In this document: in pieces, positions 1 through 64,000 of the stretch | Numbering within the stretch: position 1 is the stretch's first letter | Layout: every line of letters starts with the position of its first letter | Assembly (NCBI GenBank): GCA_049515535.1 | Contig: JBEKTZ010000004.1 | Location: 1-64,000, forward strand | Reading direction: 5' to 3' | Origin: Candidatus Aminicenantales bacterium | GTDB lineage: Bacteria > Acidobacteriota > Aminicenantia > Aminicenantales > UBA4085 | DNA length: 64,000 nt | Translations under genes and position numbers: made by a program | Notes under the pieces: generated by a model | Told to the model about the DNA's origin: nothing | Databases searched by the model: none | What the model saw: only the letters and a program-made list of their open reading frames with translations

Positions 1-79
1 TTAACACAAATGCAGATTATCACTCTGATTCGAAAGATGTCAATTTTTTATAATTCGGGAGGGGCGAAAGACCGTGAAT
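1..79. repeat. Direct repeat of the intI upstream/promoter region (other copy 3850-3928)
   Basis: 1-79 aligns ungapped to 3850-3928 with mismatches only at 11-13 and 75; contains minus-strand TTGACA-16-GATAAT. Confidence 0.92.
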
Positions 80-151
80 GAAGGCTCTGAAAATGGATAA
101 GATTTTTAAATGGCTTGGCAAAGTTCCTTTGGTCAGCGAAGGACGAACCGG

Positions 152-229
152 CTAGTGTTGTTCCTCGCACTCGGCATGTTTGCTGCAGAGGAACCCGGCG
201 GGTTTTCCACAATACTTGCAGTTGCCCAA
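152..229 (-). pseudogene. Truncated cassette ORF (MGNCKYCGKPAGFLCSKHAECEEQH*)
   Basis: AGGAGG RBS and TTG start directly after the last attC; CxxC motif; stops after 25 aa with no downstream attC. Confidence 0.45.
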
Positions 230-245
230 CGTGACCTCCTGAACG

Positions 246-313
246 TGCTAATGCTCGGCGTTACCCGCGAGCGCCGTGTCACGGTGATCGTCGGGTGTAC
301 GCCGTTGTTCGAC
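246..313 (-). other. Degenerate attC site of the TA cassette
   Basis: Minus strand GTCGAAC-aacggcgtacacccgac...gcgggtaacgccgagc-ATTAGCA; paired L boxes, R' reads ATT instead of GTT. Confidence 0.65.
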
Positions 314-326
314 AGCGCACCCCCGA

Positions 327-617
327 TCATGCACTCAACGCGTCCGCAACAGCTTCGGGATTCTGGGCGGCGACGCGAAGCAGAGCTTGTGCAGGTCCAT
401 CCGGAATGCGCCGCCCCTGCTCCCAGTTGCGAAGTGTGGCCACGCTGACCCCGATCATCATCGCGAACTCGGTCTGCGACTTTCCAAGGCTGTCTCGGAT
501 GCCCCTGATATCCGCAGGCTTGAAGGTGATCGCACGGCTCGGGCGCATTTTCTTGCGCCGGATCTTCCCGGCCTGCCGAACACTCTTGATGAGGTCGTCG
601 AAGTCCTTCTGTTTCAT
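327..617 (-). CDS. higA: HigA-like Xre HTH antitoxin
   Basis: SQTEFAMMIGVSVATLRNWEQGRRIPDGPAQALL HTH motif; ATG overlaps the toxin stop. Confidence 0.85.
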   Translation of the reverse strand: MKQKDFDDLIKSVRQAGKIRRKKMRPSRAITFKPADIRGIRDSLGKSQTEFAMMIGVSVATLRNWEQGRRIPDGPAQALLRVAAQNPEAVADALSA

Positions 618-931
618 TTGAGCTCCTCCCGGACGATTCGAACTAGGACTCGAAGCTGATCCGGTGTCAGGTCCTCCTGGGTTGTCTTACCGTACACGAA
701 GAGCATGTAAAACACCTGCTCATCGGGCTGTCAGTAGTAGATCACCCGAACACCTCCCCGTTTTCCAACTCCCTTGGGTGCCCAGCGGACCTTTCGCAGC
801 CCACCACCGCCCTTGATGAGCGGGCCCTGCTCAGGGCGCAACACCAGGGCGATCTGGAGCGTCCTATAGTCCTCGTCCGGGAGCAGGTCTTTCACCCTTT
901 TCGTAAAGACCGGGGTCTCAACAAAGCGCAT
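614..931 (-). pseudogene. higB: RelE/HigB-family toxin with an in-frame TGA at 731-733
   Basis: MRFVETPVF...GGLRKVRW...GKRGGVRVIYY*QPDEQVFYMLFVYGK...EELK*; frame continues to a TGA overlapping the higA ATG. Confidence 0.85.
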
Positions 932-936
932 ACGCT

Positions 937-965
937 ACTATACGCCATTGGCGCACGTCAGTCAA
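937..965 (-). promoter_or_regulatory. Cassette-borne sigma70 promoter with palindromic operator, probably leaderless
   Basis: TTGACT-17-TATAGT ending 5 nt before the toxin ATG; imperfect palindrome TACGCCATTGGCGCA overlaps the spacer. Confidence 0.7.
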
Positions 966-983
966 CCCAGCTTCTTCAAGTCT

Positions 984-1081
984 GCCTAACGTAGCGATGA
1001 GCTGCGGCGAGCATGGCCGACCACCTCTCGCATTCTACCACCCTCACGAGGCGAGCCGTCAGCTCCATCGCGTTGTTGGAC
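984..1081 (-). other. attC site of the methyltransferase cassette
   Basis: Minus strand GTCCAAC-aacgcgatggagctgacggc...gccgcagctcatcgctac-GTTAGGC. Confidence 0.88.
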
Positions 1082-1159
1082 CGCAGGCGGGAGGTTTGGG
1101 TCCAGGCGCACGATGGGGAGACCGCAAGAGCGCGAGGGGCACGAATCGCGATTGGCGGT

Positions 1160-1732
1160 TCAGCTCAACGAGCGGACCAGCCAGTACCAATGAGACCGGA
1201 CGAGGCGGCGCCGGCTCTTTCGAGCGTTCTGCAGATCGAAACCGTGGGCGAATATCTCCTTGACTACTGCGGGCGATAGAGACACCTCGCTGGGAGGCGA
1301 ATCCAACGCCCAGATCAGGTGGGTGCCCCCCGGCCTGAGAAGACGGGACACTTCCGACACGTAGGCCCGCTCGCCATCCGGGTCGAGACAATGAAAGCAG
1401 CCGACGTCGAAGGAAACGTCGAACGGGCCGCTGAGCGCATCCAAGTGAGTCACGTCACCTACGAGGAATTCTGGCCGTACGTCGTCCTCGGCGACCCTCG
1501 CCCGCGCTTTGGCAATCGCGACTGGCGAGAAGTCGACTCCGGTCGCGCGCCACCCCTGTTGCTTTAGATAGCGCGTGAACCTCCCGACTCCACACCCCAA
1601 CTCCAGAGCACTCCGGGGAACTCCCTGCCGAGCCAGCGCCTTGAGCTCCTTGGGAATGCGAAGGTCACCCCAGAACGTGATGGGAGAGCGATAGGCGCGA
1701 TCGAAATCGGCGCTTGTCGTAGGCGCAGTCAT
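1160..1732 (-). CDS. Class I SAM-dependent methyltransferase (cassette gene)
   Basis: ALELGCGVGR, GVDFS and FDVGCFHCL motifs; GGAGG RBS before the ATG at 1732. Confidence 0.88.
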   Translation of the reverse strand: MTAPTTSADFDRAYRSPITFWGDLRIPKELKALARQGVPRSALELGCGVGRFTRYLKQQGWRATGVDFSPVAIAKARARVAEDDVRPEFLVGDVTHLDALSGPFDVSFDVGCFHCLDPDGERAYVSEVSRLLRPGGTHLIWALDSPPSEVSLSPAVVKEIFAHGFDLQNARKSRRRLVRSHWYWLVRSLS

Positions 1733-1923
1733 GATGCCTCCAAACTTCTGTAGACGGGGCTGAATAACCGCGTCCGGATTGTATATTGCGTACACACTGT
1801 GGCAGTCAAGATCCCCCGTGGGGATCCGAGGGCTCATCGAGTTCGTCCCGAACCTCGGCTCGCGCTCCTCACTCCTGGCGCTCGCCTTCGCCTCCCAGGC
1901 AACCCGGAAGCCTGGGGTCTGCG

Positions 1924-1983
1924 GTCTAACGCTCGGGCATCAGCGGCGCGCGCCAGCGCGTCCGCTGCATGCTCCTGTTAGCT
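1924..1983 (-). other. attC site of the first cassette
   Basis: Minus strand AGCTAAC-aggagcatgcagcggac...ccgctgatgcccgagc-GTTAGAC; R'' GCAGCTAAC is complementary to the cassette start GTTAGCTGC. Confidence 0.92.
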
Positions 1984-2003
1984 GCTTCCACACATTGCAC
2001 GCC

Positions 2004-3155
2004 TCATTTGCCTACCTGCACAAGGACGAATCGGGGCCAGTACAGAGAACGTGCGCCTTGTTGCGTAAACAGATCGCCGAACTCGAAACTGTTCGCGGCG
2101 TAAGTGGCGACGAGGTCCCCGGGGTCTGGACCGACCAACTCCGGGTGAGCCTTCGCTGCGTATACGAGCGGTCGAGGGCCGTCTGACTCGGGCGGACGGT
2201 ACACGACGACCGGCGAACTCCATGGGCCGGTGAGGGCCGGGGCCGTGCGCAGTCCGATCGTCGAGGCGCCGAAGCCGTAGCTTGCGATGTGGATGAACGA
2301 TCTCGTGTGCGCGTTCCAATGGAGCGAGCACTCGGCTCCGGCGTCGTCCATGACGAAGACCGGACCGCCTAAGCCGAGGGCGGACTCCGGGACCCATCCC
2401 CGGGCATCCCCCTCCCACCACTCGGCCCGGCTAACGTTGCCTTTCGCGAGTGAGGCCGCGGGGTAGCGAACGAGCGCGCCGGCGTGCGCTCCTTCCTGCC
2501 GGATGGCGAGTGCAATGACGTAGGCGCCATCTCGAACCACGGCCGTCGCCGGAATTGCATCGAACGCGCTCGGCGCGGCCTCGACGATGCGAGGCTCCCA
2601 CGTTGCCGCCGGCGCATCCGGTTCGTCGATCTGAGCGAGGGCGTACCCCGTGCACGCGAAACCGAGATTCTTGCCAGGCGTCCCGACCATGACGTAGAGA
2701 AAGATGACGAGCGGTCCCTCGGCGAGCCGGATTCCGTGGCCGGGCCAATACCAACGCTGCCCATGCTCTGGAAAGAATGATGCCGGCGAGCCATCCATAT
2801 TCTTCCGCCAGCTGAAGGTAATCGAAGCGGTGCGGGGGTCGTCCCCCGCCTGAATCGCAACCGTGTTGCGCACCATCTTCGACTCGGAGCGCACATTGGC
2901 GCTCGACAGGGCGACGAACGTGTCGCCGAAGAGCCAGAGCGTACGCCCTTTGGAGAGCGGCACCGAAAGTGCGGCGTCGCCACCGAGCCAGCGCGGGTCC
3001 TGGTGGAAGAGCCTGTCGGCTTCCACGAACGTGCGTCCCGTTGGGTCCCTCGCTGCAGGTTGTGATGACGCGCAGCCGATGGCACACAGCGTCGCAACGA
3101 TCAGCACGAACCGCGTCTTTAGGCCACCTTGACAGAGCGTGGTCTGGAGGTTCAT
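2004..3155 (-). CDS. Putative lipoprotein, DUF4185/DUF5005-like (cassette gene)
   Basis: Lipobox-like LCAIGC; WLGGDAALSVPL...TLWLFGDTFV and YAAKAHPE motifs. Confidence 0.7.
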   Translation of the reverse strand: MNLQTTLCQGGLKTRFVLIVATLCAIGCASSQPAARDPTGRTFVEADRLFHQDPRWLGGDAALSVPLSKGRTLWLFGDTFVALSSANVRSESKMVRNTVAIQAGDDPRTASITFSWRKNMDGSPASFFPEHGQRWYWPGHGIRLAEGPLVIFLYVMVGTPGKNLGFACTGYALAQIDEPDAPAATWEPRIVEAAPSAFDAIPATAVVRDGAYVIALAIRQEGAHAGALVRYPAASLAKGNVSRAEWWEGDARGWVPESALGLGGPVFVMDDAGAECSLHWNAHTRSFIHIASYGFGASTIGLRTAPALTGPWSSPVVVYRPPESDGPRPLVYAAKAHPELVGPDPGDLVATYAANSFEFGDLFTQQGARSLYWPRFVLVQVGK

Positions 3156-3178
3156 TCGCGGGCACCTCGCTTCCCAGC

Positions 3179-3208
3179 AGCTAACAATGATTATACAGTC
3201 TGTATAAT
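3179..3208 (-). other. Putative attI core with adjacent palindrome
   Basis: GTTAGCT crossover core with no attC hairpin upstream; palindrome ATTATACAG-T-CTGTATAAT at 3190-3208. Confidence 0.75.
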
Positions 3209-3321
3209 TCTGCAAATACAGACTATCCCTTTCCGTATAAGAAGTCTCTCCCTTTTCCTGTCTTTTCGTCCATCGCCTTTCATTTCAACTGCTTACCTCC
3301 ATCTTTCACCACAGAGCTTCC

Positions 3322-3346
3322 CGGTTTATACAGACTGTATAAACCG
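3322..3346. repeat. Perfect palindrome CGGTTTATACAG-A-CTGTATAAACCG
   Basis: 12-bp arms; same core as 3190-3208; 2 bp from the intI stop. Confidence 0.85.
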
Positions 3347-3348
3347 AG

Positions 3349-3856
3349 TCAAAGCCTATCAACCGGGCTTCGTACTCCGTGACCTCCCTTATTCAAGACA
3401 TGGGTATAAATCATAGTCGTGCTGATGTCTTTATGTCCCATCAACTCTTGGATCGTTCGAATGTCATAGCCTGCTTCAAGCAGGTGAGTGGCGAAAGCAT
3501 GCCGGAATGTATGACAGCCGACATGTTTGACCACGCACGTGCCGATATAAGAACAATAAAGCACTCAAGGCCTGATTCTGCGTCGAGGCGCTTACCTTTT
3601 CCTTGACGGCTAAATGAGTGAGGAACCCGTTGATCTCGGCTTCGGCCATATCGGCCGGATGGCGGACATTGTGGAAGAAGATGAACCGTTTTACCCAGTG
3701 GCAATAGGTCTGTTCCGTACGACGGCTGTAATGGCGGGACCTCAGCGCTTCGCGAAGACGATCGAGCAGTTTTGGGGGCCGGACGGAATAAGCGGCTTTT
3801 TGTTCCGCGACGAAGACGACTTCCTGTCTTGTCTGTAAATATCCCCCCGTTAACAC
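3349..3856 (-). pseudogene. intI: Integron integrase with large internal deletion and frameshift
   Basis: N-terminal PKLLDRLREALRSRHYSRRTEQTY...[17 protein letters not shown] joined out of frame to [27 protein letters not shown]...TTMIYTHVL...GVRSP. Confidence 0.92.
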
Positions 3857-3864
3857 AAAATTAG

Positions 3865-3892
3865 ATTATCACTCTGATTCGAAAGATGTCAA
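3865..3892 (-). promoter_or_regulatory. Putative intI promoter
   Basis: TTGACA-16-GATAAT directly upstream of intI. Confidence 0.6.
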
Positions 3893-3940
3893 TTTTTTAT
3901 AATTCGGGAGGGGCGAAAGACCGCGAATAAGGTCGTTGCT

Positions 3941-4031
3941 GGGGTCGCGTCTACACTTTTCACTTTTCATGGGGCAAGGCAATGAATAGAAATAGATTCG
4001 AGAAAAAAGTGAAAAGTGTAGACGCGACCCC
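3941..4031. repeat. 27-bp perfect inverted repeat (REP-doublet/MITE-like)
   Basis: GGGGTCGCGTCTACACTTTTCACTTTT at 3941-3967 and its reverse complement at 4005-4031. Confidence 0.9.
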
Positions 4032-4046
4032 GTTATCTCCTTTTGA

Positions 4047-4775
4047 TCAGCGCAGGACAAACCGGACAGTCACGGTGAAGACGACGCCGCGGGGTCGGCC
4101 GTTGATGACCATGGGCTCGTACATCCACTTCCGGACGGCTTCGAGCGCGGCTTCGTCAAGGAGCGGGATCGACCGCAGCACACGGTCATTCACCACGCGG
4201 CCATAGATATCGGTTGTGGCCTCGATGATCACGACGCCTTCCACCCGCGCTTGGCGGGCGATCTCCGGATAGACGGGCTCGATTCGTCTCAACAGTCTGG
4301 GCTGACGGACCTCTCCGGCCACCCGGACGGGAAGCTCGGCTGGACCTCCGAGTAAGTCGAGAATCGGCCCGATGATCCCGTTAAAAGAACCGCCGGGGAT
4401 CCCTCCTTCAACGCCGCCGTCGACTCCACCGTCCACGCCGGTCCCAAATATCTGCTCTTCGGCGATCTCGCTCGGAATGTCGACAGGGGCGACGAGCTTT
4501 CCGGCTTCGAACGCGAGCCGAGCTTGGACGGGTTTGATGCGTCCGGCAAGAGCCCCGGCGTTTTTTTTGGGCGGGGGAGGAGGCGGCGCTGGATGAGGAG
4601 GGATGATTAAAAAAGCATCAGCAGCGACTTGATAGCGCGGCAGATTTCCGACATGAAGAAGCGGCAGACAAATGATCAGCATCACGAGTCCGGCATGGAT
4701 CATGAAAGACAGGGGCAAAACCCAGGCCCTTGCGCCGATCGGCCTTTGTTCGTTGATGAGTACATCTTGAAACAT
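4047..4775 (-). CDS. tonB: TonB-family energy transducer
   Basis: TM helix with SFMIH (SxxxH), Pro-rich linker, YPEIARQARVEGVV TonB_C motif; AAGGAGG RBS. Confidence 0.9.
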   Translation of the reverse strand: MFQDVLINEQRPIGARAWVLPLSFMIHAGLVMLIICLPLLHVGNLPRYQVAADAFLIIPPHPAPPPPPPKKNAGALAGRIKPVQARLAFEAGKLVAPVDIPSEIAEEQIFGTGVDGGVDGGVEGGIPGGSFNGIIGPILDLLGGPAELPVRVAGEVRQPRLLRRIEPVYPEIARQARVEGVVIIEATTDIYGRVVNDRVLRSIPLLDEAALEAVRKWMYEPMVINGRPRGVVFTVTVRFVLR

Positions 4776-4854
4776 GGTCGCCTCCTTATCGGAGCCCGGC
4801 TCCCGCCGTCGCTCCGCCGAGGGACTGAAGTCTTCATGACCTCTTCCACTTCAA

Positions 4855-4880
4855 ATACAACGGAAAATAGGATTTATTCC
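4855..4880 (-). promoter_or_regulatory. Putative ECF sigma promoter, copy 1
   Basis: GGAATAAATC-N10-TTGTAT, same boxes and spacing as 9786-9811. Confidence 0.72.
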
Positions 4881-4940
4881 CCCGCAAGCTTAAAGAAAGC
4901 CTGGCTCTGCCTGAAAGAGCTTTAGGAATCAGGGTGATTT

Positions 4941-7900
4941 TTAGGGGATCTCCGGCGCTTTCAAAGCCGCCAGTTTCTTCCTGGCATCCTCGACTTCGGG
5001 CAGCCCGGAGTCGGCGTCCTTCCAGATGGCCAGGAATTTCTGATATTGCTCCATCGCTTTCTTCTTCGCGCTCTTCAGTTCATACAGCTTCGCCAACCGG
5101 TAGTGATAGAGGGGGTGGATGAGTGTCCGCTGCGCTTCTTTAGGATCGAAGGTGACCAGCCGTTCATATTCGGTGATCGCTTTGTCCATGTCTCCCTTCT
5201 TGACATAAGCGCGGGCCAAAGCATCCTTTTGGAACGGGATATTATAGATGAAGAGAATTTCCGGTCGCATGGCGGGGGGGTTCCCCAGGGGTCCAATATT
5301 CTCCAGCACGGAGACGGCATGATCGACGAATCCTCCGGCGAGCAAAATCTCGCCTTGGGAATAATCGTAAAGGAAGGCGAATTGGGCTTGGTTGGCGGGA
5401 CTGATCCTGACCAAGAGCGGCTTCATTTCTGCCAGGCTCGTTTTAGCCGCATCGAGCCGACCTTGCTTGATGTCGGTTATTCCCAAAAAAAATAGATAAT
5501 AGGCTTTAGCATCCGAGAACGAAGCCGGAATGCTTTTCGAAGCGAAATCGTACCAGCTTTTGAGCAGCATCCGGCTCTGTTCGAATTCGCCTCGGTCGCC
5601 GCGGATCAAGCCCATCAATAATTCCGCTCCGGCTTTGCTCTCCGCATAACCCCGCGATTCTGACAAATCCGCCAACTGCTGAAGATCGGAGAGGGCCCGG
5701 TTGAGGCGGCCAAGCAAGTAAAGGAAAAAGCTATGAATGGACGATCCCTGCCCCTTAAATCCTATTGATGGGGCTTTGGCGAAAAATTCGTCCACACAGT
5801 TCATGGCATTCGTGTAGTCCTCTTTGAAGGCATAGACATAGGCCAGAGAACCAAAAGCCATTACAAAATCGGGCTTTCGATACAGAACTTCCTTGTATTT
5901 GGCAATGGCCTCGTCCAGGTTCCCCATGCGATAGTAGAGCTCCGCCATGGAATCGATCGGGTTGACATCGTCGGGGGAAGATTCTGCGTACCGCTTCAAA
6001 TAATCGATCGCTTTGTCGTATTGGCTCAAGTCGGCGTAGGCGAAGGCAATCACGTTCAGGGCAGAGCCATACTTGGGGTCGAGGGCCAGCACTTTATCCA
6101 ATTCCGAAATTGCCAACTCCGGCTTATTCCTCCCCCTGTAATAGGACGCCAGCTCGAAGTGCGCCTCTTTTTCCTTGGGGTACTTTTGAACGATTTCTTC
6201 GAGGATGCGGAATCGCTTTTCGGGATCTCTCTCGACCGCTCCGGCATAGGCCTCTTCGATATAGAGTCTCTCCTTCTCGGCAGCCTTTCTCGAGAGAACT
6301 TTTGCTTTTTCATAGGCCTCGACACTGACCCTCTGATTGAAGAGAGATCCCTGCGTTCGAGCCAGGTAAAGGTAGGCTTCCGCAAAATCGGCGTCGAGGG
6401 CGACGGCGTTCTCGAGAAGCTGCCGGGCCTGTTCATAATAGAACTTCTCGTAGGCGTCTTTTCCCTTGAGGAAGCTGTTATAGGCTTCCATGGAGGATGT
6501 GGGCACATCGGGCGCGCTGGGCCGGGCCGCTTGGATCTTGCGCTCGGATACGCCCACGCCTCGGGAGATCTCTCGACTGAGCTCACCGATCTGCTTTTCG
6601 AGGATACTGCGAATGCCCTCGCCCTGGGAGCTGGCGCTCTTCAGCAGGGCCTTGGACTCGACATCCAGGACCTTGACATCTGTGGCAAACATGTCTCCGG
6701 CTTTGACAAAACTGCCCACAACGATCGTTTCTACGCCGTCTTTGCGGCAGAGCTCGAAGCCCGATTCCTTGTCGATCGTTTCGGAGCCGGCCTTGCCCAT
6801 CTGACGGAGGAGGTCGTCCATCCGTTCCCACGTCGTCACCCTAAGATAATTCGACTGCTCGAGGCTCGAGATAAGGAGATTCGGGATCGCCTTCTTCAGA
6901 TAATCAAAGGTCTTATCGCCCGTCTGATTTTCGAAACTGATCACGGCGATGGAGCGCCTCTGCTCGGGACGGAGGCCGCTTTCCTTTTTGAAAAAAACGA
7001 ACCAGACGGCTATGGCAACGGCGAGCCCAGCCACGGCCAAAGCCGGAATGAGCATTTTCTTTGGGCCGAAGGTGACGGTGATTTGTTTGCCCGTAGTCGT
7101 CTTTCTTTTCGGGATGATGTGTTCAGTGGTCGGGATGCCCTGTTCGATTTTTTCGAGCTCCATTCGCAGGTCTCCGGCCGAGCGATACCGCTTGTCCCTA
7201 TCTTTCTCCAAGCATCTCAGGATGAGCCGGTCGAGGTCCTCGGGGATCTGCGCGTTGATGTCCCTCGGGCCCTTTGGCATCTCGCTCTTATGCTTGACGC
7301 CGACAGTAAAAGGCGTGTCGCCCTCGAACGGCACGCACCCCGTCAACATTTCGTACAATATGATCCCCAAAGAATAGATGTCCGACCGCTCATCGACATC
7401 CTTCCCTTCCACCTGCTCGGGACTCATGTACTCGGGCGTTCCGACTATCATCCCTGCGCCCGTGATGCCCTTGGCGTGTAAGGAACGGGCTATCCCAAAG
7501 TCCATAATCTTGGCGTTCCCGCCCTTGTCAATCATGATATTGCCGGGCTTAAGGTCTCGATGAACGACTCCCAGCCGGTGCGCTTCGGCCAGCCCGGCGC
7601 AGACCTGCTTGGCGATGGAAACCGCTTTCCCCGTGCTGAGCGGCGCCGCCCTTTGGATGAAACTCTTCAAGTCCTCGCCCGGGACATATTCCATCGTGAT
7701 GTAATAAATGCCCTTTTCCTCATTGAGGTCGAACATCCGGCAGACATTCCTGTGGGCGATCTCTCGGGCCAGTCGCAGCTCGTTCCGGAATCGCTCGACC
7801 GTTTTCTTGTCCGCGGCGATCTCTGATTTCACCAGCTTGAGGGCGACCTCCACGTCGATCTTCCTGTCGAATGCCCTGTAGATCTTGCCCATTCCGCCTT

Positions 7901-8108
7901 TACCGAGCTCTTCGATGATCTCGTACCGGCCGGCAAACAGAGTCCCCCGGCCAAGCATTTCCTGTGGTGTCTCCAGAGTTTTGGTCATAGAATCCTGAAA
8001 CGGCGTCTCGGGTAATCCTAACCGTGTTCCGCAGCCTGCGCAAAACCGGGCAGCATCGGTATTCTCAGAATGACATTTCGGGCACGTGACGTCCATTCCT
8101 GACCCCAT
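4941..8108 (-). CDS. Zn-ribbon/Ser-Thr kinase/TM/TPR protein
   Basis: CPKC..CAGC, LGKGGMG, VALK, HRDLKPGN, DFG, GTPEYMSPEQ, TM helix, many TPRs; start may be 8096. Confidence 0.93.
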   Translation of the reverse strand: MGSGMDVTCPKCHSENTDAARFCAGCGTRLGLPETPFQDSMTKTLETPQEMLGRGTLFAGRYEIIEELGKGGMGKIYRAFDRKIDVEVALKLVKSEIAADKKTVERFRNELRLAREIAHRNVCRMFDLNEEKGIYYITMEYVPGEDLKSFIQRAAPLSTGKAVSIAKQVCAGLAEAHRLGVVHRDLKPGNIMIDKGGNAKIMDFGIARSLHAKGITGAGMIVGTPEYMSPEQVEGKDVDERSDIYSLGIILYEMLTGCVPFEGDTPFTVGVKHKSEMPKGPRDINAQIPEDLDRLILRCLEKDRDKRYRSAGDLRMELEKIEQGIPTTEHIIPKRKTTTGKQITVTFGPKKMLIPALAVAGLAVAIAVWFVFFKKESGLRPEQRRSIAVISFENQTGDKTFDYLKKAIPNLLISSLEQSNYLRVTTWERMDDLLRQMGKAGSETIDKESGFELCRKDGVETIVVGSFVKAGDMFATDVKVLDVESKALLKSASSQGEGIRSILEKQIGELSREISRGVGVSERKIQAARPSAPDVPTSSMEAYNSFLKGKDAYEKFYYEQARQLLENAVALDADFAEAYLYLARTQGSLFNQRVSVEAYEKAKVLSRKAAEKERLYIEEAYAGAVERDPEKRFRILEEIVQKYPKEKEAHFELASYYRGRNKPELAISELDKVLALDPKYGSALNVIAFAYADLSQYDKAIDYLKRYAESSPDDVNPIDSMAELYYRMGNLDEAIAKYKEVLYRKPDFVMAFGSLAYVYAFKEDYTNAMNCVDEFFAKAPSIGFKGQGSSIHSFFLYLLGRLNRALSDLQQLADLSESRGYAESKAGAELLMGLIRGDRGEFEQSRMLLKSWYDFASKSIPASFSDAKAYYLFFLGITDIKQGRLDAAKTSLAEMKPLLVRISPANQAQFAFLYDYSQGEILLAGGFVDHAVSVLENIGPLGNPPAMRPEILFIYNIPFQKDALARAYVKKGDMDKAITEYERLVTFDPKEAQRTLIHPLYHYRLAKLYELKSAKKKAMEQYQKFLAIWKDADSGLPEVEDARKKLAALKAPEIP

Positions 8109-8221
8109 TAATAATAGTGTGGCTTAAGATTATCAAAGAATAGAGAGGTCGTCAATTCGCCCTCCCTCTTCCCCTCCTTTTTTGCCGATCGGGCAGAAGG
8201 GGGATGAGCCGGGGATTTTTT

Positions 8222-9214
8222 CTATGATTTCAGCTTGAATGTCACTGTCAAGGTAAAGATGACGCCGCGGGGACGGCCGTTGATGATCATCGGCTCGTAG
8301 ACATACTGCCGCACGGCATCGATGGCCGCCTGGTCCAGGAGCGGAATCGATTTTAAAACCTTGTAGCCCTGGACGCGGCCGTAGATGTCGGTCATCGCCT
8401 CGATGATCACCACGCCTTCCACGCGTGCCTGGCGGGCGATGTCCGGATATATGGGGTCCACCCACTTCAATAGCTTGGGAGGTTTGATCTCGCCGATGGC
8501 CCGGACCGGGGCCTCGATCTCTCCGACCACACCGCCCAACACGCCGCCCACGACGCCGCCGAGGACCCCCCCGATCACGCCGCCTTCGACTCCGCCCTCG
8601 ACGCCGCCTTCGATCCCGACATCGGATATCTGCTCTTCGGCGATCTGGTCGGGGATCTCGACGGGGGCGACGAGCTTACCGGCCTCGAACGAGGACTGGG
8701 TTTGGACGGGCTTGATACGTTTGGCTTGGGTGCTGGCCGCTTTCTTGGCTGGCGGGGGCGGAGGCGGCGGGGGAGGCGGGGGCGGAGCGAGGAACGCGCT
8801 CGTGATCTCGATCTTCGGCAGGTTGGACGTGTTGAGGAGCGGCAGGATGACTAAAATCGAGGCGAGAATCGCGTGGGCGGCGAATGAGAATGGGAAGACC
8901 CACACCTTCGTTTTGATATTTCCCCGCGGTCTGATGAACGAGTCTTGAAACATGACGGCCTCCTTTGGCTTGACGCCGGACGATCGGCGCCGGATGCCGG
9001 ACGTGATTCGGCCCGCGAAAGAATCCCAATAGGCTTTGTCGTCAAGCTCGACGGATGGGCTTTTCGACCGGGCATCGATTTCCTGAAGGAGCGTCATCTC
9101 TTCACGGCAGAGGGCGCATTCCCGCAAATGATTCGCGACGCTCGCCTTCTGGCTTCCCTTGAGTTCTCCGTCGAGGAAGGCGCCCAAGAGAGAGAAAGCT
9201 TTTTTGTGTCTCAC
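8222..9214 (-). CDS. zf-HC2 anti-sigma domain fused to TonB
   Basis: AFLDGEL...HLRECALC (HxxxCxxC), then TM SFAAH, poly-Pro linker and YPDIARQARVEGVV. Confidence 0.88.
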   Translation of the reverse strand: MRHKKAFSLLGAFLDGELKGSQKASVANHLRECALCREEMTLLQEIDARSKSPSVELDDKAYWDSFAGRITSGIRRRSSGVKPKEAVMFQDSFIRPRGNIKTKVWVFPFSFAAHAILASILVILPLLNTSNLPKIEITSAFLAPPPPPPPPPPPPAKKAASTQAKRIKPVQTQSSFEAGKLVAPVEIPDQIAEEQISDVGIEGGVEGGVEGGVIGGVLGGVVGGVLGGVVGEIEAPVRAIGEIKPPKLLKWVDPIYPDIARQARVEGVVIIEAMTDIYGRVQGYKVLKSIPLLDQAAIDAVRQYVYEPMIINGRPRGVIFTLTVTFKLKS

Positions 9215-9768
9215 GCGCGCCTCCTTCCCGAAGAAACGTTCAAGGCCGCCTTGAGTTTCTGTCGGGCCCTGTTCAAGCGGGACATGACCGTTCCGTTGGA
9301 GATCCGGAGCGTCCGGGCGATCTCCCGGTAACTCTGATCTTCGTGGACCCTTAAGACGAATACCGCTTTCTGGTCGGGGGGAAGAGCCTCCAGGGCTTCA
9401 TGGAACAATTGCTCGGCCTCGCGTTTTTGGAGCTCATCTTGAGGCAAAGCCGTTATGGAGGGGTCCCTTTCGCCCAGAGGCTCTTCCCGTTTTTTTGCTT
9501 TCAGATAATTCAAGCTCGCGTTGACGGCGATTTTCCGGATCCAGCCATAAAAGCCAAAGCCCTCCTTGAACGTTGAGAGCGCGAAATAGGCTTTGATGAA
9601 GGTTTCTTGGGCGATGTCGTCCGCCGCCTGGTGCGTTCCCGTCATCCGACGGCAGAGGTAATAAATGGCGTGTTGGTACATCTTGATCAGCTGTTCAAAA
9701 GCAGCCGTGTCTCCCTTTTTGGCCGCGCCGACCAGCCGCTGTTCCTCCAAAGCGTCCGTTGGCCTCAT
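9211..9768 (-). CDS. ECF RNA polymerase sigma factor
   Basis: GDTAAFEQL, ADDIAQETFIKAY, SYREIARTL..SNGTVMSRLNRAR; overlaps the downstream gene by 4 bp. Confidence 0.93.
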   Translation of the reverse strand: MRPTDALEEQRLVGAAKKGDTAAFEQLIKMYQHAIYYLCRRMTGTHQAADDIAQETFIKAYFALSTFKEGFGFYGWIRKIAVNASLNYLKAKKREEPLGERDPSITALPQDELQKREAEQLFHEALEALPPDQKAVFVLRVHEDQSYREIARTLRISNGTVMSRLNRARQKLKAALNVSSGRRRA

Positions 9769-9785
9769 CTGAGCTCCATTTGGAT

Positions 9786-9811
9786 ATACAATCCAGAATC
9801 CGATTTATTCC
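9786..9811 (-). promoter_or_regulatory. Putative autoregulatory ECF promoter, copy 2
   Basis: GGAATAAATC-GGATTCTGGA-TTGTAT just upstream of the sigma ATG. Confidence 0.72.
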
Positions 9812-10008
9812 GGGACTCTTCCCCTTGCATCATCATATTCCCCAGCAAGTTGTATGCCAAAATTGAGTTCCGCGCGTTTTATCCCTGGCCGGTCCCTCAT
9901 TTGCCAGGAATTATTCGTTATGTTATAAAATATTTTGCCCGGCACCGGCTGCGCGTGTAAAGATTGTTTTCATCCGACTCGTTCATGGCCCAAGAGAAGG
10001 AGGCCCGC

Positions 10009-11790
10009 ATGGTCGAAACATTAAGCCAGCTTTTTTTGAACACCGTCACATCCTATCCCAAACCGGATATCCTGTTATCCAAGGAAAAAGGGAGCTATGT
10101 CTCGATCTCCAGCGAGGAATGCCGACGCCGCGTCAAATATATCGCGCTCGGACTCAGAAGCCTGGGCTGCAAGGCGGGCGACAAGATCATCATCCTTGCG
10201 GACAACGGTCCGCTGTGGATCATGGCGGATTTCGCGATTTTGTGTCTGGGCGCCGTGACGGTCCCGATCTATCCGTCGCTCGTTCCCGAACAGATCCGCT
10301 ATATCATCGACGATTCGGACGCCTCCATTGTTCTGTGCTCTTCCCCGGCGCTTTGGCGGAAAATCGAAGCCGTCAAAAAGGACTTGGGCAAGGTGTCGCA
10401 CTTCGTCTTTTTTCCGACGGAAGCTCCGGCGGGAACGCTCGCCTTATCCGAGCTCATGGCTGCGGGCCGGGCCATGGACGAGAAAAATCCGGGGCATTTC
10501 GAGAAAATCGCAGCCGGCGTGAAGCCGGGTGACCTGGCTTCCATCATCTATACATCCGGGACGACGGGCGTGCCGAAAGGCGTCATGTTGACCCACGGCA
10601 ATTTCGTCAGCAACATCAAGACGATGGTCGCCCTTGTCCAGTTCGGCCACCCCGATTACGTCCTCTCATTTCTGCCGTTGTCGCACGTCCTGGAGCGCAT
10701 GACGACCTTTTCCTTCCTTTCCAAAGGATGCTCGATCGCCTACGCTGAAAGCGTGGATACCGTGGCCGAAAACCTCCTCGAAGTCAGACCCCAGATCATG
10801 GTCAGCGTGCCTCGCCTTTTCGAAAAGCTGTATGCCAAGGTCATGGACAACGTGCTCCTCAGCTCATCTTTGAAGAAAAAAATCTTTTTCTGGGCCGTTC
10901 GCGTCGGAATGGAGAGCGGCCGGCGCTCGATCCAAAAGCGGCCGGTTTCGGGGAGCCTCCGGCTCAAGAAGCGCCTGGCCCACAAGCTCGTCTTTTCGAA
11001 GATCCTGGAAAAAACCGGCGGCCGGATCCGGTTCTTCGTCGCGGGCGGCGCGCCTCTGTCCAAGGACATCGCCGAGTTTTTTTACGCGATGGGCCTGGTC
11101 ATCCTGGAAGGCTACGGCCTGACCGAGACGGCGCCCGTCCTTGCCGTCAACACGTTCGAAGACGTCAAATTCGGCACGGTCGGGAAGCCCATCCCCGGCC
11201 TCGAACTCACGTTCGCGGGCGACGGGGAGATCCTCGTCAAGGGGCCGAACGTCATGACGGGTTATTATAAAAAGGAAGCCGAGACGCGGGAGGTCTTCGA
11301 TGTCCAAGGCCGCTTCCACACCGGCGACATCGGCCGCCTTGACGAGGACGGATTTCTCGTCATCACCGACAGGAAGAAGGATCTGATCGTCACGGCGGGC
11401 GGAAAGAACATCGCTCCCCAGTTCATCGAAAACTTGTTGAAGAGAAGCCCGTACATCACCAACGCGGTCGTGGTCGGCGGCCGGCGGAAATTCATCTCGG
11501 CGCTGATCGTCCCCAATCTTGAAAAGATGGAGGAATACGCCAAGCTGAACGCCATCGCCTATAGCGGAGCCTCGGAACTCGTCGGCCGCGAGGGGATCAA
11601 GAAATTCCTGCAGGACGAGATCGACCGGATAACCCCGAACCTGGCCCCCTACGAGAAGATCAAGAAGATCATCGTCCTCGACAGGGATTTCGAAATCGAG
11701 CGGGAAGAACTGACGCCGACGCTCAAAATCAAGCGCAACAAGGTCGAAGAAAAATATAAAGACCTTATCGACGCCCTTTACCGGGAGTAA
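10009..11790 (+). CDS. Long-chain fatty acid-CoA ligase (AMP-forming)
   Basis: IIYTSGTTGVPKG, GYGLTET, FHTGDIG, ELTPTLKIKR; AAGGAGG RBS. Confidence 0.92.
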   Translation: MVETLSQLFLNTVTSYPKPDILLSKEKGSYVSISSEECRRRVKYIALGLRSLGCKAGDKIIILADNGPLWIMADFAILCLGAVTVPIYPSLVPEQIRYIIDDSDASIVLCSSPALWRKIEAVKKDLGKVSHFVFFPTEAPAGTLALSELMAAGRAMDEKNPGHFEKIAAGVKPGDLASIIYTSGTTGVPKGVMLTHGNFVSNIKTMVALVQFGHPDYVLSFLPLSHVLERMTTFSFLSKGCSIAYAESVDTVAENLLEVRPQIMVSVPRLFEKLYAKVMDNVLLSSSLKKKIFFWAVRVGMESGRRSIQKRPVSGSLRLKKRLAHKLVFSKILEKTGGRIRFFVAGGAPLSKDIAEFFYAMGLVILEGYGLTETAPVLAVNTFEDVKFGTVGKPIPGLELTFAGDGEILVKGPNVMTGYYKKEAETREVFDVQGRFHTGDIGRLDEDGFLVITDRKKDLIVTAGGKNIAPQFIENLLKRSPYITNAVVVGGRRKFISALIVPNLEKMEEYAKLNAIAYSGASELVGREGIKKFLQDEIDRITPNLAPYEKIKKIIVLDRDFEIEREELTPTLKIKRNKVEEKYKDLIDALYRE

Positions 11791-11836
11791 AGCCTCAGCG
11801 GATCTCCAATTTATTCAAGATCGCCCGGTAGATCGC

Positions 11837-12061
11837 CTGTCCCGCGGAGAACGCGACGCTGCCGATCTGTATCGGAAATACCTGTCCCACGCCGGAGCCA
11901 ACGTCCCGGTCCTTAACGCCCTCGGCGAATGCCATGACCGCCTCAGAGAGTTCAAGGACGCCCTGGCCGCCTTCGAGCGGTCGCTCGAGCTCAAACCCGA
12001 CCAGGACGCCGTCCGCAAACGCGTCGAGGACTTAAGGAAAAAGCGTTGCCCCGGGGCTTAA
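11837..12061 (+). pseudogene. 5'-truncated TPR gene remnant
   Basis: Startless frame ...VLNALGECHDRLREFKDALAAFERSLELKPDQDAVRKRVEDL...*. Confidence 0.6.
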
Positions 12062-12194
12062 GGGGCAAGGACTTTTTTTGTTATGAAGTCGTAGATTTGG
12101 CCGGGGAGAAGGATGTGGGTCGTCATCCGCCTATCGGTCGGTGCAGTGGGATTTTTTGCCCAAAGAACCTCTTCTTGGCCGCCCCGAGGATTTC

Positions 12195-12223
12195 TTGACA
12201 TCGTCGGCGGCCGGCGATATATT
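12195..12223 (+). promoter_or_regulatory. Putative sigma70 promoter
   Basis: TTGACA-17-TATATT upstream of the radical SAM gene. Confidence 0.55.
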
Positions 12224-12324
12224 ACAGCCACAGATAGGACAAGAGATTCATCGGCCGGATCCGTTTTTCGCTCCGCCGCGGAAAAAAGAAAATCCTGATC
12301 TTTTTGAATATGAGGAAGAACACG

Positions 12325-13671
12325 ATGATAAAACTCGCTATGGTGTACCCCTCCAGGGTTAAAGAAACAAAAGGAGAAGAACTGCTCTATAGTCCCCTCG
12401 CTCTCGGCTACCTCGCGAGGCACACACCCGATTATTATCATATCACTCTCTATGACGAATATGTCGGAACAGACCTCGATCCTGACACTGTCGATGCCGA
12501 TCTTGTCGCAGTTTCGGCGATAACGCCGGGCATTTCGCGCGCTTATGAAATCGGTGACCGGCTCAGAAAACGAGGAATAAAAACCATTATCGGCGGCGCC
12601 CATGTTACCGCTCTGCCTGATGAAGCACTCCAGCATTTTGACACGGTCTGTCAGGGTGAAGGCGAGTCGCCATGGCGGGAATATCTTAAAGACTATGAAA
12701 AAGGCCATACAAAACAAACCTATTACGGACCGATGAATGTGTCGCTCGAAAATTTAGGCACACCGCGGCGGGATATGTGTCATCCGAATTATCAATATCC
12801 ATCGGTGCTGACATCCCGAGGGTGCGCATATGGCTGTTCATTCTGCTATCTCACGGTCTTCAAAGAGCGGAAATATCGGACGATTCCGCATGACACGATT
12901 TTGGAAGATCTCGATATGGTCAAAGACAATTTCGCGGTCATTGTGACAGACGAAAATTTTATCGGTTATTCCGAGAAGGACATGGAAGACAGAAAAATCC
13001 TTATGGAAAAAATAATACGAAAAAAATATAAATTCGTATGGGGATGTCAGGCTACGACGACACTGGCCGCCCAGCCGGAATTGATGGACCTGATGTACCG
13101 TTCAGGATGCCGCGGCGTTTTTATCGGATTCGAATCCTCAGCAGACGACGAGGAAGGCCTCAAACAGATTAGAAAACACCACAATATCGGACTCGATTAT
13201 ACGGAAATAATGGCGAATCTACACAAGCATAATCTCGCGGTCATCGCGTCAACGATTCTTGGACTGGATTCGCATACGAAGGAATACCCGAAAAAACTTA
13301 TCAAAGAGCTGAAGAAGGCAAAGGCCGATTTTCCACGCGTTTTCTTCGCAACCGCATGGCCGGGGACCCCGCTTTTTGAAAGTCTTGAAAAGGAAGGGAG
13401 GGCAAATCGCAACTGGGACGAAATAAGAAAGGACGTGCCCTCGATAAAATTCAAACATTTCACCCATGAGGAAGCGATCGCGGCCAGGAAAGAGATTCTG
13501 GACGCGTTTTTCAACGTCTTTTCAATGTCAAAGGTTATCGCGAATTGGATATTTAAAGATAGAACTCTATTGCTGATGTTCATTAAGATGAGCATCAGGA
13601 ATAGAATTGCCGAAATAATCAAGCGCCGCAGACAATATAAAAGCGAAGACAAAATCAAACGTCCCGGTTGA
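12325..13671 (+). CDS. B12-binding radical SAM protein
   Basis: IIGGAHVTALP, GEGE, SRGCAYGCSFC (CxxxCxxC); visibly AT-richer than its neighbours. Confidence 0.9.
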   Translation: MIKLAMVYPSRVKETKGEELLYSPLALGYLARHTPDYYHITLYDEYVGTDLDPDTVDADLVAVSAITPGISRAYEIGDRLRKRGIKTIIGGAHVTALPDEALQHFDTVCQGEGESPWREYLKDYEKGHTKQTYYGPMNVSLENLGTPRRDMCHPNYQYPSVLTSRGCAYGCSFCYLTVFKERKYRTIPHDTILEDLDMVKDNFAVIVTDENFIGYSEKDMEDRKILMEKIIRKKYKFVWGCQATTTLAAQPELMDLMYRSGCRGVFIGFESSADDEEGLKQIRKHHNIGLDYTEIMANLHKHNLAVIASTILGLDSHTKEYPKKLIKELKKAKADFPRVFFATAWPGTPLFESLEKEGRANRNWDEIRKDVPSIKFKHFTHEEAIAARKEILDAFFNVFSMSKVIANWIFKDRTLLLMFIKMSIRNRIAEIIKRRRQYKSEDKIKRPG

Positions 13672-14067
13672 AACAAAACCAGCACAAAAGGCTCGTTGAC
13701 GAGCAGTTTATGTTCGAAATATGCCTTTTGCTGCATTAGCATCTGCTTCCGCTTTAATCCCATTTCTTCCTCCTCTCCAATTCAGTTATTTTTCTCCGCC
13801 AAATCAAAGATTATACAGAACTTTCTTTTCCCTGTCGGCAGATAATTACCGAGCGTATGTATATCAGGGTTTTCGCCAAAAAGCCATCGCATTTTAGGAG
13901 GTCAACAGGGGCTGCATCAAGAAGGAGAAGACATTTTTCCGCGCCGCCGGAAGGAAAAAACTCGCGCCTTGACAAGATCGGACGTCTGCGCTATTTTCAA
14001 AATACGCCGTTGCGGACGACGGATCGAGGGATCATCTTCTTTCCCCGCGATCCGAAGGAGAGGTCAC

Positions 14068-14868
14068 ATGAAGAAATCGGTTGGAATGGGGATCATCGCC
14101 GCGATCGTCGTTCTCATGTCCTCGGCCTGCCTGATTCCTTACTTTATGCCCGAATCCGGATCCTACCCGCCGCGGCATGAGTTCCACCGCGTGGTCGCCA
14201 TGGAACCCGGGGGGACGATCTCGCTGGAAAACGCGTCCGGCGATATCGAGATCCGCGGCTGGGACAAGAATGAAGTGGAGATCACCGCGGAGGAGGATTG
14301 GGGCCCGACGGTCGGGTGGCAGAGCCGGCTTTACGGCCGGAGATCGACCCCGTTCGGAGTGGACGTCGATATGAGCGAGAATATCCTTAAGATCAAGACA
14401 CGCCTTTCGACGCATGAAGACACGCTTCGGTCTGTGCATTATTATCTCAACGTCCCTCGTTCCGTGAACCTTCAAGACGTGCGGAACAAGGACGGCGACA
14501 TTGTGATCGCCGATCTCTATGGCAAAGTCAAGGTCGACCTTGAAAAAGGGGATATCACCATCGAAAATTTTTCCGGTCCTCTCGACCTTTTGCTGGGAGA
14601 GGGATCGGTCGAAGCCGAACTTCTCGACCTACGGCCGGAGGATGACGTCAAGATCACGGTGAAAGAAGGTCCGATCACGCTCCTCCTCCAGCCCGACGTC
14701 GATGTCCGGCTCGACGCGACGGCGGCCCAAGGGACGATATCTTCCGATTTTGACCTCGGCCAGACCCTTCCGGCCAAAAAAGTGAGCGCCCGGATCGGAA
14801 AAACGGAAGCGGCCTCAATGTCCTTGACGGCCCTTGACGGTTTCATCCGCCTGAACAAGGCCAAGTGA
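14068..14868 (+). CDS. DUF4097-like beta-strand repeat lipoprotein
   Basis: Signal peptide with SSAC lipobox; repeated GDI/GSV/GTI beta motifs. Confidence 0.72.
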   Translation: MKKSVGMGIIAAIVVLMSSACLIPYFMPESGSYPPRHEFHRVVAMEPGGTISLENASGDIEIRGWDKNEVEITAEEDWGPTVGWQSRLYGRRSTPFGVDVDMSENILKIKTRLSTHEDTLRSVHYYLNVPRSVNLQDVRNKDGDIVIADLYGKVKVDLEKGDITIENFSGPLDLLLGEGSVEAELLDLRPEDDVKITVKEGPITLLLQPDVDVRLDATAAQGTISSDFDLGQTLPAKKVSARIGKTEAASMSLTALDGFIRLNKAK

Positions 14869-14888
14869 ACGGCGGAATAGGAGATCCC

Positions 14889-15719
14889 ATGGACGAAAAC
14901 AAGAAGATCATCCGGACCGGCATCATCATCGTTTTTATTCTGATTGTCGCCGTCGCCGCGTATTATTTTTTCATCGCCGGGAAAGGGAAAGCCAAAGGGA
15001 TTCCCGAACCGACGCTCCAGACGCAAAAACCGGCAAGCGAAGAGGTGGCGGCGAAGGAGACCAAGGACTTGGCGGCCCTTTCGATGAATTTGGAGAAAAG
15101 CGATGAGGCCGTCCGGAATCTTGTCGCGGACTTGTCTTCAAACCCGACGTTTGCCCAATGGCTGAAGACGAAAGAACTCGTCCGAAAATTCACGGCCGCC
15201 GTGGATAATATCGCCAACGGTCAAAGCCCGCGGCCCCAGATGGATTTCTTTGCCTTGAGCGGGGAATTCAAAACGGTGGTTAAAAACGGCCAAACGCTTC
15301 TCGATCCGGCCGATTATGACCGTTATAACGGCGTCGCCGACGTGTTCGACTCGGTGAGCACCTCGAATTGCGCCCGTTTCTACGGGGGCTTCAAACCGCT
15401 TTTCCAACAAGCCTATCGCGAGCTCGGATATCCCAAGGGCGATTTCCATCAGACGCTGTTGCGGGCGATCGTCGAAATCCTCAAGACTCCCGTCGTGGAT
15501 GCGCCGATCGTCCTCGAAAAAAAGATCGCCAGCTACGCCATGACGGATCCGAACCTCGAAGACCTGAGCCCGGCTCAAAAGCACCTTCTGAGAATGGGTC
15601 CGGAAAATCTTCAACTCATCCAGGCCAAGCTGCGCGAGATCGCCCTGGCCCTCGGTTTTACCGAAAGCCAGCTGCCGAAGCAGGCGGCGGCCACGCCGGG
15701 TAAAAAGCCGAAATTGTAG
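14889..15719 (+). CDS. DUF3014-like membrane-anchored protein
   Basis: N-terminal TM; VDNIANG, PLFQQAYRELGYP, LSPAQKHLLRMGPEN. Confidence 0.78.
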   Translation: MDENKKIIRTGIIIVFILIVAVAAYYFFIAGKGKAKGIPEPTLQTQKPASEEVAAKETKDLAALSMNLEKSDEAVRNLVADLSSNPTFAQWLKTKELVRKFTAAVDNIANGQSPRPQMDFFALSGEFKTVVKNGQTLLDPADYDRYNGVADVFDSVSTSNCARFYGGFKPLFQQAYRELGYPKGDFHQTLLRAIVEILKTPVVDAPIVLEKKIASYAMTDPNLEDLSPAQKHLLRMGPENLQLIQAKLREIALALGFTESQLPKQAAATPGKKPKL

Positions 15720-15765
15720 AAATCTCGCCGACAGGCGCGGAACGCCGGCCCGAGGGAAGGATTTC

Positions 15766-16761
15766 TCATTTTTTCCAACGGAAAGGCTCGGCCCGGTTAA
15801 AATCCGGAACGAGATGGTCGTCCGGCCCGAAGAGCTCGGGCTGGAGAAAAAGATTTTCGAACCCCAGCTGTCGGGCCCTCGACACAACGGCCCGATATTC
15901 CTCTCCGGATAAAGGTCTTCGAATGTCGTCGGGGGCGCGGAACGAAGGCCGGTACTGACTCATCAGGCTCAGCGATATCGTCAAAGGAAGATTTTTCGCG
16001 ATCCAATCCAGAATCGCCAGCGAGTCGTCGGTTTGTCCGGGCAGAATCAGGTGTCTGATGATGAGTCCTCGCCGCGCCGTATCTTGCTCGTCGAGGACAA
16101 GCTCCGGCTGCTGGACGAACATCTCCTGAATGGCGAGGCCGGCGTTCTCGAAATAGTCGCCGGCTCCGGAATACTTTTGCGACACGCGCGACGAAAAATA
16201 TTTCAGGTCGGGCAGGTAGATATCCACGATGCCGGCGAGTTTCTCGACGACCTCGATCTTTTCATACCCGTTGGAGTTGTAGACGAGGGGGATGGCGAGC
16301 CCTTTCGAGCAGGCGATTTTCAAGGCCCTCAATATGGGCAGGATGAGATGGGTCGGGGAGACAAGGTTGATATTATAGGCGCCCTGATCCTGAAGGCCGA
16401 GCATCAGAGCCGCGAGCTCTTTATCATCCACAATCGGGCCTTGAGCGTGCCAGCTGATCTGATAATTCTGGCAGAACAGGCACTTGAGGTTGCATCCCGT
16501 GAAAAAGACCGTTCCCGAGCCTCGCGGCCTCCCGCCGCCCGGCTTGGCTTCGGCGGCGCAATCATGGTGTCCGCTTAAGACGGGCTCCTCGCCGTAATGG
16601 AGAAGCGCGGCGGATACGCCGGCCGCGGACCCACTCTGGCAGATACCGGAGCGGTCCTTTCTCCGGTCGACCCGGCATGCGCGCGGGCAGAGCGTGCAGT
16701 TCGCTTCGAGCGGCTCGAGGGCGTCGAGAGCCCGTTCGATGCGCGCGATCTTCTTGTTCAT
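15766..16761 (-). CDS. PflX-like radical SAM protein
   Basis: CTLCPRAC, HYGEEP, GSGTVFFTGCNLKCLFCQN, IYLPDLKY, LIIRHLILPG. Confidence 0.9.
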   Translation of the reverse strand: MNKKIARIERALDALEPLEANCTLCPRACRVDRRKDRSGICQSGSAAGVSAALLHYGEEPVLSGHHDCAAEAKPGGGRPRGSGTVFFTGCNLKCLFCQNYQISWHAQGPIVDDKELAALMLGLQDQGAYNINLVSPTHLILPILRALKIACSKGLAIPLVYNSNGYEKIEVVEKLAGIVDIYLPDLKYFSSRVSQKYSGAGDYFENAGLAIQEMFVQQPELVLDEQDTARRGLIIRHLILPGQTDDSLAILDWIAKNLPLTISLSLMSQYRPSFRAPDDIRRPLSGEEYRAVVSRARQLGFENLFLQPELFGPDDHLVPDFNRAEPFRWKK

Positions 16762-16799
16762 GATGGGCCGTTCCCATTTTAGCAAATTTGTCGCCATTC

Positions 16800-16827
16800 T
16801 TGACAGATGTCCGGCCGTCAGTATAAT
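16800..16827 (+). promoter_or_regulatory. Consensus sigma70 promoter
   Basis: TTGACA-16-TATAAT upstream of dedA. Confidence 0.7.
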
Positions 16828-16855
16828 CCGGCTTCAGGCGCGAAAAGGAGAGACC

Positions 16856-17515
16856 TTGACAGTCCAGCCGAAAATCTTCGACATCATCCTTCACCTGGAT
16901 AAGTTCCTGAAAGACAAAGAATTCCTGGCCCAGTATATCATTCCCCATGTTCCCTGGCTTTACGTGGGCCTTTTCGTCGTCATCTTTTGCGAGACCGGCT
17001 TGGTTGTCACGCCTTTTTTGCCCGGTGATTCGCTGATTTTCGCGGCCGGCACGCTGGCCGCCAAGGGCATCCTTAAAATCGGCTGGCTTTTCCTCATCCT
17101 GGCCGCCGCAGCCGTCCTGGGCGATACTGTCAACTACTGGATCGGCAAGCTCGCCGGACCCAAAATCTTCCATAAGGAAAAAACGCGCTTCTTCAAGAAG
17201 GAATATCTCGACCGGACGCATGATTTTTATGAGAAATACGGGGCCGAGACGATCATCATCGCCCGCTTTGTGCCCATCATCCGGACCTTCGCGCCCTTCG
17301 TTGCGGGCATCGGCAAGATGTCCTATGGGAAATTCATCAGCTACAATGTCGTCGGCGGCATCGGCTGGGTCGCCCTGTTCACGTTCGGGGGATATTTCTT
17401 CGGCAGCCTCCCCTTCGTCGAGAACAATTTCTCCGTCGTCATCATCGTCATCATCTTGATTTCGCTCGTTCCGGCCGTCTGGGAATTTTTCAAGCACAGA
17501 AAAAAGAAAGACTAA
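16856..17515 (+). CDS. dedA: DedA/VTT family membrane protein
   Basis: FCETGLVVTPFLPGDSL, ARFVPIIRTFAPFVAG; AAGGAG before a TTG start. Confidence 0.9.
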   Translation: MTVQPKIFDIILHLDKFLKDKEFLAQYIIPHVPWLYVGLFVVIFCETGLVVTPFLPGDSLIFAAGTLAAKGILKIGWLFLILAAAAVLGDTVNYWIGKLAGPKIFHKEKTRFFKKEYLDRTHDFYEKYGAETIIIARFVPIIRTFAPFVAGIGKMSYGKFISYNVVGGIGWVALFTFGGYFFGSLPFVENNFSVVIIVIILISLVPAVWEFFKHRKKKD

Positions 17516-18294
17516 GGTTTTTTTCCGGGCTTCAGGGACAGCGCCAGCTTTTTCATAAGCGGCAGCCGCATGGCCTCGTAATCCGTCAGGTCAATCCGGA
17601 GCGGAGAGATCGTGATGGTCCCTTCCTGGGCGGCCTTGACGTCGGTCTCATCGTCTTCAATGACGGTCGGGTTGCCGCGGCCGATCCAGTAGTAGGAATT
17701 CTCCCGGGGATCCTTCTTTTCGATGATCTCCGGATCATAGCGCTTGATGCCGACCTTGGTGATCTTCAGACCTCTGAACGGGGGAGGAGGAATATTGATA
17801 TTGAGGGTGATCCCATCGGGAAGCTTGCGGTCAAGAAGGTATTTCGCGATCCGATAGACGATCTTCGCCGCTTCGCGGAAATGGAAATCGCCGTCCCGGT
17901 CGGCGATGAGCGAGACGGCGACCGAAGGAACCTGGAAAAACGTTCCCTGGACGGCCGCCGAGACCGTGCCCGAATAGGAGACGTCCTGCTGGCCGAGATT
18001 CGGGCCGGGGTTCATCCCGGAGACGATGAGGTCCGGCGCGCGGGGAAGAAACTTCTTCATGGCCAGATAGATGCAATCGGCGGGCGTGCCGTCCACGGCA
18101 TAGACGTTGGATTTGATCCTCTGGACGCGCAGAGGCTGGCGCAGGGACAGGGCGAGGGAGCTCGCGCTTTTTTCCCTATCGGGCGCGACGATGAACAGCC
18201 GGCCCAAGTCCTTCAAGCCGCGGTAAAGCGCCTGAATCCCTTCGGCGAAAAAGCCGTCGTCGTTGGTCAGGAGGATAAGAGGTTTCGGCGTCAT
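17512..18294 (-). CDS. surE: 5'/3'-nucleotidase SurE
   Basis: ILLTNDDG, VDGTPADC, GPNLG..VSYSGTV. Confidence 0.95.
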   Translation of the reverse strand: MTPKPLILLTNDDGFFAEGIQALYRGLKDLGRLFIVAPDREKSASSLALSLRQPLRVQRIKSNVYAVDGTPADCIYLAMKKFLPRAPDLIVSGMNPGPNLGQQDVSYSGTVSAAVQGTFFQVPSVAVSLIADRDGDFHFREAAKIVYRIAKYLLDRKLPDGITLNINIPPPPFRGLKITKVGIKRYDPEIIEKKDPRENSYYWIGRGNPTVIEDDETDVKAAQEGTITISPLRIDLTDYEAMRLPLMKKLALSLKPGKKP

Positions 18295-18313
18295 GGGTTT
18301 TTCGTTTCCGTGT

Positions 18314-18550
18314 CTATTCCTTTTCAGAAATATACTGGCAATAGCCGAAGCTGATCGGCCCGCTCTTGGTGGTCTCGCAGGGGAAATCGGCGCATTCGAA
18401 GCAAAGGCGGACTCCCTTTTTGAACGCGCAGGTCGCGATCTTGCAGAATTTATTGTCCTTGGGGAGGCAACCCGTTTCCCCGCTGGGACATTTTTTCCGG
18501 ATCATCCGCGGGCATTTTTCGCAGGCAATACCGCATACTCCGATTCTCAT
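18314..18550 (-). CDS. Small Cys-rich protein (DUF3795-like)
   Basis: GVCGIACEKC...CKIATCA...CFECADFPC. Confidence 0.7.
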   Translation of the reverse strand: MRIGVCGIACEKCPRMIRKKCPSGETGCLPKDNKFCKIATCAFKKGVRLCFECADFPCETTKSGPISFGYCQYISEKE

Positions 18551-18588
18551 GGCCGCTTCTCCTTCTGCTGATGACTTCGGGGAAAAAA

Positions 18589-18665
18589 TGGTCGGGACGG
18601 TCGGATTTGAACCGACGACCCCATGCACCCCAAGCATGTGCGCTACCAGGCTGCGCCACGTCCCG
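18589..18665 (-). tRNA. tRNA-Pro(GGG)
   Basis: 77-nt cloverleaf CGGGACG...CATGC-TTGGGGT-GCATG...TTCAAAT...CGTCCCGACCA. Confidence 0.95.
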
Positions 18666-18705
18666 ACTAAGGGGAGCGAATTATACCAGAAATAAGAAAA
18701 AGTAT

Positions 18706-19071
18706 TCAGGTTTTTTTGGGGCGATTCTCAAGAGATTGGGCGAGATCCTGGAGCTGGTCGCGGACCTGCCGGAGGGTTTTGACGAGCCGTTCCGGATGGA
18801 CGGGCGGCGTCGGCTTGAGGCCGAATTCCTCCTCGATCCTGCGTCGGGCGCCGGCCAGTGTGACGCTTTTCTGATCCAGGAGATCCTTGATCCGCTGGAT
18901 CATTTCGACGTCTTTGACCCGGAAAATTTTCTGCCCGTTCCCCGTCGTCGCGGGTTGCAGGAAAGGAAACTCCTTTTCCCAATGCTCGATGGTCTCTTTA
19001 TCGAGTTTGACAAGGCGGCTGACTTCCTCGATCTTGTAAAAAAGCTTATTTTGGGTTTTCGGAGTGTTCAT
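18706..19071 (-). CDS. MerR-family regulator
   Basis: KLFYKIEEVS...WEKEFPFL...IKDLL..TLAGAR; typical context upstream of tRNA-Pro and surE. Confidence 0.85.
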   Translation of the reverse strand: MNTPKTQNKLFYKIEEVSRLVKLDKETIEHWEKEFPFLQPATTGNGQKIFRVKDVEMIQRIKDLLDQKSVTLAGARRRIEEEFGLKPTPPVHPERLVKTLRQVRDQLQDLAQSLENRPKKT

Positions 19072-19253
19072 GAGGCCCTGCCAACGACATGGGCTAAAAT
19101 AGCATGACGAAATCGAAAGGTCAAGAAAAGCGATCGGGCTCTGGACGCATTGAAGATACAATCGAGAATGGGGATAGTCATGGCTCGGCAACGCGTCCGT
19201 GACGAGTTTTGCGCGACATATAATCTCCCGAGTCGTTTTGATATAATTGGCTC

Positions 19254-20573
19254 ATGGATGCGGGCGAAAAAACAGTCCCCCTGGCCGAGCGGATGCGGCC
19301 CAAGGGCTTTGACCGTCTTTACGGGCAGGATCATCTGCTGGGGAAAGGGAAGATCCTGGCCCAGCTCATCGAGACGAATAGCCTCGTTTCATTGATCTTC
19401 TGGGGGCCGCCGGGCTCCGGCAAAACTACCCTGGCCTACATGTTGGCCAAGCATTTCGATCTGCCCTCGACGTTTTTCAGCGCGGTCCTTTCCGGAATCA
19501 AGGAAGTCAAAGAGGTCATGGTCCGGGCGGAAAGCCATAAAAAAATGTACGGCAAGCCGATGATCATCTTCATCGACGAGATTCATCGCTTCAACAAGGC
19601 CCAACAAGGGGCGTTCTTGCCCTACGTCGAAAGAGGCGACATCGTTCTTTTCGGCTCGACCACTGAAAATCCTTCCTTCGAAGTGATCGCGGCGCTTCTC
19701 TCGCGGACCAAGGTCCTCGTGCTCAACGCGCTGTCCGCGGAAGCCCTGGCCAAGATCATGGACGACGCCCTTCTGGACGAGGCCCACGGCTTGGGTGAGC
19801 GGCGGTTGACCCTTGATCCGCAGGCCAAGCAGATGATCGTCGATTTCGCCAACGGGGACGCGCGACGGGCGCTCAACACGCTCGAGATCGCGGCGAACCT
19901 GGCCCGGGGCTCGACGATGACGGCCGATGACGTCCAGGAAGCCCTTCAGAAACGGACGCTCCTTTACGATAAAGACGGAGAAGAGCACTTCAACCTCATC
20001 TCCGCCCTTCACAAAAGCCTGCGCAACAGCGATGTGAACGCTGCGCTATACTGGCTGGCGCGCATGCTGGCGGCCGGGGAAGACCCTCTCTATATTGCCC
20101 GCCGGCTGGTCCGCTTCGCTTCCGAAGATATCGGCCTGGCCGACCCCCAGGCCCTGGCCGTAACGCTCCACGCCAAAGAAGCCTATGATTTCCTTGGAAC
20201 GCCCGAAGGCGAGCTGGCGATCGCCGAGGCCGTGATCTATCTTGGCTCGGCGCCCAAGAGCAACCGGGTCTATTCCGCTTTCACCATGGTCACGAAGGAT
20301 GTCGAGCAGAACCCTTATGAACCCGTGCCTCTTCAGATCCGGAACCCGGTCACCGGGCTGATGAAAGACATCGGCTATGGGAAGGACTATGCCTATGCCC
20401 ATGACTTCGAATTCGGGACGACGGACATGGAGACGCTCCCGGAGCGGCTCCGCGGGAAAATATTTTATGAGCCTGGGGCCATGGGCTTTGAAAAAGACAT
20501 CAAGAAGCGCATCGCTTGGTGGGAATCGATGAAGGCCAGGATCCGGGAGGAGAAAAAAACGAAGCCGGAGTGA
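19254..20573 (+). CDS. rarA: Replication-associated recombination protein A
   Basis: PLAERMRP, GPPGSGKTT, DEIHRFNKAQQ, TTENPSFEV, ASEDIGLADP. Confidence 0.96.
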   Translation: MDAGEKTVPLAERMRPKGFDRLYGQDHLLGKGKILAQLIETNSLVSLIFWGPPGSGKTTLAYMLAKHFDLPSTFFSAVLSGIKEVKEVMVRAESHKKMYGKPMIIFIDEIHRFNKAQQGAFLPYVERGDIVLFGSTTENPSFEVIAALLSRTKVLVLNALSAEALAKIMDDALLDEAHGLGERRLTLDPQAKQMIVDFANGDARRALNTLEIAANLARGSTMTADDVQEALQKRTLLYDKDGEEHFNLISALHKSLRNSDVNAALYWLARMLAAGEDPLYIARRLVRFASEDIGLADPQALAVTLHAKEAYDFLGTPEGELAIAEAVIYLGSAPKSNRVYSAFTMVTKDVEQNPYEPVPLQIRNPVTGLMKDIGYGKDYAYAHDFEFGTTDMETLPERLRGKIFYEPGAMGFEKDIKKRIAWWESMKARIREEKKTKPE

Positions 20574-20744
20574 TTAGGCTTCGTCCTTATCCTTCATGAT
20601 GTAGTACATTTCCCAGCTCAAGTCGGTCGCCAGGCAGTCCACGCAGGAGCTGGGTGTCGTGGCGAGCTCTCCCATGGCGATCTGGTCCTTCAAGATCGCC
20701 TTCACTTTTTTCTTGATCTTGTAAAGCAAAATGTAATTGACCAT
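20574..20744 (-). CDS. Small 56-aa CxxC hypothetical protein (absent from the ORF track)
   Basis: MVNYILLYKIKKKVKAILKDQIAMGELATTPSSCVDCLATDLSWEMYYIMKDKDEA*; GC-ending codons; stop abuts the rarA stop. Confidence 0.65.
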   Translation of the reverse strand: MVNYILLYKIKKKVKAILKDQIAMGELATTPSSCVDCLATDLSWEMYYIMKDKDEA

Positions 20745-20835
20745 GATTTGTCTTGAAAGATCATATCATTTTCGCGGGCGCGTGCAAAGATTGAGCCCGA
20801 AAATCGAATCGTGCTATGATGGGAAAATCGAATCC

Positions 20836-21954
20836 ATGAAAACCATCGTCCGTCTCATCCTCGCCTCCGCCGGCATCCTGGCCCTGGTGTCCTGTTCTCT
20901 CGTTTTTCACAAAAAACCGGCGCCCTTGAATCTGACTTTTCCCCTTCTTGAGGATTCCCGGCTGGAGATCGACGGCGAGATCAGCGACGGTCTGCGAACC
21001 GACGGTGCCCGAGTCTATGCCGCCACGAAAAAGGGATGGGTTTATGCCGTGGATGCCAACTCAAAGAAGATCGCTTGGAAATTCGCGGCGAAAGCGCCCG
21101 TCGTTTCGTTCCCTTCGGTCGGCTCGGGCCGAATCGTCCTGGCCGACAAGGAGAATAGACTGACCTGCCTTTCGGCGGAAGGAAAATCGCTGTGGGAAAA
21201 GAAGCTCGCCGAAGCGATAACGAGCGAGGTCGTCCAAAACGCGGATAAATTGTTTTTCACGATCGCTGACGCGAGCTTGATCGCGCTCGATGCCGCATCC
21301 GGAAACGAGGACTGGCGTTTCACCGCAGGGGAGGCCATTCAGACCGGGCCCGTGTTTTGGAATCACCAGATCCTGATCGGGACGGCCGGAGGGAAGATCC
21401 GTTTCCTCACGGCGTTCGGGCAACTGGGTTCGACGTTCGAAATCGGAGGCTCCTTTGCCGGACCGCTCTTTGTGGACGCGAACAAATTGTATTTCACGCT
21501 GGACAACGGCACGTTTATTTGCCTGGCTCTGGCCTCGAAAAGGATTCTCTGGAAGATAAGAACAGGCTCGTTGACGGCGCTTCCGGTGACCGACGACGAG
21601 CGGATTTATTTCGCGACCTCGAACAGGACCCTCTTTGGTTTGAATAAAGAAAACGGAAATCTGGATTGGTGGCGCATTCTGACGGCGCGGACATCGTTCA
21701 AGCCGGCGATCGTCGGTGAGCAGATCGCGGCCTCCCTCTCGTCTTCGACTCTGGTCGTTTACCGGAAGGAGAACGGAGAGCCGGTGGGAATTTTTAATGC
21801 GGACGACGCGCACAAATCCGAGCCGGTTTACATCGGGGGGTATCTGTGGATCGGCACTTTCAATCCCGAGACTTCCAAGGGGGCCATCGTCGTCTTGAAA
21901 AGCCAACCGCCCAAGGCGGCCGCGGTCCCCAAAAAAGAGGGCCCCAAAAAATAG
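20836..21954 (+). CDS. PQQ-like beta-propeller (BamB-like) lipoprotein
   Basis: LVSC lipobox; repeated ALDA.SG...W propeller blades. Confidence 0.82.
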   Translation: MKTIVRLILASAGILALVSCSLVFHKKPAPLNLTFPLLEDSRLEIDGEISDGLRTDGARVYAATKKGWVYAVDANSKKIAWKFAAKAPVVSFPSVGSGRIVLADKENRLTCLSAEGKSLWEKKLAEAITSEVVQNADKLFFTIADASLIALDAASGNEDWRFTAGEAIQTGPVFWNHQILIGTAGGKIRFLTAFGQLGSTFEIGGSFAGPLFVDANKLYFTLDNGTFICLALASKRILWKIRTGSLTALPVTDDERIYFATSNRTLFGLNKENGNLDWWRILTARTSFKPAIVGEQIAASLSSSTLVVYRKENGEPVGIFNADDAHKSEPVYIGGYLWIGTFNPETSKGAIVVLKSQPPKAAAVPKKEGPKK

Positions 21955-22537
21955 GGCGAAAGGAGATCGGATCATGAAGAGAGAAGAAGCATGGGAACTC
22001 GTGACGACGCATCTCGAAAACAAAAACCTCGTCAAGCATTGCCTGGCCGTGGAAGCCTGCATGAAGGCGATGGCCGCCAGGCTCGGCCAGGATCCCGAGT
22101 CCTGGGGCTTGGCGGGACTCGTCCATGATCTGGACTATGAACTGACTGAGAAGAGCCCGGAGCTCCATACCAAGGAAACCGTCAAGATCCTCAAAGGCCT
22201 GAACCTGGATCCGGTCGTCATTCATGCGGTCGAAGCTCACGCCGCGAAAGTCTCGTGCGAAAACGCCATGGACTGGGCCATCTTTTCGATCGATCCTCTC
22301 ACCGGCTTGATCATCGCCGCGACGCTGATGCATCCGGACAAGAAGCTCAAGAGCATCGACCTGGAGTTCGTCAAACGACGCTACAAGGAAAAAAGCTTCG
22401 CCCGCGGCGCACGGCGGGAAGAGATCGAACAGTGCAAAAACCTCGGCCTGGATCTCGACGAGTTTATGTCGATCTGTCTCCGCGCCATGCAGGGCATCGA
22501 CCGGGATTTAGGGCTGTAACAGAGGTTGCCATCGCCG
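21657..22537 (+). repeat. Direct repeat copy 1 (propeller 3' end plus HD gene)
   Basis: Matches 31473-32176, which lacks about 180 bp of the propeller part. Confidence 0.93.
21974..22519 (+). CDS. HD(IG)-domain phosphohydrolase
   Basis: HCLAVE..M, GLVHDLDYE, DPLTGLI, FARGARRE. Confidence 0.88.
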   Translation: MKREEAWELVTTHLENKNLVKHCLAVEACMKAMAARLGQDPESWGLAGLVHDLDYELTEKSPELHTKETVKILKGLNLDPVVIHAVEAHAAKVSCENAMDWAIFSIDPLTGLIIAATLMHPDKKLKSIDLEFVKRRYKEKSFARGARREEIEQCKNLGLDLDEFMSICLRAMQGIDRDLGL

Positions 22538-22787
22538 CGCGGCCGGCCATATACTTCCGGCATGGATAGGAGGGGGGATTTAGCGCCAAGGGCGGGAATT
22601 CAGCTCGCTCGGAAAAAGCAAATCCTATATTTAATAGGCCATCGTATCGAACATCATGTCTCGGGAGGTCGCGCGCGAGAATTTCGAATGAAGATGTAAA
22701 TCGGCGATGAATTTCATGTCACGCTATGTGTATCTTAATTCCGGCCGCGTTTCAAGAAGAAAGACGAGAGAAAATTCGGGATTCACG

Positions 22788-22914
22788 TTTTTGGATTCAA
22801 TCCAAAAAAATGGATGAATTTTTTGCCAAAATCTTTTCTCTAAGTTTATAATTAATTGATAATGAAGGAATTATATATTTATTTTTGCCGAGCCGGGTTG
22901 GCATAAAATATGCA
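22788..22914 (+). promoter_or_regulatory. Sigma54 promoter with candidate activator site and IHF site
   Basis: TTGGCATAAAATATGCA (GG-N10-GC) at 22898-22914; WATCAA-N4-TTR match on minus strand at 22849-22861; palindrome TTTTTGGATT-C-AATCCAAAAA at 22788-22808. Confidence 0.75.
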
Positions 22915-23151
22915 GTTTTTCTGGAGGATAAGTTAATCCGGACGAAAGGATCAAAGCTTTTTCGTTACGGTTTGTCTAACAGAATGATACATGATTCAAA
23001 TTGTTAATGGTAAGGTCCGTAATGCTCCGATGTTTAAGGACAAAAAAGGAGGTGAGATATGGGATAGAATTTCATTCATGCAGAGAAGGAGAGTGATCCT
23101 TTCACTACGGGAGAAAAGTTTTTTCCACGACAAGGGAAAAAGGAGGCTTGA

Positions 23152-26028
23152 TTGAAAAAGCTTACAGTTTTGTTATGTTTGCTTCTCTTGGTGGGGATCT
23201 ATACATTCGGCCAGGAATTCGGAAGCATCCGGGGAACGGTTATAGATAAGGACGGCACGCCGCTGCCCGGCGTCACCGTCACCCTGACGGGTAGTAAGAC
23301 CGCCCCAAGAACCGCGATCACTTCGGAAAAAGGGAATTTCCGGTTTTTGAACCTGCCGGTCGCCGGCGATTACACCGTCAAATTCGACCTGCCCGGGTTC
23401 AGATCCGTGTCCCGCGAGAAGCAGGTCATTTCGTTCGGACGAGACGTGACCATGGACATCACCTTGGAACAGACGACGATCGCCGAGACCGTCACGGTCA
23501 TTGGCCAGACGCCCGTCATCGACACCAAGAAGACGCAGGTCGGCGTCAACATCACCGAGGACATGATCATGTCCTTGCCGAACTCGCGGAACCCCTGGGT
23601 CCTGATGGCCTTGGCCCCGGGCATAATGATCGATAGAGAGGACGTCGGCGGCAGCGACGCCGGCCAGCAGCCCTCGTATTACGGGCATGGTTCCACGAGC
23701 GGCGACAGCACCTGGAACGTCGACGGCGCCAATATCACGGACAACTCCGCCTTAGGATCCGCCCCGGCTTACCTCAACATGTCCGGTTACGAAGAGATGC
23801 AGGTCAACTACGGCAACAACGACATCAAATCGCAGACCGGCGGCGTCCAGCTCAACTTCATCACCCGCCGCGGCGGGAACAAGTTCTCGGGAGCCTTCGA
23901 TCTGAGTGCCGAAACGGCGGACTGGCAGTCCACGAACATCCCCGCGGACCTCGTGGCCCGCGGCTACAAAGGCGCCGGCATCAACAAGGTCTACCTCTAC
24001 AGCGCCAACTTCGGCGGCCCGATCATCAAGGACAAGGTCTGGTTCTACGGGTCTTACGGCATCCAGGACCTCGGGACGAAGACCCTGGCCGGGACCACGG
24101 ATAACACCTGGCTGGCTTCCGGCTATTTCAAACTGGACGCCCAGATCTCAAGCAACACGCGCGTCAGCGGGTTCTTCGAGCACGACAACAAGCTGAAATG
24201 GGGCCGGACGAACTGGGGCCCGACGCTTCAGGCGCCCGAAACGGTCTGGAATCAGGTCGGTCCTACGCCCATGGTCAAAGGCGAGATCGAGCAAATGTTC
24301 GGCAACCTTTTCCTGAACGCCAAAGTCGTCTATTCCCACAACGTCTTCAACCTCGAACCCTTTCTTGGGAAGAGAACGGCCGATGGAAGCGGCCCGTACA
24401 TTCAGGCCCGGAATTATCCCGATGAATGGCACTGGGGCAACATCGCCGATTACGGCACGGTCCGGCCGATGTTCAACGCCGACTTGAACGGCAACTACTT
24501 CGCCGAAGGCCTCCTCGGGGCCGACCACGAGATCAAGTTCGGCGTGGACTACGTCCAATCGACGGTCTCGACCTATTCGTTGGCCGAGGCCAACTTGAAC
24601 ATCTCCTACGTCGCGCCCGGGTGGACGGAAGCCTGGCTGCTCAGAGACTACTACATCAAAGAGTGGTTCCAGCGCTATTCCGGGTTCGTCCAGGACACGA
24701 TGACGTTCGGCAAGCTCGCGGTCAACATCGGGCTCCGCTACGACGTCGAGACCTCCAAGGTCAAGGACGAGCTCCAGCCGGCCTCTCCCTGGTTCCCCCA
24801 GTATCTGGCCAAGATGCAGATCACGGAATACGACCCGGGCATCAGCTCGAAGGTCCTCTCGCCGCGCTTCAGCCTGATCTACGACATTTTCGGCAACGGC
24901 AAGGACGTCATCAAGCTGAACCTGGCCCGCTACGGCAGCCAGACCGGCTACGAATTCGCCGGCTTCATGAACCCGGCGCCCTGGGCCGAGATCGACCTGC
25001 GCTGGGTGGACCAGAACGGCGACGGCCGCGTCACGAGCAACGAGCTCTTCGGCACGGATTGGGATACGGGCCTTCCGACGGTGGACCCGACCGATCCCAA
25101 CGGCTGGTCCTGGTATGGCGGCTTCGACCCGGCCAATCCGACCAAGGTGGCGACCCTCAACAAGTACGACCCCAACTACAAGACCCCCCTCCTCGACGAG
25201 GCTTCGATCTCCTATGAAAAAGAGCTCTTCTCCGACTTCGCCGTCCGCGTGGAAGGTTTTTACAAGAAGAGATACCAGCTCATTTGGGACAAAGGTCTGA
25301 TGGCCGACGGTTCGGTCGAGACCGCAGACAACTGGTACCTGGCCGGCCACAACACCATCATCAATGCTGATTATTACGGACGGAAAGCGTGGCCCGTGGG
25401 GCTGTATCGCACCAATGCGCCCAACGCCTATCAGCGCTATATGGCCGTCGAGGTCGTGTTGAAAAAAAGGCTGAGCAGCCACTGGATGATGGACGGCTCG
25501 TTTACCTACATGGATTGGAAGACCTACACCAAGGGCGACACGTTCAACATGAACAGCTACAACTACTGGGAAGGCAGTGTCGTCGCTCCGCAGAGCGGCG
25601 GCTCCGGCATCACGGATGTTTACGTCAATTCGCCCTGGATGGCCAAGCTCTCCGGCCTCTACCAGTTCCCCTTCGGCATCAACGGCGCCTTCACCTTCCT
25701 CGCCCGCGAGGGCTACGTGACCCCGACTTACGTCAAGCAGAACATCCCCAGGCTCAGCACCAGCTACAACCTCTATGGCGAGCCGGGCGGCGGCGGCAAC
25801 TTCGGGGATCACCGGCTCCCCAACTTCTTCGAGCTCAATCTCCGGGTCGAGAAGGTCTTCAACGTCATGGAGAACGCCACGGTGACGGTCTCCGCGGACG
25901 CCTTCAACGCCCTCAACTCCAATACCTCGCTGAGCGTCATCGGGTATATCACCTCCACCCAGTACATGGTGGTCAAGCGCATCGTCAACCCCAGAGTGTT
26001 CCGGTTCGGAGTGAGATTCGTCTTCTGA
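23152..26028 (+). CDS. Oar-like TonB-dependent receptor with carboxypeptidase-regulatory-like N-domain
   Basis: Signal peptide, GTPLPGVTVTL, plug DGANITD..GGVQLNFIT, C-terminal PRVFRFGVRFVF. Confidence 0.92.
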   Translation: MKKLTVLLCLLLLVGIYTFGQEFGSIRGTVIDKDGTPLPGVTVTLTGSKTAPRTAITSEKGNFRFLNLPVAGDYTVKFDLPGFRSVSREKQVISFGRDVTMDITLEQTTIAETVTVIGQTPVIDTKKTQVGVNITEDMIMSLPNSRNPWVLMALAPGIMIDREDVGGSDAGQQPSYYGHGSTSGDSTWNVDGANITDNSALGSAPAYLNMSGYEEMQVNYGNNDIKSQTGGVQLNFITRRGGNKFSGAFDLSAETADWQSTNIPADLVARGYKGAGINKVYLYSANFGGPIIKDKVWFYGSYGIQDLGTKTLAGTTDNTWLASGYFKLDAQISSNTRVSGFFEHDNKLKWGRTNWGPTLQAPETVWNQVGPTPMVKGEIEQMFGNLFLNAKVVYSHNVFNLEPFLGKRTADGSGPYIQARNYPDEWHWGNIADYGTVRPMFNADLNGNYFAEGLLGADHEIKFGVDYVQSTVSTYSLAEANLNISYVAPGWTEAWLLRDYYIKEWFQRYSGFVQDTMTFGKLAVNIGLRYDVETSKVKDELQPASPWFPQYLAKMQITEYDPGISSKVLSPRFSLIYDIFGNGKDVIKLNLARYGSQTGYEFAGFMNPAPWAEIDLRWVDQNGDGRVTSNELFGTDWDTGLPTVDPTDPNGWSWYGGFDPANPTKVATLNKYDPNYKTPLLDEASISYEKELFSDFAVRVEGFYKKRYQLIWDKGLMADGSVETADNWYLAGHNTIINADYYGRKAWPVGLYRTNAPNAYQRYMAVEVVLKKRLSSHWMMDGSFTYMDWKTYTKGDTFNMNSYNYWEGSVVAPQSGGSGITDVYVNSPWMAKLSGLYQFPFGINGAFTFLAREGYVTPTYVKQNIPRLSTSYNLYGEPGGGGNFGDHRLPNFFELNLRVEKVFNVMENATVTVSADAFNALNSNTSLSVIGYITSTQYMVVKRIVNPRVFRFGVRFVF

Positions 26029-26049
26029 CGCACATCCCCGCTCATGTTC

Positions 26050-26088
26050 AAAGCCCCTTCCGGGTCCGCCCGGAAGGGGCTTTTTTTT
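26050..26088 (+). terminator. Intrinsic terminator
   Basis: AAAGCCCCTTCCGGG-tccg-CCCGGAAGGGGC followed by a T-run. Confidence 0.88.
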
Positions 26089-26155
26089 AGGATGTTTCGC
26101 GGAGTCCAAAGTTGATTCCTTCTTCGTGTATGTTAGAATATTCAGGGAGGCCGGC

Positions 26156-27076
26156 ATGAAAAAGTTTTCGCGATTTGTCTTTTTCTTTTTGGTGCTGTCG
26201 CCCGTGTTCGCTCTCGCTCAGAGCTATCGCGGGCAGGGTCGGATGACCGGCCTCGTCATGGACCAGGACGGGAAACCGCTCGAGGGCGTCAAGGTCAAGC
26301 TCTTCTCGCTCAAGGGAAGCGCCGGTTTCGAGCTGACGACGGACGCGAAAGGCGAATGGAAAGCGATCTACATTCGCGGCGGCGGCTGGAACATCGATTT
26401 CGAGAAGACCGGCTACGTCCCCAAGAAAATCAGCACGGCGATCGAGGAATCCTTCAAAAATCCCGTCGTTGAAACGAAGCTGCAAAAGGTTGAAGGCCTC
26501 GTCATCTCCGAGGACCTCAAAGCCGCCCTGAAACAGGGGAACCAGTTCTTCGCCGAGAAGAAATACGACGAGGCGATCGCCGCGTTCGCCGCCCTCATCG
26601 CCAAGAACCCCGACGCCTATATCATCTATAAGAACATCGGCAACTGCTATTTCGAGCTCCAGAAGTACGACCTGGCCGAGGAATCCTATCGGAAGGTCCT
26701 CGACAAGGAGCCAGCCAACGCCGAGATCATCCTGCTCATCGGCAATTGTTTCTCGAACCGCGGCGATAACGATAAGGCGATGGAATGGTACGCCAAGATC
26801 GAGTTCGAAAAGATCACCGACCCGGCCGTTCTGTACAACATCGGCACGGCCTATTACAAGCAGAACAAGTTCGAGGACGCGTTGAAATACTACAAGCGCT
26901 CCGTCGAGCTGAAGAGCGATTTCCTGGACGGCATCTATCAGACGGGTTTGACCCATATCTCGCTTCAGAACAACGCCGAAGCGATCAAGTCCTTCGAACA
27001 ATATCTGAAATTGGACGCCGATTCCCCGAAGGCCGCCCAGGTTCGGAACTTCCTGGAGTTTTTGAAGAAGAAATGA
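26156..27076 (+). CDS. Exported carboxypeptidase-regulatory-like/TPR protein
   Basis: Signal peptide, GKPLEGVKV beta-sandwich, several TPRs. Confidence 0.85.
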   Translation: MKKFSRFVFFFLVLSPVFALAQSYRGQGRMTGLVMDQDGKPLEGVKVKLFSLKGSAGFELTTDAKGEWKAIYIRGGGWNIDFEKTGYVPKKISTAIEESFKNPVVETKLQKVEGLVISEDLKAALKQGNQFFAEKKYDEAIAAFAALIAKNPDAYIIYKNIGNCYFELQKYDLAEESYRKVLDKEPANAEIILLIGNCFSNRGDNDKAMEWYAKIEFEKITDPAVLYNIGTAYYKQNKFEDALKYYKRSVELKSDFLDGIYQTGLTHISLQNNAEAIKSFEQYLKLDADSPKAAQVRNFLEFLKKK

Positions 27077-29187
27077 ACCGTCCTTTTTTTCTGTCATTCT
27101 TAGTGGTCGGATTCTTTTTGGGAGCCTCCGTTTTACAAGCCGGTGAAATCGACGCAAAGCCCAACGTCCTCTTGATCACGATCGATACCTTGCGTCCGGA
27201 CCGGCTGAGCTGTTACGATGGTTCCCACTCTAAAACCCCGGCCATTGATGGCTTGGCCCAACGAGGCCTCCTCTTCACCCGGGCGTTCGCTCACAATCCT
27301 TTGACCCTCCCTTCCCACACGAACATCCTGCTGGGGGTGACCCCGCTCGTCCACGGCGTCCACGACAACGCCAATTTTCTCGTCCCCAAAGAGATCCCCA
27401 ACATGGCCGTTTGGCTGAAGGGCAAAGGCTACGCGACAGGCGCGTTCATCGGGGCTTTCCCCCTGGATTCCCGATTCGGCCTGACGCCCGGGTTCGACAT
27501 CTATGACGACAACTACGGCAGCCAGGGCCCGAACGACCTGACCTTCGTCGAGCGGAAGGCCGACGTCGTCGTCGATCTCGCCCTGCAGTGGCTCGCCGGC
27601 CAAAAAGGACCTTGGTTCCTATGGATCCATTGTTTTGACCCCCACCACCCCTATGACCCGCCCGAGCCCTATCGAACGCGATATCGAGAGAACCTCTATG
27701 ACGGCGAAGTGGCCTATGTCGACGCCGCCTTGGCGAGGCTGTTCGGCTTCCTCAAGGACAGGAAGCTTGAGGAGAGGATGATCACGGTTCTGACGGCGGA
27801 CCACGGCGAGTCCCTCGGTGAGCACGGCGAGGCGACTCACGGCTATTTCGCCTACAACGCCACGCTCCACGTGCCCCTGATTCTGGCCGGGCCCGGGCTA
27901 AAACCAGGCCGATCGGGCCAAGAAGTCTGCCATATCGACATCTTCCCGACGGTCTGCGATCTCCTCAAGATCGACCGGCCCCCCGCCCTCCAGGGAGCCT
28001 CGCTCCTGCCGATCGGCCAGGGAAAGAACCTTCCCGCGCGGGCGATCTATTTTGAGGCCCTGACCGCCTATTACAACCGCGGCTGGGCGCCCCTCAAGGG
28101 CTTTATCGACGGCCGCGACAAGTTCATGGAGTCGCCGATTCCCGAGGTCTACGACATCGAAAAGGATTTCGCCGAGCAGAAAAACCTGGCGGCAGTCGTC
28201 GATCTGGATGCGTACCGACGCAGATTCGATCAACTTGTCAAAGCGCTATCGGCCCCGAACGAAGCTCCGGCGCGGCAGAAAATGGACCGGGAGACCCAGG
28301 AAAAGCTAAAGAGCCTGGGCTATGTCACTTCGCCCCAAGCCCCGTCCCGTAAGACCTTCACGGACAAGGATGACCTGAAAACACTCCTCCCTTATCACGC
28401 CAAATGGATGAAGGCGATCGCCTCCTATTCCAAGGGCCAAACGGAGGAAGGGATCGCCCTTCTGCGGGAGATCATCGCCGAGCGGAAGGACTTCGACCTG
28501 GCTTATACCTATCTGGCCAATTTCTACAAGAAACAGAAGCGTTTGAAAGAGGCCGTTTCCGTCCTCCTCGAGGCCTATCGGAACAACCCCTCGAGCTTCC
28601 GGATCATCACCACCTACGGCATCTTTTTGGTCGATGCCGGCCGCTTCGACGAGGCCATCGAGATCCTGAACAAGGGGATCGCCCTCATCGATTACGACCC
28701 CGAGGTCTGGAACTACCTCGGAGTGGCCTATTGGAGCAAAGGGAACTTCGACGAGGCGCAGAAAGCCTATGACCGGGGCCTGGCTTTGGATACGAATTAC
28801 CCCTATCTGATCAACAACATCGGTTCGCTCAATCTTTCACGCTATCTCAAGTCCAAGGACCCCGGCGACCTCCGCAAGGCCATCGATGATTTCAAGAAGG
28901 CCGCGGCGCTCGATCCGCGCTATCCGTCCGCTTACAACGGATTGGGGGCCGCCTTGAAAATGGCGGGGGACACGGACGGCGCCATCGAGAACTGGAAAAA
29001 GGCCGTTGAGCTCAAACCGGATTACGACTTCCCTCTCTATAATCTGGGGCTGGCCTTTCTGGCCAAAGGCGACAAGACCCAAGCGTTGGGCTATTTTCTG
29101 AGCTATAAAGAGAAATTTTACGGCGGCCTGCCGCCGGCGGAAAAGGAAAAGCTGGACGCCCTGATCCAGAAATGCAGGGGATCTTGA
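27073..29187 (+). CDS. Sulfatase-like hydrolase (Thr at the nucleophile position) with C-terminal TPRs
   Basis: NVLLITIDTLRPD, PLTLPSH, FDPHHPY, ADHGE; TPR tail. Confidence 0.88.
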   Translation: MNRPFFLSFLVVGFFLGASVLQAGEIDAKPNVLLITIDTLRPDRLSCYDGSHSKTPAIDGLAQRGLLFTRAFAHNPLTLPSHTNILLGVTPLVHGVHDNANFLVPKEIPNMAVWLKGKGYATGAFIGAFPLDSRFGLTPGFDIYDDNYGSQGPNDLTFVERKADVVVDLALQWLAGQKGPWFLWIHCFDPHHPYDPPEPYRTRYRENLYDGEVAYVDAALARLFGFLKDRKLEERMITVLTADHGESLGEHGEATHGYFAYNATLHVPLILAGPGLKPGRSGQEVCHIDIFPTVCDLLKIDRPPALQGASLLPIGQGKNLPARAIYFEALTAYYNRGWAPLKGFIDGRDKFMESPIPEVYDIEKDFAEQKNLAAVVDLDAYRRRFDQLVKALSAPNEAPARQKMDRETQEKLKSLGYVTSPQAPSRKTFTDKDDLKTLLPYHAKWMKAIASYSKGQTEEGIALLREIIAERKDFDLAYTYLANFYKKQKRLKEAVSVLLEAYRNNPSSFRIITTYGIFLVDAGRFDEAIEILNKGIALIDYDPEVWNYLGVAYWSKGNFDEAQKAYDRGLALDTNYPYLINNIGSLNLSRYLKSKDPGDLRKAIDDFKKAAALDPRYPSAYNGLGAALKMAGDTDGAIENWKKAVELKPDYDFPLYNLGLAFLAKGDKTQALGYFLSYKEKFYGGLPPAEKEKLDALIQKCRGS

Positions 29188-29203
29188 GGACGGGAATAAA
29201 GAC

Positions 29204-31327
29204 ATGAACGTTCGAAAATTTCGCGGGCTCACGGTTTTGATGGTCATGACGGCCATCGTGGCACTCCTCTCCGGGCCGGCGGCGGCCGGCCAAAGCCAGA
29301 AAAAACAGCCGCCGACGTTGAAAGAAAGCGACCTGCCCAAAAAATACCAGGAGTGGCTGAAGCTCGTGAGCTACATCATCCTGCCCGTCGAGCGGGACGT
29401 CTTCCTCAAACTGACCATGGACCGGGACCGGGACATTTTCATCGAGGCCTTTTGGAAACTGCGGGACCCGACCCCCGACACGCCCCAGAACGAGTTCAAG
29501 GACGAGCACGTGCGGCGATTCAACTACGCCAACCAGTATTACAGGCGGGGGACGCCGCGGGAAGGCTGGATGACGGACATGGGCAGGATTTACATCACCC
29601 TCGGAGCGCCGCGGAGCATCGAACGGTTCGAGAACGTCGAGGGCATTCACACCTGCCAGGTCTGGTACTATTATGGGGACCCCGCCACGAAGCTGCCGGC
29701 CTATTTCGGCCTCCTGTTCTATCAGCGAGGAGGATCCGGGGAGTTCAAGCTCTACAACCCGACCTCGGACGGGCCGACCAGCCTGATGGTCGACACGCAG
29801 GGCCTCGACGTCACGGATTACGAGAAGGTCTACGAAAAGATCCGGGCGCTCGCCCCGACGCTGGCGACAATCGCTTTCTCGATCATCCCCGGCCAATATC
29901 CCTATGGTTTCGTCCCCTCACCGCAGAACAACTTCATCCTGGCCGAGATCTTCGAGTCGCGCCGGAAGAACGTCAATCCGGTCTATGCCACGCACTTCCT
30001 CGATTATAAGGGGATCGTCAGCACCGAGTACATGACGAATTTCGTCGAGAGCACCACCCGGCTGGCGGTCATCGAGAACCCGGCCCTGGGCATCGCCTTC
30101 CTCCATTTCGCGGTGTCGCCGAAAAAGGTTTCGGTGGATTTCTACGAGCCGAAGGGCCAGTATTTCTGTAATTTCAAGCTCGACGTCAGCCTCATGAAAG
30201 GCGCGACGACGGTCTATCAGTATTCCAAGGATTTTCCTTTTTATTTTCCGCCCGACAAGGCGGACAACATCCAGGCCAACGGCCTGGCGGTCACCGATTC
30301 CTTCCCGGTGGTCGGCGGCACGTTCGCGCTGACCATCCTGCTTCAGAACTCGGCCGGCAAGGAATTCACGATCTACGAGAAGGACGTCACGATCCCCGGC
30401 CCGGCGGAAACCCCCGGGATCACCGGCCAAATCCTCGGCTATAAGTTCCAGGATTACATCGCGCCCGTCCACGCGCCGTTCAAGATCATGCAGACCCAGA
30501 TCTCGATCGATCCCAGCGATACGCTGGGGCTCCAGGATGAGATCGCCTTGGCGGCCAACCTGGTCGGCATCTCCGCGGATCTCTGGAAGGGCGGCGAAGT
30601 GGGGATCGCGATCAAAGGGCTCAAAGCGACGGGAGCCGCCCAAAAGAATATCTCGGTCAAGCTGGCTGCCTTCCCTTTCCGGTCGACGATCAATTTCACC
30701 CACGCGCTTCCGGCGCGGGACTTCCCTCCGGACTATTATGAAGCGACCCTCTCTCTCAAGAACGCCGCGGGACAGGTGTTGGACGCGAAGAACATCCCGT
30801 TCGTCATCTCGCCGGCGGAGTCCGTTTCCCATCCCGTCACACTGGCCAAGACCATCCCTCTGACCAACAGTTTCCTCTTTTACTACACGCTGGGCTATGA
30901 ATCCGGAAAAATCGGCGAGCCTCGGCAGGCGGAGACGTATTTCGAGAGAGCCTTGAGCCTGAAGCCCGACTACCTCGAAGGTCATGCCGAATACGCCTTC
31001 TATCTTCTGGGCATCGGGAAATTCGACCGCGCGCTGGAAGTGGCCGAGCCGCTGAAGGAGAGCGACAAACTCCTCTTCGATCATTACCTCATCCGGGGGC
31101 TGGCCCTGGCCGGGCTGGGAAAGGACGCCGACGCCCTTGTCAGCCTGCTCGAGGGCAACAAGATCTATAACTCCGATACGCGCCTCTTGAACGGGCTCGG
31201 TGCCTGTTTCTTCAGAACCAAGCAGAAAAAAGAGGCCTTGGATGCCCTCCAGTCCTCCCTTCGCCTCAACCCCGACCAGCCCGATATCAAAGCCCTTCTG
31301 GCCAGGGTCGAAAAGGAACTCAAATAG
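29204..31327 (+). CDS. GWxTD-domain protein with C-terminal TPRs
   Basis: FWKLRDPTPDTPQNEFK..GWMTDMGRIYITLG. Confidence 0.9.
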   Translation: MNVRKFRGLTVLMVMTAIVALLSGPAAAGQSQKKQPPTLKESDLPKKYQEWLKLVSYIILPVERDVFLKLTMDRDRDIFIEAFWKLRDPTPDTPQNEFKDEHVRRFNYANQYYRRGTPREGWMTDMGRIYITLGAPRSIERFENVEGIHTCQVWYYYGDPATKLPAYFGLLFYQRGGSGEFKLYNPTSDGPTSLMVDTQGLDVTDYEKVYEKIRALAPTLATIAFSIIPGQYPYGFVPSPQNNFILAEIFESRRKNVNPVYATHFLDYKGIVSTEYMTNFVESTTRLAVIENPALGIAFLHFAVSPKKVSVDFYEPKGQYFCNFKLDVSLMKGATTVYQYSKDFPFYFPPDKADNIQANGLAVTDSFPVVGGTFALTILLQNSAGKEFTIYEKDVTIPGPAETPGITGQILGYKFQDYIAPVHAPFKIMQTQISIDPSDTLGLQDEIALAANLVGISADLWKGGEVGIAIKGLKATGAAQKNISVKLAAFPFRSTINFTHALPARDFPPDYYEATLSLKNAAGQVLDAKNIPFVISPAESVSHPVTLAKTIPLTNSFLFYYTLGYESGKIGEPRQAETYFERALSLKPDYLEGHAEYAFYLLGIGKFDRALEVAEPLKESDKLLFDHYLIRGLALAGLGKDADALVSLLEGNKIYNSDTRLLNGLGACFFRTKQKKEALDALQSSLRLNPDQPDIKALLARVEKELK

Positions 31328-31440
31328 GCGGTTGGATGCGAATCCCGGCCTTTTTTTTGTCCGAGGGGATGATATAGAATGAATTTTTATCGGAGCCGGA
31401 GGCCCCGTCGATCCTTTGTTCGGCTCGCGAGAGCGGCGTT

Positions 31441-31457
31441 TTGGCATGAAATATGCT
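31441..31457 (+). promoter_or_regulatory. Second sigma54-type promoter
   Basis: TTGGCATGAAATATGCT, nearly identical to 22898-22914 and followed by the same TTTTTCTGG. Confidence 0.65.
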
Positions 31458-31472
31458 GTAATTTTTCTGGTC

Positions 31473-32176
31473 AAATCTGGATTGGTGGCGCATTCTGACG
31501 GCGCGGACATCGTTTAGGCCGGCCATCGTCGTCTTGAAAAGCCAACCGCCCAAGGCGGCCGCGGTCCCCAAAAAAGAGGGCCCCAAAAAATAGGGCGAAA
31601 GGAGATCGGATCATGAAGAGAGAAGAAGCATGGGAACTCGTGACGACGCATCTCGAAAACAAAAACCTCGTCAAGCATTGCCTGGCCGTGGAAGCCTGCA
31701 TGAAGGCGATGGCCGCCAGGCTCGGCCAGGATCCCGAGTCCTGGGGCTTGGCGGGACTCGTCCATGATCTGGACTATGAACTGACTGAGAAGAGCCCGGA
31801 GCTCCATACCAAGGAAACCGTCAAGATCCTCAAAGGCCTGAACCTGGATCCGGTCGTCATTCATGCGGTCGAAGCTCACGCCGCGAAAGTCTCGTGCGAA
31901 AACGCCATGGACTGGGCCATCTTTTCGATCGATCCTCTCACCGGCTTGATCATCGCCGCGACGCTGATGCATCCGGACAAGAAGCTCAAGAGCATCGACC
32001 TGGAGTTCGTCAAACGACGCTACAAGGAAAAAAGCTTCGCCCGCGGCGCACGGCGGGAAGAGATCGAACAGTGCAAAAACCTCGGCCTGGATCTCGACGA
32101 GTTTATGTCGATCTGTCTCCGCGCCATGCAGGGCATCGACCGGGATTTAGGGCTGTAACAGAGGTTGCCATCGCCG
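31473..32176 (+). repeat. Direct repeat copy 2 with internal deletion
   Basis: Matches 21657-22537; deletion joins GGCGATCGTCG to GGCCATCGTCG. Confidence 0.93.
31613..32158 (+). CDS. HD(IG)-domain phosphohydrolase, identical duplicate
   Basis: Translation identical to 21974-22519. Confidence 0.88.
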   Translation: MKREEAWELVTTHLENKNLVKHCLAVEACMKAMAARLGQDPESWGLAGLVHDLDYELTEKSPELHTKETVKILKGLNLDPVVIHAVEAHAAKVSCENAMDWAIFSIDPLTGLIIAATLMHPDKKLKSIDLEFVKRRYKEKSFARGARREEIEQCKNLGLDLDEFMSICLRAMQGIDRDLGL

Positions 32177-32280
32177 TCCGCTATCATCTCGCGGACGGAG
32201 GCAGGACGTTGACGGCCGGCGAAAACTTCCGCGGCCCGATCCTCAAATACGACAACCTCTGGGTTTTCGAGAAGGAGTAG
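32170..32280 (+). pseudogene. Orphan 3' gene fragment
   Basis: ...IAVRYHLADGGRTLTAGENFRGPILKYDNLWVFEKE* begins at the repeat end. Confidence 0.45.
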
Positions 32281-32301
32281 GGCCCAAGATCCGGTTGCCG
32301 T

Positions 32302-33477
32302 TCACTTCTTGCTGTAATCCAATCCCAGCACGACGACGTCGCCCTCTTTCAGTTCGCCGCCGGCGATCTCCGTGTAGGTGTTGCCGTTGACCCCCGTATG
32401 GACGCCCACAGGGGTCAGAGAGCCGTCGGCCTGCTGAACCCAAACGCGCGGCCCTTCTCTCTTCGGGAAAGGCTTCGCGGCGGGTTTTTTCGCTTTCTTT
32501 TTGGAAACCGCCGGCAGGGCGGGCTCGAATTTTAAGGCCGAGTTGGTGACATATAGGACGTTCTTGGCTTCCGCGGTGATGATGGTGGCGGTCGCGGTCA
32601 TGCCCGGCAGCAACTTGCCCTCGGGATTTTCGGCATCGACGAGCGTGTGATAAGTGACGACTTTCCCGGTCGAGTCCGTCTCGCCGCCGGCTCGGACCTG
32701 GAGGACCTTGCCCTGGAAAACCTGGCCGGGATAAGCTTCGACCTCGAAACGGACATTCAGTCCTTCCTTGACCCGGCCGACGTCCGCCTCGTCCACATCG
32801 CAATCCAAAAGCAGCTTGCCGATGTCGTTGGCCACCTTGAAGAGTTCGGGGGCCAGCATGCTCGACGCAAGGGTCTGGCCGACGTTGATCTCGCGGTAGA
32901 TAACAACCCCGTCCATCGGTGCGCGGATGGTGCAGTTGTTAAGGTCGATGCGGCTCTGGTCGAGCAGGGCTTGGGCTTGTTTTAGCCCGGCCTGGGCGAT
33001 GAGAAGGTCGTCTTTGGCGGCTTCGTACGTGTCGACGGCCGTCTCCTTGTCCTCGACGGAGATCTGCCCTTTATCGAAAAGGTCCACGTTCCGGTCACTT
33101 TCCTTCTTGGCAATATCGAGGGCGATCCGGGCTTTTTCGACTTCCGCCTGGGCCGATTGATAATTCGCTTCGCGCTGTTTGAGGACATCCGCGAAGGGCG
33201 CCTTGTCGATTTCGGCGAGGATGTCGCCTTTCCTGACCTTGGCGTTGAAATCCGCGTAGATCTTCGCGACCTTTCCGGAGACCTGGGCTCCCACCGGAAC
33301 CAAGGTTACGGGGCTCAGCGTGCCGCTGGTGATGATGATGGATTCAATATCCCCCCTCGCCACGGCTTCCGTCCTCAGGTTGGGTCCTTTGGTGAAGTTC
33401 CGGTGAATATAGAGCTCGAGTCCGACTACGAGCACGATGATTAAAAGGACAAGGCCGGCGATCAGTTTTTTGTTCAC
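32302..33477 (-). CDS. Efflux periplasmic adaptor (MacA-like membrane fusion protein)
   Basis: VGAQVSGKV, IRAPMDGVV, VDEADVGRV, LLPGMTA. Confidence 0.9.
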   Translation of the reverse strand: MNKKLIAGLVLLIIVLVVGLELYIHRNFTKGPNLRTEAVARGDIESIIITSGTLSPVTLVPVGAQVSGKVAKIYADFNAKVRKGDILAEIDKAPFADVLKQREANYQSAQAEVEKARIALDIAKKESDRNVDLFDKGQISVEDKETAVDTYEAAKDDLLIAQAGLKQAQALLDQSRIDLNNCTIRAPMDGVVIYREINVGQTLASSMLAPELFKVANDIGKLLLDCDVDEADVGRVKEGLNVRFEVEAYPGQVFQGKVLQVRAGGETDSTGKVVTYHTLVDAENPEGKLLPGMTATATIITAEAKNVLYVTNSALKFEPALPAVSKKKAKKPAAKPFPKREGPRVWVQQADGSLTPVGVHTGVNGNTYTEIAGGELKEGDVVVLGLDYSKK

Positions 33478-33676
33478 TTCTGTTCTCCCTATTATTCCAA
33501 AATCCTCTATATCCCATTAGACATCCGTCAGGTTTCAATGCTTTGCGGCAGCGCGGAGGAATGGCGATCCTCCCGGCCGATCGAGAGGGACGAAATCCGG
33601 CGGACCCCCATGGGGACAGGGAATCATGTCCCCGAAACTGTGCTACGGTCCGGCCCTGTCGCGGCCGGGCCCTGGA

Positions 33677-35647
33677 TCAAAAAACTTTGACTTTGGCTCC
33701 CACTTCGAAAAACCGGGCCCGCCATGGAAATATCGGCTCGGAATAAAAATAATCATCGAAAATATTGGTCACTTTGAGGAAGACTTCGAGCCGATCGAAT
33801 GTGTAGGACGCGACGGCGTCAAGGTTGAAGTAGGATGGGATGGCGAGGAGCGCGTTCGTGGAGGAGTCGACCCAGCTCGAATTCGAAGCGAAAAGCCCCA
33901 GGAAGCTGATGCGCAGGGCGGAAAAGGGGTTGAGCGAAACATCGAAATTGAGGTTGTGATTCGAGAGCGCGTCGAGCGGTCGGTCGTTGGTCTCGTTCTT
34001 ATGGTCGATGTAAGTGTAGTTGAGCGTCGCTTCAAGCCAGCCCAGTGATTTCTGGGCCTGGAATTCCAGGCCGTTGATATGGGCTTGGCCGATATTCCAA
34101 TTCCGTTTCGTGCCGTCCGGAAGCGTCATGGTATCGATCATGTTCTTGAACTGATAGGTAAAGACGGATCCCGACAGGAAAAGTCCTTTGTTCCAGGTGA
34201 ATCCGAACTCTCCGTTTGTTCCCGTTTCGCTCAGCAGGTCCGGGTTTCCGCCGGAGGGCGAATACATCGCGCGCATGTTGGGAAACCTGGATTTCTGCGA
34301 GAACGAGAGGTGAAGATCCAGGTTTTCCGCGGGCGTGAACTTGAGTCCCAGGAGGGGATTGAGGCGCGAAGCGCTGCCTCCGGTGAACTTATCGATGACG
34401 TCGAGGCTCAGCCCGCCGATGACCTTCCATTGGTCGGTCAGGGAAACGTGGTCCTCGACGGCCGCGGAGAAGGTCCCTTGATCATATCGGGTCCAGGGCA
34501 AGTTGACGTCGTCCTGCGTCCGGGCGATGTCCTTTTGATAATTGAGGCTGACCTTGAGGGAGTTCCAGGCGGCCCATCCGAAATCGGCCAGGACGAACGC
34601 GCCGTAAACCGAGTTGTTGAAAGTGCTCTCGAACTGACGGCTCGTCATCGCCATATCTTTGTATTGATCGAGGGTATTCCGGTAGTTCACGAAAAACGTC
34701 CGGAACCGGAGAGTCGCGTTCTCGCCCAGGGACGTAAACCCGCCGGCGTTCAGGGTATAGCGATCCCAGTTCTTGAAGTGCCAGTAGCGGGCCTTTTGGA
34801 CGCCCAGCGCCGGCGGCATGCCGTACTCCGAAGTGTAAATGCCGCCGTTGATCATGATCTCCGTGTTGCTCGATGGCGTGTAGTAAGCTTTGGCGTTGAG
34901 ATTGAACCTTTTATAGTCCGTGTTCATCCACGAGATCTTGTCTCCGGTCGCGGCGTCGGGATAGGCGAAGCCGTTCGAGTCTTGATAGGCAAGATTGCCG
35001 GCCAAAGCGAATTTATTCAATTGGAAACCGGAATCGAGATCGAAGGACCGGGTTTTCCGCTCTCCTTCGAAAAGGGAAGGCAGGAGCACGGAGCTCGCCG
35101 ACAGGGTCAGATAGAGGTCGGCGCCAGGGCGGCGGGTGATGACGTTGACGATGCCGGCCAGCGTATTCGGACCGTAGAGGACGGAGGAGGGGCCTTTGGT
35201 GATCTGGAGCGAATCGAGTCCTGCGGCCGAGACCGTCTTGAGGTCGAATGAGCCGTAATAAGGCTCATAGCTCGGCACGCCGTCAATGAGCAGGGCGATT
35301 CGCCGCGAATCCATGCCGCGCAGTTTCAGGGTGAACTCGTACTTGTTGCCGTAGGTCACGCTGACGCCCGGCGCGTAGCGGATGGCCTCGGACAGATCGA
35401 GGGGCTTGTTCTGGTCGAGTTTCGTGAAATCGATCCGGGTGACCGTGGCGACAGGCTGTTCCTTGGGAGCTTTGCCGACGACCAGGATCTCTTCGGTGAT
35501 CTTGACCGGCTTTTCTTTTTCCTGTTCTTTCTTCTTGGCCTCTTCTTGAGCGAAACCGGAAAAGGAAAGCAGGAAGATCGAAACGACGGCCGCAGCCAGA
35601 ATCTTCAAGACGAAATTATTGGATTTCAAGACTCTAGAATGATGCAT
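33677..35647 (-). CDS. TonB-dependent receptor (small-molecule type)
   Basis: Signal peptide, EEILVVG TonB box-like, LRG..LLIDGVP, KGPSSVLYG..GIVNVIT, C-terminal Phe. Confidence 0.92.
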   Translation of the reverse strand: MHHSRVLKSNNFVLKILAAAVVSIFLLSFSGFAQEEAKKKEQEKEKPVKITEEILVVGKAPKEQPVATVTRIDFTKLDQNKPLDLSEAIRYAPGVSVTYGNKYEFTLKLRGMDSRRIALLIDGVPSYEPYYGSFDLKTVSAAGLDSLQITKGPSSVLYGPNTLAGIVNVITRRPGADLYLTLSASSVLLPSLFEGERKTRSFDLDSGFQLNKFALAGNLAYQDSNGFAYPDAATGDKISWMNTDYKRFNLNAKAYYTPSSNTEIMINGGIYTSEYGMPPALGVQKARYWHFKNWDRYTLNAGGFTSLGENATLRFRTFFVNYRNTLDQYKDMAMTSRQFESTFNNSVYGAFVLADFGWAAWNSLKVSLNYQKDIARTQDDVNLPWTRYDQGTFSAAVEDHVSLTDQWKVIGGLSLDVIDKFTGGSASRLNPLLGLKFTPAENLDLHLSFSQKSRFPNMRAMYSPSGGNPDLLSETGTNGEFGFTWNKGLFLSGSVFTYQFKNMIDTMTLPDGTKRNWNIGQAHINGLEFQAQKSLGWLEATLNYTYIDHKNETNDRPLDALSNHNLNFDVSLNPFSALRISFLGLFASNSSWVDSSTNALLAIPSYFNLDAVASYTFDRLEVFLKVTNIFDDYFYSEPIFPWRARFFEVGAKVKVF

Positions 35648-35653
35648 GACGTT

Positions 35654-35760
35654 CTCCTTTTCAAGCACGGAAGGCAAAGCCGTTTCCCGCTTTGCCCTAT
35701 CGGCCAAAGGGCATGGCCGGCCGCGAAGGCTCGGCTTTAGCTCCTTTGGCTCGGAGCGGG
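35654..35760 (-). ncRNA. Moco-class riboswitch-like RNA, probably the tungsten-cofactor-type variant
   Basis: CTCCGAGC-CAAAGG.CTAA...CATG.CCTTTGGCCGATAGGGC-AAAGCGG-GAAA-CGGCTTT-GCCTTCCGTGCTTGAAAAGGAG; 5' CTCC can pair with the RBS GGAG. Confidence 0.78.
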
Positions 35761-35765
35761 TGAGG

Positions 35766-35813
35766 AATATAGCATATTTCAATTTTGACTTCAACTTTTG
35801 CCTGTGCTATAAA
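35766..35813. promoter_or_regulatory. Overlapping divergent sigma70 promoters
   Basis: Minus TTGAAG-17-TATATT and plus TTGACT-17-TATAAA, both with extended -10 TG. Confidence 0.65.
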
Positions 35814-35925
35814 ATTTCTGGCGGGACGGCTCGAGACGAGAAAGTCGCCGATGAATGGGATGCCGGCGCGATGTCCCGGCCGTGCCGCGAAGAGCGCCGC
35901 CGACGGGCGCACAGGAGAGTTCTTC

Positions 35926-36096
35926 ATGAAAGAAGCATCGATCGTCCTGAGTGTGGACGACAAAGACGTTCCCCTGAATCCGTTCGTCCGGAAGATCATG
36001 ACCAATACCATCGAGGGAATGGTTCGGTCGCTGGACAACGTCGCGAAGAATCCCCGGGAAATCCGCGTCACGATAACGAAGGAGGTCAAAGGATGA
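35926..36096 (+). CDS. Small protein resembling the C-terminal extension of MobB
   Basis: LSVDDKDVPLNPFVRKIMTNTIEGMVRSL; AGGAG RBS; coupled to the next gene. Confidence 0.6.
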   Translation: MKEASIVLSVDDKDVPLNPFVRKIMTNTIEGMVRSLDNVAKNPREIRVTITKEVKG

Positions 36097-36722
36097 AAAG
36101 CCTAAAGAACTGGCTCTGGCTCCTGGTCTTCGGCTCTTTGTGGGGGATCATGGAAGTTGTCGGCGGTGAAGCGTTTTTCAGGAACAATGTCCCTCATGCC
36201 TCGGTCTGGCTTTCGGGCTGGGCGTTTCTCCTGCTCGCGACCGCGCGCGGAATCGTCAATAAACCGGGCTCGTCCACGGTCATCGGCGCCACGGCCACGC
36301 TCTTCAAGCTGGTCTACGCGGCGCCTTATTTCTGCCATCTCCTCGGGATCTTTTACATCGGCCTCGTCTTCGATATCGGGGCCACGCTCTGGATGAAGAA
36401 CGTCAAAAAATTCTCCTGGCGCAGCTTGCTGACCGGAATCGTCACGGCCTACGGCGGCTACGCCCTGTTCGCGGTCACCATCGCCTATATCGCCAAATTC
36501 GAGCCGTGGCTGTCGGCTGGGACGCCGAATTTGCCGAAGGTCCTGAACCACATTTTCTCCGGAGGCAGCCTGGCCGCGCTGACGGCCCTCGTCCTCGTTC
36601 CCCTCGGTTTCAAAATCGGATGGGGCAGCGAATCCGCCGTCGAACGTCGATCGAAGTGGGCCATGGCCGGGGCTTTGATCGTCCTCGCCGTTCTCTGGAC
36701 GCTCGGCAAATTCATCAGCTGA
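36093..36722 (+). CDS. About 6-TM membrane protein, ECF S-component-like
   Basis: 209 aa hydrophobic; FGSLWGIME, ARGIVNKPGSSTVIG; AAGGAGG RBS. Confidence 0.6.
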   Translation: MKSLKNWLWLLVFGSLWGIMEVVGGEAFFRNNVPHASVWLSGWAFLLLATARGIVNKPGSSTVIGATATLFKLVYAAPYFCHLLGIFYIGLVFDIGATLWMKNVKKFSWRSLLTGIVTAYGGYALFAVTIAYIAKFEPWLSAGTPNLPKVLNHIFSGGSLAALTALVLVPLGFKIGWGSESAVERRSKWAMAGALIVLAVLWTLGKFIS

Positions 36723-36784
36723 AAAAAAGAGGCGACGCATCCCCGTCTTTCGAAAACGGGATGCGCGCATGAGTTTTGGCTCTC

Positions 36785-37417
36785 ATGAAGAACTTTGAAA
36801 AGGATTTTTTTCTGAAGCGCGACCTGGCCGTTCTGGCCGCGCTCAGCGAAAGCACGGTGGGCATCGCCGGCGCCGGAGGCCTGGGGTCGAATATCGCCGC
36901 GACCCTGGCCCGGGCCGGCGTCGGCAAGCTGATCATTGCGGATTATGACGTTCTGGAAGCGCCCGATCTCAATCGCCAATGCTATTTCGTCGACCAGATC
37001 GGAAAGCCGAAAGTGGAAGCTCTTCTGGAAAACCTGACCAAAATGAATCCCTTTTCGATGTACGAAATCCATAATATTAAAATCGATCGGGAGAACGTGA
37101 AGAGGATCTTCGGCCCGGCGGATCTCCTGATCGAGGCGTTCGACATGGCCGACCAGAAACAGATGCTGATCGAAGCGTGGCTGACGCACTTTCCCGAAAA
37201 ACCCGTCATCGCGGCCTCGGGGCTGGCAGGCTACGGCGGCAACAACCGGCTGCGACAGAGAAGAGTGGGACAGCTTTATATCTGCGGGGATGAATCCAGT
37301 GAATGCGATGTTTGCACGGCCCCCATGGCTCCGCGCGTCAACATCGTGGCCAACATGCAGGCGAACCTGGCGGTGGAACTCTTGGTCAAAATGAGAAGGG
37401 CGCATGTTCAAGGTTAA
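36785..37417 (+). CDS. thiF: ThiF/MoeB-family adenylyltransferase
   Basis: GIAGAGGLGS, DLNRQ, EAFD, MAPRVNIVANMQAN. Confidence 0.85.
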   Translation: MKNFEKDFFLKRDLAVLAALSESTVGIAGAGGLGSNIAATLARAGVGKLIIADYDVLEAPDLNRQCYFVDQIGKPKVEALLENLTKMNPFSMYEIHNIKIDRENVKRIFGPADLLIEAFDMADQKQMLIEAWLTHFPEKPVIAASGLAGYGGNNRLRQRRVGQLYICGDESSECDVCTAPMAPRVNIVANMQANLAVELLVKMRRAHVQG

Positions 37418-37538
37418 CGAATACTTCGACAGCGGCTGGGGCCCCGGGCTTTGCCCGGGGGTCCACTTCCGCCGCGAAGGCTCGTCCCTTGACGGCCGCG
37501 TAAAATCCCTGGCTTTCTCGACGTCCGAGGGGCCGGCT
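37404..37538 (+). pseudogene. ppnP: ppnP (YaiE-like) 5' remnant with a 63-bp palindromic insertion
   Basis: MFKVNEYFD-[insert]-GRVKSLAFSTSEGPA, then truncated at the ALDH stop. Confidence 0.7.
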
Positions 37539-39109
37539 CAAATGTCCTTTTGCGTCCATGAGCCGTCGATCAGCCTCCACATGCTTCCCGTCGGGTTTTT
37601 GTCCCGGAGTTCGGGCGGAAGGCGGTCCTGGCGAACGTTATCATAGCCATGGAGGGCGGTGAACCGGAGCATCGAGCCGGGAATGCCGACGGAGGTGAAC
37701 CCCGGATGCCCGGTCGCGGGAAAAGGGCCGCCATGAACCATGGCCGGCGTGACGGCGACGCCCGTGGGCATTTTATCGTTGAGCAGCCGCCCGGCCTTGA
37801 AGCGCAGGATCGGTTCGAGCCGGGCATAGAGCGCGTCGTCGGCGCCGGAGGCGTAAACGCTGACCGTCAGGGTTCCGTCGAGCGCTTTGGCGATATCCAG
37901 CAGTTGCTCGACATCACGGGCCGAGACGACAAGAGAGACCGGGCCGAAAGCTTCCCGCTGCATGTCTTCCGCCTTCTTGATAAAAGCATCGCCGGAGACC
38001 CGAAGCAGAGTGTTGGCGAAGCGAAAACCGGGGCCTTCGAGCGGTATCCCGCCGGTCAAGATCTCCGCGCCGGATCTTGTCATGATCTCGAGCGTTTTTT
38101 TGATTCCCTCGAGCGCGTTCGGCCCCAATAAAAATCCGGAAGGCGATGGCCTGAAATTTCGGCGGGCGGATTCGATGAACGCTTCCCCGCTTTCGTCCCG
38201 GAGAACGACGACCAACCCCGGCTTGGTGCAGAATTGCCCGGCGCTCATTTCGCACGAATGGAAAAGCTCGGACGCGATCTTTTCGGTTTTTTCTTTCGCG
38301 GCTCCCGGAAGGATGAAGATCGGGTTGACGCTCGACATTTCCAGGTAAATCGGCCGGCCTCCCAAATCGGCGGCTTGTTTCAGGCGAAGTCCCGCCGGCC
38401 GGCTTCCCGTGAACGCCGTCGCGCCGAGCCGCGGATGGGACACGAGCTTGAAGCCGTCTTCGGGCCGCAGGTGATAGATCAACTGGACCGTCGCCGGCGG
38501 CAATCCGCATTTTATGAGACCTGCGTGGGCGATCTCGGCGAAAATCCGCGTCGTGCCGGGATGGCCGGGATTGGCTTTGGCGATGACCGGGTTTCCGGCC
38601 GCGATCGCCGCGGCGAAATCTCCGCCGCCGGCCGAATTGAAGGCGAACGGAAAATTGTTCGGACCGAACACGGCGACCGGGCCGCCGAGGGCGCCGTATT
38701 TCGAGCGGATGTTGAGTCGCGTGTCGATCGTTGCCCGGCACCAGGAGCGGTCGCGGACGGCGGACGCGGCCTGATGAAGCTGATCCGTCGTCCGGGGAAG
38801 TTCGGTCAGCCGGAGCCTCGGTTCTTCGGGGAGGGCGGTTTCTCTATGGGCCGTTTCGACCAGTTCTTCGTTCCGTTCGAGGATTTTCGAAGCGAATAGA
38901 TCCAGGAAATCGGCAAGACTCTCGGGCGGCGTTTTGATCAATCCGGGGATGGAGCCGTGCGCCGCGTCGAGGGCGGCCTCGACGTCGGCGGTACTCGAAA
39001 TCGGGTAAACGTCGTCGCCGGCCTCTCCCGTGGCCGGATTAATCGCCCGGAAGGCGCCGGCGGGGTTTTGCGCCTGCCGCCATTCCCCGCCGATGAGAAG
39101 GCTTTTCAT
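37538..39109 (-). CDS. Aldehyde dehydrogenase (KGSADH-like)
   Basis: VFGPNNFPFAF..GGDFA, FTGS, EMSSVNP, GQFCTKPG, EAFGP, HGGPFPAT. Confidence 0.9.
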   Translation of the reverse strand: MKSLLIGGEWRQAQNPAGAFRAINPATGEAGDDVYPISSTADVEAALDAAHGSIPGLIKTPPESLADFLDLFASKILERNEELVETAHRETALPEEPRLRLTELPRTTDQLHQAASAVRDRSWCRATIDTRLNIRSKYGALGGPVAVFGPNNFPFAFNSAGGGDFAAAIAAGNPVIAKANPGHPGTTRIFAEIAHAGLIKCGLPPATVQLIYHLRPEDGFKLVSHPRLGATAFTGSRPAGLRLKQAADLGGRPIYLEMSSVNPIFILPGAAKEKTEKIASELFHSCEMSAGQFCTKPGLVVVLRDESGEAFIESARRNFRPSPSGFLLGPNALEGIKKTLEIMTRSGAEILTGGIPLEGPGFRFANTLLRVSGDAFIKKAEDMQREAFGPVSLVVSARDVEQLLDIAKALDGTLTVSVYASGADDALYARLEPILRFKAGRLLNDKMPTGVAVTPAMVHGGPFPATGHPGFTSVGIPGSMLRFTALHGYDNVRQDRLPPELRDKNPTGSMWRLIDGSWTQKDI

Positions 39110-39333
39110 CCGCCTGAGTAAATGGGGGAAATCGCGATTTTGTCGCCCTCTTCCAAAGGCTCGCCGGGAGCGACGGCTTTTCCGTTGCGCGTCACGATCT
39201 TCGGCCGCTGCCGCGATATCTTGATCAAATCGATGAGCGCATCGGCGGTCGTCGCGGCCGGGATCTCGATCTCTTTTTCGCTGAACCCCGCTTCGTACAT
39301 CAGCGGGCCGATCATCTTGATTTTTATTTTCAT
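39106..39333 (-). CDS. MoaD/ThiS sulfur carrier
   Basis: Beta-grasp-like, C-terminal SGG; coupled to the AOR and ALDH genes. Confidence 0.9.
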   Translation of the reverse strand: MKIKIKMIGPLMYEAGFSEKEIEIPAATTADALIDLIKISRQRPKIVTRNGKAVAPGEPLEEGDKIAISPIYSGG

Positions 39334-41168
39334 GTCAAATGAGCGTATTTTTCCGCTTCGGCCGCTTCCCGGAGGAGGTCGAGTTTCTTCAATGTTTCTT
39401 TGGTCGGAATGCCTCGGCGATCATAGCCCCGCTGGTCGTAGTAATGCTGAAGGAGGCCGTCGTATTTTTCGGCGTCGAGGACCTGGCCGGCGATGGGGCC
39501 TTCGGTATCGGCGTTGAGAGGGTCGAACCAGACGGCCGGCGGGAAATCCGCTTTGCGGGTGACATCGGGGAACTCGCGAAGGAAATGGAGCTTGATCATG
39601 GCGTAGATCCTGTCGGCTGTCGTCCACATATCCTCGAGACCCCAGTTCAATCCGGTGGCGGTATTGAAGTACTTGGGATAATTTTCCAACGGCCAGCCCA
39701 GCTCGATCCAGGGGAAGCGGCAGGCGACCATGAACTCGAACATGCCGCCGCGGATGCGCTGGAGCTCGATGACCTTGGCCGCTTTCTCCGGTCCGTAGGA
39801 TTCCCGAGTCGTGTTCTTGATCTCGAAGGTGATGATCCAGGCCTCCCGGTGGTGGGCGCCGATGGCGGCGACGCCGAAGGCCAACGCCTGTCCGGGGATG
39901 AACTTGCAGTTGTAGGCCGCCACTTCGAGACCCTTGACCTGCATGGCGTAAGCCTCGGAGCCGCGGCCGAATTCCCGGGCCATGCGCAGCGATCCCTCGG
40001 CCAGCAGGTTTCCGAGCTTGCCCTCGCGGTGGGCGGCCAGCCGAAGGAGTTCCTTGGCCCGTTCGGCGTCGCCGAACTTGAAGTCGCCGCTCGTCGCGCC
40101 GTGGTCGATGGCGTCGGCGTAGAAGCTGAGGACGCAGCCGGCTGACATCGTGTCCAATCCGTACTCGTCGCAAAGATAGTTCAAGGACCCGACTTGAGGC
40201 AGGTCGAAGATCTCCAGGTTCGCGCCGAGGAGACCGATGTTCTCGTAGTCGAGTTCGGACTCATGACCTTCCTTATCGTGGATCGTGATTCCGCAGCGCA
40301 TCGTGCAGTTGGGACAGCCGTACGTGGCGATGCGCGCGGCGTTCAAACGCTCGCCGTCGATCTTCCAGGCGTCGGGGTGATGGGTCTTCCGGAAGTTGCG
40401 GACGGGGAGACCGGCCACTTCATTGCAGAAGGAGAGGACGCCGGTCGTGCTCTGGATGGACCAGCCCGTTTGCTTGTCGATCTGTTGAACCTTTTTCAAG
40501 TCGCCGGTTCCCAGGGCTTTCATGGCCTGCGGATCGGCCTGGGGAATCGGTTTCGTGCCCTTGACGACGATGGCCTTGAGGAGTTTGGAGCCCATGACCG
40601 CCCCCATCCCCGGGCGGCCTCCGGCGCGCCCTTCCAGGCTGCGCACGACGGCATAGCGGTTGAGGTTCTCGCCGCCTTGGCCGATGTTCAGGACGCCGAC
40701 GCCCTTGCCGTACCTGCCGTAAATCCAATCGTTCGTCGCGTAGGTGCCCTGTCCCCAGACCTCGTCGGCCGGCAGGAACTCGACCTTGTCGTCTTCGATA
40801 TAAAGCATGGTCGGCCGGTCGGCCTTGCCTTCAACGATCAGGACGTCATAGCCGGCCTTCCGGAGTTGTTCGGACACGCGCGTGCCGAGGTTGCCGTCGC
40901 CGTAGAATCCCGTCAAGGGCGATTTGGCGGCGACGACCGCCTTGCCGGTGTTGGGGGCGGGGATGCCGGCGATCGGTCCCAGAGCGACGATAAACTTGTT
41001 GTCGGGGCCGAGCGGATCGACCCCCGGTTTGAGCTCGTCGTAAAGGATTTTAACGGCAAAGCCCCTGCCGCCGACCCATTTCTTGGCGAAATCTTCGTTG
41101 AAGGATTCCTTTTTATGGCTTTTTGCGGATAAATTGACCCTGAGAATATGGCCGGTCCAACCGTACAT
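39330..41168 (-). CDS. aor: Aldehyde ferredoxin oxidoreductase family (tungstopterin) enzyme
   Basis: GWTGHILRVNLS, KSPLTG, GRAGGRPGMGAVMGSKLLKA, CPNCTMRC, DEYGLDT, VKGLE. Confidence 0.93.
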   Translation of the reverse strand: MYGWTGHILRVNLSAKSHKKESFNEDFAKKWVGGRGFAVKILYDELKPGVDPLGPDNKFIVALGPIAGIPAPNTGKAVVAAKSPLTGFYGDGNLGTRVSEQLRKAGYDVLIVEGKADRPTMLYIEDDKVEFLPADEVWGQGTYATNDWIYGRYGKGVGVLNIGQGGENLNRYAVVRSLEGRAGGRPGMGAVMGSKLLKAIVVKGTKPIPQADPQAMKALGTGDLKKVQQIDKQTGWSIQSTTGVLSFCNEVAGLPVRNFRKTHHPDAWKIDGERLNAARIATYGCPNCTMRCGITIHDKEGHESELDYENIGLLGANLEIFDLPQVGSLNYLCDEYGLDTMSAGCVLSFYADAIDHGATSGDFKFGDAERAKELLRLAAHREGKLGNLLAEGSLRMAREFGRGSEAYAMQVKGLEVAAYNCKFIPGQALAFGVAAIGAHHREAWIITFEIKNTTRESYGPEKAAKVIELQRIRGGMFEFMVACRFPWIELGWPLENYPKYFNTATGLNWGLEDMWTTADRIYAMIKLHFLREFPDVTRKADFPPAVWFDPLNADTEGPIAGQVLDAEKYDGLLQHYYDQRGYDRRGIPTKETLKKLDLLREAAEAEKYAHLT

Positions 41169-41326
41169 TCATGAACCTCCGGGCGCGTAAAAAACTCAAA
41201 TATGAGTTTCTTATATTGGATATCATAGGCATGGATTTTAGTCAATGCGACTCAGCCCAAAATTGACGCCGGCTTTTCAACGTGGTATATACACCAAGGC
41301 TATTTCACCGCTGAAAACAGAATATC

Positions 41327-42412
41327 ATGCCCAACATAGCTCCGGAACCTGTCTTAAGGATCATCCTGGGACTGGCGGCGGTCGCCCTCATGGTTTTTGT
41401 TCTTCCTTTTCTCGTGAAGAAAATCGAGAAAAATCTCGAAGCGTTTTTCCTGGTGATGGGAGTGCTCGCGGTCTCCATTTCCGGACTCTGGAGCCGCGGA
41501 TTGGTCGTTGAAGCGCTGAAGGCGCCGGTCATGATCGGCGCCTTCCCGATAGGCATCGTCCAGGTCGTGCTCGCGGTCGGACTTCTCATCCATTATTTCA
41601 ACGCCCCTTTTTGCGAGGCGATATTAAGGCTGGCCGCCAAACTCGGCCACCGGTGGTTCCTTTTCTCGTTGATCGCGGTGTTCGGCTTGTTGTCGAGCAT
41701 CATCTCCGTCATCCTGACCGCCTGTCTCTTGGCGGAGATCGCGGCGGCTCTTCCCCTGTCGAAAGACCACAAGATCAAACTGACGGTCGTCACCTGTTTC
41801 GCCGTGGGGCTCGGCGCCTGCCTGACGCCGCTCGGTGAGCCCTTATCGACGATTTTGGTTTCGAAGCTGGCCGGACCTCCTTTCCACGCCGGTTTCTTTT
41901 TTCCCCTGCGTTTTTTTGGCTTCTATATAATCCCCGGAGTCATCGCGATCGCCCTATTCGGAGCCCTTTGGCTCGGCCCGAAAATAACTCTTAAAAAAGA
42001 AGGGCACATCGTGGAATACGAGGAAACCCTATGGACGATCGTCGTCCGGGCTCTCAAAGTCTATGTTTTTATCGGGGCCTTGGTTTTGCTCGGCGAGGGT
42101 TTCCGGCCGCTCGTCGTCTGGTATTTCGCGAAAATCGCCCCGGGCGTCCTCTATTGGTGCAACATGGTCTCGGCCGTCCTGGACAACGCCACTCTCACTG
42201 CCATTGAAATCGGCCCCGCCCTGAATCTCCCCCAGATCATCGGTATCATCATGGGTTTATCGATTGCCGGAGGGATGCTCATTCCCGGGAATATCCCGAA
42301 TATCGTGGCCGCGGGCCGGCTGAAGATAAGCATGAAAGAGTGGGCCGTCGTCGGCATTCCCGTCGGCTTGGCGATCATGGCCGTCTTTTTCGTCATTCTT
42401 TATATTCTTTGA
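41327..42412 (+). CDS. DUF1646-like membrane protein
   Basis: EKNLEAFF, LTPLGEPLST, LDNATL, GGMLIPGNIPNI. Confidence 0.8.
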   Translation: MPNIAPEPVLRIILGLAAVALMVFVLPFLVKKIEKNLEAFFLVMGVLAVSISGLWSRGLVVEALKAPVMIGAFPIGIVQVVLAVGLLIHYFNAPFCEAILRLAAKLGHRWFLFSLIAVFGLLSSIISVILTACLLAEIAAALPLSKDHKIKLTVVTCFAVGLGACLTPLGEPLSTILVSKLAGPPFHAGFFFPLRFFGFYIIPGVIAIALFGALWLGPKITLKKEGHIVEYEETLWTIVVRALKVYVFIGALVLLGEGFRPLVVWYFAKIAPGVLYWCNMVSAVLDNATLTAIEIGPALNLPQIIGIIMGLSIAGGMLIPGNIPNIVAAGRLKISMKEWAVVGIPVGLAIMAVFFVILYIL

Positions 42413-42434
42413 GGAACTCGCCGTCTGAATACTC

Positions 42435-42502
42435 GTGACGATCCATCTTGCCTTCCTCGTCTTGGAAACTGGACTAAGGTCAGTGACCATCCATCTTGCC
42501 TT
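42435..42502 (+). repeat. 20-bp direct repeat pair
   Basis: GTGAC(G/C)ATCCATCTTGCCTT at 42435 and 42483. Confidence 0.8.
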
Positions 42503-42633
42503 GAAAAGGACTTTTTTGTTAAAATGCTCCGTGGGAAGAGGTTCTAAATAACCTAAAAGACACATATTTTTCCTGCCCATGATATTTCTCCATCGTCGAT
42601 CAAGCGGAGATACGAGTTTAAAGAAGAACGGAC

Positions 42634-44607
42634 ATGAACGAAGAGAACGGCCATAAGTTGACCGGCATACTCAGGAACACGCTCATTGGGAAGCCGAGGA
42701 ACATCAAAGATCCGACGCTGTTCCATAAGCTGGCCCTTATCCCCATCCTGGCCTGGATCGGCCTGGGCGCGGACGGATTGTCCTCGGCCTCCTACGGGCC
42801 CGAAGAAGCGTTCAAAACCCTGGGCCGACACACCTATCTGGCCGTCTTTCTGGCTTTGGCCACGGCCATGACGGTATTCATCATCTCTTATGCCTATTCC
42901 CGCATCATCGAGTATTTCCCCTCGGGCGGCGGCGGTTATATCGTCGCTACGCATACCCTTGGCGAGAGAGCGGGAGTGATTTCGGGTTCGGCTCTGCTCG
43001 TCGATTATATGCTGACGATCACGGTCTCGATCGTGTCCTGCGGCGACGCGATCTTCAGCTTTTTCCCGCCTGCCTATCAATCGTACAAGGTGCCCTTCGA
43101 GATCATCGCCATCATTTTTTTGGTCATTATCAACCTGCGCGGAATCCGGGAATCGGTGACCATCCTGGCGCCCATCTTCGTTGTTTTCGTCCTGACGCAT
43201 GTCGTTTTAATCGGCTACGGCATTTTTTCTCACATCCCCCAGATCGTGCCTCTGGTTCACGACGTCCATGCGGGTTTCAAGGGTGGTTTGGCGACGCTCG
43301 GCGCGGGAGGAATGTTCTTTCTCTTCATCCGGGCCTTTTCCATGGGCGGAGGAACCTACACGGGGATCGAGGCCGTTTCGAACGGCCTTCAGATCATGCG
43401 CGAGCCGCGCGTTCACAACGGCAAACGGACGATGATTTATCTGTCCTCGTCATTGGCCGTCACGGCCGGCGGCATCCTGATCTGCTATCTTCTCCTGAAC
43501 GTCCATGCGGTGGAGGGACGGACGCTCAACGCCGTGCTGGCGAGCGCTCTCTTCGGCAAGTGGAGTTTCGGGCCCGTCCTCGCTCTGATCACGATCTTTT
43601 CCGAAGGAGCGCTTCTTCTCGTCGCGGCGCAGACGGGCTTTGTGGACGGTCCGCGGGTCATGGCCAACATGGCCGTAGATTACTGGTTTCCGCACCGATT
43701 CGCCTCGCTCTCCGACCGGTTCACGATCCAAAACGGCGTGATGCTCATGGGCGGCGCGGCGGTTTGTCTCCTTCTCTATGCTCACGGCCGCATATCGACG
43801 CTGATCGTCATGTATTCGATCAACGTCTTTCTGACTTTTTCGCTGTCCGAGTTCGGCATGTCCCGTTTCTTCATCAAGAACAGGAAAAAAGAGATCCATT
43901 GGAAAAAGCACCTGCCCGTCCACTTGACGGGTTTGACTTTGTGCTTGACCATCCTGATCATCACGTCTTTTGAAAAATTCGCGGTCGGCGGCTGGTTGAC
44001 CCTGCTGATCACCTCCTTCGTGATCGTCTTGTGCTATATGACCAGGGCCCATTACAACAAGGTCCGCGGCGGCGTCCGGGAGCTGGACGATCTCCTTTTG
44101 AACATCCCGACGAAAGGCCCGATCAACACCAAGCCGCTGAATGCCAAGGACATGACGGCCATCCAGCTCGTCAACGGCTACAACGGTTTCGGCGTCCATA
44201 CCCTGCTGTCGATCATCCGCAGTTTCCGCGGGCTTTATAAGAACTTCATCTTCGTCTCGGTCGCCGAGGTCGATGTCGGCTCGTTCAAAGGAACGGAGGC
44301 CGTGTCCAACCTCGAGGGTTCGACGAGCGACACGCTTCGGAAATATGTCGAATTGGCCAGGAAGCTCGGCTTCGCGGCGGATTTCCAATACGACCTCGGG
44401 ACGGACATCGTCCAGACCGCGAGCCGGCTCATCGAGACGATCGTCGTGAAATACCCGAATTCGACGGTCTTCGCCGGACAATCGGTCTTCCGCCAGCCGA
44501 GCATCATTCACCGGCTCCTGCACAACGAAACGGCCTTCGCCATCCAGCAGGAGCTGAGATGGAAAGGGATCACGGCCGTGATCCTGCCCATCCGCATCAA
44601 TATCTAA
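42634..44607 (+). CDS. APC-family permease, KimA/YdaO-like potassium transporter
   Basis: DGLSSASYGPEE, YTGIEAVSNG; soluble C-domain ending LLHNETA. Confidence 0.82.
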   Translation: MNEENGHKLTGILRNTLIGKPRNIKDPTLFHKLALIPILAWIGLGADGLSSASYGPEEAFKTLGRHTYLAVFLALATAMTVFIISYAYSRIIEYFPSGGGGYIVATHTLGERAGVISGSALLVDYMLTITVSIVSCGDAIFSFFPPAYQSYKVPFEIIAIIFLVIINLRGIRESVTILAPIFVVFVLTHVVLIGYGIFSHIPQIVPLVHDVHAGFKGGLATLGAGGMFFLFIRAFSMGGGTYTGIEAVSNGLQIMREPRVHNGKRTMIYLSSSLAVTAGGILICYLLLNVHAVEGRTLNAVLASALFGKWSFGPVLALITIFSEGALLLVAAQTGFVDGPRVMANMAVDYWFPHRFASLSDRFTIQNGVMLMGGAAVCLLLYAHGRISTLIVMYSINVFLTFSLSEFGMSRFFIKNRKKEIHWKKHLPVHLTGLTLCLTILIITSFEKFAVGGWLTLLITSFVIVLCYMTRAHYNKVRGGVRELDDLLLNIPTKGPINTKPLNAKDMTAIQLVNGYNGFGVHTLLSIIRSFRGLYKNFIFVSVAEVDVGSFKGTEAVSNLEGSTSDTLRKYVELARKLGFAADFQYDLGTDIVQTASRLIETIVVKYPNSTVFAGQSVFRQPSIIHRLLHNETAFAIQQELRWKGITAVILPIRINI

Positions 44608-44619
44608 AGGAGAGTCCTC

Positions 44620-44844
44620 ATGGCCGCCAAAAGACTTCACCGATCCCTGAAACACAAAATGATCGGAGGCATTTGCGCCGGTTTGGCCGAGTATTTCGAT
44701 CTCGACGTCTCGCTCGTCCGCCTGGCGTTCGTCGGGATCATGATCGTCAGCGCGCTTTTTCCGATGTTCCTTTTTTATGTCATCGCCTGGATCGTGATTC
44801 CGGTCGAAGCCAGACCCGCGCCGACCGAAGGGAAGGGCGAATAG
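44620..44844 (+). CDS. PspC-domain protein
   Basis: LHRS...MIGGICAGLAEYF..FYVIAWIVIP. Confidence 0.9.
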   Translation: MAAKRLHRSLKHKMIGGICAGLAEYFDLDVSLVRLAFVGIMIVSALFPMFLFYVIAWIVIPVEARPAPTEGKGE

Positions 44845-44908
44845 CCACCGCGGGAATTGACTTCAGGGAGGAACCGCGATATAAGGGGAGCGTTTTCAAC
44901 GGGATGTC

Positions 44909-45580
44909 ATGAAGGAAATCGGAGATATCGAATTCAAGCACATCGCCCTGGAGGGCGTGTTCAAGTCCGGCAAGACGAAGCTCGCCGGCCTTCTGGCCCA
45001 GAGGCTCGGCGGAAAGGTCATCCTGGACAAGCCGGAAAATCCCTATCTCAAGGATTTTTACGACGAGAAAGAAGGGGCGGCGTTTCTTGCCCAGCTCGTT
45101 TTTCTCGTCAACCGCTACCATCAGCAGGCCCGCCTCGTCCAGAGGGACTTGTTCGAGGAACGGATCCTGTGCGACTACATTTTCGAAAAGGACAAGATTT
45201 ACGCCTACCAAACGCTGACCGACGACGAGCTCGTCGTCTACGAAAAGATCTTCGGCGTTCTCGCGGAGCGCATTCCGAAACCCGATCTCGTGGTCTATCT
45301 GCAAATCGCGCTGCCGACCATGGCCAAGCGGATCGCCAAAGACGGCAGTCCCCTGGAAAAAAATATTTCGGAGAAATATCTTCAGGATCTGATCGAGGCT
45401 TATGATTATTTTTTCTTCAATTATCAGGCGACGCCGCTGCTCGTCATCAAGTCCGACGAATTGGACCCGGGGCGGGAAGCGGACCTCGATGATATTCTCG
45501 AACAGATCCGCCAGATGAAAAAGGCGTCTCTGTTCTATGTCCCGCCGAGCTACGGGGGACGAGACGCGCGAAGAAAATGA
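44909..45580 (+). CDS. Deoxynucleoside kinase family protein
   Basis: IALEGVFKSGKT, ENPYL.DFY, PKPDLVVYL. Confidence 0.88.
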   Translation: MKEIGDIEFKHIALEGVFKSGKTKLAGLLAQRLGGKVILDKPENPYLKDFYDEKEGAAFLAQLVFLVNRYHQQARLVQRDLFEERILCDYIFEKDKIYAYQTLTDDELVVYEKIFGVLAERIPKPDLVVYLQIALPTMAKRIAKDGSPLEKNISEKYLQDLIEAYDYFFFNYQATPLLVIKSDELDPGREADLDDILEQIRQMKKASLFYVPPSYGGRDARRK

Positions 45581-45631
45581 GCTTTACCCCAATCCCGTGA
45601 TGCAAGACGGGATGGGGAGAAAGGACGGACC

Positions 45632-46501
45632 ATGCCAGAAACCATAATCCAAAAAGTCACGATTCCCTCGCTCCGCGCCAAAAAAGAGGCGGAAGAAAAG
45701 ATCACGGCGCTGACCGCCTATGATTATCCGATAGCCCGGATCCTGGACGCCTCCGGCATCGATATCCTCCTGGTCGGAGATTCCCTCGGGATGGTTGTCC
45801 TCGGCTACGAGAACACGGTTCCCGTCACCATGGACGAAATGATCCATCACACCAAACCGGTCGCGCGGGCCGCGAAACGGGCCTTGGTCATAGGCGACAT
45901 GCCGTACTTCTCGTTTCACCTTTCGGAAGAAGAGACCGTGCGAAACGCGTTCCGGTTCATCAAGGAGGGAGGAGCCCGGGGCGTCAAGATCGAGGGCGCG
46001 TCGAAAAAAAGGCTGAAGCTCGTCGAACGCCTCGTCGAGGCCGAGATCCCCGTGATGGGGCACGTCGGGCTGACGCCTCAATCCATCCACCGGCTGGGCG
46101 GGTTCAAAGTGAGAGGCGGGGAGCGGGTCGAGGCGGAAAAGCTGATTCGGGACGCCGTGAATTTGGAACAGGCCGGCGCTTTCGCCGTCGTCCTGGAATG
46201 CATCCCGATGGAGGTGGCGAGGATCATCACGGCCAGGATCGCCATTCCGACGATCGGCATCGGCGCCGGTCCTTGGTGCGACGGCCAGATCCTTGTCTTT
46301 CACGACATGGTCGGCTGCGAGTGCGGCTATATGCCGAAATTCGTGAAAAAATACGCCGACCTTTCGAAGGCCGTGGCCCGGGCCGCGAACGCATATCGGA
46401 ACGATGTCCTCAAGGGCGCGTTTCCGGACGATGATCATTCCTACCATCTGAAGCCCGAGGTGGCGAAGGCGCTCAAAGAACGCGGCGAAGACAAGAGATG
46501 A
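45632..46501 (+). CDS. panB: 3-methyl-2-oxobutanoate hydroxymethyltransferase
   Basis: LTAYD, LVGDSLGM, VKIEG, GHVGLTPQ. Confidence 0.96.
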   Translation: MPETIIQKVTIPSLRAKKEAEEKITALTAYDYPIARILDASGIDILLVGDSLGMVVLGYENTVPVTMDEMIHHTKPVARAAKRALVIGDMPYFSFHLSEEETVRNAFRFIKEGGARGVKIEGASKKRLKLVERLVEAEIPVMGHVGLTPQSIHRLGGFKVRGGERVEAEKLIRDAVNLEQAGAFAVVLECIPMEVARIITARIAIPTIGIGAGPWCDGQILVFHDMVGCECGYMPKFVKKYADLSKAVARAANAYRNDVLKGAFPDDDHSYHLKPEVAKALKERGEDKR

Positions 46502-47349
46502 AAATCATCGCGGCGATTTCTGAAATGAGAACCGTCGTCCGCGAGTGGGCGTCGCGGGATGTCTCGATTGGCTTTGTCCCGACGATGGGCTTCCTCCATG
46601 CCGGCCACATCAGCCTCGTCAGGGCCGCGAAGAAGAACGCGGACGTCGCGGTCGTCAGCCTGTTCGTCAATCCGACCCAGTTCGGGCCGAAGGAGGATTT
46701 CAAGACCTACCCCCGGGATTTGGGTCGCGATGCGGCGATGCTCGAAGGGGAGGGCGTCGACGTCCTTTTTCATCCGAGCGCGGAGGAGATGTATCCCGCG
46801 GACTTCGCAACCTTCGTGGAGATCCCCGAGCTGCAGAATAAGCTCTGCGGCCGGTCGCGGCCGGGCCACTTCCGCGGCGTCTGCACCGTCGTCCTCAAGC
46901 TCTTCGAGATCGTCCGGCCGGACATCGCCTTCTTCGGTCAGAAGGACGCTCAGCAGGCGATCATCCTCCGGACCATGGCGCGCGACCTGAATCTCGACGT
47001 GCGGATCGAGGTCCTGCCCATCGTCCGCGAGGCGGACGGCCTGGCGATGAGCTCGCGGAACTTGTATTTGAGCGCGGACGAAAAGAGGGCGGCGCTCGTC
47101 TTGTCGGGAAGCCTTGGTGTGGCCAAGAGCTTAATCGATGGGGGAGAGCGGAATGCCGGGAATGTGCTGGCCGCCGTACGACGGATGATCTCAGGAGAGC
47201 CCCTGGCTCGCATCGATTATATCGAGGCCGTGGCGCCGGAAAGCCTGGATCCCGTCCGGGAGATCGCGGAGGGAACCCTGATCGCTCTGGCCGTCTTCAT
47301 CGGCAAGACCCGCTTGATCGATAATCTGATCGTCCAATTAGAGTCGTGA
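46498..47349 (+). CDS. panC: Pantoate-beta-alanine ligase
   Basis: VPTMGFLHAGH, RPGHFRGV, FGQKDAQQ, RLIDN. Confidence 0.96.
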   Translation: MKIIAAISEMRTVVREWASRDVSIGFVPTMGFLHAGHISLVRAAKKNADVAVVSLFVNPTQFGPKEDFKTYPRDLGRDAAMLEGEGVDVLFHPSAEEMYPADFATFVEIPELQNKLCGRSRPGHFRGVCTVVLKLFEIVRPDIAFFGQKDAQQAIILRTMARDLNLDVRIEVLPIVREADGLAMSSRNLYLSADEKRAALVLSGSLGVAKSLIDGGERNAGNVLAAVRRMISGEPLARIDYIEAVAPESLDPVREIAEGTLIALAVFIGKTRLIDNLIVQLES

Positions 47350-47355
47350 ACCCCG

Positions 47356-47712
47356 ATGCGAAGAACTTTATTGAAATCCAAGATCCAAAAAGCGCTGGTC
47401 ACCGAGGCCAACCTCGATTATGAGGGGAGTCTCGGTCTGGATCAACGGCTGATGACCGCGGCGGACATGATCCCCTTCGAGAAAGTACACGTCTACAACA
47501 TCACCAACGGGGAGCGATTCTCGACGTATCTGATAAAGGAAGCGGCCGGCTCGGGCAAGGTCGCGATCTACGGGGCTGCCGCCCACAAAGCCGGGCCGGG
47601 CGACCAGCTGATCATCGTCTCCTACGTCCAGTTGGACGAAAAGGAGATCGTATCCTTCACGCCCAAAGTCGCCATTCTGGACGAACGCAATCGGATCAAG
47701 ACGATCCGCTGA
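47356..47712 (+). CDS. panD: Aspartate 1-decarboxylase
   Basis: LKSKI, YEGS cleavage site, NGERFSTY, GAAAH. Confidence 0.95.
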   Translation: MRRTLLKSKIQKALVTEANLDYEGSLGLDQRLMTAADMIPFEKVHVYNITNGERFSTYLIKEAAGSGKVAIYGAAAHKAGPGDQLIIVSYVQLDEKEIVSFTPKVAILDERNRIKTIR

Positions 47713-47718
47713 GCGGCG

Positions 47719-47802
47719 TCAGTCTTCAGGTTGAAGAACGGCTCCCAGCGCCGGATCCAGGTCTTTGCGGACCCTGCCCTCCTCATCTATGATCTGGAGC
47801 AT
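47719..47802 (-). pseudogene. Short remnant resembling an E1-alpha (PdhA-like) N-terminus
   Basis: AAGGAGG RBS then MLQIIDEEGRVRKDLDP..., stops after 27 aa. Confidence 0.35.
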
Positions 47803-47813
47803 GTCGTCCTCCT

Positions 47814-48092
47814 TTATTTCAGCGCCCACTCCTTGAGCTTTTCGTACGGAATTTCGCCGCACACGGCCTTTTCGGTCTCCGTGTTTAGAAAGGTCGGAAC
47901 CCGGAGCTGAACGCCGCATTGGGGGGTCAGGATGGGCCGGTATGATCTCATCAGGTCGGCGTTTTTTTCATCGTGCCAGATCTCTTGCCGTTCGATGGAG
48001 ACGCCGGTTTCCTTCTCCAGTTGGTCCACCAGGGGCATCATCGCCCGGCAGTGGGGACATTCCCGTCCGTGGAACATAATGAGTTTGGCCAT
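47814..48092 (-). CDS. Thioredoxin/glutaredoxin-like protein
   Basis: ECPHC active site, VPTF cis-Pro motif. Confidence 0.85.
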   Translation of the reverse strand: MAKLIMFHGRECPHCRAMMPLVDQLEKETGVSIERQEIWHDEKNADLMRSYRPILTPQCGVQLRVPTFLNTETEKAVCGEIPYEKLKEWALK

Positions 48093-48115
48093 GATTCACC
48101 TCTCTTGCGCGTTTT

Positions 48116-48541
48116 TTATCGTTTGATGAACAGCCCGCACCAGCATTCTCCCTTTTCCTGGCCCTGATAGGTTTCATGGATCAGGAAGTTGCAGGGGCAG
48201 ACGATCTTCAGGTCTTCCTCGAATACCTTGCCCATCAGCCGGCAGGGGCAATATTTGAGCCCGTGGTTGCTCTCGTTGTTGAAGATGCCTTCGAAAAGCG
48301 TTTCAATGCGGGCGCGGTCGGGATTGACCATGAATTCGTTGCTTTCCGTGAACGCGGCGATGGCCTTCCGGAAATCGTCTTTCGCAAAATCGCTCTCGGC
48401 CGCGGCTCCGGTGATGATCTTCGCTTCCTTTGCCGAGATCTCGACATAGGCGTTCTTCACCTTGCACGTCGGGCAGACCTCGGGCGGCTTGACTCCATAA
48501 TGGATGTCGTTACAGACGAAACATCGCCAGAATTTCTTCAT
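48116..48541 (-). CDS. Rubredoxin-like domain fused to a ferredoxin:thioredoxin reductase catalytic domain
   Basis: WRCFVC..PPEVCPTC, then YCPCR, VCPC and ECWCGLF. Confidence 0.85.
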   Translation of the reverse strand: MKKFWRCFVCNDIHYGVKPPEVCPTCKVKNAYVEISAKEAKIITGAAAESDFAKDDFRKAIAAFTESNEFMVNPDRARIETLFEGIFNNESNHGLKYCPCRLMGKVFEEDLKIVCPCNFLIHETYQGQEKGECWCGLFIKR

Positions 48542-48600
48542 GGCTTCCTCCTGTTTATTCTTGGCTTTTCCCAAGGAGCGGGAGAAAGCGAAAATGGATT

Positions 48601-50067
48601 CTAATCCAGGCGGTAATTAGGGGCTTCTTTGGTGATCGTTACGTCGTGGACATGGCTTTCCTTAAGTCCCGCGGCCGATATCTTGATGAATTTGGCTTTT
48701 TTCTGCAGATCTTCGATCGTCCGGCAGCCCGCATAGCCCATTCCCGATTTGAGTCCTCCGACGAGCATCTGGATGATCGAGGCGACGTTTCCCTTGTAAG
48801 GGACCATGCCTTCGATGCCTTCCGGTACGAGCTTTGTCTCGGCCGCGGCCGCGTCCCGGAAGTAGCGGTCGAGGCTTTTTCCTTCTTTCATGACTTCGAG
48901 CGAGCCCATGCCCCGGTAGATCTTGTAGGACCGGCCCTGGTACATGACGACCTCGCCCGGCGCTTCGTCCGTTCCGGCCAGGATATTGCCGACCATGACC
49001 GTGCCGGCGCCCGCGGTGATGGCTTTGGTGATGTCGCCCGAGAACTTGATCCCGCCGTCGGCGATGACCGGGATTCCTTTGGCCTTGGCGATCTTCGAGA
49101 CGTCGGCGATGGCCGTGATTTGGGGGATGCCGACGCCGCTGACGATGCGCGTCGTGCAGATCGATCCGGGCCCGACGCCGACCTTCAGGGCGTTGACGCC
49201 GAGCTCGATGAGGTCCGCCGCCGCTTCGGCCGTCCCGATGTTGCCGGCGATCAGCTCCAGGGCGGGAAATTCCTTGCGCAGCATCTTGACCGTTTTGAGG
49301 ACGTTTTGCTGGTGGCCGTGGGCGGTGTCCACGATGAGAACGTCGACCTTCACGCTGATCAGCGCCTGGGCCCTCTCCAGGGTCTCGTCCCCGACCCCGA
49401 CCGCCGCGCCGACTCTCAGCCGGCCCAGATCGTCTTTCGATGACTGGGGATATTGGATTCTCTTGAGAATGTCCTTGTACGTGATCATCCCCTTGAGGTG
49501 GCGCTTATCGTCCACGATCAGGATCTTTTCGATTTTGTGTTTGTGAAAAAGCTTCTCGGCCTCGGCCAGCGACGTCCCCACCGGGACCGTGATCAGGTCC
49601 TTGGTCATCACCTTTTCGATGGCCAGGTTCAACCGCGTCTCGAAGCGGAGGTCGCGGTTCGTCAGAATGCCGACCAGCTTGTTGTCCTCGTCCGTGATGG
49701 GCAGTCCGGAGATGCGATATTGCTGCATCGCTTCCTTGGCTTGGAAGATCTTGTCCTGGGGCTTCATGCAGATCGGATCGTGGATCATCCCGCTTTCGTG
49801 CCGCTTGACCTTGTCCACTTCGTCGGCCTGGGCCTCGATCGACATGCTGCGGTGGATGATGCCGATGCCGCCCTGCTGGGCGATGGCGATGGCCATTTTC
49901 GATTTTGTCACCGTGTCCATGGCGGCGCTGACGAGGGGGATGTTCAACGGGATGTTCTGGCTGAGGCGCGTGGCGACGAGGGCGTCGCCCGGAACGACAT
50001 CCGACTTGGCCGGGACGATCAGGACATCGTCGAACGTGAGGCCTTCTTTGATGGTGTCATCAAACAT
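48601..50067 (-). CDS. guaB: IMP dehydrogenase
   Basis: [31 protein letters not shown]. Confidence 0.97.
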
Positions 50068-50079
50068 CGTGCCTCCTTA

Positions 50080-52686
50080 TCATTTCTTTTTTCGTCTTGA
50101 TGGAATGATGGACCGGGCCTGCCTGGCTTTCTGCGTCGGCGCGTTTTGAGGCTGTCCGTAGGATAGCGGCCGCTGCCGCCTCTGCGGCATTTCCACTTCT
50201 TGCGGCCGCTCCGAAACCGGTTGGATAAGGAACAGGAAACGGATCGTCTCTTCCTCGATCCGGTCCAGCATGGCCTGGAACATATCGAAGCTTTCCTTTT
50301 TGTATTCGATGAGCGGGTCTCGCTGGCCGTAGCCGCGCAAGCCGATGCCTTCCTTGAGATAATCCATGCCCAAAAGATGGTCCTTCCATTGCGTATCGAT
50401 GACCTGAAGGAGAATGATCCGCTCGAATTCACGCATGGACTCCGGGCCAAGGAGCTTTTCCTTGTGCTCGTACCCTTCGACGAGATGCTTGTGCACGAGA
50501 TCCCGGAGTTCCTCGAAGCCGATCGCGTTCCATTGGATCCCGATGCCGTCGACGTTCAGGCCGAACTGGGAGGAGATGGCCTTGCGGAACGCTTCGAGAT
50601 CCCAGTCATCGGGCGCCTTGTCCTTGTTGACGTAGCTGTCCATGTGCCAGTCCAGGATTTGTTCGACGAGCTCGAGGACGTAGTCTTTCATGCTCTTGCC
50701 CTCGAGGATCTCGCGGCGCTGTTTGTAGATCGTCTCGCGCTGCTTGTTCATGACGTCGTCGTATTCGAGGAGGTGTTTGCGGATGGAGAAGTTCTGCCCT
50801 TCGACCTGTTTTTGGGCCCGCTCGATCGCCTTGCTCACCATCCTGTGCTCGATGGGGACGCCCTCGCCCATGCCGATCCGAGCCATGAGGCCCGATATCC
50901 GCTCGCTGCCGAAGATGCGCATGAGGTCGTCCTCGAGACAAAGGAAGAAGCGGGACGAACCCGGATCGCCCTGACGGCCGGCGCGCCCGCGGAGCTGGTT
51001 GTCGATACGGCGGGCCTCGTGCCGCTCCGTGCCCGTGATGTGGAGGCCGCCCAGGGAGATCACCTTCTCATGCTCCTCCCTGGTGATCTTCGCGGCGTCG
51101 GCCAAGGCTTTTTCCCACTGATCCTGGGAGGCTTTCAGAGGATCGATCCCGGCGCGCTTGAGCTGCTCTTTGGCCATATATTCGGCGTTCCCGCCGAGCA
51201 GGATGTCCACGCCGCGGCCGGCCATATTGGTGGCGATGGTCACGGCGCCGACCCGGCCCGCCTGAGCGATGATCGAAGCTTCCATCTCGTGGTATTTGGC
51301 GTTGAGCACGACATGCTTGAGTCCCTTCTTGCGGAGGAGGGAACTCAAGTGCTCGGATTTTTCTATCGAAACGGTGCCGACGAGGACGGGCCGCCCGTTG
51401 ACGTTGCTGTCCACGATCTCGGCGGCCACGGCTTCCCATTTCTCCTTGGCCGTGCGGTAGATGACGTCGGAATACTCGGTGCGGATGAGGGTCTGGTTCG
51501 TCGGGATATCGACGACGTCCAGGTTGTAGATATGCTCGAATTCGGCGGCCTCGGTCGCGGCCGTGCCGGTCATGCCGGCCAGCTTCTTGTACATGCGAAA
51601 ATAATTCTGGAAGGTGATCTGGGCGAGCGTCTGGTTTTCCTCTTCGATCCGGACGCGCTCCTTGGCTTCAAGGGCCTGGTGCAGGCCGTCGCTGTAGCGG
51701 CGGCCGGGCATGAGGCGTCCCGTGAACTCGTCGACGATGATGACCTGTCCGTCCTTGAGCATGTAGTCCACGTCGCGCTTGAAGAGATGATGAGCCTTCA
51801 AGGCCTGGTTGATGTGATGGACGAAGTCCATATGGGCCAGATCGTAGAGGTTCGTGACGCCGAGGAATTTCTCGGCGTCCGCGACGCCGTCTTCCTGGAT
51901 GGAAACCGTCCGGGTCTTTTCGTCCACCGTGTAATGCTTGTCCTTGTGGAAGCGGCGGATGAGCTGGTCGACTTTGTAATACAATTCCGTGGATTCGTCC
52001 GTCGCGCCGGAAATGATAAGCGGCGTCCTCGCTTCATCGATGAGGATGCTGTCCACTTCGTCCACGATGGCGAAGTTGAATTCGCGCTGGACGAGGTCGG
52101 TCAGGCGAAACTTCATGTTGTCGCGGAGGTAGTCGAAGCCGAACTCGTTGTTCGTGCCGAAGGTGATGTCGCAGCGATAGGCCTGCTGGCGCTCCTGATC
52201 GTTCATGGCGTGCTGGATCGTGCCGACGCTTAGGCCGAGGGAATTGTAGATCGGGCCCATCCATTCCGTATCGCGTTTGGCCAGATAATCGTTGACCGTG
52301 ACGATATGGACGCCCTTGCCGACAAGGGCGTTGAGGTAGGCGGGCAGAGTGGCAACGAGCGTTTTTCCCTCGCCCGTCTTCATTTCGGCGATCTTCCCCT
52401 GATGGAGGACGACACCGCCGATGAGCTGGACATCGAAATGGCGCATGGCGACCTTGCGCCGGCCGACTTCGCGGACGACGGCGAATGCTTCCGCGAGGAT
52501 GTCGTCCAGAGTCGCGCCCTGGCTTAATTTTTCTTTGAATTCAGCGGTTTTCGCCTGGAGTTGAGCGTCGCTGAGAGTCTGGAAGCGGGGTTCGAAGGCG
52601 CCGATCTGGGCGACGAAAGGCAGGAGTTTTTTGAGGTCGCGCTCGGCCTTCGTGCCGAAAATTTTAGTGCTGAGCCACTTGAACAT
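50080..52686 (-). CDS. secA: Preprotein translocase SecA
   Basis: [46 protein letters not shown]. Confidence 0.97.
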
Positions 52687-52810
52687 TGCCTATTTTTACC
52701 AGAAAAAGACGAGGTTTGTCAATTGACAGAGGGGGAGGAGATGATGTATGGAATGAAGATCGATAGCCCTTTTTCCGCTCGATACAGCTGACTGTTGGAC
52801 GGCCTTTGAG

Positions 52811-53968
52811 ATGAACCGAAAGAAGATCGCTTTTTGCGTTTTGGGAATACTCCTCATCGCGGCCGCGTTCTACGGCGTCTATCTCGGCTGGGTCAAGCAC
52901 GACATGAGCGATTTCGGCGTCTGCATCAAAAACGGCAAGCGGATCGTGGACGGCGAAACTCTCTATCCCGGAGAGGAGATCGACAAACACCTTCAGTTCA
53001 AGTACGCCCCCGTTTCCGCCCTTTTCTATGCTCCGCTCTCCCGGCTTCCCGTAGAGACGGCCAAAATCATCTGGTATTACCTGGAACTGATCCTGTTGTT
53101 CGCCGTTTTCTGGATATCCTATAGACTCCTTCCGTCCCGCGGCGCGGGGCCCTGGTTCGTCATGGGGCTCTCGCTCCTTGTTTTTCTTAAATACATCGGC
53201 CGCGAGATCGAACTCGGCCAGGTGAACATTCTGATCATTTTTTTATTGATCACGATGCTGGCTTTGTCGATGAAAGAGAAAGATCTATGGGCCGGCGGTC
53301 TGTGGGGCATCTCGCTGATCTTCAAGCCCTATGCCCTGGTTTTCCTGCCGTATTTTATCCTTAGAAAACGATTCAAGCTTGTCGCCTCCGGTCTCGCGGT
53401 CTTATTCGCCGGGATGCTCTTGCCGGCCTTGTTTTACGGTTTCGCGGGGAATTTGACCGTTTTGAAAGAATGGGCCCTCACCCTGTCCAAATCCACGCCC
53501 GGGCTGATGATCGTCGTGGATAACGCCTCATTTTATTCCTTCCTGACGAAAGCTCTGCCCGGCCATCCCGAGAACGTGGCCAAGGTTCTCTGGCTGGCCT
53601 TCGGGCTGTGCGCCGCCGTCTTGTTTTTATGGATGATGGGACAGGCGAAAAAGCGGTCGATTAAAAAGCCGGAAATCCTGGAAGCGGCTTTTCTGATGAT
53701 CCTGATCCCGATTTTTTCGCCGCTGGGCTGGTTTTACAATTATCTGTACGGCGTCTTGGCCGTCGTTCTGCTCATGAATTTCCTGCCGAAGCTCCCGCCT
53801 TCCTGGAAAACCGTTCTCATCGTGGATTTCATCATGATCGGCGCGTCCCTCAGGGAAATTTTAGGGAAAACTTTGTTCCGGTTTTATAACTATAACTCGC
53901 TGATGGCCATCAATTTCCTGGTTATTCTCGGCGCCCTGGCCTATGTCCGGGCCAAAAGAATCGCTTAA
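52811..53968 (+). CDS. Glycosyltransferase family 87-like (GT-C) membrane protein
   Basis: SDF, FKYAP, GQVN, FKPY motifs; multiple TM helices. Confidence 0.8.
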   Translation: MNRKKIAFCVLGILLIAAAFYGVYLGWVKHDMSDFGVCIKNGKRIVDGETLYPGEEIDKHLQFKYAPVSALFYAPLSRLPVETAKIIWYYLELILLFAVFWISYRLLPSRGAGPWFVMGLSLLVFLKYIGREIELGQVNILIIFLLITMLALSMKEKDLWAGGLWGISLIFKPYALVFLPYFILRKRFKLVASGLAVLFAGMLLPALFYGFAGNLTVLKEWALTLSKSTPGLMIVVDNASFYSFLTKALPGHPENVAKVLWLAFGLCAAVLFLWMMGQAKKRSIKKPEILEAAFLMILIPIFSPLGWFYNYLYGVLAVVLLMNFLPKLPPSWKTVLIVDFIMIGASLREILGKTLFRFYNYNSLMAINFLVILGALAYVRAKRIA

Positions 53969-54033
53969 AAAAAATCCCCCCATTCCCCGTTTTGGGCACG
54001 GACGGAATAGGGGGATTGTCCCGAGACGATGGT

Positions 54034-56109
54034 TTATTTCCTGCCCAGCAGTTCATCCACAAGCGGTTTGGCGTTGTAGATCTTCGTCAGGGCTTCGATG
54101 ATGCCCTGACTGTGAACCATGACCGATCTGTTCTGAACGTCGGAATAGTTGAACCGGGTCGGCCCCGACTGGATGTTGCCGTCGAACAGGACGCCCGAGA
54201 ATTCACCTTTCTTATTGATGACCGGGGAGCCCGAGTTGCCGCCGATCGAATCGCAGGTCGCGATGAAGTTAAGCGGCGTCGCGAGCTTCAACTGGGCTTT
54301 GCCCTTCAAGAAACTGGCGGGAAGCTCGTAGGGCGGTTTGTTGCCGAACTTGGCCGCTTTGTCGAAAAGCCCCTGGAACGTCGTGAAGAACGGGATCTTC
54401 ACGCCCTTCTCCATATACGTCTTGACGGCGCCGAAGCTCAGGCGCAGGGTGGAAGTCGCGTCCGGAGGCATGGACGTTCCTTTGAGCTTGAACATGGCCC
54501 GCGCGATGAGGGAGCCGTTCCTAGCTTCGACCGATTCGACTTCGGTCTCGTATTTTTTCCGCAGCCCGCGGGAGAGAGGATCGACGAGCAGGGCCAGTTT
54601 GATCATCGGGTCGTCGGATAAATAAACGGCGTCGAGGCCGCCGTCGATGTACTTCTTGCGGACGTCCACGTCGCGGAGCTTTGTTCCCGCGATCAGCTCT
54701 TTCGCGACGTCTTCGGCCAGCTTGCCGGCCAACAGCCATTTCACTTCCTGGTAATTCCCGAATTCCTTTTGGAGCTGGATGAGCGAATCGGTCAGATTGA
54801 ATACTTCGAGCTCGTCATAAACGGGCGTCACGGTCTGCAGACGGCGGGTGATCGAAGGGAGGGCGGCGTCCCTGAACTCTCGCAGCCTTTCGTCGTTGGG
54901 TTTGCCCCTTTCCAAGGCCAGCCGGACAAGCATCCGGGCCGTGGAGAAATACGTCGTGCTGAATCCGGCGCTGCCTTCGAAGAATCTATAAGCTTTGAAG
55001 AATGCGGCGTATTTATTTTGGGCTACGGCTAGTTCGTCCCAGGCTTTGCCGAATTCCTTGTCCAGGGCCGGGTCCTTGCGAACGGCGTCGCGGAAGGCCT
55101 GTTCTTCCTTGGCTTTCCCGGCTATCAAGTTCTTGTCGATGAGGCCGGATTGATAGCCGATTGTGGCTTTCAGGCTGTTCTCGATCCCGAACAGCGTTCC
55201 CTGGGCTTGGCGGGCATATTCGGGGCCGCGCTTGCCGTACTCCTGAAGAAGGGCCCGGCGCCTCTCGAGGTTCGCGATTCCGAAAGGATAGCTCACGTCG
55301 CGCAGGAATTCCATCTGGGCCAGGGTCAGCAGCCGGCCTGTGGACCCGGGGTGCCCGGAAGCGAAAACGAGTTCGTTTTCCTTGACCCCGGCGGTGTTCC
55401 ATTTGAGATAATGCTTAGAATTGATCGGCTTGTCGTTTTCGTAAATGCGAAAAAGCGTGATGTCGAAATCGTAGCGGGGATAGGTGAAATTGTCGGGATC
55501 TCCGCCGAAGAAAGCGCTGGCGTATTCGGGGGCGAAAACGAGGTGGACGTCGGTATAAACCTTGTATTTATAAAGGTGATACATGCTTCCGGAATAGAAG
55601 TTGACGACCGTTGAGCGCAACCCGGTCTTCTCCAAGCTTTCCTTTTCCAGGGCGGCGATGACCTTGTCCTTGGCTTCCGCGGCTTGAGCGGCCGTCATGT
55701 CCGGTTTTTCGGCGGCCAGGACCTTGCCGGTGACGTCTTCGATTTCTTGGAGGACCGAGAGCTCCATGCCCGGCGCTTTCAGTTCTTCGGCCCGGGTCCT
55801 GGCATAAAACCCGGTCTTCATCAGGTCCCGGTCCTTCGTGCTCAAATTCTGGATAGCCCCTTGGCCGACATGATGGTTGGTGAGGACGAGGCCGTCAGGG
55901 GAGACGAACGAGCCCGACGCGCCGCCGAAACGGACGGAGGCGAGCTGAACGTGTTGCAGCCATTCGGGCGTAATGGCGAAGTTATATTTGGCCTTGAGGA
56001 TGCTGGATGGCGGCATGTTGAAAAGCCACATGCCTTCATCGGCGTGGACGGGAATGAAAATGGCGAGGACGAGAAAGACGACGGCCATTTTGGCTTTAAG
56101 CTGTTTCAT
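54034..56109 (-). CDS. S46 family dipeptidyl peptidase
   Basis: ADEGMW, LTNHH, PDATSTLR, DSIGGNSGSP, FDGN. Confidence 0.95.
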   Translation of the reverse strand: MKQLKAKMAVVFLVLAIFIPVHADEGMWLFNMPPSSILKAKYNFAITPEWLQHVQLASVRFGGASGSFVSPDGLVLTNHHVGQGAIQNLSTKDRDLMKTGFYARTRAEELKAPGMELSVLQEIEDVTGKVLAAEKPDMTAAQAAEAKDKVIAALEKESLEKTGLRSTVVNFYSGSMYHLYKYKVYTDVHLVFAPEYASAFFGGDPDNFTYPRYDFDITLFRIYENDKPINSKHYLKWNTAGVKENELVFASGHPGSTGRLLTLAQMEFLRDVSYPFGIANLERRRALLQEYGKRGPEYARQAQGTLFGIENSLKATIGYQSGLIDKNLIAGKAKEEQAFRDAVRKDPALDKEFGKAWDELAVAQNKYAAFFKAYRFFEGSAGFSTTYFSTARMLVRLALERGKPNDERLREFRDAALPSITRRLQTVTPVYDELEVFNLTDSLIQLQKEFGNYQEVKWLLAGKLAEDVAKELIAGTKLRDVDVRKKYIDGGLDAVYLSDDPMIKLALLVDPLSRGLRKKYETEVESVEARNGSLIARAMFKLKGTSMPPDATSTLRLSFGAVKTYMEKGVKIPFFTTFQGLFDKAAKFGNKPPYELPASFLKGKAQLKLATPLNFIATCDSIGGNSGSPVINKKGEFSGVLFDGNIQSGPTRFNYSDVQNRSVMVHSQGIIEALTKIYNAKPLVDELLGRK

Positions 56110-56316
56110 GGAACCTCCTCATGAATAAAAATTTATCCTATCACAAACGCAGATGAAAATGAATGAGAAGAGGGAAGCCGGATCGAGCCCCTTGATTTTG
56201 CCGCAACGGCGCGTATGATACCTCTTGGAAGCCGAGGAGAATTCTTCTCGAATCGGGAAGGCGGGGATAGATCTATGGGTCGAATCCCCCTCCGGGTATT
56301 GAAAGGTCGACGGACG

Positions 56317-56556
56317 ATGATAAATCTTCTTCTTGCCCCCCAGGCGGTGCCTTTGAAGCTCGTCGATATCGTTGGCGGCGAGCGCGTACGCCGTCGCCTG
56401 TTCACCCTGGGATTTCACGCGGGCGATATCATCGAACGGAGCGCGCAGGGAATCCTGCGTGGGCCCGTTTTGATCAAGAATATCGAGTCGGGCGTAACGG
56501 TCGCCATCGGCCGGAGCGTGGCCCAAAAAATCATGGTCGAAGCCGTTCATGGATAA
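56317..56556 (+). CDS. feoA: Ferrous iron transport protein A
   Basis: RRRLFTLG, GPV, AIGR..AQKIMV. Confidence 0.85.
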   Translation: MINLLLAPQAVPLKLVDIVGGERVRRRLFTLGFHAGDIIERSAQGILRGPVLIKNIESGVTVAIGRSVAQKIMVEAVHG

Positions 56557-58480
56557 ATCCGACGCGCCGGTCCTCATCTTCATCGGCCAACCCAATTGCG
56601 GAAAGAGTACGCTCTTCAACGCCGTCGCCGGCCATAAAGCCCAGACATCGAATTTTCCCGGCACGACCGTCAAGCACACGCACAGCCTCGTCTCCATCGA
56701 GGGACGCCTGCTCAACATCATCGACCTTCCGGGGACCTATTCGCTTCACCCCTCCGATCCCGCGGAAAAAGTGGCGCTGACGCATCTCTTTCATGAAAGG
56801 CCGGACATCATCATCAACGTCGTGGATGCCTCGCTCCTCGGCCGCAGCCTCGAGCTGACGCTGGAGCTTGTCGAAATGGACATTCCCATGGTCGTCGCCC
56901 TCAATATGGCCGATTTGGCGAAGAAGAAGGGAATTACGATTGACGCGGGGAAAATTGCCGCGTCGCTCGGCGTTCCGGTCATTCCGACGGTCGCCGCTCA
57001 CGGACGGGGGATCAAGGAACTTTTCGAAGCGGCGTTCCGCTGCCTGGATGAGCCGTGTCGCGGCAAGCGACCCCGCTGGTCGACGGATGTGGAGAACGTG
57101 CTGGAGAAATGGACGGCCCGGCTCCCCGCCGATTTTCCATGCATCGCCGGCCGCCGTTTCACGGCCGTCCAGATGATCGAGTCGGGGCATCTATTTTGCA
57201 GCGAATTCCTGGAAGAGATCGATCCCGATTTGCATAAATCCTTGGATGAGATCAGGGCCGAGATCGCCGAAAAGCGGGGCCTGCCGGCCTATGAAGTGAT
57301 CGCCGCGGAGCGTCATCATCTCGCCCAGAAGATATTCGAGAACGGCGCTCGTGTGGCGAGAAAACGAAAGCGGAGCTGGAACGAGCGCTTGGACGATGTC
57401 CTCATGCATCCGTGGTTGGGTCATCCGATCCTGCTCATCGTCCTTCTGGTTTTTTTCTTCCTCATCTTCAAGGTCGGAGCGCCCCTCGAAACGCTCCTGA
57501 TCAAGCCTTTCTCGAGTCTCAAAGCTCTGCTCGGGGAATGGCTCGGCGGAGGGCTTCTCTTTCACCTGGCCGACGGTCTCCTGCAGGGCGTCGGAGGGGG
57601 AGTGGCCATCGTCCTCCCTTATTTTATCCCGCTCTTGTTTTTCATGGCGTTGCTCGAGGACGTGGGCTATTTAGCCCGGGCCGGCTTTCTGCTCGACACC
57701 TTCATGCATCGCATCGGCCTCCACGGCAAATCCGTGTCGCCGTTCATCCTGGGCTTCGGCTGCAACGTCCCCGCCATCGTCTCGACCCGGATCCTCGAAT
57801 CGCGGCGGGACAGAATCCTCACGTCGCTGCTCATCCCTTTCATTCCCTGCTCGGCGCGGACGACGATCATCCTGGCCCTGGTCGCTGTCTTCCTGGGTCC
57901 GTACTGGGCGCTCGGGTTCTATATCCTGAATATCCTATTGGTCGCGGTTTTGGGGCGCGTGCTGAGTCTTTTTTTCAAGACGGAATCCCCCGGCCTGATC
58001 CTGGAAATTCCGTCGCTGAAAATTCCGAGCCTGAAAAATATCGCTTTCAAGATTTACTTCCAGCTCAAATCGTTTGTTCAATTCGCCTGGCCTCTCCTGA
58101 TCGCGGGCAGCGTCGTCCTGGGCCTGATCCAATCGCTGCACGGTGACGCGATCATCAATGGAGTCCTTTCCCCGCTCGTCGTGAACGCCCTCGGCCTGCC
58201 GCGGGAGCTCGGCGTCACGTTGATTTTCGGGTTTTTACGGAAAGAGCTGTCCCTGCTGATGATGCTGCAAGCGCTGGGCGTCGGCTATCGAGATTTGCTG
58301 ACGGTCGTCACGCGCGACCAGATTGTCGTCTTCACGGTCTTTGTCAACTTTTTCATTCCCTGCCTCTCGACCTTCGCCGTCTTATGGAAGGAGGTCGGGA
58401 AAAAGATCGCCTTCCTTTCCGCCCTGTTGAGCGTCAGCGTCGCGATCCTGATCGGCGTTCTCGTCCGGCTGGTCCTCTAG
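56549..58480 (+). CDS. feoB: Ferrous iron transport protein B
   Basis: GQPNCGKS, NFPGTT, DLPG, NMAD, GFGCNVP, PCSAR. Confidence 0.95.
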   Translation: MDKSDAPVLIFIGQPNCGKSTLFNAVAGHKAQTSNFPGTTVKHTHSLVSIEGRLLNIIDLPGTYSLHPSDPAEKVALTHLFHERPDIIINVVDASLLGRSLELTLELVEMDIPMVVALNMADLAKKKGITIDAGKIAASLGVPVIPTVAAHGRGIKELFEAAFRCLDEPCRGKRPRWSTDVENVLEKWTARLPADFPCIAGRRFTAVQMIESGHLFCSEFLEEIDPDLHKSLDEIRAEIAEKRGLPAYEVIAAERHHLAQKIFENGARVARKRKRSWNERLDDVLMHPWLGHPILLIVLLVFFFLIFKVGAPLETLLIKPFSSLKALLGEWLGGGLLFHLADGLLQGVGGGVAIVLPYFIPLLFFMALLEDVGYLARAGFLLDTFMHRIGLHGKSVSPFILGFGCNVPAIVSTRILESRRDRILTSLLIPFIPCSARTTIILALVAVFLGPYWALGFYILNILLVAVLGRVLSLFFKTESPGLILEIPSLKIPSLKNIAFKIYFQLKSFVQFAWPLLIAGSVVLGLIQSLHGDAIINGVLSPLVVNALGLPRELGVTLIFGFLRKELSLLMMLQALGVGYRDLLTVVTRDQIVVFTVFVNFFIPCLSTFAVLWKEVGKKIAFLSALLSVSVAILIGVLVRLVL

Positions 58481-58827
58481 TCCGTTTCCAGGATGACGAC
58501 GGCCAGGGCGTGATCGACGAGGTGGGAAATCGAGACCTGGCTCCTCGTAAAACCGAAATCTCCCTCGGCGTGAATGACGAGCTGCGGCCGGCCGGACGGA
58601 AGATTGACCGTTTCGACCTCGGTCCAGCCGATTCGCCTGCCGCTGGCCTTGAAGAAGGCTTCTTTGACCGCGAAACGGGCGGCCAAGTGCTGGAATCGAT
58701 TCTTTTTTCCCTGGCTGTATTGGATCTCGCGTTCCGTGAAAACGCGGTCGCTAAAGCGCGGATTCTTGGCGATCGCGTTTTGGATGCGCGCGACTTCGAT
58801 GATGTCGATGCCGATGCCGATGATCAT
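58477..58827 (-). CDS. acpS: Holo-ACP synthase
   Basis: GIGIDI, AARFAVKEA, SISH. Confidence 0.94.
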   Translation of the reverse strand: MIIGIGIDIIEVARIQNAIAKNPRFSDRVFTEREIQYSQGKKNRFQHLAARFAVKEAFFKASGRRIGWTEVETVNLPSGRPQLVIHAEGDFGFTRSQVSISHLVDHALAVVILETD

Positions 58828-58844
58828 GTCCGATGTCCTTTCGT

Positions 58845-60452
58845 CTAAGCGAAGCTCCTCTTGGCTCTTCGTTGGCGGTGATATTGGATCGCGAAGCGGT
58901 GGGCTTCGTCGCGGACGCGCTGGAGAAGCTTTCTGGCCGGCGAAGTCGGATCCAGCCTCAAGCCTTCCGCGTGTCCCAAGGTGAACGCGATCTCTTCTTT
59001 TTTGGCCAGGGAGATCAAGGGGACGTTCTCGAGTCCGAGCCCGGCCAGCGCTTTGCGCGCCGCGCCGAATTGGGGCTTGCCGCCGTCAACGAGGATCAAA
59101 TCCGGAACGGGGCGGTTTTCCGCAAGAACCCGGGCGTAACGCCGGCGGATGACTTCTCCCAGGCTGGCGACATCGTTGGGCCCCGCGACGGTTTTGATCT
59201 TGAATTTCCGGTAGCCTTCTTTATCGGGCCGGCCGTTCATGAACGAGACCATCGAGGCTACGGTTTCGGTCCCTCCGGTATTCGAAATATCGAACCCCTC
59301 GATCCGGATCGGCAGGCGATCGAGTTCCAGCTCTTTCCGGATTTCTTCTAGGGGGGCTGAATCGTCCCGCTTTTTTCTGAGGAGGATCTCGGCGTTCTTC
59401 GCCGCCAGCTCGATCAGGTCCTTATTTTTTCCGCGAACGGGGACGAGGATATGGATCTTCTTTCCGGCCTTGGCGGAGAGCGCCGACCCGATGTCCCTGA
59501 GCCCGGCCGGGGCGAAGGGGAGAAGGACCTTTGGCGGGACATCCTTGTCCCGATAGAACGCCGTCAGGAATTCCCGCAGGATATCGGCTTCGGCCCTTTC
59601 CCGCTCATCTTCGAAAACGAATTCGCGCGCCTCCCGGACTTTCCCTTTGCGCATCAGGAAGACATAGACAGCCGTGGTCCGGCCGTCCCGGGCGAAGCCG
59701 AAGATATCCTGGTTCTCGAGTCCGACGGAGATCAACGTCGGTTTGATTTTGATCGCGTCCAGGGTCTGGACGATGTCGCGCAGCCGGGCCGCCTCTTCGA
59801 AACGCTCTTCCTTCGCGGCCCGGACCATGTCTTCCTTCAAGATTTTCGCCAATCGTTCCGTCTTTCCCTCCAGAAACAGGAGCGACTTTTCGATGTCTTC
59901 CCGGTAGCGCTCCTCGGCGATGCGGCCGACGCACGGCGCCGAACATAGCCCGAGTTCGAAATCCAGGCAGGGCCGCCGGCGCTTTCCCGGGATCGCTTCG
60001 CTGCATTTGCGGACCAGGAAATATTTATTGACGAGATGAAGAGCCTTCCGCGCTTCGCGGGCGGGGGAGAAGGGCCCGAAGTATTTCGCGCCGTCCGCGG
60101 CGACCTTGCGGCAGAAGAAAATGCCCGGGAACCGCTCGTGGACGGTCAGTTTGAGGCAGGGGAAGCTCTTGTCGTCCTTCAGGCGAAGGTTGAACTTCGG
60201 TTGATGATGCTGGATGAAATTGTTCTCCAGGAAGGCCGCCTCGCGCTCGGAGCCGGTCAGGATGTAATCGACGTCCACCGTTGCAGCGAGGATGTGGCCG
60301 ACCTTGATATCGTCCGAGGGCTGAAAATAGGATTTGACCCGGTCGCGGAGCAGGCGGGCCTTGCCGATGTAGATGACCTTGCCGGCGGCGTCCTTAAAAA
60401 AATAGATGCCGGGCTTTTCCGGCAGGGTCGCGATCTTGCGTCGAAGGTCCAT
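58845..60452 (-). CDS. uvrC: Excinuclease ABC subunit C
   Basis: GIY..YIGKA, EGFDIS, DGGKPQ, RDEAHRFA. Confidence 0.95.
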   Translation of the reverse strand: MDLRRKIATLPEKPGIYFFKDAAGKVIYIGKARLLRDRVKSYFQPSDDIKVGHILAATVDVDYILTGSEREAAFLENNFIQHHQPKFNLRLKDDKSFPCLKLTVHERFPGIFFCRKVAADGAKYFGPFSPAREARKALHLVNKYFLVRKCSEAIPGKRRRPCLDFELGLCSAPCVGRIAEERYREDIEKSLLFLEGKTERLAKILKEDMVRAAKEERFEEAARLRDIVQTLDAIKIKPTLISVGLENQDIFGFARDGRTTAVYVFLMRKGKVREAREFVFEDERERAEADILREFLTAFYRDKDVPPKVLLPFAPAGLRDIGSALSAKAGKKIHILVPVRGKNKDLIELAAKNAEILLRKKRDDSAPLEEIRKELELDRLPIRIEGFDISNTGGTETVASMVSFMNGRPDKEGYRKFKIKTVAGPNDVASLGEVIRRRYARVLAENRPVPDLILVDGGKPQFGAARKALAGLGLENVPLISLAKKEEIAFTLGHAEGLRLDPTSPARKLLQRVRDEAHRFAIQYHRQRRAKRSFA

Positions 60453-62447
60453 TTAAGGCTCGATCTCCAGTTCGATGGTCTTGAGCTTCGCGATCTCGTC
60501 GCGCAGGCGGGCCGCTTTCTCGAATTCCAGGCTTTTGACGGCCTCCTTCATCAGCGCCTCGAGCTCGTCAATCTTCCGCTTCCGGAGCTGGGGCGAAAGA
60601 TAGAACTCTTTATCTTCGGCGATGCGGGTGTAATCCAGGTAATCGCGCTCATAGACGCTGGTCAGGACCTCGTCGATCCGCTTGACGATGGATTGGGGCG
60701 TGATGCCGTTGGCCTCGTTGTAGTCCTCTTGGAGCCGCCGGCGGCGGCTGGTCTCGGCGATCGCGTTTTTCATCGAGGTTGTGATCGTGTCGGCATAGAG
60801 GATCGCCCGGCCGTTGACGTTGCGCGCCGCGCGCCCGAACGTTTGGATCAGAGCGCTCGATGACCGCAAGAATCCTTCTTTGTCCGCGTCCAGGATGGCG
60901 ACGAGCGAAACCTCGGGAAGGTCGAGCCCTTCGCGCAAGAGATTGATCCCGACCAGCGTGTCGAACCGTCCCTTGCGGAGGTCCCGCAGGATCTTCACCC
61001 GGTCGAGCGTTTCGATCTCGGAATGGAGATAACGGACGCGCAATCCAAGCTCGTGATAATGCCGGGTCAGGTCCTCGGCCATCTTTTTCGTCAGGGTCGT
61101 CACGAGCGTCCGCTCGCCCTTCTCCGCCCGCGTCTGGATTTCTTTTCGCAGGTCGTCGACCTGGCCCTTCACCGGCCGGATTTCGACCTCGGGATCGATG
61201 AGGCCGGTCGGCCGGATGATCTGCTCGACGGTCTTGCCTTTCACTTTATTGAGTTCAAAGGAACCGGGCGTGGCGGAGACATAGATGACCGGCCCCACCC
61301 GCCCCTCGAACTCGCCGAAATTCAGGGGCCGGTTGTCCAGGGCCGACGGCAAGCGGAACCCGTGATCGATGAGCGTCTGCTTGCGCGACCGGTCCCCGAA
61401 GTACATCCCGCCGATCTGGGGCACGGAGACGTGAGATTCGTCGATGATCGTCAAGAAATCCTTGGGAAAATAGTCCAAGAGCGTGTAAGGCGGATCGCCT
61501 GGCCGGCGCCGGCTGAGATAAAGCGAGTAGTTTTCGATGCCCGGGCAGTAGCCGAATTCCCGGAGCATATCCAGATCGCGCAGCGTCCGTTCTTCGATCC
61601 TCTCGGCCTCGATGATTTTGCCCTGTTTTTTAAAAAAGGCCGCGCGCGCGTCGAGCTCGCCTTCGATGCCGGCGAGGGCGGCCGCGAGGATGTCCGGAGG
61701 AGTGGAGAAGAACGTCCGCGGGTGGATCACGATCTCCTCGAAGACCTCGCGGATCGTCCCGAGCAGAGGGTCGACGGACGAGATCCTTTTGACCCGGTCG
61801 TCGCCGAGCTCGATCCGGTAGGCAAAATCTTCGTAGGCGGGAAAGACCTCGACAACGTCGCCGCGGACCCGGAAACCGCCCCGTTTGAAATCCGCTTCCT
61901 GCCGCTCGTACTGGATCTCGACGAGGCTGCGAAGGATCTTCTTGCGCGGAAGGACCTGGCCCGTCGTCACGGCAAAGCTCTGCGAGTAATACGTCTCCGG
62001 CGCCCCGATGCCGTAGATGCAGGAGACCGAGGCGACGATGATGACATCGCGCCGGGCGAAAAGCGAATTCGTCGCGTTGAGTCGCATCCGATCGATCTCG
62101 TCGTTGATGGTCGCTTCCTTGGCGATGTAGGTATTCGAGGCCGGGATGTAGGCTTCGGGCTGATAGTAATCGTAATACGAGACGAAATATTCCACGGCGT
62201 TTTGCGGAAAGAACCGGCGGAACTCCTGGTAGAGCTGGGCGGCCAGCGTCTTATTATGGGAAATGACAAGAACCGGCCGGCCCGCTTTCTCGATGAGGTT
62301 GGCCATGGTGAAGGTCTTGCCCGAGCCGGTGACACCCATCAGCACCTGGTGGCGCTGCTCCTTTTCCAGCCCCGCGATCAGTTCTCGGATGGCCGCGGTT
62401 TGGTCTCCTTTGGGAGTGAATTCGGAGTCGAGCCGGAACGCTTTCAT
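60453..62447 (-). CDS. uvrB: Excinuclease ABC subunit B
   Basis: [28 protein letters not shown]. Confidence 0.97.
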
Positions 62448-62546
62448 GGACGATCTCATGTCTTGTGGCGAACGATTCCGAATTCTTCGGTGACCCTTTC
62501 CTTTGAGGGAATAAAGCCGGGGGTGAGGGCGGGATTTCTCCTCGGT

Positions 62547-62927
62547 TTAAGGGCCGCTCTGTTCGATCTTGATGCTTCCTCGGAACTGCGCTCCATCCTG
62601 GATGGTGACCTTGGCCGAGGCGATATTGCCCCGCATTTTAGCCTCGGACGAGAGAAAAACCTTTCCCGATGCCTGGATGCTGCCTTTCAGGCTTCCCATC
62701 AGCGAAACGTTGCCGGCCAGAATGTCCGCTTCGACTTGCGCCGATTTATCGATAAAAAGGCTGCAATTTTTAAGCCGGATGATGCCTTTGAAGGTCCCCA
62801 GGATGTGAAGGTCTTCCTCTGCGGAGATTTCCCCCTGGCAGACAAACGTGGGACCGAGCCTGGCGATCTTTTCAGGGACGGATTCCGGGCGAAGGCCGGC
62901 CTCTTCCTGGTCGTTGGATTTCGACAT
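62547..62927 (-). CDS. Bactofilin
   Basis: GEISAEEDLHILGTFKG...GNIASAKVTIQDGAQFRG. Confidence 0.88.
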   Translation of the reverse strand: MSKSNDQEEAGLRPESVPEKIARLGPTFVCQGEISAEEDLHILGTFKGIIRLKNCSLFIDKSAQVEADILAGNVSLMGSLKGSIQASGKVFLSSEAKMRGNIASAKVTIQDGAQFRGSIKIEQSGP

Positions 62928-63072
62928 GGGAAACACCTTTCACGAGCGTCGCTCCGGGTCAATTATATGGAGGCGCATCGGGTCCTGTCAATGAAAGAAT
63001 GTGAGTTGACTTCTCCCGAAAGCCTGTGATATTTCTCATTCTGCGTTTTTCCGACCGGAAGGAGGCTTCGAC

Positions 63073-64000
63073 ATGCAGGTGATCGGTCTCCACGTCGTCG
63101 ATTGGATCATCATCCTTTTTTATTTTGCCTTCATCATCGCGATCGGCTTTTATTTAAAAAGATACACTAAAAGCGCGGAGGATTTTTTCCTTGCCGGCCG
63201 CAGGAATAGCTCATGGGTCGCGGGTTTAGCCTTTCTGTCGGCTAATCTTGGCGCGCTCGAGCTTCTCGGCATGACGGGCAACACGTTCAAATACGGCATG
63301 TACGTCGCCCATTTCTATTGGATCGGGGCCATTCCGGCCATGCTTTTTCTCGGCCTTTTCATGATGCCGTTCTACTACAGCAGCCGGATCAAGTCCGTGC
63401 CCGGCTATCTCAAGTTGCGCTTCGACGAGAAGACGCGCGTCTTCAACGGCATCTCGTTCGCCGTCATGACTCTTCTCGTCTCCGGGATCAACCTTTATGC
63501 CATGGCCCTGGTCTTTCGCCTGGCGCTCGGCTGGAACTGGGATGTGAGCATGTGGGCCTCGGCGCTCACCGTGGCCGTTTACGTCACGATGAGCGGGTTG
63601 ATGTCGGCGATTTTCACGGAAATCATCCAATTTTTCCTCATCTGGTTCGGCCTCTTCCTCGTCTCCATCATGGGCATCGTCGAGTTCGGAAGCCTGAGCG
63701 AAATCATGCGTCGCGTGCCCGCCGAATTTTCCAAATTGTGGTCGACGTCCGGAGATCCGACTCAGAACGGGATGCTCGTCTCATGGGGGGGAATCGTGCT
63801 CGGGCTCGGCTTCGTCCTGTCGTTCGGTTATTGGACGACGGATTTTCTCGTCGTCCAAAGGGCTTTTTCGGCGAAGAACCTGCGCTCGGCCCGGATGACG
63901 CCGATCATCGCCTCGTTCTTCAAAATGGCCGTTCCGTTCATCGTCATCATCGCCGGCCTGATCGCGCTCGTTCTTTCGAAAGACCCGAATTCGGGATTCG
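63073..64000 (+). CDS. Sodium:solute symporter (runs off the window end)
   Basis: EDFFLAGR...SANLGALE...FYWIGAIPAM; GGAGG RBS. Confidence 0.9.
   Translation, partial: MQVIGLHVVDWIIILFYFAFIIAIGFYLKRYTKSAEDFFLAGRRNSSWVAGLAFLSANLGALELLGMTGNTFKYGMYVAHFYWIGAIPAMLFLGLFMMPFYYSSRIKSVPGYLKLRFDEKTRVFNGISFAVMTLLVSGINLYAMALVFRLALGWNWDVSMWASALTVAVYVTMSGLMSAIFTEIIQFFLIWFGLFLVSIMGIVEFGSLSEIMRRVPAEFSKLWSTSGDPTQNGMLVSWGGIVLGLGFVLSFGYWTTDFLVVQRAFSAKNLRSARMTPIIASFFKMAVPFIVIIAGLIALVLSKDPNSGF

Follow-up and report, generated by a model that had tools for sequence, protein, structure and literature searches.

Diderm bacteria salvage vitamin B12 by means of a cobalamin riboswitch, the TonB-dependent receptor BtuB and then BtuFCD, the ECF S component CbrT or the solitary BtuM. 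A different riboswitch class serves the molybdenum and tungsten pterin cofactors (Moco and Tuco). In the sections of Regulski et al. 2008 (PMC2408646) drawn on here, the targets of the classical Moco/Tuco regulon are moaABCDE, modABC, tupABC/wtpABC and Mo/W enzymes; the E. coli Moco element is an OFF switch that depends on Moco synthesis; and 58 of 176 RNAs lack P3, and these track tungsten-cofactor metabolism. The word "TonB" does not occur in that paper, and the coenzyme-uptake categories in the excerpted text of Sun et al. 2013 (PMC3766115) do not include Moco uptake. Pelobacter carbinolicus, an anaerobe with several riboswitch-controlled genes for aldehyde:ferredoxin oxidoreductase (AOR), has a TonB-dependent channel adjoining a molybdopterin riboswitch (Aklujkar et al. 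2012, PMC3543383). The likeness to the present locus is one of description only – the relevant part of that paper gives it one sentence, with no inner-membrane partner and no tie to missing cofactor synthesis. Nematodes obtain the finished cofactor from other organisms: Caenorhabditis elegans takes up dietary Moco, and Haemonchus contortus does not synthesize Moco. These are animals, and the published excerpts describe no riboswitch, TonB receptor or ECF part. A bacterial Mo/W-pterin cofactor importer, or a pathway of this kind, was not found in the literature searched.

The window analysed here is a stretch of 64,000 nt of contig JBEKTZ010000004.1 (GCA_049515535.1, Candidatus Aminicenantales bacterium). 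The host is an uncultured, Aminicenantes-like sediment bacterium. As proposed here, a locus in the window has the same logic and parts list as B12 salvage: a cofactor-sensing riboswitch would repress a TonB-dependent receptor, and the inner membrane would be crossed via a type II ABC importer or a protein of S-component fold. It differs from B12 salvage in the RNA (RF01055), in the receptor (121 bits against 599.7), in the membrane protein encoded beside it (mem210, of no named S family) and in the inferred Mo/W-pterin substrate. With the classical Moco/Tuco regulon it shares the aptamer class and, as in E. coli moaA in the part of that work consulted, a ribosome site in the 3' strand of P1, but the targets are others: a TonB-dependent receptor at this locus and a BtuFCD-type importer in sister lineages. 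We give somewhat better than even credence to the reading that the locus serves salvage of preformed Mo/W-pterin cofactor, forming the outer-membrane part and probably the inner-membrane part of a Moco/Tuco salvage route.

The receptor gene (33677–35650, minus strand) encodes 657 amino acids with the Plug (PF07715, 71 bits) and barrel (PF00593, 130 bits) domains of the TonB-dependent receptor that the original prediction had claimed. The protein is BtuB-like in size and plug sequence; its top NCBIfam match is TonB-B12, and among solved structures E. coli BtuB comes closest, matching over the plug (E 1.7e-17). Assignment as a BtuB equivalog was ruled out, as the TIGR01779 score is 121 bits against a cut-off of 599.7. 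The RNA that governs the gene is of the Moco class and not of the cobalamin class. The original prediction had named clustering with BtuB under other regulation as one contrary outcome. The nearest relatives are indeed of the BtuB type, but control by a Moco RNA and a score far below the BtuB cut-off go the other way.

The RNA before this gene, earlier described as Moco-class riboswitch-like, matches the RF01055 (Moco RNA motif) covariance model at 35638–35768 (minus strand) with 69.9 bits (gathering score 36, E 8.4e-15). The match covers the full length of the model (1–135) with the P3 hairpin columns deleted, making this a Moco/Tuco-class aptamer without P3, and it is the only RF01055 match in the whole genome. 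The receptor ATG (35650–35648, minus strand) lies at the 3' end of the match, and the aptamer overlaps the start codon as well as the ribosome site, whose Shine-Dalgarno GGAG is part of the P1 3' strand and precedes the ATG. Among 19 aligned receptor leaders, P3 is missing and AAAGGAG is kept in every one, with the ATG next in 18. By analogy with E. coli moaA, the aptamer may act as an OFF switch on the receptor mRNA.

A consensus scan located a sigma-70-like candidate promoter for this mRNA at 35766–35794 (minus strand), with a -35 box TTGAAG (35794–35789), 17 nt and TG-TATATT, the -10 box TATATT ending at 35766 (a consensus match only). A transcript from it would start a few bases 5' of P1, and the 19 aligned leaders keep a TATA-like box (consensus GCTATAnT) at their 5' edge. 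A candidate promoter for the divergent genes at 35785–35813 (plus strand) was read by eye from the sequence, also as a consensus match only: TTGACT (35785–35790), a 17-nt spacer and TATAAA (35808–35813), whose final A kept it from being listed by the scan. The two -35 boxes overlap, in agreement with the overlapping divergent promoters that had been proposed.

Receptor orthologues were found in 34–36 of 41 relatives. The riboswitch is directly upstream in 18 of 19 fetched loci, and adjoins the receptor in 30 of the 34 relatives with an orthologue and in 73 of 80 public Aminicenantes/Acidobacteriota loci; recurrence in these last two sets indicates that the pairing is more than chance. Such pairing could also reflect uptake of metal. 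Moco RNAs classically control Mo/W transporters, according to the consulted parts of Regulski 2008 (PMC2408646) and Sun et al. 2013 (PMC3766115), and the P. carbinolicus genome paper, in the passage concerned, took ligand-gated channels that lie close to molybdopterin riboswitches to be transporters of metal (PMC3543383). The receptor would then import W or Mo itself, in the form of tungstate, molybdate, a thio-oxyanion or a metallophore complex. The same species would cross the inner membrane through mem210 or the BtuFCD-type importer, and the riboswitch would sense cofactor sufficiency and so set metal supply, as for modABC and tupABC. A TOBE (molbindin-type) gene beside one riboswitch-controlled receptor (L162) also favors metal.

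Divergent to the receptor are the two genes predicted originally, for a 56-aa protein and a membrane protein of about six TM helices, with ORFs coupled by an ATGA overlap. The first, p56 (35926–36096, plus strand), is a cytoplasmic protein that partially matches NCBIfam PRK14494, a MobB/FeS-domain protein (positions 180–228 of 231, E 3.3e-11). Relatives G027 and G035 have fused MobB-p56 proteins of 222 aa, and by sequence p56 is a free-standing copy of the C-terminal domain fused to MobB there. Within 6 kb of the receptor, MobB was found at 44 and p56 at 41 of 80 loci. The second, mem210 (36093–36722, plus strand), is a 210-aa protein for which Pfam and NCBIfam searches returned no family.

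The AlphaFold model of mem210 (pLDDT 94) has seven helices by DSSP. In the structural comparison that had been called for, the best 16 VIA-align matches were all ECF S components (Z 12.6 to 6.6), and mem210 is thus predicted to have an ECF S-component fold; it is a candidate inner-membrane binding and translocation subunit. Vitamin-class matches were YkoE, RibU, BioY, ThiT, PanT and FolT (Z 12.6 to 10.3) and BtuM (8.0). Metal-transporter chains were also among the matches (4m5c, Z 9.1; CbiM, Z 7.8), and ECF systems and type II ABC importers do carry metals or metal chelates as well, which is compatible with metal uptake, but the best matches are vitamin S components, which rank above 4m5c and CbiM. 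An EcfT gene is present in only three of four mem210-bearing genomes tested, never adjoining mem210, which counts against the salvage reading. In four genomes (G009, G030, G031 and G039) mem210 is a few kb from an AOR gene although far from the receptor, and in two others (G013 and G017) a mem210 paralogue is directly upstream of AOR-MoaD.

Sister lineages have, in place of mem210, a riboswitch-controlled BtuFCD-type ABC importer consisting of a Peripla_BP_2 binding protein, a FecCD permease and an ATPase. A second Moco RNA is directly upstream of this importer in 13 of 15 genomes. One genome that has mem210 (G007) retains a decayed ABC importer behind its riboswitch, which fits mem210 and the ABC importer being alternatives. 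Transporters of the S-component and BtuFCD types are known to carry organic cofactors and chelates; neither type is known for free oxyanions.

The host genome (3.45 Mb, 32 contigs, 94% complete) gave no matches to MoaC, MoaE, the MoaA C-terminal domain or MoeA_N in searches that were positive in 11 of 14 reference genomes, and none to MobB. Its sole MoCF_biosynth match was rejected as a cofactor-synthesis gene, being CinA. No ModA, TupA or WtpA was seen in it; three PBP_like_2 candidates (one also the sole SBP_bac_11 match) are PstS proteins of PstS-PstCAB phosphate systems. No synthesis genes for a Moco RNA to regulate were found in the genome. It does keep three AOR-family genes, five PF00384 matches including a DmsA/YnfE-type reductase (915 bits), a MobA domain and an XdhC-type maturation factor. 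Imported metal would be useless to a cell that has no MoeA, no MogA and no molybdopterin synthesis, and none of these was found in this genome.

Where relatives have moa genes, these lie together in one cluster, so the loss of one contig in assembly could strip all of them from a metagenome-assembled genome, and the host assembly is fragmented and incomplete to the extent given above. The moa cluster may thus have been lost in assembly or binning, or the cofactor may be made by an unknown pathway with non-homologous enzymes, leaving the receptor as a Moco-regulated gene of unassigned substrate. We regard this as very improbable. Of the 41 relatives, 11 have both MoaC and MoeA and the other 30 have neither; among those 30 are four single-contig genomes of 3.3–4.3 Mb. 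This distribution also argues against metal uptake. MoaC is missing in 77, and present in 124, of 201 class genomes at least 85% complete. The absences follow lineages and accompany gain of mem210 or the ABC importer, as random assembly loss would not.

The receptor had been expected to go with missing moa genes, and it does: an orthologue is present in 29 of the 30 relatives without MoaC/MoeA and 5 of the 11 with them, and the host genome, without moa matches, follows suit. The genomes of the class sample are related to one another, so that its counts do not stand for independent events. In this sample, an orthologue of the receptor (at least 49% identity) was found in 48 of 77 MoaC-negative and 22 of 124 MoaC-positive genomes, mem210 in 46 and 2, the ABC binding protein in 11 and 2, and mem210 or the ABC importer in 56 and 4. 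Of the receptor-bearing genomes, every one of the 48 that are MoaC-negative carries mem210 or the ABC importer, and only 2 of the 22 that are MoaC-positive do. Neither importer was found in 21 of the 77 MoaC-negative genomes, nor in 3 of the 30 moa-less relatives (G001, 60% complete; G022, 95%; G034, 83%), which counts against salvage. Metal uptake does not predict importers nearly confined to moa-less genomes (56/77 vs 4/124), and we consider it unlikely.

Riboswitch-controlled receptors are also present in genomes able to make the cofactor, which is the main caveat on salvage. Distant receptors (36–43% identity) had a Moco RNA in front in 8 of 18 cases tested and lacked one in 10, and 7 of the 8 with the riboswitch are in MoaC-positive genomes. 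Like the 22 of 124 MoaC-positive genomes with an orthologue, these count in favor of metal; in moa-bearing cells the receptor could take up a metal species that then passes to the ModABC-type system of the moa cluster. One MoaC-negative genome, G015, has a Moco RNA before a ModA-like binding protein, which may mean that metal is taken up without MoeA or that the bin is incomplete. Because riboswitch-controlled receptors are found in moa-keeping genomes, there are several candidates for the exact substrate, of which metal-loaded molybdopterin is the most likely.

The original prediction had placed thiF, moaD and an AOR-family enzyme near the receptor, and domain searches found all three. A ThiF/MoeB-type adenylyltransferase (36776–37417, plus strand; PF00899, 117 bits; NCBIfam PRK08644, 243 bits) is likely the E1 for a MoaD-like carrier. 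The AOR operon (minus strand) encodes an AOR of the tungstopterin enzyme family (39330–41168; AFOR_N 241 bits, AFOR_C 322 bits), the presumed consumer of the cofactor, a MoaD/ThiS-like sulfur carrier (39106–39333; PF02597, 32.9 bits) whose translation ends in IYSGG, and lastly an aldehyde dehydrogenase (37538–39109; PF00171, 152 bits), which lies between ThiF and the MoaD-like gene. At the 80 loci, ThiF (within 6 kb) was near the receptor in 29, AOR in 27, the aldehyde dehydrogenase in 21 and a MoaD-like gene in 20.

ThiF and a GG-ending MoaD-like carrier in the cluster, recurring near the receptor at that frequency, would suit import of a metal-free pterin (cyclic pyranopterin monophosphate, molybdopterin or an oxidised breakdown product) that is completed inside, the two proteins rebuilding the dithiolene sulfurs. 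Cyclic pyranopterin monophosphate is the most stable intermediate of the pathway. Completion, however, needs MoaE, MoeA/MogA and a supply of Mo or W: MoaE was found in none of five genomes tested (four of them single-contig), MoeA in none of the 30 MoaC-less relatives, and no ModA, TupA or WtpA in the host. ThiF-MoaD-AOR clusters are also present in the moa-keeping relatives G027 and G035, and so need not belong to salvage. We hold import of such a precursor to be quite improbable.

The original prediction, in which the receptor and membrane protein supply AOR by importing a pterin cofactor, a precursor or a metal chelate, is supported, as far as comparison can take it, by co-occurrence with missing moa genes and by the predicted S-component fold. 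What the analysis shows is the RNA, the genes with their predicted folds, their conservation and the gene-presence patterns; the OFF-switch mechanism, the molecule carried, what each protein does and where the cofactor comes from we infer. In salvage of the preformed cofactor, plentiful cofactor would fold the aptamer, P1 would mask the GGAG ribosome site and receptor output would fall. When cofactor is scarce, the receptor would be made and would move the cofactor, or a close stable derivative, through the outer membrane. Passage through the inner membrane would fall to mem210, alone or with a shared EcfAA'T module, and p56 (elsewhere the MobB tail) may act in the cytoplasm as acceptor or chaperone of the cofactor. 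MobA, the XdhC-like factor, ThiF and MoaD would tailor it and insert it into AOR and other Mo/W enzymes.

Moco is chemically labile, a point against salvage, which presumes that the cofactor is available outside cells in sediments. If the salvage reading is true, this bacterium takes ready-made cofactor from its surroundings.

The gene for the 657-aa TonB-dependent receptor (minus strand, ATG at 35650–35648) is preceded by a Moco RNA motif, Rfam family RF01055, at 35638–35768 of the minus strand. The match reaches 69.9 bits, the gathering score being 36, and spans the whole of the model (1–135) without truncation. It is the only copy of RF01055 in this genome of 3.45 Mb and, apart from one tRNA, the only Rfam match in the window; no cobalamin riboswitch was found in the window with Rfam, and the receptor leaders of relatives are likewise RF01055. 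Across 19 aligned receptor leaders GGAAAC and CTAA..G are invariant – the GAAA tetraloop on helix P4 and the CUAA-type receptor bulge in helix P2, both described in the available text of Regulski et al. 2008 (PMC2408646). In the window's match the model columns of the P3 hairpin are deleted, and P3 is missing from all 19 leaders. The same text reports that 58 of 176 Moco RNA representatives lack P3, tracking tungsten-cofactor metabolism, and shows that the moaA element of E. coli acts as an OFF switch, for which Moco synthesis is required; the word 'TonB' does not occur in the paper. With P3 deleted and three genes of the aldehyde:ferredoxin oxidoreductase (AOR) family in its genome, the RNA described here falls in the P3-lacking subclass, proposed to sense the tungsten pterin cofactor (Tuco). 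AAAGGAG lies within the 3' strand of P1, and this placement of the putative ribosome site fits an OFF switch.

Of 41 related genomes, 36 have an orthologue of the receptor (E 1e-30 or better); those of G028 and G036 are only 43% identical. RF01055 is directly upstream of the receptor in 18 of 19 fetched loci, the exception being relative G001. An orthologue of 49% identity or more is present in 34 genomes, and in 30 of these, among them the window's genome and 11 added by coordinate comparison, RF01055 stands before the receptor; the misses are G001, G030, G031 and G032, some of which may be false, the riboswitch search behind the coordinate comparison having used stricter filters. A scan of one genome per species returned 142 receptor relatives, of which the best 80 are all from Aminicenantes/Acidobacteriota-type MAGs by their labels, some of which are generic. 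When a covariance model built from the 19 leaders was used on these best 80 of 142 public loci, 73 had a Moco RNA just upstream on the same strand. The association of riboswitch and receptor is real and strongly conserved. Two receptor orthologues are apparently split in two (G095:C3:984112–985966 and G148:C1:265234–266455, the latter with one in-frame TGA), possibly as pseudogenes or through frameshifts; G095 carries MoaC.

The receptor has the expected plug and barrel matches (PF07715, 71 bits, residues 67–167; PF00593, 130 bits, residues 226–630). Its N-terminus has a hydrophobic stretch ending in ...GFAQEE that resembles a signal peptide, and the motif ITEEILVVG, invariant in 14 orthologues, is a candidate TonB box. 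Among solved structures the nearest chain is BtuB of E. coli, aligned over the plug at E 1.7e-17, and a TonB-B12 model heads the list of NCBIfam matches. Assignment as a BtuB equivalog was rejected, at 121.4 bits against a cut-off of 599.7 (TIGR01779) and 90.1 against 836 (PRK10641). The original prediction had named grouping with BtuB or siderophore receptors, under other regulation and without conserved synteny, as evidence against itself; the nearest solved relative is indeed BtuB, but the receptor scores far below the BtuB cut-offs and lies under a Moco RNA.

A consensus scan placed a sigma-70-like receptor promoter on the minus strand (–35 TTGAAG at 35794–35789; TG-TATATT ending at 35766), and a TATA-like box is retained at the same place in the 19 aligned leaders. 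On the plus strand, a candidate promoter of the divergent gene pair was read from the sequence (TTGACT at 35785–35790, a 17-nt spacer, TATAAA at 35808–35813). The two –35 boxes overlap. The pair consists of p56, a 56-aa ORF at 35926–36096, and mem210, encoding a 210-aa membrane protein at 36093–36722, both on the plus strand and overlapping by ATGA. ThiF is encoded downstream at 36776–37417 (plus), and facing it is a minus-strand operon of AOR (39330–41168, the first gene), a MoaD/ThiS-like carrier ending in GG (39106–39333) and an aldehyde dehydrogenase (37538–39109). The layout claimed in the original prediction was thus recovered in full: a Moco-class RNA before the receptor, overlapping divergent promoters, a coupled pair of a 56-aa protein and a membrane protein, and thiF, moaD and AOR close by.

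In the 80 public loci, the genes counted within 6 kb of the receptor are MobB (44), p56 (41), mem210 (19), ThiF (29), AOR (27), aldehyde dehydrogenase (21) and MoaD (20). An operon that joins a tungsten-type AOR to an aldehyde dehydrogenase of the NAD(P) type (37538–41168), with the MoaD-like carrier between them, recurs in relatives. Three other neighbours were rejected as parts of the system. The HlyD-family gene directly downstream of the receptor (32302–33477) is beside it in the window's genome only and in none of the 80 public loci, and the DUF1646 membrane protein beside AOR (41327–42412), considered as an oxyanion carrier, is likewise found in 0 of 80. The HD-domain gene convergent with the receptor has conserved synteny with BamB-like and MgsA genes and looks like housekeeping. 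An exact 656-bp direct repeat (21882–22537 and 31521–32176), whose copies carry identical 181-aa HD-domain genes (21974–22519 and 31613–32158), brackets approximately 9 kb encoding a CarboxypepD_reg outer-membrane barrel protein, a sulfatase-TPR protein and a GWxTD-TPR protein. Because the order in relatives is MgsA, BamB-like, HD, receptor without the insert, this stretch is either recently inserted or duplicated, or an artefact of the assembly.

The p56 protein matches the C-terminal domain of the NCBIfam MobB/FeS-domain model PRK14494 (positions 180–228 of 231, E 3.3e-11), a match at the level of the domain only, with 43 bits against a cut-off of 323. Fusions of MobB and p56, 222 aa long, are encoded in relatives G027 and G035, and in G013 the gene order is MobB, p56, mem210, ThiF. 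No MobB remnant was found by tblastn between the riboswitch and p56. The model of p56 is confident (pLDDT 90), a beta-hairpin plus a helix, with no structural match above Z 2.6 among 48,161 chains and no meaningful hit to PDB sequences.

Neither mem210 nor four distant homologues belong to any Pfam or NCBIfam family, and the family is a small one of 163 representative clusters in a set of 1.8 billion proteins. Its AlphaFold model is confident (pLDDT 94). In a VIA search, which is independent of Foldseek, ranks 1–16 of the 48,161 chains are all ECF S components, from Z 12.6 (rmsd 4.4, 175 aligned) down to 6.6; they include YkoE (12.6), RibU, BioY, ThiT, PanT, FolT, the metal transporters 4m5c and CbiM, BtuM (8.0) and CbrT (6.6). 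Foldseek returned nothing at E 0.001 or better, the best being 5edl at E 0.011. Because helical bundles can reach Z values below about 13 by a common arrangement, the fold assignment is based on the uniformity of the top hits, all of one family, and not on the size of Z. By this model, and with a length within the range of about 160–210 residues, mem210 is predicted to have the six-helix ECF S-component fold. The energising component EcfT (PF02361) was found in G000, G013 and G025. Neither G039, in which mem210 is present, nor G026, in which it is absent, gave a match, and in the genomes tested EcfT was never adjacent to mem210. Solitary S components are exemplified by BtuM. A predicted complex of mem210 and p56 from protein alignments scored 0.00 against a mark of 0.32, which is evidence neither way. 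The mem210 gene lies within a few kb of an AOR gene even in genomes whose receptor is encoded a long way from it (G009, G030, G031, G039). In one genus a divergent paralogue of 23% identity is directly upstream of an AOR-MoaD operon (L022:3008–3628 of G013, and G017:C336:4180–4746).

The window's genome (32 contigs, 94% complete, 2.3% contamination) had no matches to MoaC (PF01967), MoaE (PF02391), the C-terminal domain of MoaA (PF06463) or MoeA_N (PF03453); the same four Pfam searches were positive in 11 of the 14 genomes used as controls. The window's genome had no match to MobB either. Its sole MoCF_biosynth match (PF00994) is CinA. Three PBP_like_2 matches, one of them the sole SBP_bac_11 match, were considered as oxyanion binding proteins and are all PstS beside PstCAB, so no ModA, WtpA or TupA was seen in the genome, and none of these types was found in the window. 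The enzymes that use the cofactor are retained: besides the three AOR-family genes there are five PF00384 matches, including a DmsA/YnfE-type reductase at 915 bits, together with a MobA domain and an XdhC-type maturation factor. Among the 41 relatives, AOR and PF00384 were each found in 40. MoaC and MoeA_N are in exactly the same 11 of the 41, as a rule clustered together downstream of a Moco RNA of their own; of the 30 other genomes, four are single contigs of 3.3–4.3 Mb. MoaE was found in none of the five genomes tested.

Some relatives without moa genes have a second Moco RNA, which stands before the genes for a Peripla_BP_2 binding protein, a FecCD permease and an ABC ATPase, an importer of BtuFCD/Fhu type by its composition. 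Of the 41 genomes, 15 encode an orthologue of this binding protein (39% identity or more), and in 13 of the 15 a Moco RNA lies directly upstream of it. This RNA has a P3-like insert (L036–L051, e.g. L051:1528–3763 and L041:1497–4502), and in several relatives a VTT/DedA-family membrane protein follows the importer. G007 has only a fragment behind its Moco RNA (L038, G007:C31:9200–18900), comprising binding-protein residues 29–149 and a partial ATPase; G007 also has mem210, and this remnant looks like the decay of a redundant importer. The window genome's own Peripla_BP_2/FecCD/ATPase set was rejected as an orthologue, being 31% identical to the riboswitch-controlled system and resembling ferrichrome/B12 systems. 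Relatives without moa that have neither importer are G001 (60% complete), G022 and G034. In G006 (L039:4836–8191, G006:C36) a P3-containing Moco RNA scoring 75 bits lies ahead of the genes for an aldehyde dehydrogenase (PF00171, 325 bits) and a transporter of the MFS/POT type, which together are unusual as targets of this riboswitch.

The receptor and the two importers are commoner in genomes without moa genes. The original prediction had proposed examining whether receptor homologues co-occur with missing moa genes, and they do among the relatives: an orthologue is in 29 of 30 without moa vs 5 of 11 with moa, and mem210 is in 18 of 30, with one weak 26-bit match among the 11. The sample was extended to 201 genomes of the class, each at least 85% complete, with MoaC not found in 77 and found in 124; these genomes are related to one another, and the counts that follow are not independent events. 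Receptor orthologues of at least 49% identity are in 48 of the 77 and 22 of the 124, mem210 in 46 and 2, and the ABC binding protein in 11 and 2, respectively. The import interpretation of the original prediction passes its own proposed test. Either mem210 or the ABC binding protein is in 56 of the 77 and 4 of the 124; one or other importer is in all 48 MoaC-negative receptor-bearers vs 2 of the 22 MoaC-positive ones. Within one family, f4, 46 of 49 genomes have MoaC, and the three without it include both the sole mem210 genome (G105) and one of the two ABC-importer genomes (G126).

The 22 MoaC-positive genomes with a receptor support a different explanation, that the receptor brings in a tungsten or molybdenum species, passed in moa-positive cells to the ModABC-type system of the moa cluster. 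More distant receptors point the same way. Of 18 fetched, at 36–43% identity, 8 have RF01055 directly upstream and 10 have none (one of the ten, L148, ends at a contig edge ~110 bases upstream of the gene, too short for the RNA), and 7 of the 8 riboswitch-bearing ones, which are 36–40% identical, are in MoaC-positive genomes. Metal, however, is of no use without MoeA and molybdopterin synthesis, and its uptake leaves unexplained why mem210 and the ABC importer are nearly restricted to genomes without moa; as a general account it is unlikely. The operons of all 8 distant riboswitch-bearing receptors continue with a conserved protein of 326–351 aa with an N-terminal hydrophobic leader (L162:7700–8713, L163:6959–7939, L164:9400–10413, L165:9059–10075, L166:7756–8802, L167:9063–10118, L168:165–1178 and L169:9153–10166). 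It has no Pfam family, and its sequence profile had no hits among PDB sequences; in the ESM Atlas it lies near clusters of the molybdopterin-binding domain PF00174 (22 of 30 hits, score 0.93), which as a lead only may run counter to metal uptake. Just upstream of one such operon, in the moaC-positive G042, are genes for a 95-aa TOBE-domain (molbindin-type) protein (L162:5069–5356) and a Mem_trans-family membrane protein.

The simplest account of all the findings, and a somewhat probable one, is salvage of the finished molybdenum or tungsten pterin cofactor, with functional steps that we infer as follows. At low cofactor the aptamer would be unfolded and the receptor translated. The receptor, energised through TonB (the window has genes for two TonB_C proteins, 4047–4775 and 8222–9214), would carry the cofactor into the periplasm, from which mem210, or the BtuFCD-type system in sister lineages, would move it into the cytoplasm; mem210 may use a shared energising module or act alone as BtuM does. 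There p56 and MobB-type proteins, MobA, XdhC, ThiF and MoaD would handle the cofactor and insert it into AOR and other enzymes, and as its level rises P1 would close over the ribosome site. The imported species most likely already bears metal, because MoeA, MogA and a Mo/W oxyanion importer were not found and MobA is kept.

Several points weigh against salvage. Riboswitch-controlled receptors are not limited to genomes without moa. The moa genes lie in a cluster, so that a single gap in the assembly could conceal the whole set. A weak point is relative G015, in which MoaC and MoeA were not found: here a 519-aa ORF containing two ModA-like (SBP_bac_11) stretches lies behind a Moco RNA that lacks P3 (L043:3775–5443, G015:C184), with no permease or ATPase adjacent. 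Free Moco is labile, which is a further weak point. On genomic evidence the system is read as probable riboswitch-controlled cofactor salvage with a putative new S-component family and a new substrate, the latter a candidate. It is quite possible, if not quite probable, that large parts of the class Aminicenantia are Mo/W pterin cofactor auxotrophs that live on the cofactor of other community members, by way of a riboswitch-gated TonB-dependent receptor, then a new ECF S-component family or a BtuFCD-type importer, then MobB-type chaperones.

In the textbook view every user of a Mo/W cofactor makes its own supply, the cofactor being so labile. The system would work in the manner of B12 salvage under riboswitch control, but falls outside BtuB, ModABC and the named S-component families. 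No bacterial Moco/Tuco importer is described in the open-access papers and bioRxiv literature searched, and in the available text of that open-access literature the one exception to own synthesis is the dietary uptake documented for nematodes. As far as the available text of Sun et al. 2013 (PMC3766115) goes, the targets of Moco riboswitches are cofactor synthesis and Mo/W transporters, and Moco uptake is absent from the classes of coenzyme uptake; the available text of a paper on the T11SS speculates on molybdopterin uptake.

If salvage is correct, this would be the first bacterial Moco/Tuco transporter, and the cofactor would be a traded 'vitamin' in anoxic sediments, like B12. The range of genes under Moco riboswitch control is widened, and an unnamed S-component-like family gains a testable function. 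An uptake route would also point to proteins that may bind the free cofactor and keep it stable, of use in cofactor biochemistry and in work on human Moco deficiency, and would suggest cofactor-rich extract as a cultivation supplement. It would explain how abundant uncultured anaerobes have AOR and DMSO-reductase-type enzymes without synthesis genes, and would add Moco/Tuco to the cofactors exchanged within microbial communities.
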